Assembly: GCA_028689495.1 (NCBI GenBank)
Contig: JAQTWB010000010.1
Location: 1-62,272 of the forward strand
Length of the DNA stretch: 62,272 nucleotides
Origin: a bacterium
Lineage (GTDB): Bacteria; Bdellovibrionota_C; UBA2361; SZUA-149; JAQTWB01
Direction: 5' to 3'
The notes beneath the pieces were generated by a model. It ran no database searches, was not told where the DNA came from, and saw only the letters and a list, made by a program, of their open reading frames with translations. Both the position numbers and the translations under genes were made by a program. Positions 1-62,272 of this stretch are shown piece by piece. Numbering within the stretch: the first letter of the stretch is position 1; every line of letters starts with the position of its first letter.

Positions 1-3000
1 AAAGGCGCCGGTGAAGAGCGCATCGAGATGCAATTTCTCGCTGATGTCTTCGTCACCTGCGAAGCTTGTCAGGGAACTCGCTTTCAGCAAGCGGTCCAGA
101 CTGTTCGCTATGAAGGCTTGAGCGTTATCGATTTCCTGAAAATGACAATCAGCGACGCTGTCAACTTCTTCAAATCGTCAGAACAGAACAAAAGTTCGCT
201 GGAAATCCTTAAACGGCTTGAGCCCCTTGACGCTCTTGGACTCGGCTATCTCACCCTGGGACAGCCGCTCAACACCCTTTCCGGTGGCGAAGCACAAAGA
301 GTCAAACTCTCCTCTTACCTGCTTAACAATGCGGAACCAACTCTTTTCCTGCTGGATGAACCAACAACAGGTTTGCACCCACACAATGTGCAGCAACTGC
401 TCAATGTATTCGATTTGCTAATCGACAGAGGTCACAGCATTGTCTGCATCGAACACAATCTCGATGTTATCCGCGCCGCCGACTGGATCGTCGAATTCGG
501 TCCCGGTGGTGGTGAAAATGGTGGAGAGGTTATCGCTGCTACCGCACTTCCAGACTATCTCAAAAATCGCAAGGCCAACAAAAACCTGCCCACATGGAAA
601 GCCCTGCACTCCTTGAGAGACAAACCACGTCAATCGGTCCAAAAGATTGCCGGTAAGTCATCGAAAAAAACTCCCTTGACCCAGGATAACCATTCTCTCA
701 CCGGAACCCGGTCAATCCATATAGCCGGAGCCCGACACCACAACCTGAAAAATATTGCCCTCGACATTCCGCATAACAAAATAAACGTGCTGACTGGAGT
801 TTCGGGGAGCGGTAAGTCCAGTCTGGCTTTTGATATCGTCTTCCAGGAAGGACAAAGGCGTTATATCGACTGTCTCTCACCCTACGCCAGGCAATATATC
901 AAGCAGTTGTCACGAGCCGATGTTGATCGGGTCGAAGGCTTGCCGCCAACAATCGCCGTCTCACAAAAGACGGCTGTATCTTCGGGGATCTCCACGGTCG
1001 CAACTACTACTGAAATATACCAGTATCTGCGCCTGCTATACTGCAAAGCTGGTGAGCAACTCTGCCCAGACCACAATTTACCGGTGCGCAATCTCTCGGC
1101 TGAAGGTATCGCCGATTCTCTCGTTGAACGATTTTCCGGCAAACAGGTTTACATTTTTGCGCCAGTTGTTTCCGGACGCAAAGGCTACCACAACGAAGTC
1201 TTCCGCCGCGCCGTCAATGCCGAAATTTACAGCGGCCGCATTGACGGTGAATTCAGCTCGTTTGCCGAAGACACTCGACTCGAACGACACAAGCTGCACT
1301 GGATTTCCCTGCTGGTCGGCAATATTGCAGTAGCTCCGACAAAACGGTCCATTCTCAGCGAAGCAATTTCCCAGGCACTTGTCTTGAGCGATGGAACTGT
1401 TGAAGTCTGCCTGAAAAAAAGTGGTGACGAGCCCGCCATCTACAGCACCAAACGCGTCTGCCCCAAGTGCCTGAGAGGATTTCACGATCTCGACCCACAG
1501 GATTTCTCCTTTCGCTCAAGGCGCGGAAAATGTGGCAAGTGCGCCGGAAGAGGCGTCATCGAACAACGAGGCAAAACTGTCACCTGCCCGGAATGTGAAG
1601 GCTCGCGCCTCGGCACTATTGGCCGAAATGTTCTCTACGCTGAAAAACGCATTCATGAACTTACCGCAATGAATGCCTCCGAACTGCTGCATACCTTGCA
1701 ATCAACACCAGTCAACCTGCGACTGCAGCCTGTTATCGCCCCAATCATGAGCGAGGTTGTTCAACGCCTCAAGTTAATCGAAGATATCGGTTTGGACTAT
1801 CTGCGCCTAGACAGGGAAAGCGACTCGCTCTCCGGTGGCGAAGCCCAAAGGCTTCGTCTCGCCACAGCAGTCGGTTCACCGCTCACCGGTGTCTGTTACG
1901 TTTTTGATGAACCGACAATTGGCCTTCACGCAAGTGATCATGAAAACCTGTTTTCCGTATTTCGCAAGATACGCGACATGGGCAACACCTTGCTTATCGT
2001 CGAACACGATGAAGACACAATTCTCAGTGCCGATTATCTGATTGACATGGGCCCCGGAGGCGGAAGCCAGGGGGGAAACGTCGTTGCCGCTGGAACACCG
2101 TCGGAACTTATAAAAGACGGCTCGTCTGTCACGGCATTGTGCCTGCAGAAACGCTCGCTCAGAGCCCAGACTTCGGGGTCCGATCGAAAAACAACCGGGA
2201 CTGAACTGGTCACCATTAACAGCGCCTGCTGCAATAACCTCCAGCACGTTGACGCCTCATTTCCGGCTCAAGCCCTGACGGTCGTCGCTGGTTTGTCCGG
2301 CGCGGGGAAAAGCTCGCTTGTTCATGGAGTCCTGACACCGGCAATTGAGCAAACATTGGCCAAGAAGAAATCAAAAAAGAGCGAACAACTCTGGAGCGAG
2401 CTTATCCTGCCGGAAACAATCAAGCGACTGATTGAGATCGACCAGTCGGCAATCGGCAAGACTCCGGCCTCGACTCCGGCTTCATTTCTTGGCGTATTTG
2501 ACGAACTGCGAAAACTGTTTGCCTCTCTTCCCGAAGCAAAACTTCTCGGTTTTGACGCCGGCCATTTCTCCTACAATTCGGCGAAAGGACGCTGCCCGAC
2601 CTGCGGCGGAAAAGGCTTTGTCAAAGTGCCAATGAGCTTTCTGCCCGATGCTGTGTCTACCTGTGAGGAATGCCTCGGACTTCGCTATAAAAGTGAAATC
2701 CTCAAAGTTACATTCCAGGGCTTGTCGATTGGTGAAGTTCTCAACCAGACCTTCAGCGACACACTGACACTGTTCTCCACGCATCGGCGGGTAAAGGACA
2801 AACTGAAACTGGTCTGCGACCTCGGGCTGGGCTACATAAAAATCGGCCAGCCCACCTTCACCCTTTCCGGTGGAGAAGCCCAGCGACTGAAAATCTGCCG
2901 CGAACTCGCCTCATCGCAAAGTAGCGAGATACTCTACATCCTTGACGAACCAACCGTGGGCCTGCACATGAGTGACGTCGAACTGCTACTCAACATGCTT

Positions 3001-3192
3001 CGGGCCCTCGTCGAACGTGGCAACACAGTCCTTGTCATCGAACACAACCTCGACGTTATCCAGGCGGCAGATCATATCCTCGAAATGGGCCCCGGCGCTG
3101 GCCCTGCCGGTGGCAAGCTCGTTTTTTCCGGCACACCGCAAGAGCTGCGCAAATTGAAGAAAAAAACGGCAACATCCAAGGTTTTAGGTTGA
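1..3192 (+). CDS. UvrA-family excinuclease ABC subunit A-like protein. The 5' end is cut by the window edge. The visible part is one UvrA C-terminal ABC half followed by a complete UvrA unit, so this is a double-UvrA paralog.
   Basis: The frame is open from nt 1 to the stop at 3190-3192. Walker A GVSGSGKSSLAFD and AGLSGAGKSSL; ABC signature LSGGEAQR appears four times; Zn-finger-like CxxC pairs (CPKC, CGKC, CPEC, CPTCGG); repeated LDEPTxGLH and IEHNLDVI motifs. Confidence 0.85.
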   Translation, partial: KGAGEERIEMQFLADVFVTCEACQGTRFQQAVQTVRYEGLSVIDFLKMTISDAVNFFKSSEQNKSSLEILKRLEPLDALGLGYLTLGQPLNTLSGGEAQRVKLSSYLLNNAEPTLFLLDEPTTGLHPHNVQQLLNVFDLLIDRGHSIVCIEHNLDVIRAADWIVEFGPGGGENGGEVIAATALPDYLKNRKANKNLPTWKALHSLRDKPRQSVQKIAGKSSKKTPLTQDNHSLTGTRSIHIAGARHHNLKNIALDIPHNKINVLTGVSGSGKSSLAFDIVFQEGQRRYIDCLSPYARQYIKQLSRADVDRVEGLPPTIAVSQKTAVSSGISTVATTTEIYQYLRLLYCKAGEQLCPDHNLPVRNLSAEGIADSLVERFSGKQVYIFAPVVSGRKGYHNEVFRRAVNAEIYSGRIDGEFSSFAEDTRLERHKLHWISLLVGNIAVAPTKRSILSEAISQALVLSDGTVEVCLKKSGDEPAIYSTKRVCPKCLRGFHDLDPQDFSFRSRRGKCGKCAGRGVIEQRGKTVTCPECEGSRLGTIGRNVLYAEKRIHELTAMNASELLHTLQSTPVNLRLQPVIAPIMSEVVQRLKLIEDIGLDYLRLDRESDSLSGGEAQRLRLATAVGSPLTGVCYVFDEPTIGLHASDHENLFSVFRKIRDMGNTLLIVEHDEDTILSADYLIDMGPGGGSQGGNVVAAGTPSELIKDGSSVTALCLQKRSLRAQTSGSDRKTTGTELVTINSACCNNLQHVDASFPAQALTVVAGLSGAGKSSLVHGVLTPAIEQTLAKKKSKKSEQLWSELILPETIKRLIEIDQSAIGKTPASTPASFLGVFDELRKLFASLPEAKLLGFDAGHFSYNSAKGRCPTCGGKGFVKVPMSFLPDAVSTCEECLGLRYKSEILKVTFQGLSIGEVLNQTFSDTLTLFSTHRRVKDKLKLVCDLGLGYIKIGQPTFTLSGGEAQRLKICRELASSQSSEILYILDEPTVGLHMSDVELLLNMLRALVERGNTVLVIEHNLDVIQAADHILEMGPGAGPAGGKLVFSGTPQELRKLKKKTATSKVLG

Positions 3193-3327
3193 CTATGTGA
3201 AGCTCCGGGTAAAGTTCAGAGAGTAATCCAATTCTAGTCTTGGTTTTAGGTTGTTTTATAAGAGATAAAAATTTGATAGTTAACTCTATTAAGGGGCTAC
3301 TCTCCAATAAATATTGCACATGAACCT

Positions 3328-4329
3328 ATGGGATGCATATTGAACATGATTCGAAACGAAGAAGAAAGAACATCCCAATTTATCGATCAACGAGTCTGCA
3401 AATTATGCGATATCCATGATTTCGAGGATCCTGAGTTTGGGAAATTGGCAGTTGATATTTTTGGAGATCCTGCGATTTCAGCCCTGCATCACAGAAAACT
3501 TTGGGAGTTCACAATTACAGTAAAGGCCCTTCAGCGATATGGACTCTGGAATAGAGACTCTAGAGGTTTGTCGGTAGCAGCAGGGTTCGAAAGAGTTCTT
3601 TACTATATGACAAATTTCACAGGAAGAATTGTTGCCACAGATATTTACGGCGAAGGTGATTTTATAGATTTGGAAGCAACAGGGGACTTTCTTATCAATC
3701 CCGAGAAATACAGACCATACGAATATGAAAGAGAGCGACTTAGTGCTCTCAAAATGAATGCATTAAATCTACATTTCCCAAAAAATCTTTTTGATTTTGC
3801 TTTTTGTCTTTCATCAATTGAACACTTTGGCGGTGTATCTAATGCTGCTGTTGCCATTTCTGAAATGGGAAATGTTGTTCGTCCGGGTGGTTTAGTCATC
3901 GTAACTACTGATTGTTCTATTGATGGATCCAGTAGCGATCAAGTGTTCTCTCCCGCTGAAATCAAACGGCTGGTCAAAAAAAGTGGGTTGGAGTTGGTTG
4001 AAGATATTGATTTTTACATATCGCCTGATTCTCAGGGCCTATTATTGGACATGTTAAAAGATAATTTAGATTCACTTCCTCACATTAACTTAAAGTTCAT
4101 GCGGTCCAAATTTACGTCAATTTGCCTTGTATTCCAGAAAAAGGGCCGTGAAGACAATATCAAGAGGATAGACGATCAAGAGTTTGATCGAACTATTTCC
4201 AAGCTATCATCGGAGCAATACCCCACAAAACTACCGATCTGGGCTTACTGGGGTATTTTAAAAGTTAACCTCTTTGCCCGATATCAAAGGGGACTTTTCC
4301 GAATCATGAAGCTTATGGGGAATACTTAA
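3328..4329 (+). CDS. Class I SAM-dependent methyltransferase-like protein in an AT-rich patch.
   Basis: 333-aa ORF. Motif I-like GLSVAAGFERVLYYM, motif II-like GRIVATDI, FDFAFCLSSIEH and VRPGGLVIVTT resemble Methyltransf_11/23 folds. The surrounding 3.2-4.6 kb is clearly lower in GC than its neighbours. Confidence 0.5.
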   Translation: MGCILNMIRNEEERTSQFIDQRVCKLCDIHDFEDPEFGKLAVDIFGDPAISALHHRKLWEFTITVKALQRYGLWNRDSRGLSVAAGFERVLYYMTNFTGRIVATDIYGEGDFIDLEATGDFLINPEKYRPYEYERERLSALKMNALNLHFPKNLFDFAFCLSSIEHFGGVSNAAVAISEMGNVVRPGGLVIVTTDCSIDGSSSDQVFSPAEIKRLVKKSGLELVEDIDFYISPDSQGLLLDMLKDNLDSLPHINLKFMRSKFTSICLVFQKKGREDNIKRIDDQEFDRTISKLSSEQYPTKLPIWAYWGILKVNLFARYQRGLFRIMKLMGNT

Positions 4330-4606
4330 CAAATCCCAATTGATGGCATTTTGAAGGCCAAATCGAGATGGGCTCGTTTTACTTCTCCAAGCATTTTTCG
4401 CATATTCTTCGACCTCGATCTCCATCGAGAAACAGGCCAGAGAATAACCCGACTCCATTTTCACTGACTATTTTCATTCGTAGGAAGATCCAATTCCTTG
4501 GAATTTGTTGATTATCGTTTCAGCTTCACATGACGATGTCGACGTTTGTTCGCTGTATCGGAAACGTTAGGTTTTTCAACGAGTTTTTTAAAAAGAGGTA
4601 AGTATA

Positions 4607-5416
4607 ATGAATCAGTTAAATGCACATCACGACTTGGAAGGACTGGCGGGTTCGCCTGTCCTGGGTATCGTCAGTGGATTTGGTCCGATGGCAGGTACCG
4701 ACTTACTCCGCAAGGTGATCGCCAACACTAATGTCAACGAGGATAAAGAGCACCTGCCTGTCATGTTACTATCTGTCCCACCTGAAGGAAGTGACTTTCT
4801 CGGCGGAAAAATGAAAGTCAATCCTGGCACGCGAATCGGGAAAACATTACTGGCTATGGAGGCGATGAATGTTTCTATTGCGGCAGTTGCCTGCAATACT
4901 ATTCACGCCCCTATCATCTTTGATGAAATTGTCAGGGTCCTAAAAGACGCCGGAGCAAAAATCAAACTACTGCACATGATAGGTGAAGTAACTGATTTCT
5001 TAAAACGGAGTAGTATCCCTATAAACAAAGATGATGCGAAGATTGGTCTACTGGCAACCTCGGGAACTATCAAATCGCGAATCTATCAAGACCACCTTAA
5101 CTCGGCGGGATATTCGGTATTACTCCCTGACGAAACAACTCAAACGCAAGTCTATGATGCTATTTACAACGCGGATTTCGGTATTAAAGGGCACTCTTAT
5201 CCAATAAGCGCTGTCGCAATAAACTACCTGTCCGCGGCAGCACGTCACTTGGTCGATCGGGGGGCAAGCTGCATTGTTGTTGGTTGCACGGAACTGCCGC
5301 TTTTCTTCTCCGAACCATTTTTTGAAGATGTGCCTGTTATCGATGCCACGAATATCCTTGCTCGTGCATTGGTTCGAGAGGCAGCACCAGGTAAATTAAA
5401 ACTAATCGCCGAGTAG
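4607..5416 (+). CDS. Aspartate/glutamate racemase family protein (aspartate racemase-like).
   Basis: N-terminal GIVSGFGPMAGTDL and the two catalytic-Cys motifs AVACNTIHAP and VVGCTELPLF typical of the Asp/Glu racemase family. SD-like GAGG upstream of the ATG. Confidence 0.8.
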   Translation: MNQLNAHHDLEGLAGSPVLGIVSGFGPMAGTDLLRKVIANTNVNEDKEHLPVMLLSVPPEGSDFLGGKMKVNPGTRIGKTLLAMEAMNVSIAAVACNTIHAPIIFDEIVRVLKDAGAKIKLLHMIGEVTDFLKRSSIPINKDDAKIGLLATSGTIKSRIYQDHLNSAGYSVLLPDETTQTQVYDAIYNADFGIKGHSYPISAVAINYLSAAARHLVDRGASCIVVGCTELPLFFSEPFFEDVPVIDATNILARALVREAAPGKLKLIAE

Positions 5417-5489
5417 TGCCACTGGGGCAAGTTGAAAAACTTGTCCCGATTTTCATTTTAAGGACTTGAATTCAGCAACAAACACATTG

Positions 5490-5690
5490 TCATCGCCGAT
5501 CGATCGCATAACGACCGTCGTCGCGCAATTCGTAATTCAGCGGCGACATCAACACAAACGGGCGGACACAAGGCCCGCGCCCTACGATAGACAACAGCAA
5601 TTTGAATGTGCCTGTGATTGATATACACCAAACACAACGACCGTTGTCGAACAAGTCGTACATCAGCGACAATATCAATCTGCAGATCTG
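5490..5690. repeat. Repeat family A, copy 1: about 1.6 tandem copies of a ~115-bp structured unit.
   Basis: The unit contains hairpins acaacg-ac-cgttgt and gggcggac...gcccgcgccc and the core cgccctacgataNacaacaNcaatNtgaatgt. A second locus lies at 45851-46000. Confidence 0.6.
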
Positions 5691-6132
5691 CGTGAGGAAA
5701 GTTCTCATTTATTAAAACGCAATGGCAAAAGATGAGGCATCAACAGAAAAACGCTTTATAAAACTAAATATAATGTCCGGAAGATGCGCAAAGGGCAAAA
5801 TCCGACCGAGAATCCCTTCTCAATTGTACCATCTCAGACTTAACCTGACAGACACTGTCAGAACGCCTTGAATTCCAAAAAATTTACTTCACGATGTGGT
5901 GAAGGCAAATCTGTTTGGAAGTTCAAGGCTTTTAACTCCCATGCCTACCAGAGATTTGCCTGAACCTTGTACGTATTCATCGTGGTTATCTTGTCCGGTC
6001 GACTGTCGACCCGGACATCTCAATCGGCAAAATTGTCTAAGCAATTGCACGTAATTTCACAACTGAAACAAGTTTTGCCCGAATATCTTGTGAATGGCTA
6101 CGGTAGCAAGATCTCGAACCAGTAGAACATGT

Positions 6133-6684
6133 TTAACTGCTACAACTGCTACAACTTGAGGTGTCTCCTCCACCGGTATCAACATCGTTATTGTTAGCTG
6201 TGCTGTGCTGAGCGCTGCCCGTATGGGTCGGTGCATCATTGCCAACACTGCCGTGTTTGGCAGCAGGACTGCAATCACTACTACTGTTATCGATGTTATT
6301 CGGCGTCGGTGTTTCAAAATGACTGCTTAGTCCGGGCGCGTCCTGCGGATCGTTGCCTATCATCCACCACATCATTAACAAATGATCTGCCAGGTTGGAT
6401 GGTTCATCTTCGAGATAGCGGTAATATTCGGTGCGAAATGTACTGGCCGACGAACCGTTATAGCGAACTGACTGCAAACGTCGACGATTATCGGGTTTGA
6501 TTTCGACTGGCAAAAATTTCAGCAGAATAAGACTTGCCAACAGGCACGCCCTGTCCTCACTACTATTTGCGGCAGTGTAGTTCAAATCATCGACATAGCC
6601 TCTTAATTCAGAGCGATTCAAAACTCCGTCTTTTGCCCGTTTAAAAATAAACTGCAGCTCGGTGTAGCTTAAAATGTTGCTCAT
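6133..6684 (-). CDS. Hypothetical protein with a Cys/Ser-rich C-terminal tail (DTSSCSSCSS). Paralog of 48699-49136.
   Basis: 183-aa ORF. The central LLASLILLKFLPVEI block aligns with LLAMLFMIRFIPEDL of the paralog. Both end in a CX2CX2C(X2C) Ser-rich tail. Confidence 0.5.
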   Translation of the reverse strand: MSNILSYTELQFIFKRAKDGVLNRSELRGYVDDLNYTAANSSEDRACLLASLILLKFLPVEIKPDNRRRLQSVRYNGSSASTFRTEYYRYLEDEPSNLADHLLMMWWMIGNDPQDAPGLSSHFETPTPNNIDNSSSDCSPAAKHGSVGNDAPTHTGSAQHSTANNNDVDTGGGDTSSCSSCSS

Positions 6685-7209
6685 TGCGTTCTCCCGTGGA
6701 GTTAGAAAAAAAACTGGTTGCTTACACCCGTCACATGCCGGGTTCTTTGCTAACCATTACCGAGGCAACGCATTGCCGCAGTAATGGTTAGCAAAGTAGA
6801 ACACTTAAATTGTCGTTGAGTGTATGCTGCAAACCTTGTCTGTGATGCCGTAATCAGAAATAGTCGCAGGGATGACAACTGTGAACTACCAACCATTCTT
6901 GATTACGGTTTCGGAATATCTACCCAAAGGGCTCGTAGGCGAGCAAAATAGTAGGGAACTATTAGGATGTTTGGCTAATGAAGTCAAGATTAGGTATCCG
7001 TGGGCAGATTTTTTTAATCTCAAGGCGTCATGACAGTCTCTTTCAGTTGAAGTCTGGACCAGTGCAGACAACCAGGTTCGGCAAGGGCATTTCAATGCTG
7101 ATAAAAAGCCCATAAATGAGAGACCAGGTGGTCCCTCATTCATGGCCAATGCAGTTTGAACAACCTCAAAAAATGCACTCTGACTGCTGTTATATGGGAT
7201 GAGCTGACA

Positions 7210-8355
7210 CTACCCTTCGGTGGAGTCGCTCAACATGGCTGGGGTCACAGACAATGTTCCCCCATGTTCTCCAACGCTTTTACCGGCCAGATAAAGCTTG
7301 ATCACCTGTAAAACAACATCCTTGTTCACCTCGGCACCACAGGCGCTGAGGCAGCTTGTCATCAAACGGGCAATCTTAACGCCTTCTTTGCTACCTTCTT
7401 CTTCCGCCATCTGCCGACGAAGCTCGTTGTTTTTCCCACTTTCCTGAAGCTCGGTCGCTTCATTCTTTAAAGCGTTCATACGAATCTCATGCTCGGCCTG
7501 ATCAATCGCTTTCTTGGTATTGATCGTCGCCGCGCGGTTGAGAATCTCCTGCACACTTCGATCTTCCGGCATCCAGCCACGCAGCTGAATTTTGGAGATT
7601 TCAAGACCATACTCAACCATTTCTTCCGTGATGCTATTATCCATGAGTTGTTCGATTAATCTGCCCGGCTCGGCCTTAAAATCGTCGAACGTGACAGTAC
7701 CGACAAGCTTGGTTACTCCGGTCATGATTGTATTAAACATAGCGCCAAACGGGTCATCCGTGCTGTTTGTGAATTTGCCGAGGTTCGAAACCTTGAAATA
7801 AATCATTAACTTCACAATCAGCGGAGTTTGATCAGTTTTTGTCCGAGCGGCAACTGAGAAATAGGCTTGAGTCGGTTTGAGACGGACCACCTGAAACCTG
7901 AGATGGCGCGGCTCCTTACCTAACCCATCACTATCCCCACCGCCAGTCAGACAGAATGTGTGTAACTTTTCGTCGGGCTTCACATAAACGCAGTTTGAAA
8001 CTTCCCCGACGTTACCATCGGGAACCTTGCCGCCGAAGTAGTAATTTTGCTTACCATCGCCACCGATGACAACAATGGCTTCGTTTTCAGCCAGCTGAAA
8101 GCGGCTATGTGGTTCCATGTTGCCATCAGGATGAATGTGCAACGCCGCAGGCCCATTGATCACAGTATCTACGCCTGTCTCATCGTAGACTGAAACCCGT
8201 TGCTCCTGATGTATCGCCTGAAAGGTAAAAAATCTTACGTTGCACCAGGGCGGCAGATATCTTGGCCCATCGACTATTACTTCTTTGGAAAAAGGGCTTG
8301 AAACAAGGGCGCGTCGACCCGATGGAATAAACTTGAAAAGCTTAGTTATAGACAT
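7210..8355 (-). CDS. SPFH/band-7-like or major-vault-protein-like domain protein. The start is uncertain; the ORF extends to 8514.
   Basis: The C-terminal region (TFDDFKAEPGRLIEQLMDNSITEEMVEYGLEISKIQLRGW...AIDQAEHEIRMNALKNEATELQ) resembles the SPFH / MVP shoulder with a coiled-coil tail. Upstream repeats (VYDETGVDTVINGP..., IVVIGGDGKQNYYFGG) look MVP-like. Family assignment is tentative. Confidence 0.4.
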   Translation of the reverse strand: MSITKLFKFIPSGRRALVSSPFSKEVIVDGPRYLPPWCNVRFFTFQAIHQEQRVSVYDETGVDTVINGPAALHIHPDGNMEPHSRFQLAENEAIVVIGGDGKQNYYFGGKVPDGNVGEVSNCVYVKPDEKLHTFCLTGGGDSDGLGKEPRHLRFQVVRLKPTQAYFSVAARTKTDQTPLIVKLMIYFKVSNLGKFTNSTDDPFGAMFNTIMTGVTKLVGTVTFDDFKAEPGRLIEQLMDNSITEEMVEYGLEISKIQLRGWMPEDRSVQEILNRAATINTKKAIDQAEHEIRMNALKNEATELQESGKNNELRRQMAEEEGSKEGVKIARLMTSCLSACGAEVNKDVVLQVIKLYLAGKSVGEHGGTLSVTPAMLSDSTEG

Positions 8356-8802
8356 TGTAATAACCTCTTGTCCCGTAGGACTAAAAATGAAAATGGAGTG
8401 CCAATCTCTCCAACAAGGCCGAAGGCTCTGCTGCCTTAGGCCGTGCTGGAAAGTCCCACTACACCAAATTTTTACTGGAAATTCTTTTAAAGAACGGACA
8501 GCTAAGAAGAACATCCGCTGTTATCACAAGCAGTAATCCCATCAGTAGATCCTTTGCGGGAACAAAAACCATTCAAAACTGCGGGCACTTCTTATCATGC
8601 AACAACACGATGTTTCAACAAACAGCCGAGCCATAAACCAGAACAGCGTAATGCTCCCAACTCACCACGGACTTATGTAATAAATCCGTGTAATTGACTT
8701 CTGGTCTCCAGAAAAATCGCCTAGGTATGGATGATGCTGGTGTAATAAACCACTTTCAGGAGCAGAGAATATCCTTATTCTCTGCATTCCATAATTTAGA
8801 TC

Positions 8803-9150
8803 TCAAATATCAGGTGCGTTGCTGCCTCCCGGACCATGGTCAAAGAAGTCGAAATCCGTTTTGAGAGATAGACGCTCTCCTCTGTTGGACGGGATAGAAG
8901 GTGTCGGTCTTGATGGACGAAAGAGCCAAAAGAGCAAAGCAAAGACCACAACCAATGCTCCAAACAGCATCAGTTGTCCCTGAAAATCAAGGTTGCCTAA
9001 CAAATGATAAATTCCTCCTGTGCTCATGGCAGCCAGACCAAATATCAGGCTTATCCGACCGCGAACCAACAACTCGAGGACACAAAGGGCAATGCCGGCA
9101 TAGATCCAGTAAAACGGATCGAGATTGTCCAGATATTCTGAAAAAGTCAT
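8803..9150 (-). CDS. Small membrane protein, possibly an NfeD-like partner of the SPFH protein.
   Basis: ORF 8803-9210; the likely start is MTFSEYL. Two hydrophobic helices are followed by a soluble tail. It sits immediately upstream of the SPFH-like gene on the same strand. The NfeD call rests on context only. Confidence 0.3.
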   Translation of the reverse strand: MTFSEYLDNLDPFYWIYAGIALCVLELLVRGRISLIFGLAAMSTGGIYHLLGNLDFQGQLMLFGALVVVFALLFWLFRPSRPTPSIPSNRGERLSLKTDFDFFDHGPGGSNAPDI

Positions 9151-9488
9151 AACGTTTTCTCCTCTCATAACAAGAATGTGCTCCTGTGGTTGCCAGAAAC
9201 TGTGCACCAAAAAATGCTCATAAAACCTCCATAGTGAAATGTGAAAATAAGTGCCTTGGATACTGCAAACGCATGTGATCGTCTGGCCAAAAAATTGAGG
9301 GGGAAAACAAAAAACATGTTTACACCAGCCTCAGCTCAGGAGTTGAGCAGAGGCCAGCTTGGGTTAAGTGCCCGAAATAAAGATAGTTGGAAGGATCAGG
9401 GGTAATGCGACGAGGCGTTCTAGCAGAAAATTGGCGAAAGGCGAATGGAGCCTGACTTGAAAATCGGAATGGCTGGATGAGGTGAAAG

Positions 9489-9590
9489 CGAAAATGGGAC
9501 CGGGTTACTTTTACCCATAACGAAAATGGGCGAAAATGGGACCGGGTGGCGAAAATGGGACCGGGTTACTCGAAAATGGGACCGGGTTAC
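9489..9590. repeat. Repeat family C, array 1: GAAAATGGGACCGGGTTAC x4 with short variable linkers (reverse-complement orientation of GTAACCCGGTYCCATT).
   Basis: Direct reading. The same core is seen at 43607-43748 (x5), ~44335-44360 and ~46721-46750. Confidence 0.7.
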
Positions 9591-9654
9591 TTTTACCCAT
9601 CACTCCGACCAGGCCAATCATGCAGTTAGCACAAAGAAATCACCTGGTTATCTA

Positions 9655-9740
9655 CCCCCTCAAAAGATAGTCTTAACTTTTAGTCAAAAAATCAAAGATT
9701 ATTCATTTTTTTCATAATTGAAACGGCATAGCGACTGCCG
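9655..9740. repeat. Repeat family D copy (CAAAAG..GTCTTAACTTT..AATCAAAGA..TTTTCATAATTGAAACG).
   Basis: About 80% identical to 12628-12712. Shorter relatives (CCATTTCAAAANNGGTCTTA[AC]C) occur at 48041-48070 and 49459-49492. Confidence 0.55.
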
Positions 9741-9761
9741 GCCGTCAAGGAGCCCAAATCA

Positions 9762-9910
9762 TAACCTCAAAATGGGAGTGTTGCGAAATTAGCATTTCGC
9801 CAGGATTGACTTCCGTCAATCCACTTTTTCGCATCTACGATACGAAAAAGTCTCCCCTCTATTAGTTTTTCTTTTGTAGGGCCAAAATGGCCCTACATTT
9901 ACTGCGCTTG
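9762..9910. repeat. Repeat family B, copy 1: a ~150-bp structured element with three hairpins (gcgaaat-tagc-atttcgc; ttgac-ttccg-tcaa; gtagggcc-aaaat-ggccctac).
   Basis: Near-identical to 45554-45693. The two copies bracket the ~36-kb defence/accessory segment. Confidence 0.65.
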
Positions 9911-10013
9911 GTATTCTTTTTAGCGCGCAGGCATCCAGCTTACGCTGTCTGCATTTTGGGTGTGGTGTTCAACAGACCCAAAATGCGCCGGGGAACGACG
10001 GAACTCTCGCAAC

Positions 10014-11957
10014 CTACATCCTGTCTCGTACGTTGATCATCAGCGGCATATCGCCCGAAAGTCCCCACTGCTCATACACTTCCAGCCCCACTCCATTGAC
10101 ACTGCGCTGATACCACTGTCCCGATGACGGACGATAGACTGCGATATCAGCCAGGCCATCACTTTCCAGATCACTGGCAAGTGGCAAATCACCCGGCAGA
10201 CCGAACTGCACGACAGTGTTTTTGTTGTGACAATCGTATGAAGTGCGCGACGGACAGAAATACCAGTTGCCCGATTCCGGCCTCCAGACAGCAAGGTCAA
10301 CCTTGTCGTCTCCGTCAAAATCGCCGGGAATTGGCCGGTCGCCGGACAAGCCCCACTGGTAAGAGTATGTGCTGGCCTCTTCTCCTTCCTTGTGAACCTT
10401 GATGTACCAGGTTCCATTCCCCGGCCGCCAGACGGCGAAGTCGGTCATGCCATCGTTGTCGTAATCAAGTGAGAGTGGCACATCACCGGGTAGCCCCCAC
10501 TGTTCAACACGGTATGAGTTGTCGGCAAAGCGGATATACCAATTCCCTTCGCTCGGTCTCCAGACGGCGTAATCGTTAATGCCGTCTCCATCAAAATCTC
10601 CTTCCATCGGCACATCGCCCGGCAGTCCCCATTGCACAACGCGGTAACTGCTGTCCGCGTGACGGATGTACCAGTTTCCTTCGCTCGGCCGCCAAATAAC
10701 GAGCTCACTGGTCTTGTCGCCATCAAAATCACCGCGAAGCGGCACGTCCCCGGAAAGACCCCACTGAACCATGCTCACCGATTCGGAGAAGGGCTGCCTG
10801 ACATACCAGACGCCGTTTTCCGGGCGCCAGACGGCGATCTCGTCAACCTGTTCTTCTGTTTCAGCAGTAACTTTCATTCTGCGCAAACGGTCGCTCAGCG
10901 GATATGGCTTTAGTATCACCTCTCCGACGCGATCATAGCGATTGCCGTTCTGGCGACCACCCCAGGCGAGAATATGGTTGTGGTCATTAAGCGCCAGCGC
11001 CGAAGTAATGGTCCATGCCGAGCCTGAAACCAGAGCCGGAGTCAGATCCACCAGTCCGCTTTTCGTCCCGACAAGCGGCAAAGCCGAACCGCTACCAAGG
11101 TAGCTGCTGCCGACAATCACACCGGAGTTATTGACGTCGTAGACGACGACATGACTGCCGGCGAAGGGGATGTTCTCCACCGTCGGAGTCTGTGCCGCCG
11201 TGTCGAGATAAAATGTCTCGCCCTCGCCAACTTCACCGACAATAAGGCCATCATCATTTACCGCGTATGGCTTAATCGAGGTATTGCCCACCCAGTTCTG
11301 AATCACGGGAGCAGTGGCTGGTGCGTCGTAAAACATAAATTTATTCGCATAATCCCAGCCAACCAACAGTCCATTATTGTTGATGTCGGAAACTGTCCCG
11401 TAGGGCAAAACAGGATAAAAGGCCGATTGGATATTGATTTCGCCTGCTTCTGTCTGCCCCTGACGATGGCGACAGGCATAATAACCTTCCGACTGAACCC
11501 AGCAGACACTTGCTACGTACTCCCCGCTACCACTTATCGCCGTTGGCATATGCATGGAGGCGTAAGAAGTTGAACCTTTCCCATAAAATGAACTCAAACG
11601 GCCAAGCTCAGTGGTGTAACTGTAAGAATAACCACATATGGAACCGTCATCCGCAACGCCTGTCACCACACCATTCTCCCCGTTCGTCCAGCGCTGGCCG
11701 CTTATCTCTGGTGGCTCAACAGCTGCCTGAAATATTTCCTGAGTACCCCTGATGTAGCTGAAAAGATGTCCACCTGATGGAACGCGATCGAGGTTATCGA
11801 TCTTTCGCTGAACAATTACGCCGTAGTTATAGCCCGCACCGGTGCCGACATGAATTGTCGCAAGAGATTCCGCCGGCAGCGGAGATGAAGACTGGGCATG
11901 TAGATGCTGCGGCAGCAGTAGCATCAGGGACAAGACGATATATTTTTGCAATTTCAT
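10014..11957 (-). CDS. Secreted FG-GAP/VCBS-like repeat protein (beta-propeller type).
   Basis: Signal peptide MKLQKYIVLSLMLLLPQHLHAQS (start chosen at 11957). At least six C-terminal repeats of the form WRPxxGxWYxR...QWGLxGDxPxxGDFDGDGxxDxAVWRP. Confidence 0.7.
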   Translation of the reverse strand: MKLQKYIVLSLMLLLPQHLHAQSSSPLPAESLATIHVGTGAGYNYGVIVQRKIDNLDRVPSGGHLFSYIRGTQEIFQAAVEPPEISGQRWTNGENGVVTGVADDGSICGYSYSYTTELGRLSSFYGKGSTSYASMHMPTAISGSGEYVASVCWVQSEGYYACRHRQGQTEAGEINIQSAFYPVLPYGTVSDINNNGLLVGWDYANKFMFYDAPATAPVIQNWVGNTSIKPYAVNDDGLIVGEVGEGETFYLDTAAQTPTVENIPFAGSHVVVYDVNNSGVIVGSSYLGSGSALPLVGTKSGLVDLTPALVSGSAWTITSALALNDHNHILAWGGRQNGNRYDRVGEVILKPYPLSDRLRRMKVTAETEEQVDEIAVWRPENGVWYVRQPFSESVSMVQWGLSGDVPLRGDFDGDKTSELVIWRPSEGNWYIRHADSSYRVVQWGLPGDVPMEGDFDGDGINDYAVWRPSEGNWYIRFADNSYRVEQWGLPGDVPLSLDYDNDGMTDFAVWRPGNGTWYIKVHKEGEEASTYSYQWGLSGDRPIPGDFDGDDKVDLAVWRPESGNWYFCPSRTSYDCHNKNTVVQFGLPGDLPLASDLESDGLADIAVYRPSSGQWYQRSVNGVGLEVYEQWGLSGDMPLMINVRDRM

Positions 11958-12283
11958 ATCTCGGGCCATGATTTGTAGGTGGCAATTCAAATGATGTGGT
12001 TCTTCGGGCCATACCACAGTAACGATCTCAAAAAAGCAATGAGAGACTGGTTTATACTGCTCGAGATTAAGGTGTTCTAAATCGGGGAAATTAATGTGCG
12101 ACGACTATACACATTGCCATGACTGGAATGGTGGGTGATACTTCGTGCATAAGCATCGCACCGAAAAGTGTGTCGAGATATAAATGTGGGCCGTAACCAG
12201 GACAGGGCGATATGTTTTTGCGCGCTCATATTTCAGGCCTTACTGCTCGTCATTAAATAAACGCTGAAGCCATAAGGAGAAAA

Positions 12284-12583
12284 ATGCACTTCATAATTAT
12301 TGCCCGTGACGGCACAGACGCAGAAGCGGCCAATCGTAGACAAAATGCCCGTGAAGCCCACCTGAAAAATATTGCCGACAATCGGCACCACGTGCTGATG
12401 GGAGTGGCAACTCTTGATGAACAAGGGCAAATGAACGGCTCCGTGCTTGTTGTCGATTTTTCCGATCGCGAAGCTCTCGACCGCTGGCTGGCCGAGGAGC
12501 CCTATGTTGTGCAACAGGTCTGGAAGGAGATCGAGATTGTTCCGGGCAAAGTTGGACCGGCGTTTTTGAAGCAGCTGGATTGA
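12284..12583 (+). CDS. YciI-like family protein.
   Basis: 99 aa, MHFIIIARDGTDAEAANRRQNAREAHL...GSVLVVDFSDREALDRWLAEEPYV. The size and pattern fit the YciI/dimeric alpha-beta-barrel family. Confidence 0.7.
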   Translation: MHFIIIARDGTDAEAANRRQNAREAHLKNIADNRHHVLMGVATLDEQGQMNGSVLVVDFSDREALDRWLAEEPYVVQQVWKEIEIVPGKVGPAFLKQLD

Positions 12584-12715
12584 CCAAGAAATGTGCCGGC
12601 GCCCATGTGCGCCGGACAACTAAACCATATGCCGTTTCAAAAGGGGTCTTAACTTTCAGCTGAAATAATCAAAGAATTTTCAGCCTTTTCATAATTGAAA
12701 CGCTATAACAGAAGC

Positions 12716-13867
12716 TCACAAGTCTCCTTCACGAAACACATCCAGATAGGGCTTGAACACGAACATCCGGTTTCGACTTTGTCCTGTGGTTTCTTTTAAA
12801 ATATTGTGCCTGCACATCAAAGCAATGAGCTCGTTTGCCGGGCCATAATTGACCTGACAAACCTTGGCAGCTTGTTCGATATTGATGAAGGGGTGCTTGA
12901 ACAAATGTTGCAGAAGGACATAGCCTCTGGAGGAGCGCCTTCCAAACTGGGTCTGTATCAGATTCTCTATTTGTAGCTTCAGCTCAATGATCTTTTTTAA
13001 CGCATCGCAGGCATCCGTTGCGGTTTGCTCGACTCCGACCAGGAAGTACTTTATCCATTGCATCATATCGTTCTTTGTTCTTACAAAAGTAAGATTGTCG
13101 TAGTAGAGGTGCTTGTTCCTTTCGAAAAAGACCGACAGATACAGCAGCGGCTGCTCCAGCATTCCGACGCTCACCAGGAATAATGTTATGAGCAGTCTTC
13201 CAATTCGGCCATTGCCATCCAAAAACGGATGTATCGTTTCAAACTGATAGTGAGCTATTGCAATGCGAATCAGTTCCGGCAACTGCAATTCGTCGTTGTG
13301 GATGAACATTTCAAGATCAGTCATCAGATCCGGCACAAGGTCCGGATGAGGAGGAATAAATGTCGCATCGGCAAGACTGGCTCCACCGATCCAGTTCTGA
13401 CTGGTGCGGAACTCACCGGGCATTTTATGTTGACCTCTTACACTGTCCAGAAGAATGCGGTGCACCTGCTTCAGCAACCGCGATGAGATCGGCAGCGTCC
13501 GGAGTTCCTGGATGGCGAGATTAAGAGCCGTAATATAATTGTGAACCTCTTTCCAGTCGTTTCGTCGCTCGGGATTGATTTCCTCCTCAGGAAGTAGAGC
13601 TTCATCAATGTTTGTCTGCGTCCCTTCAATTCGGCTTGAAAGAACCGCCTCCTTTGTCACATGCAGCTGGATAAAAAGGTTGATATCCGGAACCAACCGG
13701 GCGCAGGCATTCAACTCACCCAACTTGACCGCACTTTTCTCAAGTAAATGATTGAGCTCCACCGACGACCATTCCCAGGAGCTGTTAATCCTGGTTGGGA
13801 CAAAATATTTATACTGGTACCCCTTTTCGTAACTTCCGGCGCTGTATTGGCTTAAATTTATTGACAT
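12716..13867 (-). CDS. Fic/DOC family protein (putative AMPylase) with a C-terminal wHTH.
   Basis: Canonical Fic motif HPFLDGNGRIGR, inside ...AHYQFETIHPFLDGNGRIGRLLITL. Confidence 0.85.
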   Translation of the reverse strand: MSINLSQYSAGSYEKGYQYKYFVPTRINSSWEWSSVELNHLLEKSAVKLGELNACARLVPDINLFIQLHVTKEAVLSSRIEGTQTNIDEALLPEEEINPERRNDWKEVHNYITALNLAIQELRTLPISSRLLKQVHRILLDSVRGQHKMPGEFRTSQNWIGGASLADATFIPPHPDLVPDLMTDLEMFIHNDELQLPELIRIAIAHYQFETIHPFLDGNGRIGRLLITLFLVSVGMLEQPLLYLSVFFERNKHLYYDNLTFVRTKNDMMQWIKYFLVGVEQTATDACDALKKIIELKLQIENLIQTQFGRRSSRGYVLLQHLFKHPFINIEQAAKVCQVNYGPANELIALMCRHNILKETTGQSRNRMFVFKPYLDVFREGDL

Positions 13868-13904
13868 AATTCGGTATCAGGACCTTGGTTGCCATGATGG
13901 CAAA

Positions 13905-13996
13905 CTGAAAGTGAATAGATTGTTATTTCATTTTGTAGCACCGAAAGTGAAATAACGAAAACATTATTTCACTTTACGGCACCAATATGAAATAAC
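13905..13996. promoter_or_regulatory. Putative operator/promoter upstream of fic: a perfect 11-bp-arm palindrome AAGTGAAATAA-N8-TTATTTCACTT (13945-13974) plus two further TGAAATAAC-like half-sites.
   Basis: Direct reading of inverted repeats 40-130 bp upstream of the fic start. Confidence 0.45.
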
Positions 13997-14054
13997 GGGG
14001 TTGCTGTTTTTGATAACCTCGCGCCATGCCTTCCCCGGGATCTGCCCGCCCAAG

Positions 14055-14144
14055 GGTCAGACCGAACGTGGTGCAACAGGTCTGGAAGGAGATCGAGATT
14101 GTTCCGGGCAAGGTCGGGCCGGCATTCTTGAAACAGGCGAACTA
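14055..14144 (+). pseudogene. 3'-terminal stub of a second yciI-like gene (…VVQQVWKEIEIVPGKVGPAFLKQAN*).
   Basis: About 85% nt identity to 12506-12583, the 3' end of the intact yciI. There is no upstream coding continuation. Confidence 0.5.
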
Positions 14145-14151
14145 AGCCAAA

Positions 14152-14772
14152 CTACTCACCGACCATGCTCAATTGCTTTCCATCAAACTGCAAGACAGGC
14201 TTCCATGGCCCGCCAGTTGGCCCGACACTGATAAAGGATTTCTCGTAACTGCCGTTGTCGTATGTCTGATATGAGGTGCAGTCTTTGATATCCGCCGACT
14301 CCTCGGCGCTTACTTCAGGCCAGGCCGAGATTTCGGCATAGCTGCCATTTTTCTCCAGCCGATAATATTTATACTCCTGACAATTGGGCTCCTCCTTTGG
14401 GCAACCGTGCAGCATGAACACCAGACTATCCCCCGGCATCAGCCTTGGTGTCACGGAAAACCGCGAGGCATCATCGCGCCAGCGTGCGGGCGCCGCAATT
14501 GCTACAACCCGCTCCAACTTGCTGGTTTCAGCGGCATAAAGATAAATCTCGGCCTTCACATCACTCACCGATGGAATACCGCGACTCCAGCCAGTCATGT
14601 CACCAAGCAAGGGATAGTGGAGATTATAGCTCGTCAAACCAACGGCAATTTGAGCGCACTCCTTTCCGGCACTATCACCGCTGACCCTGACCGAGAGCTC
14701 CGCCGGACCTTTGCAGGCAATGAGGAAGAGCAGTAGCAGAGCCGTGAGCGGGGGGCGAAATGGGGAATTCAT
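14152..14772 (-). CDS. Hypothetical lipoprotein.
   Basis: Signal peptide plus lipobox: MNSPFRPPLTALLLLFLIAC|KG. Confidence 0.45.
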   Translation of the reverse strand: MNSPFRPPLTALLLLFLIACKGPAELSVRVSGDSAGKECAQIAVGLTSYNLHYPLLGDMTGWSRGIPSVSDVKAEIYLYAAETSKLERVVAIAAPARWRDDASRFSVTPRLMPGDSLVFMLHGCPKEEPNCQEYKYYRLEKNGSYAEISAWPEVSAEESADIKDCTSYQTYDNGSYEKSFISVGPTGGPWKPVLQFDGKQLSMVGE

Positions 14773-14904
14773 TCTCAGGTCGCTCCACTTGAAAGTCATG
14801 CGTGGTTGATATGCGTTTTACGGATGTATTTAAGTCTGTCATACCTGATATCGGCAAATGACTGCCAGCTGGAAATTTGGTGTGTGGGACCCGGCTCCAG
14901 TGTT

Positions 14905-15816
14905 TTACTCTTCGTTAAAATAATCTGTATCGACGGCCTTAAGTTGAAATGTCTTCCTAGTAGACACGCCAACACCAAAATCAATCATATATTGGGCAAG
15001 CTGTTCGCCATCGATAAGAACAATTTTACTATCAAGACCAGAGGCGAAATCTCGCGCGCCCTGACTGAAAGTTGAAGTTGTGATAAACACTCCTTTACGC
15101 GCTCTGACACCCTGGAGAGTACCAGCGAACTTTTGAATTTCCGGTCACTGAACTGACTGCTCCCAGCGCTTCGCCTGAATGTAAATTGTATCAAGGCCCA
15201 AACGATCTTCTTTAATGATTCCGTCAATGCCGCCATCGTTGGAGTAAGATGTCGCCTCGGCATTACCTTGCAGATCTCCGCCGTAACCCATGGCTACCAA
15301 TAGATCGACAACCATCTTCTCAAAGAATGCCGGTGAAGCGGACTTGACCTGTTCGAGGATTTCGTCAGCAAGCTGAGAATGTATCTGCTTATAGTAGTAA
15401 CTCAGCTGTTCATCTGGAGTCCGTTCGGACGGTGAGAGGATGGCTTGCCGAGAAACGGGTTCCTGTTCATTACTTTTGACCTTGAACTCGAGAAAATCTG
15501 AAAATCGCGAGAGCAACTCATTATCAATCCCCTCCGGCCCTTCCAACAACACCCCCTTACCCCGCGCGGTAATTTTTACCGTCCCGCGTCGTGGTGACTC
15601 CAACAACCCCGCTTTCTTCAGATAGGTTTTGGCCCAGCCAACCCTGTTGCGCATATAGGTTGACTGTCCACTTGGAAGGCGGCTCTTTCGCTCCTCCTCA
15701 TCCAGAGCAAAATGCACCGTCATCGCCTCTACGCAATCATTAAATGTGTATATCTCACCATTCTCAATATGTTGAAGAAGTGGCAGCATAATTGTTTGAT
15801 AATCAGGAATCGGCAT
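14905..15816 (-). pseudogene. mrr: mrr, type IV methyl-directed restriction endonuclease, interrupted by an in-frame TGA (15145-15147).
   Basis: The N-terminal Mrr_N region (MPIPDYQTIMLPLL...) and the catalytic region (GIDGIIKEDRLGLDTIYIQAKRW...) are in the same frame as the downstream PEIQKFAGTLQGVRARKGVFITTSTFSQGARDFA...IVLIDGEQLAQYMIDFGVGV. A single TGA sits where Mrr proteins have the Arg of the conserved G-R-PEIQ segment, consistent with CGA>TGA. Confidence 0.8.
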
Positions 15817-15952
15817 GCAGCAGGTTTCCGTTCTATGCTTGTATTGGGCGAATCGTTGTTGTCATTGTCTTTCCGGACAGTCGGGCAAGTAAGTATTTTA
15901 ATCAGAGTCAGTTTGGCGTCGATCAGCGATGAATGGATTTACATCTTTACCG

Positions 15953-17995
15953 TCAGTCAATAATTGCCTTAAGCAAAGCATCCCTTGCGTCAGAGTAAAA
16001 CTGAATATCGATCTTTGTTGCCATATCATCTGTTAAATCGATCAACTGGCGGCGACATGAGACCGGCATAAGTAACGCAGCCGCTCCTTTTTCAACTGCG
16101 ATTTCAGCAAGAGTAACCGGATTGTGCACGGGCTCAATTGAGCCCCCAAGATTTATTTCCCCAACAATTATCAGCCCACCTCGCACACTCTTTTTCAGTA
16201 GAGATGTACAAAGAGCGATTAATGCCGCTACTCCCAGTTTTGCACCGGCCTTGGAGGCATCAAATGCTCGCAGCTGTACTGTAAACTCATGTTGACGGGC
16301 ATCCTTGTCACCAACAAGTTGTGCCGAACGCGCGTAAAGGTTCTGCTCAGCATAGCCAAGACTCTCCCTGAATGCTGGCGGGACTGGTTTGTTGAGAATC
16401 TTAACCCCCGAGCCTCGGCCTTCATTTATCTCGATACGATAAAGTCCGGGATGATCGTCATTTCCCCCCGGGCTGATACTCCAGACCTGTCCTGGCTCAA
16501 GAGGGTCCCCGCCGACACAATTTTCGCTATTCAACTCGGGGGTGTTGACGAATTTTTCAACTCCATTGGCACCCATAACGTAACTAAAGTGGGTATTGCG
16601 AAACTCGGCGGCACCAATACGTTTTTGCTGTTCTTTAACCCGACGTCTTGACTCCATGGCGATACGAACTGCCCATTCGAGGTCATCCTCTGCAACATCC
16701 CCACCTCCAGGATAGAGAAGTTTTAGCAAACCACTGATTGTCTTGTTGACCGCAGTTGTATCCCGACCAGAAAGGGACCCCCCAAAGAAAACATGGTTCT
16801 GAAGGATACTAATGCGGCTCTGGCGGCGAAGCTGGCTCCAGCATTCGGATAGAAAGTCACTAACTAAACCAAAATGGTTGGTTAACAGCTCCTTGCTGAT
16901 TTTTGGCACATCCCAACCGGGCAAAAAGGCATGAATGCGATCCATGAATGCAGTATCATCTTTCATCTCCGGCGGCATTGGCCCGAACAAATGTCCGATG
17001 CGTTGCTGATGTTCCACATCGACATCGAAGTTACCAACCATCACGATACTGCCATCGGCTCGGATGCTTTCCTTGCCGCGGCTGAATTCGCCGGACTCCA
17101 TGTAGCCCTTCATGATGTTCACGCCGTCTTTCTGATCAAAAGAGATACCAGATACTTCATCAAAGCAGACTACATCGTATTGGCAGACCAATCCTCGCTG
17201 ACCAGTAGCGTTGTGGACAAACATCTGCGCAACTGTTGCTTTACCCCCAGAAATCAAGTGCGCGTACGGAGAGATTTGCTGGAATAGGTGACTTTTCCCT
17301 GTTCCCCGGGGTCCGAGTTCCACCAAATTGTAGTTACGCTCGACAAAAGGCACCATTCGCAACAACAGCGCATCGCGTTGTCGCTCGCTCAATCCGCCTG
17401 GTTCAATGCCGACAGACCGCAACAAAAATGTCTTCCACTGGTCAGTGGAGAACGACTTACGGGCCTCAGCTAACACATCAAGAACATCTCGCTTAGATAA
17501 CTGAATTTCCCGAAGGCCCGTGACTCCAAATGGTCGCCCCTTACTTTCCTGTGCAATAGTGACATCAAAGGTTAAAGTAATCTCGGCATAAAAACCGCCA
17601 GTCAACATACGCTCGTGCCGGTTAACCAATGCACCGCTTATACGAACTTCGTTTAAGCGCAGGCTAGGTAAAGTCGCGACATACTCCCCTTTATTGTCGA
17701 CACGAGCGGTAATACGGTCGATGATTTTCACCTCACCCGTTTCAAGCGCCCTGGCCTTAAAAAGCTCCTCCTCTCCCGCCTTGACCGTTCTGGATTTAAG
17801 TTGCCTCTCGACAATTTCAAGGCCCTCATTTATCTCATCCTGGTCTACGCTGGCGCAGTATCGGCCAAGTAAAAACTCAACGACGTAAGTCGGCACAGGG
17901 AACTGGCGGCTAAACGTCCGAACCAGATCCTTGCGAACCAGGTAGCCCTCTAAAGAGGATGCCGCTTTATTGTCGATTTGATCCATTTCAATCAT
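15953..17995 (-). CDS. brxL: BREX Lon-protease-like protein BrxL.
   Basis: 680 aa. The N-terminus (MIEMDQIDNKAASSLEGYLVRKDLVRTFSRQFPVPTYVVEFLLGRYCASVDQDEI) matches the characteristic BrxL start. It has an ATPase P-loop GPRGTGKSHLF and a Lon-like C-terminus. Its start overlaps the pglZ stop (ATGA). Confidence 0.85.
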   Translation of the reverse strand: MIEMDQIDNKAASSLEGYLVRKDLVRTFSRQFPVPTYVVEFLLGRYCASVDQDEINEGLEIVERQLKSRTVKAGEEELFKARALETGEVKIIDRITARVDNKGEYVATLPSLRLNEVRISGALVNRHERMLTGGFYAEITLTFDVTIAQESKGRPFGVTGLREIQLSKRDVLDVLAEARKSFSTDQWKTFLLRSVGIEPGGLSERQRDALLLRMVPFVERNYNLVELGPRGTGKSHLFQQISPYAHLISGGKATVAQMFVHNATGQRGLVCQYDVVCFDEVSGISFDQKDGVNIMKGYMESGEFSRGKESIRADGSIVMVGNFDVDVEHQQRIGHLFGPMPPEMKDDTAFMDRIHAFLPGWDVPKISKELLTNHFGLVSDFLSECWSQLRRQSRISILQNHVFFGGSLSGRDTTAVNKTISGLLKLLYPGGGDVAEDDLEWAVRIAMESRRRVKEQQKRIGAAEFRNTHFSYVMGANGVEKFVNTPELNSENCVGGDPLEPGQVWSISPGGNDDHPGLYRIEINEGRGSGVKILNKPVPPAFRESLGYAEQNLYARSAQLVGDKDARQHEFTVQLRAFDASKAGAKLGVAALIALCTSLLKKSVRGGLIIVGEINLGGSIEPVHNPVTLAEIAVEKGAAALLMPVSCRRQLIDLTDDMATKIDIQFYSDARDALLKAIID

Positions 17996-20337
17996 GTAAG
18001 ACCTCCACCAATTACTGTGGCGATTTGCGCAACCAGCGACCCACCACCATCGATCAGCACCACTGTTGCTTGCGCCCCCTCCATGTCCTCGTCTTCGACA
18101 ACAACGGAGGCCGTGCCGTTATCTTTAAGCGGTTTGCGGCCTAAGATCACACTGGACGATGAGTTACCAGCTTGGCGACGAATATCCAGTGATAAACCTG
18201 AAAAATTACCATCCACTGCCACAGTGCAGCGCAACCCCTTCCACACCACGTTGGTAAATCCGACAATTCCCGACACCGCGCTACGCGTGACCGTTAATTG
18301 CAGCGTCAGGCACTCCTGCAGGCTAAGGCCGCCATGGGTGTATTCTTCTCCGTTTTTGAAACAGCTCACACCATCAGCAAGCGCAAAATGCTGCTCCGGA
18401 TTCCAGTACCATGGATAAAGCCGCTCGTTAGAAACGGCCCCGGGTTTTAACGAGGCGCATCTGCCCCACTTGTTATCCGCTAAGGCACTGGGAAGATCGA
18501 TCTTGGGCAATCCACCCGGCAACAATAACCAACCGTGGTCGGTAACGACCCGAACACGTGCCCATCCAGCTTTTAAGAGCTCCGCGATCCGGTTCGCTAT
18601 CTCCAGAATCAGGGCATCAATGTTCCTGGCAAGTTTACACCCTCGGTTGTGACCCTCGTGGTCGATATCACCAAACTCGCACCAGGCCATGCCCTGGCCA
18701 TGGCCATCGGCAGAAGGTTTCAGAATTGACCACCCCGCATCGGTCAATAATTTCTTCAGGTGGTAGCCGCCCTTTAATGACTGGCCAGTGTCGACCACGG
18801 ACGGCTCAAAATCAGGACTTTCATCCTTTCCCCGAATTTTGTCTCGTACCGGAGTAACTGCAGCCTTACCCGTTGCCGTTACGCTCGGCAAGGCGGCCCA
18901 GATAGGCTCCTCGAAAATATCAAGCCCTCGCCCCTCCAAATACCCGACCAGTCGCTTCCCAGCATCAAAGCGGAGTCCATCAACAAACAGGATACAATCA
19001 CCAGTGCGGAATGTTTCCGTATTTGCAGTAAGGCAGGAGCCGCCAGGATAGGATGCACCATCGACCGACTTCTGAAGATAGCGAGCCGAATCCTCAATCC
19101 ACGGCAGGTAAACGCAACGGATAGCTGTCGTCACGGCCTCAAAGTCTGCAGGAATATCGACTTGAGCCAATGCCCGTATCAATCCGTCATCTACCAGCCA
19201 TCCTTGACTGCAATAACCAGCCGCGATTTCGTCAACCGAACCTGCGGCAAGTCCACTTTTCGTGTTCTCAGCAATAATCGCCAGATATTCCAATGTGCAG
19301 GCCAAGGGCGTAGCACCCAATTCGGCCCAGACTGAATTACGCCTTAACCCATGCTGGTGTTCCAGCTCGGTGATTTTAATCCTCGCGTCATGCGCAGGGA
19401 CATTGACCAGCGCCATTAGATCGCGGCGAAGACAATTCTCCTGATCATCACTCCATTGAGGCCAGCCATCTTTAGTTCCATCATCATTTAACCAAAATAG
19501 ATCCTTGCTAGGGGGCTGGCATTTTCTAATCTGTGAAGGGATATTAGGATAGCGCTTAGGCGCTTCGCAATAACGCTCCCAAACTGCCTGCCAGGGCCCC
19601 TCGTGGTTCGCTAGGCGGGTCGCACCAGCTAACAGACCGTCGTTGTCAGGGTTAAAAATCAATTGTGACTTGCAAACCTCAATGAAAGCTTTCCATTCGT
19701 TCTCACCACGGCTCGCTTGAAACGCATCCCCCCGATCAAGCCACTGCAGCAAATCTCGAATCGGGTCGCCACCTGTCAACAGGGTGTTGAAGTAATCTTT
19801 ATCCAGACGCTTGCCCCTCAATAACGAAACATCCTCATCGAGAAGGCGATACAGCGCGAGTTGCATGGCATTCTTGGCATCGTTATCCTGGGCCACGTCC
19901 AGCCCAAGACCACCTTGTTCGGATTTCAAATAGGCCAGGATTGTCCAATCCTTCGCATTTATTTGTGACCAGATCACGCCCCGGTATTGCAGTTCAGCAA
20001 GCGGCTTCAAGTTGTCCGGGCAACTTTCAATAGCCCGCAGGTCCTGTCGGCTGACGCCCGGCAGATAAAAAATCGGTGTCCGATCCTTGGGCAGAGAAAC
20101 ACCCTCGGCATAACCAGCCATCGCGCAGCGCAGCCAAATCGCCGGCCCAGTGCGCTTGTCTGGCGCATAGTCGCCGAGAATCAGCAGTTCAGGCAGCTCT
20201 GCCTGAAGAACGGGAATGACGGCTTCCCACTGTCGCTCGCGATCCGGCCACAGAATACATGCAGGTGCGACCTGAGCCTCCGGGTTGAACACTGCGGCAT
20301 CGCGAATGGATTTCAGGAGATGATCAAGCACTCTCAT
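17992..20337 (-). CDS. pglZ: BREX alkaline-phosphatase-superfamily protein PglZ (BrxZ).
   Basis: 781 aa. Lies between the pglX-side genes and brxL in canonical BREX type 1 order. Its first ~70 aa are duplicated at 23141 and 25197. Confidence 0.8.
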   Translation of the reverse strand: MRVLDHLLKSIRDAAVFNPEAQVAPACILWPDRERQWEAVIPVLQAELPELLILGDYAPDKRTGPAIWLRCAMAGYAEGVSLPKDRTPIFYLPGVSRQDLRAIESCPDNLKPLAELQYRGVIWSQINAKDWTILAYLKSEQGGLGLDVAQDNDAKNAMQLALYRLLDEDVSLLRGKRLDKDYFNTLLTGGDPIRDLLQWLDRGDAFQASRGENEWKAFIEVCKSQLIFNPDNDGLLAGATRLANHEGPWQAVWERYCEAPKRYPNIPSQIRKCQPPSKDLFWLNDDGTKDGWPQWSDDQENCLRRDLMALVNVPAHDARIKITELEHQHGLRRNSVWAELGATPLACTLEYLAIIAENTKSGLAAGSVDEIAAGYCSQGWLVDDGLIRALAQVDIPADFEAVTTAIRCVYLPWIEDSARYLQKSVDGASYPGGSCLTANTETFRTGDCILFVDGLRFDAGKRLVGYLEGRGLDIFEEPIWAALPSVTATGKAAVTPVRDKIRGKDESPDFEPSVVDTGQSLKGGYHLKKLLTDAGWSILKPSADGHGQGMAWCEFGDIDHEGHNRGCKLARNIDALILEIANRIAELLKAGWARVRVVTDHGWLLLPGGLPKIDLPSALADNKWGRCASLKPGAVSNERLYPWYWNPEQHFALADGVSCFKNGEEYTHGGLSLQECLTLQLTVTRSAVSGIVGFTNVVWKGLRCTVAVDGNFSGLSLDIRRQAGNSSSSVILGRKPLKDNGTASVVVEDEDMEGAQATVVLIDGGGSLVAQIATVIGGGLT

Positions 20338-20362
20338 GGGCGATACCCTCGCCGTAATCTAA

Positions 20363-21373
20363 TCATAAATACTTTTCTTTATTTTCCTGGCAATGCGTCC
20401 GGACAACATCAACCCAGCGTTCATACCAATGCCAAGACGTGCCAGCCACAAGGGAGCCGTAGCCCTTGACAGTATTTCTTGCGTCAAGAGATTGCCAGAG
20501 TTTTGTGTGATGATGCATTAAAAAGCCCGAATATCCCTCGGATCTCATCAAATCTACAATTTGCTTTGGCAGATACTTCTTCTTTTCGGTCTCTTTGATT
20601 ATTTTGTATTCCTTGTTTACCGCCTCCGCCAAAGCCGAATCGCTTTGTACAAACTCGATAACACGATCCGCCTGGCCTTTATGATTGGCTGTTTTAGGAA
20701 CGAACAATATGCGATAGGCGTAGCGCGGATTTGAGAATTCATCGTCCGACAATTCAGTATCAAAATCTTTAATGTAACCTTGTATGTTAACTGGTAACCC
20801 GGGATGCTCCTCGAGCAGTTCCTTTTGCTCGGTCGAGATCGTTGAAAACTGTAGACTGAACGAGAGATGCCTTTCTATTCCGTTGTTGACCCCGAACAAT
20901 TTTTTGATGTACTCGTTGTAATTCAGTCCGCAGGCCTGAAAACGAGCGCTCAATATATCGTCAATTCGGGTTGTCATTTGGTGTTCAATTTCGTGCCGCA
21001 ACCCTATCAGGAATCTCAGGTTATTGGCCGTATCCTTATCAATAGGACATTTAGCATCATTCAGACAACGCTCAAGCTCCCAGTACTTGTATGCGCCATG
21101 TTTGGTTCTATCGAATTCACGACGTTTACCGCTCTGGCGGCAATATCGATACTCAATTTTTTGATCACGGAAATAGGCGTGAAGCAGATATGTCCAGGCG
21201 ATAATCATCAGCACCACATAAGATTCAGACTTGAAGCCTATGTTAGGGTTGTTAAATATCTGTACTGCTGCAAGAGCAGCCTCTCGAGACTTCTTGAGAA
21301 GTTCGCTCTTGATAGCACCGACACGCCGAAGCCGTTTGCTCATTATGCCGTCTCCTGGACCTTCTGCTGCCAC
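20363..21373 (-). CDS. Hypothetical protein with a HEPN-like Rx4H motif (GLRHEIEH). Cargo module 3, gene b.
   Basis: 336 aa. Predicted helical N-terminal region (AVQIFNNPNIGF...) and RHEIEH matching the HEPN Rx4-6H pattern. No other recognised family. Confidence 0.4.
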   Translation of the reverse strand: MAAEGPGDGIMSKRLRRVGAIKSELLKKSREAALAAVQIFNNPNIGFKSESYVVLMIIAWTYLLHAYFRDQKIEYRYCRQSGKRREFDRTKHGAYKYWELERCLNDAKCPIDKDTANNLRFLIGLRHEIEHQMTTRIDDILSARFQACGLNYNEYIKKLFGVNNGIERHLSFSLQFSTISTEQKELLEEHPGLPVNIQGYIKDFDTELSDDEFSNPRYAYRILFVPKTANHKGQADRVIEFVQSDSALAEAVNKEYKIIKETEKKKYLPKQIVDLMRSEGYSGFLMHHHTKLWQSLDARNTVKGYGSLVAGTSWHWYERWVDVVRTHCQENKEKYL

Positions 21374-22635
21374 GCCAGCACTAGGGCTTTGCTACCCCTA
21401 GCCGCCTCTTGAATAATTGTTGCTAATGCTGCTGTTTCGGCTTTGTGCGTTCCGATATAACCGGAACGGATCAAACTGAGCATGTCGGCTTCTCGGAGAT
21501 AGGTTCCATCCAACGCTTTGTAACTGAGACGAACGCCACCCTTAGGGCCTCTGGCCTCAGGGGCAGCAAGGATCTGGTTCAGATGGTCGAGAGAGACAAG
21601 AAACGATTGATGCGTATCGTCTACGATCTTGCGCTTCACAAATTTGAAGAAAAATGGATTGCGGCTCAGCCTGTAGTCACTCAAAGAACCATCAAAGTCA
21701 GGAAGTCTCATGCGGGCAATTTCATCGCGCAACTGCTTGTCAGGACGAAACAACCAATCACGGTTTTCACTCTCTTGCTTGTCTTCCTCAAGCATCTTGT
21801 ACTGGAGCATAACAATATTGCCCCGGGTTTCGTTGATGTAGATGAGGTCAACGCCCAGCATCTGCTCCAAGGGCAATTTGTTAGCGGTGTAAATCACCAG
21901 CCGTTCGTCAGCCCTTTGAAAGACGGCTCGCCCGGTCACATCAGCGGAGATCGCATCGAATCCGGGGAAGCGCAATGAATCCGAATGCACTACGTTGTCC
22001 TCAAAGAGGTGAGCTCCGATAAGACCAAGACCAGATGATGCGCCCTTCTTGAGGGTAACCTGATCCGGTATGGCACTGCCCCGAATTCCAAAAGCTGCCA
22101 TTGCCGACTTAATGGCATCCTCCTGTGCCCAGAAGGTGTTCGTCACGCGCCTCAACCGTGGCAAAAGGGAAAGAGCTGTATCCAGGGCAGATTGATTGTC
22201 GGAATCCGCCGCCAGAAGTTCGACCAGACGAACGCTGAGTTTGGGTGAGAGGCTTGTAATCGCTCCTTGAGCAGGTAGTCGTTTGCCCAGCAAACGCTTC
22301 ATTCGCGAATCAGTGAGCAACGCCTCTATCGACTGAAGAGAATTGGGGTTCAAGGCCCGCAGTTTCTTAATAGTTAGACGAGATTCGAAGGTGCTCACCG
22401 CCGCTTTTTTAGTGGCAGTGGCCATATAGCACTTGGTTGAATCACCTTCCTGCATTTCCAGCAAACAAAGCGTTGGCAGCTTGATAGCCAGAAGTACAGA
22501 ATGTGGTTTTACCAAAGTAAGGAGCTCGAACCCATGCTGCAAATTCTGGAAGGATTCAGACATAGCCTCATCGAAGCGAATCAAGATCAGGGGTTTCTTC
22601 TGAACCCATTTTGCGATCTTGACTGCTGCACTCAT
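21343..22635 (-). CDS. Hypothetical protein. Cargo module 3, gene a.
   Basis: 430-aa ORF. Its ATG overlaps the stop of the preceding junction duplicate (ATGA). No confident domain. A weak D...E.K pattern (GVDLIYINETRGNIVMLQYK) is noted only. Confidence 0.4.
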   Translation of the reverse strand: MSAAVKIAKWVQKKPLILIRFDEAMSESFQNLQHGFELLTLVKPHSVLLAIKLPTLCLLEMQEGDSTKCYMATATKKAAVSTFESRLTIKKLRALNPNSLQSIEALLTDSRMKRLLGKRLPAQGAITSLSPKLSVRLVELLAADSDNQSALDTALSLLPRLRRVTNTFWAQEDAIKSAMAAFGIRGSAIPDQVTLKKGASSGLGLIGAHLFEDNVVHSDSLRFPGFDAISADVTGRAVFQRADERLVIYTANKLPLEQMLGVDLIYINETRGNIVMLQYKMLEEDKQESENRDWLFRPDKQLRDEIARMRLPDFDGSLSDYRLSRNPFFFKFVKRKIVDDTHQSFLVSLDHLNQILAAPEARGPKGGVRLSYKALDGTYLREADMLSLIRSGYIGTHKAETAALATIIQEAARGSKALVLAWQQKVQETA

Positions 22636-23141
22636 TCGGCGACCTCCCTTGCAGCGCGTTTTTCCTTCAAACTCGGGTGGTGGTCGTTGATGCGGTCGCC
22701 GTCAAAGACGTGATACCAGGGGGCGGATGCGACGTCCTTGACATAGCAGGCTCTGAGGAAAAATGAACGAAACCAAATAAGATTAAAAAGGTAGCCAGAG
22801 TTTCTAGCTCCGGCATTCGCAACGAACCCAACAAACCGCCGCCGTATCGTAGTGTAGCCAGACCAGGATGGTCTGGCTACCATCGCGCTCGGGCCGTAGG
22901 GGGTTATTGGATTCATCAGCTCAATTCGTGGGGATACCTCAATAGCGGGCCCCGTCCGCTTTTCCGGCGCATAGTCGCCGAGAACCAGCAGTTCCGGCAT
23001 CCCCGCCTGAAGAATGGGAATGACGGCTTCCCACTGTCGCTCACGATCCGACCACAGAATACATGCAGGTGCGACCTGAGCCTCCGGGTTGAAAACTGCG
23101 GCATCGCGAATCAATTTCAGGAGATGATCAAGTACTCTCAT
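22632..23141 (-). pseudogene. Junction duplicate 2. It contains the pglZ 5' end (~200 bp, ~90% identical to 20140-20337), a ~175-bp spacer with palindromic E-elements, and a copy of the pglX 3' end (…VKDVASAPWYHVFDGDRINDHH…).
   Basis: The first 72 aa are nearly identical to the PglZ N-terminus (MRVLDHLLK.IRDAAVFNPEAQVAPACILW.DRERQWEAVIP.LQA..PELL.LGDYAP.KRTGPAI) and then diverge. The 3' 60 bp match the last 60 bp of pglX. Almost identical to 24688-25197. Confidence 0.7.
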
Positions 23142-23144
23142 ACG

Positions 23145-23681
23145 TCACGTTTCCTGTGCACTGTCTATGAGGCCATATGTTGTGGCCAGTGAATCATTAA
23201 TAACAGCTACAGAGACTGGCGAAAGTCCCCAGGTCTTTATTGTCGATCGTAAGGCTTTTAAAAGAGCATCATGCAACGGTGGCAACCATGCATCCTTATG
23301 CCCGTTGATGACCAAAACAAACTTCGCATCCGCTTGTGACAAATCGAGTTTCTTAAATTCATCGGGTAATTCCGAGGCAGCTTGCGGATGCCGTCTAAGA
23401 ATTGCTGCCCATCCCAAAGAAAAAGCATTGACGAGTTTCTCTCGGATTTCGGCAATAAAATCATCAAAGTTCGGCTGAGTTTTAGGGTGGGGCGTGCTGG
23501 ATTTAGCCTCAACAATCCAAATAACTGATTTACCGTTACTTACTTGCAACAGCAGAAATTCCGCCATCTGGACATGATCTTTAATTGCGGCATAGCAATT
23601 ACTCTTTTCTACACGAAAACAATAGCCATCCGGGTAAGGACCAAATGTCATATCAGATTCGATAATAGGTTGGGTCGTCAT
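23145..23681 (-). CDS. Hypothetical 178-aa protein. Cargo module 2, gene b (partner of the ATPase).
   Basis: The ORF overlaps the ATPase gene end by 4 nt. No recognisable motif. Confidence 0.4.
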   Translation of the reverse strand: MTTQPIIESDMTFGPYPDGYCFRVEKSNCYAAIKDHVQMAEFLLLQVSNGKSVIWIVEAKSSTPHPKTQPNFDDFIAEIREKLVNAFSLGWAAILRRHPQAASELPDEFKKLDLSQADAKFVLVINGHKDAWLPPLHDALLKALRSTIKTWGLSPVSVAVINDSLATTYGLIDSAQET

Positions 23682-24691
23682 TTGAGCGTCAACCCCACTT
23701 CTTCTTTATACAGACGAATCGACTCATCGATTATCGGGTTATCAGGCATTCCGCTCTTCAGATCAGAGGTCTCCCATTTATTAGTGGAGGATGAGATAAC
23801 AGGAATGGACACTCCCTTTTCCTGGGCCAGAAGATAGAGCTTTTTCACCACAAAATACGAGTGGCTTGCGAGAAAAAACTGAATGCCGCGCTCCGCCAGT
23901 ACGGCGATAATATCTAGCAACTCGGAGATCGCTGTCGGGTGGAGCGCCGACTCCGGTTCATCAATAAAAACAATCGAGTGGATATCCAGGTAACGGTTAC
24001 TCAGCAAGGTATCCAGAATGGCAATCTTCTTGATGCCTTCCGCTGTTACACCAATAGGAAACTTCTGATTACCCTTTTTAAACTGCCAGCGTCCTGAAAC
24101 TTCATCGTATTCAACTTTGCCGCCAAACATATCTTCCAACCGTTTTCGTGAATCGGAAAATTCCTTAAAATTTTTACCACGCTGTGGCAACTGTCTTAAC
24201 GCGCGAGTTAGATCGAGATACGTATCATCAAAGCCAAATAATTTATCCTGCTCGCGAGATTTAAGAATAATCTGATGCAGCGACAGCACCTCTTTGGCCG
24301 GCAAAAAAATAGAATTGCTGCTTCTAGGTGGGATGTGATTTTCCAGAGATGCGATCTGTTTAGTTGTGTCTTTTCTGAATTTATAGCTGAATCCGTTGCG
24401 CTCAAATTCCATCTCAAAGGACAATGATCCGTCAGCACCTTTTGTCACAAGCTCGCCAATTTTGTCGGCTTGAAAGGTCCAGTATAACTTGTCGGCAAGA
24501 ATCTCTGACGCGGACTTGAGCTCATCACCACGTTTATACTCCTCTATTGTTCGCATTGCGGAATAGAGAGCTTTTAAAAGAAACGTCTTACCTGTACTGT
24601 TGCCTCCTAAAACCAAGTTAATTTTACCTAACTGATTCCAGTGAAGGTCGGTCAAAGGTCCGAAGTTTTTGAGTCCTATCTTGTTAATCAT
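23678..24691 (-). CDS. ABC-type (AAA_21/SMC-like) ATPase. Cargo module 2, gene a.
   Basis: Walker A GGNSTGKTFLLKALY; Walker B/D-loop IVFIDEPESALHP; H-loop LASHS. 337 aa, the compact size of defence-associated minimal ABC ATPases. Its ATG overlaps the upstream stop (ATGA). Confidence 0.7.
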   Translation of the reverse strand: MINKIGLKNFGPLTDLHWNQLGKINLVLGGNSTGKTFLLKALYSAMRTIEEYKRGDELKSASEILADKLYWTFQADKIGELVTKGADGSLSFEMEFERNGFSYKFRKDTTKQIASLENHIPPRSSNSIFLPAKEVLSLHQIILKSREQDKLFGFDDTYLDLTRALRQLPQRGKNFKEFSDSRKRLEDMFGGKVEYDEVSGRWQFKKGNQKFPIGVTAEGIKKIAILDTLLSNRYLDIHSIVFIDEPESALHPTAISELLDIIAVLAERGIQFFLASHSYFVVKKLYLLAQEKGVSIPVISSSTNKWETSDLKSGMPDNPIIDESIRLYKEEVGLTLK

Positions 24692-25197
24692 AACTTCTCT
24701 CCCAAGCTATTCTTTTTATCTTCTAATTTCAGGTGGTGGTCGTTGATGCGGTCGCCGTCAAAGACGTGATACCAGGGTGCAGATTCCACGTCCTTGACAT
24801 AGCAGGCTCTGAGGAAAAATGAACGAAACCAAATAAGATTAAAAAGGTAGCCAGAGTTTCTAGCTCCGGCATTCGCAACGAACCCAACAAACCGCCGCCG
24901 TATCGTAGTGTAGCCAGACCAGGATGGTCTGGCTACCATCGCGCTCGGGCCGTAGGGGGTTATTGGATTCATCAGCTCAATTCGTGGGGATACCTCAATA
25001 GCGGGCCCCGTCCGCTTTTCCGGCGCATAGTCGCCGAGAACCAGCAGTTCCGGCATCCCCGCCTGAAGAATGGGAATGACGGCTTCCCACTGTCGCTCAC
25101 GATCCGACCACAGAATACATGCAGGTGCGACCTGAGCCTCCGGGTTGAAAACTGCGGCATCGCGAACCGCTTTCAGGAGATGATCAAGAACCCTCAT
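24688..25197 (-). pseudogene. Junction duplicate 1: pglZ 5' end, spacer with E-elements, and pglX 3'-end copy (…VKDVESAPWYHVFDGDRINDHH…).
   Basis: As for 22632-23141; the two duplicates are ~98% identical to each other. Confidence 0.7.
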
Positions 25198-25231
25198 GCG
25201 TCACCCGTCTTTGTATTGTTGAAAGTCTCAA

Positions 25232-28200
25232 TCATTCGCCCTCCTGTTCGTTTTCGGCAATAACTCGCCTAGCCTCTCGATCGTATCCCTCCGCCAAACC
25301 TCTTAAGATTGCTGCAAATCGCTGAAACCCTGCATTCTCAACTTTCTCGGCTTTAATTCGGAACTGTTCTGCGAATTCTCTCTCCGGCTTCCCGGTTGGG
25401 TCAACCCAACGAACACCGCGTGAGTTGTATATCCCCGTCCTGAAACCGGCGCGCATATTATCAGCTTCACGGTCATTTAATGCGTCAGCGACAGTGCGGT
25501 GTATCCATAATCCGTCTGGGTGCGGTGGGGTATGAATCAATACTTCGCCAATATTGCTGAGAGCAACTTCCAGGTGGCCGGACTCCGTACAGACTTCTTT
25601 TACCCTCTTGAGCCAGTCTATAAAACTCTCTTCGCTGAACGTTCCATCCTTCTGTGTTCCCGGCGGTGTCTTCCACTGATGCAGTAGCCGCCAGGCGTTT
25701 GCTGCTATCGCCTTTTTCTCCTCAGTGGGGTCTGTCAATGGCGGATCTTCATTTTTGGAACGGTAAATCAATCGAATGACCTCACAAAAGAACTCGGGGT
25801 CATTCGCCAGTCTGCTTTCAAGGAGTTGGGGCGCCGCTCCTCTATGATGGTCGAGCAAGGAAACATACGCCCACTCAACTCTAAAGAGGTCTTCTTCATT
25901 GACTGAAGGCTCTGCCTGAAGAAACTGGATCAATTCGACAATGTCGTGCTCGTCCATAACATAGCGCGGCTCATTGGAGGACAGCGCAGCAAGCAACGCT
26001 CTGACACATTGACTACTATCGATAGGTTGCTTGGCATGGCGCATCTTGTCCAGGCAGCCTATCGCCGCGTGTGGTCTGCCGTATTCAAGGAGCTTCTCAA
26101 CTGCCATCTCAAGATCACCATCAGCCTGATAGGCATTCGCGCCAGTGCGAGTCCAGTATTCTCTCTCTTTCGCCTGAAGCCATTCAGAGGCGCGATCCCA
26201 TGCTCCCCGAATAAACGGCAAACATGCCAGGAACTGTCCTACTTGTTCTGGTGACCAGTCGGATTTATCGATATCGTCGCACCACTCCCAGCCTTTGAGG
26301 AGATGACTCCGCCAGATAAAACCACTCACCAACGCCGTGTGCTTATCGTCCGCGGAATCCAGGAAGTGGGGCAAAAAGGTCCGCTCAATGATTGAGTCGG
26401 CAATAGCGCCAAGCGCGTGCCCTACCTGCCTGGGAGCAGAAACTGATTCGGCAAATCGAATCAAACCCTCCGCACAATCTTGCTGAAAAATTTCCGAAAT
26501 GGCCGTTTCACGTCGGGTATCGAGTTTCTTGCGCTGTTCCTCCCAATCGCCATCTTCTTCATAAAGATCGAAATCGCGATCCGTAAAAAGATGCTGATAT
26601 AAGTTGAACGGGTTGGTGGGGGCGAGTAGCTCAGCAACCTGTTCAATGCGGGTAATCAGCTCATCTGACAATGCCCATTTTGCATCGGAGAACCGGCGGT
26701 GTTTGTTTGTGAATTTTGCAAGATGGTCCCAAATCAAAAGTCGCTGCTCTTCGGGAAGCGCAGCGATGGGTAGGGAAGCAAGAACATCGAGTAGTTGATC
26801 AAAAGCTGATTTAGGCAGGTGATCAAAATGATCAATCAATGCAGAAAGCCTAGCGGTATCTTCACCAGCGGTCTCCACCGCAAGCTCCGCGTAAAAAGTT
26901 GCCTGCTGCCAATATTCTTGCGTCGTCACATCCCCCCAATCATCGGGGATTATCTGACGCCAAATTGGTTTGTGCGACCCAGAGGAAATCTGGCGCTGGC
27001 CGGGTAAAAGCTTATTAATCAAGTTCCATGCTATATCAGGATTCTCACGAAGAATTGTCTGCACTGCGGCTTGGCGCTTTTCAACCCCTGCCAGCGTTTG
27101 CGGAAACCAAGGAAGCAATATAGCGGTGAGCGAATTGAATGGTCGATTGTCCCAATTACCCCCCGGATCATGGCTGGCAAGGTCGGCAAGCGCAACACAA
27201 ACTCGAACGAGATATTGTTCATCCCATGCCAGCCCCTCTAACGCCCAAAGGAGGCCGGTCAGATAATTCCTTCCAAAAATCCCCCCATCCTCCTCATTGA
27301 AGAGGTCTACAAATGGACAAGAACTTTGCTTGAGCGCAAACTCGACCGCATCGAGAAATTGCGTTGGCGCCACTTCGGCCAAGATGGGTAATAAATCGTT
27401 GACGCTTCCCCATCTCTTCCAATCCGCCTCCTCGAAAAGCTCTCTTATAAACGAGGCGCAGATCGTCTCTGTCTTATCGGGCGAACACTGCTTACAAACC
27501 TCGGGGTAACTCCCAATGATGGCTAACCCTTCAGCAATACCCTTTCGCAGGTCCTTGGAGCTTTTTAATACTTTGCCATAAATGCTTGCAGCACTTCTAT
27601 CGTCAGCCGGCAGCTCAAATATGGGATCACTCTCCGTCATGATCCTCAGAGCAATGCTCCTAAAGGTATCGAGATCATTATCCAAAATACGCGACCCCAG
27701 CATCCTCCAAAGCTCAACTCGATTACCAACTTTCCAGATGCCGTTTTTGAGAGACAACGGACTATCAGGGGTGTGCAATATCTCCCGTGCCTTCTTGAGC
27801 CAGGCGTCATAACTGACACCGAGCAGTTCGGTTATTGCCTCACGGTCGCATTCACTCTTTTCGTTCCAGCTACCAATCAGGATTGCTTGTGTCAGACAGG
27901 TGGCGTCTGGGTGATGAGTCCACACACTGGAAATCTCTATTGCTTTTGGATTGGCAGTTATGTTTATATTGTTGACTGCCGCTTTAACCACAATAAGGCA
28001 AATTTCCGCCGTATATCGATCCGGATTAAAGTCCTCTTTCATTTGTTGATATGGATGAATGTAATTACGGAAATTTCTTAAGGTCTGACCGAACTGCTTA
28101 ACATCTTGCCTTACAATTCCAAGATCGTGTGCGACATTAATGAACTGCTCGAGACTCCAGTCTTTAAAGTCTTTGCTCTTTCCTCTCTGATCTTTCGGTG

Positions 28201-28471
28201 ATTGTGTTGATCTATTAAAGTCCGCAGGTTTCTTATTAGCCAATCCAATAAGTAGACCCTCTAATAGAGAGCCACAAAGTATAATGGTTGCCAGGGGCGA
28301 ATGTGGCAAACAACGCTGCGCTTCAATAAAACGTTCCTCAAGAAGACGCACGAGTTTTGGATCTAATAATGAAGATGGAAGAGACAGTTCTTCAACTGCT
28401 TCGGCAGCGTCTTTAGGTACTGGTGCAATTAGAAGGGTGTTCAGCTCTTCTTGCTTCATATTACCACTCAC
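25232..28471 (-). CDS. Large uncharacterised protein (1079 aa) with a possible N-terminal HEPN-like domain. Cargo module 1.
   Basis: The start codon shares its A with the pglX stop. The N-terminal ~170 aa carry GSLLEGLL...RNFRNYIHP (Rx6H). The remainder is W/L-rich and looks helical. No catalytic motif recognised. Confidence 0.5.
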   Translation of the reverse strand: MSGNMKQEELNTLLIAPVPKDAAEAVEELSLPSSLLDPKLVRLLEERFIEAQRCLPHSPLATIILCGSLLEGLLIGLANKKPADFNRSTQSPKDQRGKSKDFKDWSLEQFINVAHDLGIVRQDVKQFGQTLRNFRNYIHPYQQMKEDFNPDRYTAEICLIVVKAAVNNINITANPKAIEISSVWTHHPDATCLTQAILIGSWNEKSECDREAITELLGVSYDAWLKKAREILHTPDSPLSLKNGIWKVGNRVELWRMLGSRILDNDLDTFRSIALRIMTESDPIFELPADDRSAASIYGKVLKSSKDLRKGIAEGLAIIGSYPEVCKQCSPDKTETICASFIRELFEEADWKRWGSVNDLLPILAEVAPTQFLDAVEFALKQSSCPFVDLFNEEDGGIFGRNYLTGLLWALEGLAWDEQYLVRVCVALADLASHDPGGNWDNRPFNSLTAILLPWFPQTLAGVEKRQAAVQTILRENPDIAWNLINKLLPGQRQISSGSHKPIWRQIIPDDWGDVTTQEYWQQATFYAELAVETAGEDTARLSALIDHFDHLPKSAFDQLLDVLASLPIAALPEEQRLLIWDHLAKFTNKHRRFSDAKWALSDELITRIEQVAELLAPTNPFNLYQHLFTDRDFDLYEEDGDWEEQRKKLDTRRETAISEIFQQDCAEGLIRFAESVSAPRQVGHALGAIADSIIERTFLPHFLDSADDKHTALVSGFIWRSHLLKGWEWCDDIDKSDWSPEQVGQFLACLPFIRGAWDRASEWLQAKEREYWTRTGANAYQADGDLEMAVEKLLEYGRPHAAIGCLDKMRHAKQPIDSSQCVRALLAALSSNEPRYVMDEHDIVELIQFLQAEPSVNEEDLFRVEWAYVSLLDHHRGAAPQLLESRLANDPEFFCEVIRLIYRSKNEDPPLTDPTEEKKAIAANAWRLLHQWKTPPGTQKDGTFSEESFIDWLKRVKEVCTESGHLEVALSNIGEVLIHTPPHPDGLWIHRTVADALNDREADNMRAGFRTGIYNSRGVRWVDPTGKPEREFAEQFRIKAEKVENAGFQRFAAILRGLAEGYDREARRVIAENEQEGE

Positions 28472-31400
28472 TAAGTTAATTTCCTCGCATCGCCTTTTAC
28501 TTCCAGGGTCAAGTGGTGGTCGTTGATTCGGTCGCCGTCAAAGACGTGATACCAGGGTGCTGATTCAACATCCTTACCCCGGTCCTTATTCCAGTTGATG
28601 TTGGGTTTGTCGCGCAGGACGCCTGCGCCTTTCTTGCCGACATCGGGCACGCTGAGGAAGGGGCGGATGTTGAGGCGAACACCGTCGTTGAGATCGGGGT
28701 CCCAGCCGATGGGCTGTTTTTCCAGTGGTTTCCAGCGAACAAAGATGTCATAGGGCGCTTGGCCTTCGAGAATCAGCTCCAGCTTTTTCTTGAGGCTTTC
28801 TGCTGCGGCTAGGCGTTCCTGGGCTCCGTCCACTTTACTGGCGATGTCCTGTTTCTGGCGGCTGATCCAGTCGCCCAGATAGGTATATATCAGGGTTTCA
28901 AGCAGCTTGGCGTCGAGCTTGTGGTAGTTGACCAGGGCGGCGAATCCGTCTGGCAGGCCATCCCAGATGTGCCAGATGAAGGGGCGATGCTGGAACAGCT
29001 TGCAGTGCTGAGTGAAGAACTTCTCCCGCAGCCAGGTCTCCAGTGTCTTGCCCGCGTGATCGGCGCTTTTGAGCAGCGCGGCCAGGGGAACGGTAGCCAG
29101 ACCATCTTGGTCTGGACTTTCAGAAGAATTACCAGAGCTAGAAGCTCTGGCTACCTTGTAGGCGGCGGCCAGCAGGTTCAGCAGGCGGTCGGACGCAGAT
29201 GCTTCACCCCGTACCGGCGGGATGCAGACGATGCCGTCATCATCAGCGTAGCTAGATAGGCTTTCGCAGCGCTTAACCCATTCGCGCTGCTCCTCGGCCA
29301 GTTCCATGCTGGCATCCAACTCGGCAGGCCAACGGTAGCCGAGGAGTCGGGCAACTGCGACTTGCAGCACGGTAGCGTCGGTGCGCAGAGTTGAAGCGGA
29401 TTCCAACCGCTTTGTTTCTTCATTCCAAACTACCGAACCACACGGATGGCCGTGGAAGATCCATTGGGTGGGGTCGTTGGTGTAGGGTTTAGGGAGACCG
29501 TTCGGATATTTTTCTTCTGCGACTTTTGTCCAGCGGTCGAGGTCAAAGGGGACTTTTGTTATTGTCGCGGCGGTAACCTTTAATGCTTGGTCGACAGCGC
29601 GAACGTTTTCATGGAACACATCTGACTCTACATAAGCAAAAATTGCAGGAATAACATTCTCGGTAGATGGGCAAATCGGACATATGTTGTCATCGAAAGC
29701 CTCACCATTATAAAGAAATGGCTCTAACTTTCTCATTTTGTTGACAACAACGCCTCTACGACAAAAAACACTTTGACCGTGTAGGCGGCATCCAAGCTGC
29801 GTGTTTAGCTCGACATCATCTAAGGGAACTTTGCAAAGCTGTGAGCGACCAGTCCATGGATTTCCAGCATTTGGTGAGTTAAGCCAATAAACATGGGTCT
29901 TTTCGCCCTCGGGGAACTCCCAGAAGTACATCAAAAACCTTGGCCCATCCCCAGTTGTGCTTCCTTTTCCATAGTCAGCTATTTCAGCTAGTAGAGGCAG
30001 ACTTTGAAACTTTTCAAAGCCAACCCTAGCATCCGGATTCTCCAACTGCTTCGCTTGCTCAACGCTCTTGATTTCTGCCGTCCGCAGTTGCGCCGCTTTT
30101 TCGGTAGCGGTGCGGGGCTCGGAGACATCAACACCGCGAATCAGGTTAGGAGCAGCATCGTGGTGTGGCCTGTCGCCTTCAGACCAGAGCTGGAAGCTCT
30201 GGCTACCTTCTGCGCCACGGCTGAGGATGATCATTGCTACGAACGCACCCGCTGCCGCTGACGAATCAAATCCGCCTTCACCCAACCGCGCTATCAGATG
30301 CCAGGTGTCTCTCTTTAGCAGCTTCTCGCGGAATTTTTTGTAGCTGGTCAGGAAGAGCCAGTTCTGTGGCAAGACGATGCTGGACGTGCCGCCCTCAACG
30401 CAAAGTTCCAAACAGCGCTCGAGAAATACAGTCGCCAGATCGTTCTTCGCCGCCGGATAGTGTCTTTCGCAGAAATCCCTCAGTCCCTCAGTTTGCTTGC
30501 CTCGCGCCAGATATGGCACATTGGTGATGACCCAATGATATCGCTGTGCGAGCAGGGTTACAGCTTTTGCTACGCCGCGCGCTACCACGGCTGTCTCGTG
30601 ATGTTCAAAAGGAGCTTCGGCACCAACAGCCTGCTCCAACACCTGGCACACATCGTTCCAACCAAAACCAAAGTTATTTTTAGGCCCGACAAGCTCGGAT
30701 GCCTCTGTTTTGTGTGGGTCTATCAAACTTCCCAGTATAGGTGCCCGAGCAAATAGATCGTGTAGAATCCCCAGCGCTAAATATATGTTCTGCTTCCGAG
30801 CACCAAGTTGACGCCATTCCTCTCGACTCATAGTTACCGACAACCCAGAGCAGGCCAGATGAAGTTCAGGCAGCACACGGTAGCCACCGGCGTTCGGGTA
30901 TTTCCAGGCGGTCAGCGCCAGGGCAAAAGCGGCCAGCTCCACGCAACGCTGATCCAGTTCCAGACCATGGATGTTTTCCCTCAGCACCGCATCAACTGCG
31001 TCCCTGGCCGACAACCCCTCGCGCTCCATGCGCATCGGCACCAGCATCAGGAAGGCTGCCACCAGGAAATGGCCCGAACCGCAGCAGGGGTCGAGGATCT
31101 TCAGATCGGCAAGTTGCTCCGGCCAGCTGTCAAAGGTCCCAGCCGCCGGCATAAAGGTAGCCGGACCATCCTGGTCTGGCACCTCCAATCCAGCAAATTC
31201 CTCCGACCCGGGTGTTATGGTAGCCAGACCATCTTGGTCTGGCCTCTTCCAACGCCACTTCCAATCGCCCAACCCCGCTTTATCGGGGTTATCCCACGTG
31301 TACTGGATCTGAAAAAAATACTCTTTCTCAGACCTGATGATGTGGTTGTAAGCGTCTTCCTGCCATAAATGACCCTTTCGACCCAGATACTTATTGGCCT

Positions 31401-32760
31401 CATTAGCGGTGAAAGACTTCCAGGAATGTATAATTCCGGACAGCTCCCATCCTTGATGGGGCTCCACAATGACATGCACATGATTGGGCATTATGCACCA
31501 GGCGTGCAATTGATAACGCTCCCCATCAAAATAGCGCAAAGCATTAGCGACCATATCGGCAATATCCGGGTTGACGAGACAACATTCGCCAGCTCCCGAA
31601 TCCAGGAAAGCCTCAATTCGTTCGGAATAAAGGAACTGGATGCGCTTTTGCTCCTCTTCATTGAGGGGGCGATTGGCAAGGATAGCCTGATCTTCGATCG
31701 CTTTGCGTTCCGCAAACCAGGCATCACGTTTGGCAGAGGGGACCGAATCAGCAAGACGAAAACAAACATGGTAAATGGCCCGGTCGCAGGTCCAATGCGG
31801 TAAATTTTCGCCTTTTGTGATTGAGAGAGAAGTTTCGTCCAATCCCGGGATGCTGAGAAGGCCAGACCAGGATGGTCTGGCTACCTTTTCGCGGCACCGA
31901 TGCGTCTGTGGCTCGCTGGGGATGCCAGAGCTTCCAGCTCTGGCGACAACAAAACGCAGATAGTCCAGCGGCACACCGGGGATAGCCGCCTTCCGGCGCA
32001 GTTCCTCTTCGCTGCTGGCGTTTTTAAGGTCGGCTTCGCTGAGCCGTCTTGCCGCCCACCAGGCGCCCAAAGAGTTGTCGAGCAGGAAGCTGACCATATA
32101 GGGCTCGGTGAAGAGCTGGGTGACGGCAGGCAACTCCCTGCTGCCTATCTTAACTTCCGATTTGTTGATCCGTTCTTTATTGTCGGCCTGCCAGAACTGA
32201 TAGACCCAGCCCAAAGAATCCGAGGCAGTGAAAACCGGAAGCTCCAGATCCGCCACCAGGCGCTCGAGTTTTTGCTGATGCTCGGGTGGCAAGCTCAGTT
32301 GGAATACCGGCGAGTCGAGCCGGAAGATCTGCGGCAGCATGCGGGCAGCAAACCGGGCGGCCAGCTCCCAACCGTTAGCCGCGCCTTCATCGGCGGCGAG
32401 GTCTTCACACTCTTCGAGGGTGACTGCTACTGGATCGTCCGGGTCGGGATACATCAGCAGATTGTTCTCGGCCAAAAATCGCGCGAATAGCATGCGGTGC
32501 CAGTGCTCGTAGGCAACCTCTTCGATCAGGCGATCCATGGTTTGAATCTTGCTGCCATTGAGTGAATCACCCAGTTGCCGGCCGTGAACGCGCAGCTTAC
32601 GGCGCAGCTCCCGTTCCTGTTCGCTCAGGTGCGCAAAGGGCGCGGTTTCACCCACGGCAAGCTGTTCCAGCGCGGCTCGGGCAGCGTCCTCGGCAATATC
32701 ACGCGCATCTTTGATGGTGCGTTCGAGTCGGTTTCTCAATGTTTTGTCGAGCGGCTGCAT
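28471..32760 (-). CDS. pglX: BREX adenine-specific DNA methyltransferase PglX, enlarged to 1429 aa by in-frame palindromic insertions.
   Basis: Methyltransferase motif I DPCCGSGHFLVAAF and motif IV NVPY (VITNVPYLARGK). It sits between brxC and pglZ. At least six ~26-bp palindromes are inserted in frame. Confidence 0.85.
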   Translation of the reverse strand: MQPLDKTLRNRLERTIKDARDIAEDAARAALEQLAVGETAPFAHLSEQERELRRKLRVHGRQLGDSLNGSKIQTMDRLIEEVAYEHWHRMLFARFLAENNLLMYPDPDDPVAVTLEECEDLAADEGAANGWELAARFAARMLPQIFRLDSPVFQLSLPPEHQQKLERLVADLELPVFTASDSLGWVYQFWQADNKERINKSEVKIGSRELPAVTQLFTEPYMVSFLLDNSLGAWWAARRLSEADLKNASSEEELRRKAAIPGVPLDYLRFVVARAGSSGIPSEPQTHRCREKVARPSWSGLLSIPGLDETSLSITKGENLPHWTCDRAIYHVCFRLADSVPSAKRDAWFAERKAIEDQAILANRPLNEEEQKRIQFLYSERIEAFLDSGAGECCLVNPDIADMVANALRYFDGERYQLHAWCIMPNHVHVIVEPHQGWELSGIIHSWKSFTANEANKYLGRKGHLWQEDAYNHIIRSEKEYFFQIQYTWDNPDKAGLGDWKWRWKRPDQDGLATITPGSEEFAGLEVPDQDGPATFMPAAGTFDSWPEQLADLKILDPCCGSGHFLVAAFLMLVPMRMEREGLSARDAVDAVLRENIHGLELDQRCVELAAFALALTAWKYPNAGGYRVLPELHLACSGLSVTMSREEWRQLGARKQNIYLALGILHDLFARAPILGSLIDPHKTEASELVGPKNNFGFGWNDVCQVLEQAVGAEAPFEHHETAVVARGVAKAVTLLAQRYHWVITNVPYLARGKQTEGLRDFCERHYPAAKNDLATVFLERCLELCVEGGTSSIVLPQNWLFLTSYKKFREKLLKRDTWHLIARLGEGGFDSSAAAGAFVAMIILSRGAEGSQSFQLWSEGDRPHHDAAPNLIRGVDVSEPRTATEKAAQLRTAEIKSVEQAKQLENPDARVGFEKFQSLPLLAEIADYGKGSTTGDGPRFLMYFWEFPEGEKTHVYWLNSPNAGNPWTGRSQLCKVPLDDVELNTQLGCRLHGQSVFCRRGVVVNKMRKLEPFLYNGEAFDDNICPICPSTENVIPAIFAYVESDVFHENVRAVDQALKVTAATITKVPFDLDRWTKVAEEKYPNGLPKPYTNDPTQWIFHGHPCGSVVWNEETKRLESASTLRTDATVLQVAVARLLGYRWPAELDASMELAEEQREWVKRCESLSSYADDDGIVCIPPVRGEASASDRLLNLLAAAYKVARASSSGNSSESPDQDGLATVPLAALLKSADHAGKTLETWLREKFFTQHCKLFQHRPFIWHIWDGLPDGFAALVNYHKLDAKLLETLIYTYLGDWISRQKQDIASKVDGAQERLAAAESLKKKLELILEGQAPYDIFVRWKPLEKQPIGWDPDLNDGVRLNIRPFLSVPDVGKKGAGVLRDKPNINWNKDRGKDVESAPWYHVFDGDRINDHHLTLEVKGDARKLT

Positions 32761-32769
32761 TTCTTACCC

Positions 32770-34311
32770 CTACTTCCGTATCGCTTTTAGCATCCGCATT
32801 CCTTTACGGGTCAGGCGGTATTGCTGTTTTTTGCTGCGCGGTGCTTCGGGAAGTGTTCGTTCCAGAGCGGCCACTTCCTCTAACAGGCGAACAATTGCTT
32901 TCTTGTAATTCCCAGTGCGTGAAGAGTAACCGAGAATGCTTAGCAGCTCGGTTGAACCTCTCGGAAAGGCTTCACATGCCTCCAGGATCTTTCGCTCTAT
33001 TTCGCTCAACTCATGGGCCTCATCATGGGCCTCATCATGGGCTATACCGAGTGACTCGGGGTGAACTGGCAAACGAAAGAGGAAGTAACTGTGCTCTTCA
33101 TCTGTTTCAAATATTGGCTGGGGCGAACCGTTTCTTTCAACGGCGCGCATGATCTTGGGAATGCCGGTTGAGCGCCCCTCAGTCAGATCTAACTCTTTAA
33201 AGAACTCACCAATTCGACGATTCCTGTAGCGACGGCTAATTGCCTTGCCCATGCGCAGGTCCGCCATTCGGATCGAGCGATCCGGGCCGGGAAAACTAAG
33301 AATTACCAGTTCATCGGGTGAGATACGGACCTCTATGGGTTCGCGCTCTTCGTAAGAGCGATGATAAACAGCGTTGACCAATGCCTCTTCAACCGCCGCG
33401 TAGGGAAAGTTCCAGATGCGATCAGCTTCCGCTCTGTTCGGGTGCTTGATAATGGTCTCTTTCAGATAATTTCTCTGTATGTGACTCAGGGCATCTCGCG
33501 TCATACGAGCCAGGGGCCCTGTAAACACCTTCTCTTCGAATTTATCCCCACCGGGACCGTCCGGAAACCAGACCACATCTATTTGGGTGGCGGGAAAGAA
33601 TGATTCAGGGTGCTCATTAAAAAACATCAGCCCGATATTTTTGGGAAAAGCGGCTTCGGTTCGCCCACCAACAACATTCATTTGGCGGCCAAGTGCCTCG
33701 ATCGATATCGTCGAAGCATCATCTGCGAGATCGCTGCCAACCTCGCGCAAAAACTCTTCGATCAACCGCGGGGATAGATCCTCCATGCTCGCCCTTTGAT
33801 TGTATCGATCGTCGAATGGAACAGTTGCCGCCAAACCAATCAACTCACGCTCATCATCATTCCTGGCACGTACCGTGCTCGATTGCCTGCGAATGTAGTA
33901 GGCCCAGTCGGAGGACGTTTCCGATAGGCTTACTCGCGCTTTGTAGGGACGTGTTTCACCGCCGGGGGCCCAGATCGCAAGTATCATCTTGCCACCAATC
34001 GTAATCGGCGAAGTTAGCGGATGATACGCCGGTTGAATGGCCTGGTGCCCAAGCCTGAGTATCTCTTTCTGGATCTCATCGACCTGATTCTCGGCAATCC
34101 CCTTCGGTGGCAAAACAGGTTGTCCTTCGCGCTCTTCCACTCCGATGAGGATGTAACCGCCGCCTAGATTATGAAAATCGTTGGCAAATGCACAAATCGA
34201 ATGCAGGACATCCTGCGGGTTCCACCCTGCCTTAAACTCAAGTCGTTCCCATTCGACAGACTTGCCATGTAAAAGGTCGTCGACAGCTATTGGCAAGGCC
34301 AGTGTGCTCAT
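32770..34311 (-). CDS. AlbA_2 (Schlafen-like) plus HATPase_c_4-type protein, of the kind often annotated 'RecG-like helicase/transcriptional regulator', embedded between brxC and pglX.
   Basis: The N-terminus (LHGKSVEWERLEFKAGWNPQ...FANDFHNLGGGYILIGVEE) is typical of the AlbA_2 domain. A C-terminal wHTH-like region is present. The start is chosen at MSTLALP (34311), whose ATG overlaps the brxC stop (ATGA). Confidence 0.55.
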   Translation of the reverse strand: MSTLALPIAVDDLLHGKSVEWERLEFKAGWNPQDVLHSICAFANDFHNLGGGYILIGVEEREGQPVLPPKGIAENQVDEIQKEILRLGHQAIQPAYHPLTSPITIGGKMILAIWAPGGETRPYKARVSLSETSSDWAYYIRRQSSTVRARNDDERELIGLAATVPFDDRYNQRASMEDLSPRLIEEFLREVGSDLADDASTISIEALGRQMNVVGGRTEAAFPKNIGLMFFNEHPESFFPATQIDVVWFPDGPGGDKFEEKVFTGPLARMTRDALSHIQRNYLKETIIKHPNRAEADRIWNFPYAAVEEALVNAVYHRSYEEREPIEVRISPDELVILSFPGPDRSIRMADLRMGKAISRRYRNRRIGEFFKELDLTEGRSTGIPKIMRAVERNGSPQPIFETDEEHSYFLFRLPVHPESLGIAHDEAHDEAHELSEIERKILEACEAFPRGSTELLSILGYSSRTGNYKKAIVRLLEEVAALERTLPEAPRSKKQQYRLTRKGMRMLKAIRK

Positions 34312-37300
34312 ATGATCACTGGCCCCTGATCGATCTGTTCGTTTAGAGCCGCTCCAGCCTGAGCCAACCATTTCTCGACATCCTCCTTCGTCTTCAACGT
34401 CGCCGACGGCAGCCGGGCTCGCTGCGACTTTGGTTCAAGTAACTGTGCCGCTTCCAAAAGGATTGATTGATAACGGCCATCCATAGCCGCAATACGATCC
34501 CTTAACGAGGGCAAAGGATATTTATCAAGTGTATTCAGAATTGATTGAGTATCGGCCACATCGAATTGCGGCGCTCCCTGGCTGGTTAATCCCTGTGGTT
34601 CACGCAGAGCATGCCTTTGCTCGGGTTCAAGCTGTTTCCAGTTCGCATCTGTTTCAAGCTGCTGCTCTCCAGCATCCAAATGGCGCTTCCAAAGGTTTTG
34701 CAGGCAGTTCAGCTCTTGTCTAAATAATTGAGTAATACTGGCAAGCAATGGCGCAACCGGATCCGGATCTTCAAGTAGAAGCCGTTGCTGCTCAATAGTC
34801 ATCACCTGGGCCAGGATAACTTCAGCGTCCTGAAGCCCGGAAGCGTGATTCATCAGACGCTTCAAGACAATCCAGTTGGGCCAGCGCTTGGCGATGCGCT
34901 CGGCGAGATCGGTCCAGCTATCGATGCTGCTGCAAAGTTCATCACGCCGGTTGTAGAGGGCCAGCAGTTGCTCATTACCTGCTGTGCGGCGAATTTCATC
35001 GACGGATGTGGTATCCGGACAAATAGGCTTCGGAGCCTCACCACCTGCCTGGCCGGCCAGTTCCAGCATTTTCTGGAGAAACAGCGGCACGTGAACCAAT
35101 TCCTCGCCCTGCTTCGCCGAAAGGCCGACCTTTTGCAACAGCTTGCGGATCTGGATGCGTTGGGCAGTGGTGACAGTGGCGGATTCCACTTTAAACATCA
35201 CCTTGCTAATGGCCTTGCGCTCCAACTCCCTGGGGTCGAGGGTTTGGCCACGCTCGTCTTGCGCCCGGATCAGCCCAGCCACCAATAGCACTAGGAGACC
35301 GCCATCAATCGCATCGCGGGACCAGCCATAGGGTGAGGCATCAAAATGAGCGCGGATATCCAGGCCTTTCTTGCCACCAGCGATAAAGCCGAGAATAGCT
35401 TTGCACACAGTGTTCTTTGCGGGTTCCCCCTCGTCACCGACCGCCTTGAGGGCATCGGGAGCACCTTTTTGGGCTTTTTCATACACCTTGGCCCAACCGA
35501 CATGATCGGCGGTATGGAACTGCGGGTAGAGCCGTTGCAAAGCGTTATCCGAAGCTTCGAGGATCATTTCCTGCAGATCATTGCCAACTATTTCATTACC
35601 CCCGCCCTGAAAGACGCGGGCTCCAGAGAGGGCTTCATTGAGCAGTTCGCGAATCTTACCTTCAGAGGTCTGCTTGGTAGTCTCCATCGCCGCTCGGGCT
35701 TCGCTGCCTTCTGGAGTATTAGGCGCTCCACGATTGTCCAAAGTGGCGCTGGCGGCCTTGAAATAGATGAGGTGGCGGCGAAGGTCGTCAGCCGCACGCT
35801 TGGGGATAAAGACAAAAACGGTCGGTGACTGATTGCCCGCTTGTCTTGCATCAGCCCGCACCGAATTTTCGTCGATACTCCAGCCATCGCGAACCCAGAC
35901 ACAAATTTTCTGATTGGCGTCGTTGGGCAACTGAGCGTCAAACACCGGATGGATCTCGCGCGCGACTTTCGCATGCCCCTGGACCAAAGAGAGCTTGCGC
36001 ACCATCTCGCCGAATCGATTGCGGATGCGGTCATCGCGTTCTGTCTCAATGCGATGAGCTTCGTTGGACAAGGCGGAGCGCTGGCTTAAGAATTCGTCGT
36101 TCCAGGCTGCGCTTTCTTCAGTCTGTATACGGTATTCATCACCGACCTTCATCAACAGATCGCAATCATCCAACAACCGGGGCAACTTGCTGCGCAAACT
36201 ACTACTGCCGTTGGAAAGATCTTCGACCAGTAGATCGGCAAGGCTATCTATAGAGGCCCGGATGCCGATTTCGTTGTTATGGCTGCCAAGCTTGTTAATA
36301 AGGAACACTAGCCCACAGGCGCGGGCCACCAGTCGTTCGTCTTCAGTACCCTTTATCCAGCTCATCGTCCTCTCGTGAACCTTGCGTGGCAGAATGCGAG
36401 ACTGGAGCAATTTGTCGGCGGAGTCGAAGTAGAGATAGTCAGCCGGCACTACATGACCTAATGGTTCACTCAGCTTGGTCTGGATGACCTTGTGCACCAT
36501 GCTGAGCTGGTTACGGAGCTGGCTATCTGTTCCGGTCTGATCGAGGACCCGCAGTGTGTTTTCCCAAAAACGACGGCGCACTGGCAGAATGGGATAGTCC
36601 TGAGGGAAATGCTGTATATCGTTTTGCCTGTGCCCAATTGTCGTTCCCGCCAGATGTCGGGAGATTTCGCCCAGGTTTGTTTGCATGATTTGCTCGATGG
36701 GCGTCTTTGCTTCCGGCTTTTTAGCCAGAATGACCTGACGAATGACCGTATCAACGTCCGCATCGGATAGTTCCACGCGAACGGTAAAACGCCCTTCGAG
36801 TTTTTTCAGATTACTCGTGCCGGTCACCGCCGTTTGACCGGTGCCGATGAAGATAAGTTTCCCACCAATGTTTTTTGAGCAAGCTTCTACCGCCTCCTGG
36901 ACATCATGGGATCGTTGACCGTCTTCCCCAATAAACTGCTGCACCTCATCGAGAACCACCAATGTCAGGGGGAATTTGCAATCTTTCATCAGGGCCTGCC
37001 GAATGGCCTTAAGCATATCATCGCTGGAAATGTCCTGAACGTAAGGGTAGAGATTGTTCAGGGTCTCAACACAAGATACGGGCGATGAAAAGAGCTTGGG
37101 CTTAGCCTGAACCAGGGCATCATGAAGCCCCTCCGCGACATAGAAGTTGTCCAGCTCTTCGTCCCAGTCAAGGCCATTCTGCTCAACATGGGTGCGGATC
37201 TGATCATAGATGCCTTCGTGTTTGAGCCACATGACGAAGCGGGCAACCGGATATTGCTCGGGTAATCCGGCCGATTTGAAAATGATGCGCAGGAGCGCCA

Positions 37301-37748
37301 GCCGGACACTGCCGCTCGCGCTGGCACCCAAAGTACCGGATGCCGCATGCAGGCCACCATGGCGCTTCGCCTGAGTGCTCAGTTCCTTGAAATTATCAGT
37401 AATACCTTGCGGCAGGTTGGCAATGCCGCGAGCCGTGGCTCCATCCTCAAAGGTAGTGTCGACCCAAAGCGCACGAAGCATTTTGACGAGGTGCGATTTA
37501 CCTGATCCGTAAAAACCACTAACCCAGACCGCAGGTTGCTGCGCCTGGTCGATGTTTTTGAGGTAAGTCTCGAGAATGTGCAACATTCCTTTCTCGTATT
37601 GGCCGTCACAAACGAAAGTCTCGAGCTCATACCGTAGCACCTCCAGCGCTTGGCAGGTCTTTTCGTCGTTGACGCTTGCCACCCCCTCGTTAACCAGTTT
37701 TCGGGTGGCCGGATCTTTTTGGAATATATCGCGATTATTCATCATCAT
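34308..37748 (-). CDS. brxC: BREX ATPase BrxC (PglY).
   Basis: P-loop VWVSGFYGSGKSHLVKMLRALW. About 1150 aa. Follows brxB. The start is chosen at MMMNNRDIFQKD with AAGG 3 nt upstream; the ORF extends to 37853. Confidence 0.85.
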   Translation of the reverse strand: MMMNNRDIFQKDPATRKLVNEGVASVNDEKTCQALEVLRYELETFVCDGQYEKGMLHILETYLKNIDQAQQPAVWVSGFYGSGKSHLVKMLRALWVDTTFEDGATARGIANLPQGITDNFKELSTQAKRHGGLHAASGTLGASASGSVRLALLRIIFKSAGLPEQYPVARFVMWLKHEGIYDQIRTHVEQNGLDWDEELDNFYVAEGLHDALVQAKPKLFSSPVSCVETLNNLYPYVQDISSDDMLKAIRQALMKDCKFPLTLVVLDEVQQFIGEDGQRSHDVQEAVEACSKNIGGKLIFIGTGQTAVTGTSNLKKLEGRFTVRVELSDADVDTVIRQVILAKKPEAKTPIEQIMQTNLGEISRHLAGTTIGHRQNDIQHFPQDYPILPVRRRFWENTLRVLDQTGTDSQLRNQLSMVHKVIQTKLSEPLGHVVPADYLYFDSADKLLQSRILPRKVHERTMSWIKGTEDERLVARACGLVFLINKLGSHNNEIGIRASIDSLADLLVEDLSNGSSSLRSKLPRLLDDCDLLMKVGDEYRIQTEESAAWNDEFLSQRSALSNEAHRIETERDDRIRNRFGEMVRKLSLVQGHAKVAREIHPVFDAQLPNDANQKICVWVRDGWSIDENSVRADARQAGNQSPTVFVFIPKRAADDLRRHLIYFKAASATLDNRGAPNTPEGSEARAAMETTKQTSEGKIRELLNEALSGARVFQGGGNEIVGNDLQEMILEASDNALQRLYPQFHTADHVGWAKVYEKAQKGAPDALKAVGDEGEPAKNTVCKAILGFIAGGKKGLDIRAHFDASPYGWSRDAIDGGLLVLLVAGLIRAQDERGQTLDPRELERKAISKVMFKVESATVTTAQRIQIRKLLQKVGLSAKQGEELVHVPLFLQKMLELAGQAGGEAPKPICPDTTSVDEIRRTAGNEQLLALYNRRDELCSSIDSWTDLAERIAKRWPNWIVLKRLMNHASGLQDAEVILAQVMTIEQQRLLLEDPDPVAPLLASITQLFRQELNCLQNLWKRHLDAGEQQLETDANWKQLEPEQRHALREPQGLTSQGAPQFDVADTQSILNTLDKYPLPSLRDRIAAMDGRYQSILLEAAQLLEPKSQRARLPSATLKTKEDVEKWLAQAGAALNEQIDQGPVII

Positions 37749-37767
37749 GCCTTGATTGGTTGGGCGT

Positions 37768-38343
37768 TCAAAATTCTTTGTCGGCAGTGATCGGCACAGC
37801 GAGATAGTTCCACCCGTCATATCCATCCAACAGTCGATAGTTGTTGTTTTCATAGCTGCCGGGGAAAAAAACCAGCAGCCGTCCCTTGACCATTGGGGCT
37901 AATTTGTCGACAACCTCTTTAACTTTCAGAAATCCAAAAAGCGAACCAACCCCCTGAATTGCCACAACGGCGTCCGATCCAATGTCGTTTTTCTCGACAA
38001 AGCCCTTGAATTCATCGGTGATGAATTCAAGATACTTCGGCAGCAGCGTGGAAAGCAGATGTGGCTTCTGGAAATAGCTCTTGGCGTATCGTTGTGAGAC
38101 GAGCCAAATTGCAAATGTATCAGTCAGGTCGAACATCGCCCATTGGTGGCCGGCCTCTCGCGTGACGATTTCAAATTCATCGACTTTGTTGCGTAGCCAG
38201 CGTTCTTCAGTTTCGTTGTAGACACAGAAGATAACGCGCTGTGCCGCGGCGGCATCGTCGCGCCACGGGACGGAGATGTATTTACTATAGGATCGTATAA
38301 GCCGTTTAACCTTGCTCACGAAGCCACTCCATTTCTTCTTCAT
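37768..38343 (-). CDS. brxB: BREX protein BrxB (DUF1788-like).
   Basis: 191 aa. The C-terminal RLLVFFPGSYENNNYRLLDGYDGWNYLAVPI fits the BrxB signature. Located between brxA and brxC. Confidence 0.7.
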   Translation of the reverse strand: MKKKWSGFVSKVKRLIRSYSKYISVPWRDDAAAAQRVIFCVYNETEERWLRNKVDEFEIVTREAGHQWAMFDLTDTFAIWLVSQRYAKSYFQKPHLLSTLLPKYLEFITDEFKGFVEKNDIGSDAVVAIQGVGSLFGFLKVKEVVDKLAPMVKGRLLVFFPGSYENNNYRLLDGYDGWNYLAVPITADKEF

Positions 38344-48036: not shown

Positions 48037-48698
48037 TACCATTTCAAAACCGGTCTTACCGATCAACGGAGTCTTTAAACACGATATAGTAATCTTCGGA
48101 ACGGTCATGAGTCTGAAATTTCAGCTCATGACCCGCTTCCATACTCTGCTTAAATTAAGGTTCCATATTGCAACTGGTCAGACGTTTCTGGTTACGGCAT
48201 CACAGACAAACCACTTTGAAATACACTTCCGATTGAGTTGGGCAAATCAAAAACCTATCCTTCTATTTTTGGGGTAAAGGCACATTGCATTTTTCGCACC
48301 GATGTTGCCTGGCTCTGACCCGGAAATTGCACGTAAGTTCACAGCTAAAGCTGGTAATTGTCTGTTATTGCTGTTCCGAGTTTTCCGACAGTCTGTAATT
48401 GACGACTCTGCTGTCAGGAGATATTGAAAAAGTCCCCTTTCCTTAGTGTAGAAGTATATCTTGCCGCATTCATCGCTGCGCTTTCAGTAACTCAAGTCTG
48501 CCCACTTGAAGCCTGAACCTGCAATACCGATGAATGCGGCACGACAGTGATAAGGTTACAAGATTATGTCTGCAACAACATGCCATCCACCTGAAGTAAT
48601 GCTCCGACAGGCGCTTCTCCAGGCGGGTGGCACGTTGTTCAGGTCGATATTCTCTGAACGCTTACTGCCCGTTTTTCAACTTCAAACGGAGCATAATC

Positions 48699-49136
48699 AT
48701 GACTCAACATACTATTCCTTTAAACAAACTGAATGCCATGCACCACGGTGCCGAAAATGGCGAGTTTAGCCGTCGTCAACTGCGTGAACACGCCGAAATT
48801 CTAAATACCACGGCACTGATGAGCCCGGACGAAGAGGTAAAACTGCTGGCGATGCTATTCATGATTCGTTTTATCCCGGAAGACCTTGCCGAAGATACAC
48901 TGGAATCTTTTGCCAATATCAACCGGACAAGTGTTGTGTACAACAGGCTGCAAAATCGTTTTACGCCGGTAATTTTGAAGACAGCCACGAACGATCAGCA
49001 ACAACTCTACCTTTGGCTTTTTTCAAACGGGGAGCGGGGCTCGATTCCAACTCCTGTTTGTAATCGTCGAAAAAAACGCCCGGGGGGCAATTGCAGTAGC
49101 TGCAGCGACTGTTCTAGCTGCAGTAATGACGACTAG
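48699..49136 (+). CDS. Hypothetical protein with a Cys/Ser-rich C-terminal tail (NCSSCSDCSSCSNDD). Paralog of 6133-6684.
   Basis: Start at MTQHT with GGAG SD; the ORF extends to 48627. Flanked by inverted GGAAATTGCACGTAAGTTCAC repeats. Confidence 0.5.
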   Translation: MTQHTIPLNKLNAMHHGAENGEFSRRQLREHAEILNTTALMSPDEEVKLLAMLFMIRFIPEDLAEDTLESFANINRTSVVYNRLQNRFTPVILKTATNDQQQLYLWLFSNGERGSIPTPVCNRRKKRPGGNCSSCSDCSSCSNDD

Positions 49137-49619
49137 CCCGGATGTTGCACGTAAGCCCGTCGTGAGGTTGTGAAGTCTGTGGCAAGGCGTGGGGGTAGAG
49201 AGTCGGGAATACTGGCGTATTCCCGAGCGAACGCTCCCCCGCGGATTGTCCAGAATTCGCGACCGCAGCAGGGTAATCAAAGAGTGCAAACTGTAACGAC
49301 AAAATTTAAACAGAATCGGTCGTTGCACTCGTAAATTCGCGGGTGAAACCTGTTTCAGCCGTGAACTTACGTGCAATTTCCTGGCTCGCCCGAATGTTGC
49401 ACGTAAGCAATATTTAGAAATGAGGTGATAATTGAATCAGGCAGGGAAGCCTGATTCTTTCGGCTATACCATTTCAAAAATGGTCTTAACTAGAAGCTGA
49501 AACGTTTTGACAACCAGGTTTTTAATTACACTGTCGTCGCCCATCGCAATTCCGATTGGGGAAATAGTATGTACCAAATCAAACTTGGCAGCCTCGCCTT
49601 GATTCAATATTCAGGGGGC

Positions 49620-52031
49620 TTAACGTACAACATCCGGGTCAACCAGCTTTTCCAACTTCACCCCCCTCCAATAGGTCCAATCAGAAGACAATTCATTCTT
49701 TGGCCCTCCCGTTGTCCGCAGCTCGACAACACCTTCCATGGAAGCCTCAATATCCAAACTAAACTCATGCGGTCCTCTGGACGAGAGGACTTGAGACGGA
49801 TTTAATAAAACATCATACAACACCGTCTCTTGACCACTCCCCTCCCGCAAAATTATCGAAAAGCCCGCCCCGTCTGTGGGGAACGGATTATTTTCAGAAT
49901 ACGCCCCTGCCAATATTCCATACTGCCCTGTTAAAAGGTACTTCCCTGATTCCAACGGATACGACATGGCACCCGGCGGATGAACCATCATAACCGTGAC
50001 CCGGTCTTCTAGAATATTCTCGAAAGGACGAGTCACCCTGGATGGTCCCGACAATAAAGCAGGAAAATAGTTATCCAGAAGTTTGCTGACTGATGTATGA
50101 CTACCATTGCCGCTTCGGCTTTTTATCGGCACCACAGAATATTGCACAGATAAATTTGATAACCTGGCCAACCACGGCAAATCATATTCAGCAGTGACAC
50201 GAACTGACGAGACCACAGGCAGAGAACCCCCAGTGTGCCAATTAATCAAGTCCGTTTCATCAATAACTAAAGGAGAAAGTAGAAATCCATCCGCTGCAAG
50301 CTTTGGGAGAATGCGAAAAAAATGCTCATGCTCTCCTTCTGCAATCACATGAATGTAATATCTTGGAGCACGATATAATAATGTTAGCAGCTTCAACCAA
50401 AGTGGCTGATCAATCTTGACCTTCAGATAAATCCGCTCTCCCTTAAAGGCAGTCAAATCCAGATTCTCGCCAAGATTTTTGCTAAACAGAGCATCATCGG
50501 CAGCAACACCAATTTCTTCATTCTCCAATTTTTTTTGAAAAAGAAGGTACCCCTTTTCATAAGCGATTGGCTTATACCTGGTCAGCAAGGCTTCCATGAC
50601 ACCTTTATCATTCATCATCGGGAACCTGCCATCGACAATCTGGTTCTTATAAAGAAGATATTCTGGCGCATCCGCTCCCTGAATAAAACTGGTATTTAGC
50701 TTCCGTAAAGACGGAGTATATGCCGTGTATCCCTGAAAAAGCGGGCGCGGCTTCCAGTTAAAATCATTTAGAAGCAAAATTCCCTGCTCCAACCCAATCA
50801 TATCGACCGTGGAGTTACCGACGATACCGGATATCACAGGGAGTTTATAATATTGCGACATCCACGCTTTGCGAGCCTTACGGGATTCAACAATATCAGG
50901 ATAGAACACAAGGTTATGAAAATTTCCCGAAACTTCAGTCGGCCATTTACCGGCAAGTTTCAGTGGCCCCTCTCCAGCCAAAGTAAGCCCATATAATGAA
51001 ATACCCGCTATCAAATAACACAAAACAAGAGAAGGAAGATGTCGAATCCGATCAAAGACAGTGAGCACTGTGAACGGAAGAAAAACCATCAATGCGAAAA
51101 ACTGTAACGAGTGTGCATCGTGCCGGACAAACCCCGACTTCCAACCCAAAAAAACTGTCATCAGAATGCAGATCGAGTAACAAAAAACCTCAAATGTAGG
51201 TTCCTCTCTGATCTTCAAAAGAAGTAGCAGTAATGTAAGAACACAGACAAGTAATGTGCAGACTAGCTCAGAGCCAATAAAACCCAAACTCATTGTCGAA
51301 CTGAATTCCGAAGACAACTCAATTGAGTAAGACAAAAATGGACCCAAATCCGAAAGACTCTGCCCAAGGAGCCACCACCCGGCCAAAAAAAATAGCATGA
51401 ATAATGGCGGAACAAGCAAATTAACTCTACGTTTTTTCGTGACGACCGCATGAATTCCCACAATTACCGACATTACGCATGACAACAAGGCAAAGGTAAA
51501 TTTGTCCAAGGCAAAAAGCGCCATGAACATCGTTGTGAACAGAAGAAAAATAAGATGCTGCTCTTTTCTTAAACTAGAACGCAGGAGCCACAACACAGTT
51601 GTTGTAACCAATAAGAAAATCAACGCATCATTTGGAAAGGCACGAAGAACAACGAGCACCAGGAGATAAAACCACAGCTGATGGAACGCACTCGCCAGAC
51701 GAGAACCGGTGAAAATTAAAATACAAGAAGCAAAAAGGGAGATTAAGATTTGAACAATTAGAAATCTTGGAAAAACTGCCGAATCAAATGCCGCGTTAGG
51801 GTATGTATAACAGGCTCCAGGGCCATAGGTGAAAATAACGTCACTCCCCCAGCGCCAACCACTGGCACATGCATAAGACAGCATTTGCGACCATGACTCC
51901 TCCGAGTTTGACGATGCGGTAACAACACCAAAATTCAAAAAGGAAATGAAAACCAAAACAAAAAGCGAAAAGGCTAAAAACGCTTTATACAGTTTTGTAG
52001 AATAATCTGAAATTGAAGCTGCAAAAATCAA
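49620..52031 (-). CDS. Large polytopic membrane protein (YfhO-like or glycosyltransferase-like), AT-rich.
   Basis: 803 aa with 10 or more N-terminal TM helices and a large C-terminal extracytoplasmic domain. Family not assignable from sequence alone. Confidence 0.45.
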   Translation of the reverse strand: MIFAASISDYSTKLYKAFLAFSLFVLVFISFLNFGVVTASSNSEESWSQMLSYACASGWRWGSDVIFTYGPGACYTYPNAAFDSAVFPRFLIVQILISLFASCILIFTGSRLASAFHQLWFYLLVLVVLRAFPNDALIFLLVTTTVLWLLRSSLRKEQHLIFLLFTTMFMALFALDKFTFALLSCVMSVIVGIHAVVTKKRRVNLLVPPLFMLFFLAGWWLLGQSLSDLGPFLSYSIELSSEFSSTMSLGFIGSELVCTLLVCVLTLLLLLLKIREEPTFEVFCYSICILMTVFLGWKSGFVRHDAHSLQFFALMVFLPFTVLTVFDRIRHLPSLVLCYLIAGISLYGLTLAGEGPLKLAGKWPTEVSGNFHNLVFYPDIVESRKARKAWMSQYYKLPVISGIVGNSTVDMIGLEQGILLLNDFNWKPRPLFQGYTAYTPSLRKLNTSFIQGADAPEYLLYKNQIVDGRFPMMNDKGVMEALLTRYKPIAYEKGYLLFQKKLENEEIGVAADDALFSKNLGENLDLTAFKGERIYLKVKIDQPLWLKLLTLLYRAPRYYIHVIAEGEHEHFFRILPKLAADGFLLSPLVIDETDLINWHTGGSLPVVSSVRVTAEYDLPWLARLSNLSVQYSVVPIKSRSGNGSHTSVSKLLDNYFPALLSGPSRVTRPFENILEDRVTVMMVHPPGAMSYPLESGKYLLTGQYGILAGAYSENNPFPTDGAGFSIILREGSGQETVLYDVLLNPSQVLSSRGPHEFSLDIEASMEGVVELRTTGGPKNELSSDWTYWRGVKLEKLVDPDVVR

Positions 52032-52215
52032 AGTTCCTCACCTTCTCAAGATCGGGTAATACGGTCTAACAACGTTGGCAATGATATGTAGGGGCGCTTC
52101 GAGAAGCGCCCATGTGTGACCAACCCGGCACCGTAGATAGTCAGTGTTTTTTGCAGCGGAGCTGGAGCTCCACTGCCCCACTACGCTCTCTCGCAGATTG
52201 CCAGAAATTTCGAGA

Positions 52216-53781
52216 CTACGCCGCCCCGTTCAACATTGCTGTCAGCTTGTCGGGCAGGCCGGAGAAGTCGCCATTTGACATCATGACAAACAGGGTTTTC
52301 TGCTGTGAGGACTGGGCTGAGGCGAGAACTTCGCCAGCTTTGGCGAGAAATTCATCCATACTCTCCAGCAGGCCCGAGCGGCAGCCGGTGGCTTCAATGT
52401 CGCGCACAAGTCGCTCGACATCAAGCTCGGAGGCATCGCCGAATTTAGAGTAAACTCCCTCGCTCGATATTCGGCGAATCCATGCTTCGTCAGCGGCAAA
52501 GAAACTCTCAGCATAAGCTCTCTGAAACACGGCGCGGCGGCTTGTATTGGAACGCGGTTCAAAAAAGGCAACAATACGCCAGTCGCGATAACGCTCGCGA
52601 AGTCCGGCAAGAGTTGTTTTAACTGCGGTAGGATGATGAGCGAAGTCCTCAATCAACAAAGTGGAGCTGTTCTGAAAACGAATCTGCTGCCGCCGTGCAA
52701 CACCGGAAAAACTCTTGATCCCGGCAGCTATCACTCCTCGATCGAGACCGAGTAGCCGTCCAACAGCAAAAGCGGCAAGTGCATTAAGTGCGCTATGCTC
52801 ACCCAAAAGGATTGTTGCAAAACTGTCAGTCTCACGCGTATCGCCAGAGCCGATAGTCGTCCGCACCGTAAATGCGACATTCTGCAAACCGCTTGCCGGA
52901 TCAACCGTTCGCCTGCTGATACAATAATCAGCCAGGTCGCGGCTACCATAAAAAACAACTTCAGCTTTAAGCAAGCCCCGGGTTTGGGCTCGTTCAACAA
53001 CCGCACGCACCCGTTCATTATCGGCACAGGCGACAACGAATCCCGATTCGGGTACAAGTGATATCGCTTGAACAAACTCGTCTTCTATCTGCTCAACGGT
53101 CTGGTAAATATCAGCATGATCAAACTCAATGCTGGTGATCAGCAATATATCAGGCCGGTAGGAGAGAAATTTCGGCCATTTGGCAAACCAGGCGCTGTCA
53201 TATTCGTCACCTTCAAGCACCACTGAACGCTTGGCAACTTCCACATCTTCAGCGACAAGCCGCACCGGCTTGGCAAAATCGCCGGGCATACCGCCAATGA
53301 AATATCCCGGCTTACGCCCGGCATAATCAAGCATCGCCGTAATCAGCGAGGTCGTTGTCGTCTTCCCGTGGGTGCCGCTGACAACAATTGAATTGGGACA
53401 ATACGAACGCTCGCCGATTAAAAAAGCGGAAAGAGCTTCCGGCATCGAAGCATAAGGTTTCCCTGTTTCAAGCGCTGCGACAGCTTCCGGGTTATCAGAC
53501 CGAATGGCGTTGCCGATAATAAATCCGTCAATATCATCCGCCAGGTTATCGGCACTATAGCCGCAATAAATCTGATCGATTGTTTTTTTTATGAAGTCGC
53601 CCATCGGCGGATAGAAAGCCTTATCGCTACCCGAAACAACAAACCCCTTGTCTTTAAGCAAAGCAGCCAGAGATCCAGTTCCGGTCCCGCAAATACCTAT
53701 AACGTGAATCTTCGACCCTTTCTCCAGTTGCGAAAGAGCGGCGGATCGTTCGCGGCTGTGCTGCAATTCAAATTCTCTCAT
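52216..53781 (-). CDS. mpl: UDP-N-acetylmuramate:L-alanyl-gamma-D-glutamyl-meso-diaminopimelate ligase (murein peptide ligase Mpl).
   Basis: IHVIGICGTGTGSLA, FYPPMGDF, FIIGNAIRSDNPEAVAA, VSGTHGKTTTTSL and DFAHHPTA are collinear with the E. coli Mpl motifs. Confidence 0.75.
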   Translation of the reverse strand: MREFELQHSRERSAALSQLEKGSKIHVIGICGTGTGSLAALLKDKGFVVSGSDKAFYPPMGDFIKKTIDQIYCGYSADNLADDIDGFIIGNAIRSDNPEAVAALETGKPYASMPEALSAFLIGERSYCPNSIVVSGTHGKTTTTSLITAMLDYAGRKPGYFIGGMPGDFAKPVRLVAEDVEVAKRSVVLEGDEYDSAWFAKWPKFLSYRPDILLITSIEFDHADIYQTVEQIEDEFVQAISLVPESGFVVACADNERVRAVVERAQTRGLLKAEVVFYGSRDLADYCISRRTVDPASGLQNVAFTVRTTIGSGDTRETDSFATILLGEHSALNALAAFAVGRLLGLDRGVIAAGIKSFSGVARRQQIRFQNSSTLLIEDFAHHPTAVKTTLAGLRERYRDWRIVAFFEPRSNTSRRAVFQRAYAESFFAADEAWIRRISSEGVYSKFGDASELDVERLVRDIEATGCRSGLLESMDEFLAKAGEVLASAQSSQQKTLFVMMSNGDFSGLPDKLTAMLNGAA

Positions 53782-54890
53782 TCGACGACACCATAATTAA
53801 TTCTTCGCAGTGGCGAAAATCCTTCTCGCAGAGAAACCTGAGCGGCATGTTGAAGCCAGAGATCAACAAGAACAAGAGATAACATAGCTTCAACAATCGG
53901 CACGGCGCGCAACGCGACACACGGATCGTGGCGGCCCCGGGTAATAACCTCGGCCGGAGAAAAATCCTTGTCAATGGTGCGGCAATGCTGCGGTAACGAC
54001 GAGGTTGGCTTGAAGGTAACCCTGGCGACTACTGGCGCACCGGTAGAAATCCCCCCGAGAACCCCACCATGATTATTGCTGAGAAATCCCTCTGGCGTCA
54101 TTTCATCGTGATACACACTGCCCGGTATCGAAACAGCAGCAAACCCTTCGCCGATTTCAACAGCTTTCGCCGCTGGCATACTCATCAGCGCCCCGGCAAT
54201 CAGCGCATCAAGCCGACCAAATACCGGTTCCCCCCAACCAGGTGGCACACCTTCAGCCACCACCTCCACAACACCACCAACTGAATCACGGCTCTTTCGC
54301 GCCATTTCAATCGCCTGCCTCATCGGCTCGATGGCATCCGGATCGACACAGCGCAACTCGTTGTCTTCTACCTGGGCCCAATCATATTTACCGGCTTTCA
54401 CTGTTCCGACCTGAATAAGACCGCCTTTAACAGTAACACCTGCTGTTGCCAGCAATTGTCTGGCAACAGCACCGGCGATTACGCGCGAAACTGTCTCCCG
54501 GGCGGAAGAACGTCCGCCACCACGATAATCGCGAACACCGTATTTGGCGAAATAAGAAAAATCAGCATGCCCGGGACGAAACAGGTCTTTAATAGCGCTG
54601 TAGTCCTTCGAACGCTGATCCTGATTATGAACGATAAAAGCCAGCGGCGTTCCTGTCGTCACTCCCTCAAAAGTCCCACTGAGCAATTCCGCCGTATCGC
54701 TTTCCTGGCGCTGGGTAACAAGAGAGGACTGCCCGGGTCGACGACGGTCGAGCTGTTGTTGAATTGCCGATACATCTAGCGGCAAACCGGCCGGACAACC
54801 ATCTATGACCACACCGAGGGCGGCACCATGGCTTTCACCAAATGTCATCACACGAAAGAGTTGTCCAAAAGTATTACCGAACATCTGCAC
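53778..54890 (-). CDS. aroC: Chorismate synthase.
   Basis: MFGNTFGQLFRVMTFGESHGAALGVVIDGCPAG... is the canonical AroC N-terminus. 370 aa. Confidence 0.9.
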   Translation of the reverse strand: MQMFGNTFGQLFRVMTFGESHGAALGVVIDGCPAGLPLDVSAIQQQLDRRRPGQSSLVTQRQESDTAELLSGTFEGVTTGTPLAFIVHNQDQRSKDYSAIKDLFRPGHADFSYFAKYGVRDYRGGGRSSARETVSRVIAGAVARQLLATAGVTVKGGLIQVGTVKAGKYDWAQVEDNELRCVDPDAIEPMRQAIEMARKSRDSVGGVVEVVAEGVPPGWGEPVFGRLDALIAGALMSMPAAKAVEIGEGFAAVSIPGSVYHDEMTPEGFLSNNHGGVLGGISTGAPVVARVTFKPTSSLPQHCRTIDKDFSPAEVITRGRHDPCVALRAVPIVEAMLSLVLVDLWLQHAAQVSLREGFSPLRRINYGVVE

Positions 54891-54908
54891 CCTTAGAAAT
54901 TACACTCA

Positions 54909-56019
54909 TCAGAAATTAAACTCATCCGACATCAGATAAGCGCGAATGAAACGATCGATACTGCCATCCATTACACTTTGCACATCCCCCGTTTCTTCCC
55001 CGGTCCGCAAATCCTTGACCATCTGATAAGGTTGCATCACATAAGAACGAATCTGACTGCCAAAGTCGATCTTTTTCCTCTCGCCGGCAATTTGCGCCAT
55101 TTCCGCCGCTTTCTTCTCTTTCTCCAGCTCGTACATCTTCGCTTTCAGCATACGCATCGCAACAGCTTTATTTTTATGCTGGGAACGGTCAGTCTGACAG
55201 GCGACAATAATTCCGGTCGGAATGTGGGTAATTCGCACTGCTGAATCGGTCTTGTTGACGTGCTGACCACCGGCTCCACTGGAGCGATAGGTATCGATAC
55301 GAAGGTCGTCTTCGTTGATATCAACCTCCACGTCATCATCGAGATCGGGCATTGTCGAAACACTGGCAAAGGATGTGTGACGCCGAGCATTTGAATCAAA
55401 CGGTGAAATCCGCACCAGGCGATGAACTCCCCGCTCGGAACGCAGATAACCAAAAGCATTAGATCCCTGAATCAGCACTGAAGCATTTTTAATGCCCGCT
55501 TCTTCTCCAGGCTGAATTGAAAGGATATCTGTTTTAAAGCCTTTTTTATCCGCCCAACGCAGATACATCCGCAAAAGCATCTCACCCCAATCCTGGGCTT
55601 CGGTTCCCCCAGCGCCAGAATTTATTTCCAAAATGGCATCCGATGAATCGTGTTCACCGGAAAGCATGCGCTGAAGCTCTATCTGCTCCATCAGCGCCTC
55701 AGCCTTGGCAAGCTCCTGCTCGCACTCCGACTGAAACTCGGCAGCATCGGGATCGGCAAACAGCTCCATCAATTCCGCCGCGTATTCAAGGGCTGCCCCA
55801 AGTGAATCAATATTGCCGAGTTGCTCAGCAATTTCCGCGCGCTCCCTTAGCAGTTTCTGAGCTCTCTCGTTATCGCTCCAAAAATCGGGGGCTGATGATT
55901 CGTGCTCCAACTGATCAAGTTTCTCTCTCTTGCCCGGGACGTCAAAGATAACCTCCCAGCGCTTCGAGTCTGGCCCGAAGTCGCTCGAGTGTTGTGCGCA
56001 ATTCTCCTGCGGTTAACAT
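54909..56019 (-). CDS. prfB: Peptide chain release factor 2 with a programmed +1 ribosomal frameshift (CTT TGA C at 55941-55947).
   Basis: ATG at 56019 with an AAGGAG SD. 25 codons are followed by an in-frame TGA within GGGAGG-TTAT-CTT-TGA-C. The +1 frame continues into ORF 54909-55910, which contains the GGQ release-factor motif (SGAGGQHVNKT). Confidence 0.9.
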
Positions 56020-56028
56020 CTCTTCTCC

Positions 56029-56490
56029 TTACTCCTCACTACACTCTTCACTACAACATAGCAGACGAAGCTCTTCTTCCTTTTCCTCCATCCGCCGAAC
56101 TTCTTCTTCGGGAACATTTTCATGATCGTAGCCCAATAAATGCAGCAAACCATGAATCAACAAACGCTGCATTTCATCGGCCAGGGAAACTTCATATTCC
56201 AACGCCTGTCGGACTGCTGTTTCCTGAGATATGACAATGTCACCCAGGTGCCCTTGTGAGTATAGGGAAAATTCCCCCTCATCAAGTGAAAAGGACAAGA
56301 CATCAGTCGGCTTGTCCTTGCCGCGATAATCGTTGTTTAATTGTCGGATTTCCCGATCGTCTGTAACAAGAATACTCAGCTCCCGTTCTTCACAACCCAA
56401 GACGCTTAAGAGCTTCCTTGCCGTCATTTCCAGTTTCTCGGCCGGTAGCAGTATCGGCAGGTGTTCCCTGATTAACAGATCCACTTCCAT
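56029..56490 (-). CDS. ybeY: rRNA maturation endoribonuclease YbeY.
   Basis: HGLLHLLGYDH metal-binding motif. About 150 aa from MEVDLLIREH. The longer ORF to 56673 overlaps the upstream gene. Confidence 0.8.
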   Translation of the reverse strand: MEVDLLIREHLPILLPAEKLEMTARKLLSVLGCEERELSILVTDDREIRQLNNDYRGKDKPTDVLSFSLDEGEFSLYSQGHLGDIVISQETAVRQALEYEVSLADEMQRLLIHGLLHLLGYDHENVPEEEVRRMEEKEEELRLLCCSEECSEE

Positions 56491-58882
56491 TTTCGGTCCC
56501 TTCTCTTTTATTCTTTTTCTCCGGCCCATTACCGTCAATACCAGCACTTTCAATACGAGTGCCTTCAATATCTGTCCCTTCAATAACAGCCGGCAAAGTG
56601 GTCTCACTCGGGCGTGACGCCCTCGCCTGATAGACCTTCTCCGCAGGCTCGTTGTATTGAATACGACGAGCATAAATTCCGGTAAGAACTCTTGTGAAAC
56701 TTTTGGCGATCAAATGCAGGTCACGCAAAGTAAGCTCACTCTCGTCAAGCTCACCGCTGGCAAACACCTTGTTGATAATCTTCTGCACCAAACCCTGAAT
56801 TTTGGCCGGCGAAGGATCAGTCAACGATTTGGATGAAGCCTCGACGCTATCAGCAAGCATCAATATCCCGGCCTCGCGAGTTTGCGGCCTTGGTCCAGGA
56901 TAGCTGTAAAGTGCGACATCCACTTCCTGCCCCTCTTCAACTTCCTTCTTGGCTTTTTCGTAAAAATACTCAATCCGGCTTGTGCCGTGGTGCTGACAAA
57001 TCAGGTCGATTAGTGGTTGAGGCAGCCGACTGTTACGAGCCATCTCTCCGCCATCTTTCACATGAGACTTGATTATCAGTGCCGACATTGACGGTGCCAA
57101 CTTATCGTGACGGTTCTCTCGCCCACCCTGGTTTTCAATAAAATAGAGCGGCTTCTTCGTCTTGCCGATGTCATGATAATAGGCACCTACTCTCACCAGC
57201 ATGCCGTTTGCGTCTATTTCTTTTGCCGCCTGCTCTCCCATCTGTCCGACAACCACAGAATGATTCCATGTTCCGGGGGCGGAAACTGACAACTCGCGCA
57301 AAAGTGGCTGGTCAAGTGACGCCAATTCCAAAAGCTTGATGTCGGTAATATAGGCGCCGATAAACTCGGCCAAAGGAGTCAGTCCGGCAGCAACAACACC
57401 GGAAATCACCCCGCCAAAAAAGCCACAGAGAACGCGGGAAATATTTTCCGAGTTGACCATTTCCGGATAAACAAAAACAAAACAGAGCAAAATCGCCGTG
57501 TTTAATACGGCAACGCGTAACCCGGCGACAAGAAATATCGAACGCCGGGCACAGTTCTTGACACTGACCGCACCGATAAAGTTGCCGGCAAAAATCAGCA
57601 GCACAATCGGCCAGGAGTTCTGCATAAAAACTCCGCTGAGCAAGCCGAAGCAGATTGTAAAAAACATCACGCTGGGAAATCCCATCGTCACCTGCAGTAA
57701 CATTCCGCCGGCAGCAACCGGAGCAATGTAAATTATTGCCTGTTCTCCGACGCCAAAATAAGCCGCACTAAATGCCGCACCGAGAACCAAACTAATCCGC
57801 AGCAGAACAAAACTGCCGACAATGACACATGATAGCAGCAGCAAGTCCCGATTTTGCGGATTAAACTTCTGCGCCCAGATACTGCGAATGAACGCATAAA
57901 CAAAAAGAAAGACCAGCAATGTCAGCAGACCAAACCCAATCATCATTCGCGTCAGGTTGGCTGCCCCCAGCTCAACTCGCAACTGGGCTAGTTTCCACAA
58001 ATGCTCAGCATTTACCCGATCTCCACCGCGAATAATCACCTCGCCTTTTTGAATGCGATAAAACGATGGGTTCGTCCGTCTGCGGGCATCTTCCTGAAGG
58101 CCGATTGTCGCTTCCTGATCAAAAAACACATTTGGTTCAAGAAACGAAAGGCAAAGCTTGCGTATCAGACTGACATACCCCGATGGCGATTCTCCGAGGA
58201 TTTTCTGAAGCCTGACTTCGACCTGCTCCATCGCTTCGCTGAGATCGTAAATATAACTGTCGTCATTCACAAAAGTCTTTTCTGCTCCTGACACCGGACT
58301 GAGCTCAACCCGGGCTGAAGTAGTTAAAAGATTGTGGAGATGACGTTTGTTGGCGATGATGCCGCGTTCGACAAGGGGACTGAGAATTGTAACAAAGTCT
58401 CTTTCTATGTCCGGCCAAACGGCAGTTGATTCCAGTAGCTCCCAATCCGAGTCAAGCAGGTCCAGGCGAAACAAACGTTGAATATTAGATCTCTCACGTG
58501 CTGTGGTTTGAACCTTGAGCTGACCTTCAGCAGAAAACTCTCCCTGTTCGCGCAAGGCGGAAAAGAGCTCATCCACCCTGTGCCGAGGCCCTCTCTCGGT
58601 TCGATCGTCGAGTGAAAATATCGAAGGCAGACTTTTTACAGCCTCCTCACGGCGAAGGTTTGTCGAATCCACGTCTTCAACGAGAATATCACGTGAAGCA
58701 CGAACTGTGCGTCGGGCGATATCTCCTTCCCGCAAATCCTCGGGCGTAAGAAAATCCGCGGCAAGGAAAGTCATGACAAAAGTTACAGCAATAGTCGTGG
58801 CAAACAGAATCAGAAACTTCCAGACGCCTTGTGAATAGGGTTTCGTCGTTTCAGTCTTTCGCACGTTGCTGTTCATGCACAA
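56390..58882 (-). CDS. 7TM-receptor-type membrane protein with an intracellular HD/HDIG hydrolase domain (YqfF/PgpH-like).
   Basis: Multi-TM core plus YYHDIGKTKKP and LADSVEAS HD-domain motifs. The conserved alaS-side/ybeY neighbourhood supports it. Confidence 0.8.
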   Translation of the reverse strand: MCMNSNVRKTETTKPYSQGVWKFLILFATTIAVTFVMTFLAADFLTPEDLREGDIARRTVRASRDILVEDVDSTNLRREEAVKSLPSIFSLDDRTERGPRHRVDELFSALREQGEFSAEGQLKVQTTARERSNIQRLFRLDLLDSDWELLESTAVWPDIERDFVTILSPLVERGIIANKRHLHNLLTTSARVELSPVSGAEKTFVNDDSYIYDLSEAMEQVEVRLQKILGESPSGYVSLIRKLCLSFLEPNVFFDQEATIGLQEDARRRTNPSFYRIQKGEVIIRGGDRVNAEHLWKLAQLRVELGAANLTRMMIGFGLLTLLVFLFVYAFIRSIWAQKFNPQNRDLLLLSCVIVGSFVLLRISLVLGAAFSAAYFGVGEQAIIYIAPVAAGGMLLQVTMGFPSVMFFTICFGLLSGVFMQNSWPIVLLIFAGNFIGAVSVKNCARRSIFLVAGLRVAVLNTAILLCFVFVYPEMVNSENISRVLCGFFGGVISGVVAAGLTPLAEFIGAYITDIKLLELASLDQPLLRELSVSAPGTWNHSVVVGQMGEQAAKEIDANGMLVRVGAYYHDIGKTKKPLYFIENQGGRENRHDKLAPSMSALIIKSHVKDGGEMARNSRLPQPLIDLICQHHGTSRIEYFYEKAKKEVEEGQEVDVALYSYPGPRPQTREAGILMLADSVEASSKSLTDPSPAKIQGLVQKIINKVFASGELDESELTLRDLHLIAKSFTRVLTGIYARRIQYNEPAEKVYQARASRPSETTLPAVIEGTDIEGTRIESAGIDGNGPEKKNKREGTENGSGSVNQGTPADTATGRETGNDGKEALKRLGL

Positions 58883-61515
58883 AGCTCCCTAAATTTCTGC
58901 AGGGCCTGATCGATTTTTTCCGGGCTGCCGCCACCAGCCTGAGCCAGATCCGCCTTGCCCCCACCCTTGCCACCGGTTATCGCCGACATTTCCTTGACCA
59001 GCTCGCCTGCATGAAAAGTGCTCACCAGATCCTTTGTCACGGCAGCCAGCAAGGTGAGCTTGCCTTCCTGGGCAGAGGCCAGCGCCAGACACCCGGAACC
59101 AATCCGTCCACGCAGATCATCCGCCATTTCGCGTAGTTGTTTTGCATCAGCATCTTCAATCTGCAACGCAAGAACCTTCATTCCGCCGCGTCCGGCAACA
59201 GCCTGTGAAACAAGGTCACCACCAGCGGCACTGCGAAGCTGCTGTTTTGCACGATCAGCCTCTCGTTCAAGATTCTTTATCTGCTCAGCCATCCGCTGCA
59301 CCCTTTCTTTGAGCGCCACCTCAGGTGAACCAGTCAGCTGCACAAGAGCACCAAGTACTTCGCGTTGAGACTGCAATGAATCAAATGCCGCTTCTCCAGT
59401 GACCGCCTCAATTCGCCTCACCCCAGCCGAAACCGAGCCTTCAGAAACAACCGTTAACAGCCCCAGGTCCCCAGAACGCGAGGCATGAGTTCCTCCGCAA
59501 AACTCGACGGAGTCTCGGCCAATCTGCACAACACGGACGTTCTGCCCATATTTTTCGCCAAACAGAGCCCGAGCTCCTGTTTTCCTCGCTTCTTCGATTG
59601 GCATAACCCGGGTTACAACCTCATCGTTATTGCGGATGGCGGTATTTGCAAGCTCCTCAATCCTTTTGATTTCCACTTGACTGACAACACCGGGATGACT
59701 GAAGTCAAACCTCAATGAAGTATCAGAAACTTTTGAACCAGCCTGCTTTACGTGATCACCAAGCACTTCACGCAAGGCCTGATGCAGGAGGTGAGTCGCC
59801 GAATGATGGGCGCGAATTTTTTTGCGCCGCGCGACATCGATCTCCAGTCTGACATTCTCGCCCTGCTTAAGCCGGCCCTCTGTCATGCGGCAAATATGCA
59901 CGATGGTGTCGCCGCCAACTTTTTGGGTGTCGAGAACTTCCACAACGGCGCTGTTACTGGTGATAGTGCCTGTGTCGCCGACCTGACCGCCACTCTCGGC
60001 GTAAAATGGTGTCCGTGCCACAACCATGGCGAATTCATCGCCAGCTGAAACTTCAGCTATTTCGCCTTCTTCGGTGAAGATACCAACAACTTCGGACTGA
60101 TAATCTTCGTATTCATATCCCACAAACTCGGTGGGACTCGCTTTAACCGAATTGCGCAATTTCAAGTCGCGTTCCGAAGATCGCGCCGCACGGGATCTCT
60201 GCTTCTGTTGCTCCATCTCCCGCTGGAACCCTTCAACATCAACCGAAAGGCCTTGCTGGGAAACAATATCTTCGGTCAGGTCCAACGGAAACCCATAGGT
60301 GTCATGGAGCAGAAAGGCAACAGAACCAGAAAGACTCTTCGCTCCCTGCGCCTTGCTTCCCGCTACCTCACCTTCAAGAATCGACAAGCCTGTATCAAGG
60401 GTTACAAGAAATCTTTCTTCCTCACGACGAACCGTCTCGATTACGGCATTACGCTCACGCGCCAGTTCCGGATACTGATCGGAATATAGCTCAACTACCT
60501 TGGCGACAAGTTCAAAAAGAAACGGCTTGCGCAAACCGAGATTGCGGCCGTGGCGACAAGCGCGGCGAATAAGCCGGCGCAGGACATAACCGCGTCCGTC
60601 ACTCGCTGGGAAAACACCATCGGCAATCAAGAATGCAGCCGCACGGGCATGATCGGCCGCAACACGTAGAGCGACATCACTTAAATATTCGGCGCTGACA
60701 GAAGGCTGATAACTTTTCCCGACATAGCTTGCTCCTGACAACTGCTCGCCACAGGCAATAATCGCGCGGAACAGATCAGTGTCATAATTCGCCAGAACTC
60801 CCTGTTTGACTGCGGCAATGCGCTCAAGCCCCATTCCGGTATCAACCGAGGGCTTCGGCAACGGATTTAGAGCGCCGGAGATATCGCGATTATACTGCAT
60901 GAAAACAAGGTTCCAGATTTCAAGATAGTCGCCATTGTCCGCACGAAAATCCTCTTCACTCTGGGAATTCACATCTTCCCCAAGGAAATAGTGAATCTCG
61001 GTGCAAGGGCCACAAGGGCCGGTCTCACCCATCGCCCAAAAGTTATCTTTGGCGCCCATTTTCAAGATACGCTGAGGATTGATATCCGTCAGCTCAGCCC
61101 AAAGCTTGCCAGCTTCATCATCATCCTCAAAAATTGTGACCCAGAGACGAGACTTGGGCAAGGCAACCACCTCGGTAAGAAACTCCCAAGCGTATTTGAT
61201 CGCCTCGCTCTTGAAATAATCGCCAAATGAAAAGTTGCCCAGCATTTCAAAAAAGGTGTGATGTCGTGCAGTGCGACCGACATTTTCCAGATCGTTGTGC
61301 TTGCCGGAAATTCTCAAACACTTCTGACAGGAGGTTGCTCTTGTATAACCCCTTTTTTCCGTGCCGAGAAATGTGTCCTTAAAAGGCACCATCCCGGCGT
61401 TGACGAACAACAGTGTCGGATCCCCTGCGGGAATAAGCGAAACACTGGCACAGGCAGTGTGCCCGCGCTGAGAAAAATACTCTTCGAACAATTTGCGAAT
61501 TTCTGCTGTTTCCAA
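58873..61515 (-). CDS. alaS: Alanine--tRNA ligase.
   Basis: 880 aa. The N-terminus (...FFEMLGNFSFGDYFK) and the editing-domain HxxxH/CxxxH region (SATHLLHQALREVLG; CGGTHASRSGDLG) are present. Confidence 0.95.
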   Translation of the reverse strand: METAEIRKLFEEYFSQRGHTACASVSLIPAGDPTLLFVNAGMVPFKDTFLGTEKRGYTRATSCQKCLRISGKHNDLENVGRTARHHTFFEMLGNFSFGDYFKSEAIKYAWEFLTEVVALPKSRLWVTIFEDDDEAGKLWAELTDINPQRILKMGAKDNFWAMGETGPCGPCTEIHYFLGEDVNSQSEEDFRADNGDYLEIWNLVFMQYNRDISGALNPLPKPSVDTGMGLERIAAVKQGVLANYDTDLFRAIIACGEQLSGASYVGKSYQPSVSAEYLSDVALRVAADHARAAAFLIADGVFPASDGRGYVLRRLIRRACRHGRNLGLRKPFLFELVAKVVELYSDQYPELARERNAVIETVRREEERFLVTLDTGLSILEGEVAGSKAQGAKSLSGSVAFLLHDTYGFPLDLTEDIVSQQGLSVDVEGFQREMEQQKQRSRAARSSERDLKLRNSVKASPTEFVGYEYEDYQSEVVGIFTEEGEIAEVSAGDEFAMVVARTPFYAESGGQVGDTGTITSNSAVVEVLDTQKVGGDTIVHICRMTEGRLKQGENVRLEIDVARRKKIRAHHSATHLLHQALREVLGDHVKQAGSKVSDTSLRFDFSHPGVVSQVEIKRIEELANTAIRNNDEVVTRVMPIEEARKTGARALFGEKYGQNVRVVQIGRDSVEFCGGTHASRSGDLGLLTVVSEGSVSAGVRRIEAVTGEAAFDSLQSQREVLGALVQLTGSPEVALKERVQRMAEQIKNLEREADRAKQQLRSAAGGDLVSQAVAGRGGMKVLALQIEDADAKQLREMADDLRGRIGSGCLALASAQEGKLTLLAAVTKDLVSTFHAGELVKEMSAITGGKGGGKADLAQAGGGSPEKIDQALQKFRELCA

Positions 61516-61517
61516 AA

Positions 61518-62183
61518 TTAACTCACATCAAGGTTAAGCACTTCGTGAAGAGTGCTGACATCATCAATAATCATATCAGGCTCAGCCTGTTCCAGAACCG
61601 CACGCCGTATCCCACCACTGAGAACTGCCACAGTATAACCAAACCCCGCGTCACGGGCGGAAATGACATCCGCCGGAATATCACCAACCATTACCGCTTC
61701 AGCGAGGTCAACTTCCAAACGATCGCATATTTCTCTCAACATCGAGCGCTTGTCAGTCCAGTGCACACTCTCATCGCTACGCGAACTCAAATGGGAAAAA
61801 TGCGACAACATACCGATCTGTCGCAAATCTCGCTCCAAATCTTCCCGCTGACAAATACGTGCAGTCGCCAACCCAACCTTCACTCCGCCAGAAGTAAGTT
61901 GTGACAACATCTGCCCTGTCCCGGGTATGGCAACCGGCGCCGGGAAACTCGCCCAGTCAAACCCCTGCCAGAATCCTTCAATTACCCGCTCACGCTCAGC
62001 CTCGGCAACAAAGCGGAAAAAATCGAACTCGGCAAAACTCGTCGCCATCACCTGATGATTAACATCAGTTATGCCTAGTTGTGGCAACAGGCGAAATGCT
62101 TCGGAAAAAAGAAAATCACGGTGAAACTCGACCAGAGTGCCATCAAAATCAAAAACCACCAGCTTTGGTGTAAACTTCCTCAT
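61518..62183 (-). CDS. HAD-superfamily hydrolase (phosphoglycolate-phosphatase-like).
   Basis: Motif I VVFDFDGTLVE; C-terminal VGDIPADVISARDAG. GGAGG SD upstream. Confidence 0.75.
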   Translation of the reverse strand: MRKFTPKLVVFDFDGTLVEFHRDFLFSEAFRLLPQLGITDVNHQVMATSFAEFDFFRFVAEAERERVIEGFWQGFDWASFPAPVAIPGTGQMLSQLTSGGVKVGLATARICQREDLERDLRQIGMLSHFSHLSSRSDESVHWTDKRSMLREICDRLEVDLAEAVMVGDIPADVISARDAGFGYTVAVLSGGIRRAVLEQAEPDMIIDDVSTLHEVLNLDVS

Positions 62184-62272
62184 CTTCGTCGCCTCCGCCG
62201 CTCCGGCGCCGATTTCCTCTCCGGACTGTAATCTTGCGGAGGTCGCAGCAAAGAAACAATTTCCGTATAGGT

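What the first reader, a model, noticed from the sequence alone, without database searches (positions are those of the whole stretch)
29092..31944. A ~26-bp palindromic mini-element (GGTAGCCAGACCA-N3-4-TGGTCTGGCTACC, variant CCAGAGCT-N3-AGCTCTGG) is inserted in frame at least six times in pglX
Seen directly at 29092-29117, 29132-29155, 30182-30207, 31156-31183, 31219-31244, 31858-31885 and 31924-31944, all inside the pglX reading frame. They translate to short peptides (…VARPSWSG…, …PDQDGLAT…, …SQSFQLWSEG…) and the frame is never broken. This accounts for the oversized 1429-aa PglX. Copies of the same element also sit in the spacers of both junction duplicates (22854-22881, 24910-24937) and in degenerate form near the mpl fragment (46320-46420), in the DUF4143 fragment (~47400) and next to mpl (52154-52178). 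Established parallel: Rickettsia palindromic elements (RPEs) insert in frame into protein-coding genes. Here the element is concentrated in a defence methyltransferase, which could either be tolerated linker insertions or a source of length and phase variation in PglX.
Basis: partly seen in the sequence, partly recalled or inferred. Interest (0 to 1): 0.75.

Follow-up and report, generated by a model that had tools for sequence, protein, structure and literature searches.

The report
REP transposase nested in-frame in pglX
The palindromes inside this BREX defence methyltransferase gene are REP elements together with their own REP-associated transposase (RAYT), all inserted in frame, so the transposase is translated as an internal domain of PglX; public data show the same arrangement in other PglX genes and in housekeeping genes, and I found no description of it in the literature I searched.

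Summary
Seven 19-21-nt perfect hairpins (CCAGACCA-N3-TGGTCTGG or CCAGAGCT-N3-AGCTCTGG, each with a GTAG foot) lie in frame in pglX (28471-32760, minus strand), far more than chance gives.

Residues about 303-503 of PglX are an intact REP-associated tyrosine transposase (RAYT: HUH H427/H429, Tyr487). Inverted pairs of the palindromes bracket it. This is a complete REPtron (31153-31950) nested in frame just before methyltransferase motif I.

The RAYT, not the palindromes, explains most of the extra 288 aa. The other three hairpins are a solo REP at about the MTase-TRD hinge and a REPIN-like doublet in the C-terminal domain.

- The closest RAYT relatives (about 69% identity) are stand-alone genes flanked by the same REP family.
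- The closest RAYT-less PglX has no hairpins.
- At least 13 other PglX proteins carry a RAYT at the same site, with matching lineage-specific REPs.
- Related RAYTs sit in frame inside ValRS, AlaRS, UvrA and MetH.

In-frame GTAG REPs were already known (2013). A RAYT nested as a protein domain was not described in the papers I could search. Phase variation is unsupported. Interest 0.65.

The parts
28471..32760 (-). pglX (BREX-1 adenine methyltransferase), one 1429-aa ORF carrying all the insertions. MTase motif I DPCCGSGHF is at aa 557-565 and NVPY at aa 747-750.
   Evidence: NF033452 1.2e-99; 8C45/9EWZ. Full-length BrxC, PglZ type B and BrxL lie alongside.
31153..31950 (-). Nested REPtron (aa 271-536, 798 nt). 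On the coding strand it reads [GTcG-hairpin][GTAG-hairpin]-RAYT-[hairpin-CTAC][hairpin-CTAC]. It sits between ..YLRFV and ..PAAGTFD, where RAYT-less relatives have a 6-13-aa linker.
31252..31854 (-). RAYT (Y1/HUH transposase) core, aa 303-503. LPHW is at aa 320, HUH N426-H427-V428-H429 at 31471-31485, and the catalytic Tyr487 in QYTWDNP at 31285-31305. It has no ATG or GTG start and no stop of its own.
   Evidence: PF01797 5.4e-7; NF047646 2e-18; 4ER8 1.3e-4, motifs aligned; stand-alone RAYTs up to 69%; 10-residue block pLDDT about 77-97, mostly above 85; 4ER8 TMt 0.66; the only RAYT in the window.
31924..31948 (-). REP, outer 5' flank of the RAYT (CCAGAGCT-TCC-AGCTCTGG, foot degenerated to GTCG). 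Encodes VVARAGSSG (aa 271-281).
31858..31885 (-). REP, inner 5' flank of the RAYT (GTAG-CCAGACCA-TCC-TGGTCTGG on the coding strand). Encodes KVARPSWSG (aa 292-302). It lies 63 nt from the outer copy.
31219..31244 (+). REP, inner 3' flank of the RAYT (GTAG foot on the + strand). Encodes RPDQDGLAT (aa 504-515).
31156..31183 (+). REP, outer 3' flank of the RAYT (one stem mismatch, GCCGGACCA). Encodes VPDQDGPAT (aa 525-536). It lies 63 nt from the inner copy.
30182..30207 (-). Solo REP (GTAG-CCAGAGCT-TCC-AGCTCTGG on the coding strand). Encodes GSQSFQLWS (aa 851-862), at approximately the MTase-TRD hinge.
   Evidence: Hinge mapping. pLDDT below 50 across 813-885.
29092..29155 (.). REPIN-like inverted REP doublet (GTAG-hairpin, 16 nt, hairpin-CTAC). 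Encodes KVARASSSGNSSESPDQDGLATV (aa 1202-1224) in the C-terminal domain. Relatives lack about 17 of these residues.
   Evidence: I1; z = -5.0.
22790..22881 (.). REP doublet at the joint of junction duplicate A (pglZ 5' fragment, REPs, pglX 3' fragment).
24846..24937 (.). REP doublet at the joint of junction duplicate B (96.7% identical to A).

Best explanation
The palindromes are GTAG-tagged REP elements. Each has a GTAG foot, an 8-bp perfect stem and a 3-nt loop, 23 nt in all.

Four of them are the terminal inverted REPs of a REPtron, a REP-associated tyrosine transposase (RAYT) gene with its flanking REPs. This REPtron sits in frame inside pglX, in the linker just upstream of methyltransferase motif I. 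The RAYT has no start or stop codon of its own and is translated as an internal, separately folded domain of PglX, joined by REP-encoded flexible linkers. The other three hairpins are a solo REP and a REPIN-like doublet in two further permissive loops.

Shown:
- the identity of the parts and their arrangement;
- intact catalytic residues in the RAYT;
- co-occurrence of REPs with a nested nuclease gene across PglX genes;
- recurrence of the architecture in other PglX proteins and in other host genes.

Inferred:
- The REPs were placed by RAYT-catalysed single-strand DNA cleavage and joining at CT/CA sites next to the hairpin, as shown biochemically for other TnpA-REP enzymes.
- Selection for a working PglX then left only insertions that are multiples of three, free of stop codons and located in loops.
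- The element is most likely a selfish or commensal passenger that uses the host gene's expression and the horizontal mobility of BREX, rather than a BREX component.
For: Identity of the RAYT domain:
- PF01797 scores above its gathering cut-off.
- NF047646 'REP-associated tyrosine transposase' E = 2e-18.
- E. coli TnpA-REP 4ER8 aligns with the HUH motif and the Tyr motif.
- The predicted fold matches 4ER8 (E = 1.4e-5, TMt 0.66) alongside BrxX.

Identity of the REPs:
- Verified stand-alone RAYTs at about 69% identity (L006, L007, L008) are flanked by GTAG-CCAGAGC/CCAGACC hairpins of the same family.
- The geometry equals that of group-3 REPs (PMC8266576).
- The flanking REPs are inverted, with the GTAG foot distal to the RAYT.

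Recurrence and co-variation:
- Thirteen PglX proteins among the best 120 hits carry a RAYT at the same site, in two subtypes. Each subtype has its own REP-derived peptides and DNA hairpins.
- The closest RAYT-less PglX has no hairpins.
- In 80 metagenomic pglX loci, the ORFs with a nested RAYT or DUF559 have 0.84 perfect hairpins per kb, against 0.067 per kb without one and 0.072 per kb in the flanks.

Frame and structure:
- Same-type tandem REP spacings inside ORFs are all multiples of three (8 of 8). An intergenic array has a 125-nt period.
- The REP-encoded peptides coincide with pLDDT below 50, while the RAYT core scores mostly above 85.

Not specific to BREX:
- Related RAYTs flanked by REP peptides are nested in ValRS, AlaRS, UvrA, MetH, DinG-like helicases, GH38 and DNA methyltransferases. 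One case in valS was confirmed at the DNA level.
- D. butyrativorans has a stand-alone RAYT and one REP-encoded peptide of this family in its RAYT-less PglX.
Against: - No activity was tested, and no excision or empty-site variant of this locus was found. The nearest relative in the metagenome scan is 74% identical.
- The exact REP is rare. GTAGCCAGACC-N5-GGTCTGGCTAC matched only 4 loci across 185,579 species genomes, so this is not a classical high-copy REP population. The rest of the source genome is unavailable.
- Within each RAYT subtype, RAYT identity tracks PglX backbone identity (r = 0.94, 30 pairs). This indicates long, stable residence under purifying selection, which is also what a co-opted functional domain would show.
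- A different nuclease (DUF559) sits at exactly the same linker in other PglX proteins. That could mean selection for a nuclease module rather than mere tolerance.
- The clustering of REPs in pglX rather than in neighbouring long genes is explained only by assuming cis-preference.
Confidence: 0.75

Rival explanations
1. The RAYT domain has been co-opted by BREX. It gives PglX a single-strand DNA or hairpin nuclease, or a sensing module, much as type IIL enzymes carry a nuclease domain N-terminal to the MTase. On this reading the REPs are by-products.
For: - The fusion is evolutionarily stable and its catalytic residues are kept in all 13 RAYT-bearing PglX proteins examined.
- RAYT divergence tracks PglX divergence.
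- A second, unrelated nuclease family (DUF559/Vsr-like, PF04480/PF18741) occupies exactly the same linker in other PglX proteins.
- About 15 clusters at 50% identity show the PglX::RAYT architecture.
Against: - The same RAYT clade is nested in unrelated housekeeping enzymes (ValRS, AlaRS, MetH, MurC-Ddl, GH38), where a nuclease has no obvious role.
- The closest relatives of the domain are ordinary stand-alone REP-flanked RAYTs. The embedded ones are never monophyletic (0 of 300 NJ bootstraps).
- Most close PglX relatives lack any insert: 100 of the 120 best hits.
- The flanking REPs mark it as a mobile unit.
Confidence: 0.12
2. The REPs serve pglX and BREX as programmed recombination or variation sites. 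This covers length or phase variation of PglX, exchange of the TRD module, or stacking of defence cassettes between pglX and pglZ through REP-bearing joints.
For: - REP copy number at the REPtron flanks differs between relatives, for example P0031 against P0057.
- REPs bracket the variable TRD region.
- The two junction duplicates that separate three stacked cassettes each carry a REP doublet exactly at the pglZ'-'pglX joint.
- L001 has a tandem REP-doublet array just upstream of pglZ.
Against: - TRD swaps between near-identical proteins (P0059 against P0079) have boundaries that do not coincide with REPs.
- No junction duplicates occur in five other loci examined.
- No within-population variants were available.
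- All variants seen keep the frame, so there is no evidence of on/off switching.
- REPs in valS, uvrA and other genes cannot be explained this way.
Confidence: 0.1
3. There is nothing inserted. The segments are native linker peptides that happen to be palindromic, or the long ORF is a pseudogene or an assembly artefact.
For: The contig comes from a metagenome-assembled genome, and repeats can mislead assemblers.
Against: - The same architecture occurs in independent assemblies from several sources and phyla.
- The hairpins are perfect at the DNA level, while the encoded peptides differ by reading frame.
- The RAYT-less orthologue lacks them.
- The ORF is intact over 4.3 kb, with conserved MTase motifs.
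Confidence: 0.03

Closest known systems
REPtrons: RAYT/TnpA-REP genes flanked by GTAG-tagged REPs (Nunvar 2010; Ton-Hoang 2012, PMC3333891; Di Nocera 2013, PMC3733652; Corneloup 2021, PMC8266576)
   Same: - HUH/Tyr Y1 transposase fold and motifs.
- REP made of a GTAG foot plus an 8-bp perfect stem and a 3-nt loop (group-3 geometry).
- Inverted REPs bracket the RAYT.
- REPIN-like doublets are present.
- REP type co-varies with RAYT subtype.
   Different: - The whole REPtron lies inside a host ORF in frame.
- The RAYT has no start or stop of its own and is translated as an internal domain of a 1429-aa protein.
- The REP family is low-copy and mostly intragenic in the DNA available.
Intragenic in-frame REPs (Di Nocera et al. 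2013: Opitutus terrae, Thauera and Xanthomonas GTAG REPs in uvrA, recB, dnaE2 and an N-6 DNA methylase) and Rickettsia palindromic elements (RPEs)
   Same: - Short palindromic repeats are read through in frame as 7-30-aa peptides in proteins that probably remain functional.
- Singles and dimers both occur.
- Proteins that act on DNA are favoured.
- Several insertions can occur per gene.
   Different: - Those reports concern the short repeats only. Here the transposase gene itself is nested too.
- RPEs are CGTC-type or longer elements in Rickettsia with no associated RAYT.
Inteins and nested homing-endonuclease genes
   Same: A selfish nuclease-encoding element sits in frame inside conserved host genes, including aminoacyl-tRNA synthetases and DNA-metabolism genes. 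It recurs at one site across lineages and is expressed through the host gene.
   Different: - There are no Hint or splicing motifs and no intein Pfam hit.
- The insert presumably stays in the mature protein.
- The enzyme is an HUH/Y1 transposase with hairpin DNA ends, not a LAGLIDADG or HNH endonuclease.
IS200/IS605 insertion sequences
   Same: Y1 HUH transposase, subterminal hairpins, and single-strand 'peel and paste' chemistry in which a tetranucleotide 5' of the hairpin acts as the guide.
   Different: - The match to NF033573 IS200 is weak (E = 7e-4).
- The Tyr motif is Y-x-W-x-N-P rather than Y---Q.
- The ends are identical REPs rather than distinct left and right ends.
- There is no tnpB and no multicopy IS.
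BREX type 1 PglX/BrxX (8C45, 9EWZ)
   Same: N-terminal domain, MTase, TRD and C-terminal domain in order, conserved motifs, and synteny with brxB, brxC, pglZ and brxL.
   Different: It carries a 266-aa REPtron before motif I and REP-encoded loops at about the MTD-TRD hinge and in the C-terminal domain. A 2026 domain-level survey of BREX (PMC12839542) mentions no transposase, HUH or Vsr insert.

Membership tests
GTAG-tagged REP | Short (20-40 bp) palindrome able to form a stem-loop | tested here: met
   Stems of 8-9 bp with 3-nt loops. DNA folding z-scores run from -2.5 to -5.0.
GTAG-tagged REP | Conserved GTAG tetranucleotide at one end of the palindrome | tested here: met
   A GTAG or CTAC foot is present on 6 of the 7 pglX copies (one has degenerated to GTCG) and on the junction copies.
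GTAG-tagged REP | High copy number, dispersed, mainly extragenic | tested here: inconclusive
   There are 11 copies in 62 kb, 7 of them intragenic. The exact pattern matched only 4 loci in 185,579 species genomes. In L001 the same family is mostly intergenic, with 13 of 21 copies outside ORFs. The source genome is not available.
GTAG-tagged REP | Cognate RAYT gene flanked by the same REPs (REPtron) | tested here: met
   Stand-alone relatives have the same flanks.
RAYT / TnpA-REP | HUH motif and catalytic tyrosine in a Y1 transposase fold | tested here: met
   H427-V-H429 and Y487 align to 4ER8. PF01797 scores 30.2 bits against a cut-off of 23. Foldseek against 4ER8 gives TMt 0.66.
RAYT / TnpA-REP | Reaches the NCBIfam equivalog cut-off for NF047646 | tested here: not met
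   It scores 66.7 bits against a cut-off of 80. It is the best-matching family, but the score is below the curated threshold, so this is a divergent subfamily.
RAYT / TnpA-REP | Stand-alone, single-copy gene | tested here: not met
   It is nested in pglX with no start or stop of its own. It is the only RAYT in the window. Genome-wide copy number cannot be tested.
RAYT / TnpA-REP | Cleaves and rejoins its REP as single-stranded DNA | not testable with these tools
   This needs a biochemical assay, such as the CST assay of PMC8266576.
Rickettsia palindromic elements (RPE) | Rickettsia-specific repeat families (CGTC-type short RPEs or the longer RPE-1) without an associated transposase | tested here: not met
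   The foot is GTAG, the stems differ and a RAYT is present. Only the in-frame habit is shared (PMC3733652).
Intein | Hint domain and splice-junction residues | tested here: not met
   No intein or Hint family appears in the Pfam scan of the whole protein. The junctions read FV|VAR and AT|FMPAAG.
BREX-1 PglX | N6-adenine MTase of PglX type, in a locus with BrxB/C, PglZ and BrxL | tested here: met
   NF033452 is the best family (1.2e-99, though 334.7 bits is below its 500-bit cut-off). BrxC, PglZ type B and BrxL all score above their cut-offs. 8C45 and 9EWZ are the top structural matches.
IS200/IS605 | TnpA with a Y---Q motif, distinct left and right ends, multicopy | tested here: not met
   NF033573 scores 19.8 bits against a cut-off of 55. 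The Tyr motif is QYTWDNP. Identical REPs lie at both ends.

The most novel reading that the evidence does not exclude
A whole clade of RAYT/REPtrons has taken up an intein-like habit. They live as open-reading-frame cassettes without their own start or stop signals, nested in frame in loops of host genes (pglX, valS, alaS, uvrA, metH, dinG-like helicases, GH38). They are expressed only as internal domains of the host protein and persist there under purifying selection. The PglX pre-motif-I linker is a shared hotspot, also used by a second kind of palindrome-flanked nuclease element (DUF559). Earlier surveys set such long proteins aside as fusions or annotation errors.
Probability: 0.45. Interest if true: 0.8.

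Novelty: new variant of a known kind. Interest (0 to 1): 0.65.

Why it matters
For REP/RAYT biology, this gives a concrete case in which the RAYT can only be made as part of a host protein. That bears on two long-open questions: how RAYTs are expressed, and whether they are selfish or domesticated. It is recurrent rather than a one-off.

For BREX, it identifies three sites in PglX that tolerate insertions from about 10 aa up to a whole 200-aa domain. Those sites are useful for engineering. It also shows that some PglX proteins carry an intact HUH nuclease (or a Vsr-like nuclease) in a system whose effector step is still unclear.

For annotation, such proteins are currently labelled 'transposase', 'RayT' or 'N-6 DNA methylase' at random. 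REP-encoded peptides also inflate the apparent diversity of these proteins.

Tried and rejected
- Genome-wide count of the element. One scan of 185,579 species genomes for GTAGCCAGACC-N5-GGTCTGGCTAC gave only 4 loci, none with a PglX or RAYT nearby. The source genome is not in the collection, so the copy number in the host remains unknown.
- Strain comparison for copy-number variation. The metagenome scan found no relative above 74% identity.
- REPs as TRD-swap boundaries. The recombination tract between P0059 and P0079 does not end at REPs. Rejected.
- Conserved loops with co-varying stems as a strict rule. L002 and L004 do keep the GC-TTCCA-GC and CC-AGGAT-GG tops on different stems. However, stand-alone relatives keep the stems and change the loops (GTCTC, GGGAC). 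I therefore do not claim covariation as proof of structure.
- Fine branching order of embedded against stand-alone RAYTs. NJ bootstrap support for the individual mixed clades is weak (26-50%). Only the non-monophyly of the embedded RAYTs is robust (0 of 300).
- Junction duplicates in other BREX loci. None were found.
- Known RNA families. There is no Rfam hit in the window.
- Literature. Searches combining PglX or BREX with RAYT, REP-associated tyrosine transposase, HUH, IS200 or DUF559 found nothing relevant.
- The 'degenerate copies' at about 46.3, 47.4 and 52.2 kb. They belong to a different palindrome family or are weak matches.

Full report
**1. The observation**

The ORF 28471-32760 on the minus strand encodes 1429 aa without interruption. 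Perfect hairpins lie at 29097-29115, 29132-29150, 30184-30202, 31224-31242, 31862-31880 and 31925-31943, and a one-mismatch copy lies at 31161-31179.

The half-site GGTAGCCAGACCA (up to 2 mismatches) occurs 12 times against 0.86 expected. The CCAGAGCT-N3-AGCTCTGG variant occurs 5 times against 0.03 expected. About half of all perfect hairpins with at least 8-bp stems in the 62-kb window belong to this family. Seven of the 11 clear copies lie in pglX.

The copies at 22854-22881 and 24910-24937 are real, and each has a degenerate partner. The 'degenerate' copies at 46.3 and 52.2 kb are a different palindrome with no GTAG foot.

**2.

Between the two pairs of palindromes, PglX residues about 303-503 are a Y1/HUH transposase domain.

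- Pfam PF01797 scores above its cut-off.
- The best NCBIfam model is NF047646, 'REP-associated tyrosine transposase' (2e-18, 66.7 bits, below the 80-bit equivalog cut-off).
- E. coli TnpA-REP (4ER8) aligns with the HUH motif (H427, H429) and the catalytic tyrosine (Y487 in QYTWDNPDKAG).
- In an AlphaFold2 model of aa 1-1200, this segment is confident (10-residue block pLDDT about 77-97, mostly above 85). It is flanked by segments below 50 at 275-303 and 508-531, which are exactly the REP-encoded peptides.
- Foldseek finds BrxX/PglX structures first and 4ER8 next (E = 1.4e-5, TM 0.66 on the target).

On the coding strand the unit reads [GTcG-hairpin][GTAG-hairpin]-RAYT-[hairpin-CTAC][hairpin-CTAC]. 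This is a RAYT bracketed by inverted REPs with the GTAG foot distal, which is a REPtron. It has no ATG or GTG start and no stop of its own.

Each REP is a GTAG foot plus an 8-bp perfect stem and a 3-nt loop, 23 nt in all. That is the geometry reported for group-3 REPs, whose TnpA-REP cleaves at CT/CA next to the hairpin with GTAG acting as the guide (PMC8266576).

**3. Size**

PglX is 288 aa longer than its closest RAYT-less relative P0013 (1141 aa). The REPtron contributes about 255 net residues, of which the RAYT core is about 200. The hinge REP adds about 6 and the C-terminal doublet about 17. The palindromes alone do not explain the size.

**4. Inserted or native?**

P0013 (Limisphaerales) is 94% identical to the window protein in the N-terminal domain and 89% in the C-terminal domain. 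It has a 10-aa linker (QQEDDAGNKH) where the REPtron sits, and no REP-like hairpin anywhere in pglX.

Orthologues that share the peptides also share the palindromic DNA. L001 has the same two hairpin types, 8 in frame in pglX and 13 intergenic. L015 has two on each side of its RAYT.

In a survey of 80 metagenomic pglX loci, the six with a nested RAYT or DUF559 have 0.84 perfect hairpins per kb of ORF. The 74 without one have 0.067 per kb, and the flanks have 0.072 per kb.

The elements are therefore insertions.

**5. Relatives**

The RAYT domain's best hits are stand-alone RAYTs of 200-265 aa at up to about 69% identity. Three were checked at the DNA level (L006 from Desulfatirhabdium butyrativorans, L007 and L008). 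All three are flanked on both sides by GTAG-CCAGAGC...GCTCTGG and CCAGACC...GGTCTGG hairpins, the same REP family.

Thirteen of the best 120 PglX hits carry a RAYT at the identical position, after YLRFV and before W-x-PAAGTFD. They fall into two subtypes about 40% identical to each other.

- Subtype a goes with the peptides VARPS[WR]SG and PD[QR]DGL[AV]T.
- Subtype b goes with EAASSRL, GFQPL and KKRQDAAST, and with AAGCGGC-type hairpins.

This co-variation of REP type with RAYT type is what cognate pairs should show.

In NJ bootstraps the embedded subtype-a RAYTs are never monophyletic to the exclusion of verified stand-alone ones (0 of 300), although the individual mixed clades are weakly supported. 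Within a subtype, RAYT identity tracks PglX backbone identity (r = 0.94, 30 pairs). So the nested state is old and stable in some lineages, while the P0001 backbone is closest to RAYT-less proteins. The picture is a mosaic with gains or losses.

**6. Not specific to BREX**

An exhaustive search of 1.84 billion representative proteins with aa 296-660 returned about 15 PglX::RAYT clusters. It also returned about 43 long proteins in which only the RAYT part matches, at an internal position.

The hosts include ValRS (twice), AlaRS, UvrA, DinG-like helicases (twice), MetH, MurC-Ddl, GH38 mannosidases (three times), DNA methyltransferases, a chorismate-binding enzyme and others. In several the RAYT splits a host Pfam domain and is flanked by REP-type peptides.

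One case was confirmed in DNA. In L016, valS contains GTAG-CATGGGC-GTCTC-GCCCATG, then a RAYT, then three hairpin-CTAC/CGAC copies spaced 24 nt apart. One PglX (P0247) has a REPtron at a different permissive site, after GYRWPEE.

**7. Frame maintenance**

All three reading frames of the REP occur in pglX. The frame containing TAG is used only where the GTAG side is absent. Spacings between same-type tandem REPs inside ORFs are 63, 63, 66, 66, 33, 30, 24 and 24 nt, all multiples of three. The intergenic REP array in L001 has a 125-nt period.

Together with intact MTase motifs and full-length BrxC, PglZ and BrxL, this points to selection for a translatable, probably working PglX.

**8. Where the insertions fall**

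By alignment to Salmonella PglX (8C45), the REPtron site corresponds to residues about 270-300, just before motif I. Aa 851-862 lies roughly at the MTase-TRD hinge (E. coli BrxX 638-675). Aa 1202-1224 lies in the C-terminal domain.

The same six or so positions collect lineage-specific repeat peptides in other PglX proteins. D. butyrativorans has a stand-alone RAYT, and its RAYT-less PglX carries one REP-encoded peptide of this family. This shows that REPs can reach pglX in trans.

**9. Mechanism**

Shown: the anatomy, the intact catalytic residues, the association and the recurrence.

Inferred from the established biochemistry of TnpA-REP and IS200/IS605 enzymes:

- The RAYT recognises the GTAG-footed hairpin in single-stranded DNA. 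It cuts at an adjacent CT/CA through a 5'-phosphotyrosine intermediate and rejoins the strand, moving or copying REPs and possibly the whole REPtron.
- Insertions that break pglX are lost.
- Insertions that preserve the frame and fall in loops stay.

Clustering in pglX would follow from cis-preference of an enzyme made from that very mRNA, but this is an assumption.

**10. Rivals**

- Co-option of the HUH domain as a BREX module is kept at about 0.12. In its favour are the stability of the fusion and the fact that a Vsr-like DUF559 nuclease, flanked by its own CCCCTCTCCC palindromes, occupies the same linker in other PglX proteins. Nesting of the same RAYT clade in housekeeping enzymes argues against it.
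- Programmed variation or recombination is kept at about 0.10, mainly because of the REP doublets at the two cassette joints. TRD-swap boundaries do not coincide with REPs, and no variants were available.
- Native sequence or an assembly artefact is at about 0.03.

**11. Comparison with what is known, and novelty**

In-frame intragenic GTAG REPs were described in 2013. They are most abundant in the verrucomicrobium Opitutus terrae, favour DNA-metabolism genes and include an N-6 DNA methylase (PMC3733652). RPEs are the Rickettsia counterpart. REP insertions that preserve the frame inside tnpA-REP genes are also known (PMC6006769). The palindrome part of the finding is therefore a new instance of a known phenomenon.

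A RAYT itself nested as an in-frame domain of a host protein does not appear in the papers I could search:

- The 2018 Y1-transposase survey discarded 'unexpectedly long proteins' as fusions or annotation errors.
- A 2026 domain-level BREX survey mentions no transposase, HUH or Vsr insert.
- Targeted searches found nothing.

I classify it as a new variant of a known kind.

**12. Limits**

- Function was not tested.
- The source genome beyond this contig is unavailable.
- The exact REP is rare in reference genomes (4 loci).
- The AlphaFold2 model is only moderately confident overall (pLDDT 68.9, pTM 0.37).
- The trees are NJ only.

Noticed in passing
window 20363-28471 (joints at 22659-23148 and 24713-25204): Three defence-type cassettes are stacked between pglX and pglZ: a 1079-aa protein; an AAA_21 ATPase plus a 178-aa protein; and a 430-aa protein plus DUF3644. 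Two 96.7%-identical junction duplicates separate them. Each duplicate consists of 200 nt of the pglZ 5' end, a REP doublet, and about 65 nt of the pglX 3' end. Each reads as an in-frame 169-aa chimeric ORF whose stop overlaps the next gene's start. This looks like cassette accretion by recombination between BREX loci, with REPs at the novel joint.
   Followed up: partly
L014 10001-14083 (P0088); also P0020, P0074, P0078, P0089, P0107, and L019, L022, L083: Other PglX proteins carry a DUF559/Vsr-like PD-(D/E)xK nuclease at exactly the same pre-motif-I linker. It is flanked by a different palindrome (CCCCTCTCCC-N3-GGGAGAGGGG; peptides LPSPPGRGAGGEG and LTPTPLPEGEGL), and further copies lie in frame elsewhere in pglX. 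This is a second palindrome-plus-nuclease element with the same habit.
   Followed up: partly
P0266/L016 (valS), P0292 (alaS), P0280 (uvrA), P0364 (metH), P0284 and P0308 (DinG-like helicases), P0295 (murC-ddl), P0303, P0267 and P0277 (GH38): RAYTs of the same clade, flanked by REP-encoded peptides, are nested in frame inside housekeeping and DNA-repair genes in public metagenomes, often splitting a host domain. About 40% of the closest RAYT cluster representatives are embedded in proteins longer than 450 aa.
   Followed up: partly
window 46336-46359, 46401-46420, 52154-52178: A second, unrelated palindrome family (GCAGCAGAGCT-CC/GG-AGCTCTGCTGC, no GTAG foot) lies near the mpl fragments.
   Followed up: partly
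window 9772-9914 and 45554-45696; 43609-43748: A 143-nt repeat (89.6% identical) contains the hairpin GGATTGACTTCCGTCAATCC. Separately, there is a short tandem array with a period of about 28 nt.
   Followed up: no
window 32770-34371 (minus strand): A Schlafen AlbA_2 / HATPase_c_4 protein is inserted between brxC and pglX. A similar gene sits inside the BREX loci of L002, L004 and L014.
   Followed up: no
L001 16577-17074: A tandem array of four REP doublets (one CCAGACC-type and one CCAGAGC-type hairpin per unit), with a 125-nt period, lies immediately upstream of pglZ in the locus that shares the window's REP family.
   Followed up: no
P0059 against P0079 (alignment A1): Two PglX::RAYT proteins are 98-100% identical in the N-terminal domain, the RAYT and the C-terminal domain but only 47% identical in the TRD. 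This is a clean example of recent exchange of the specificity module.
   Followed up: partly
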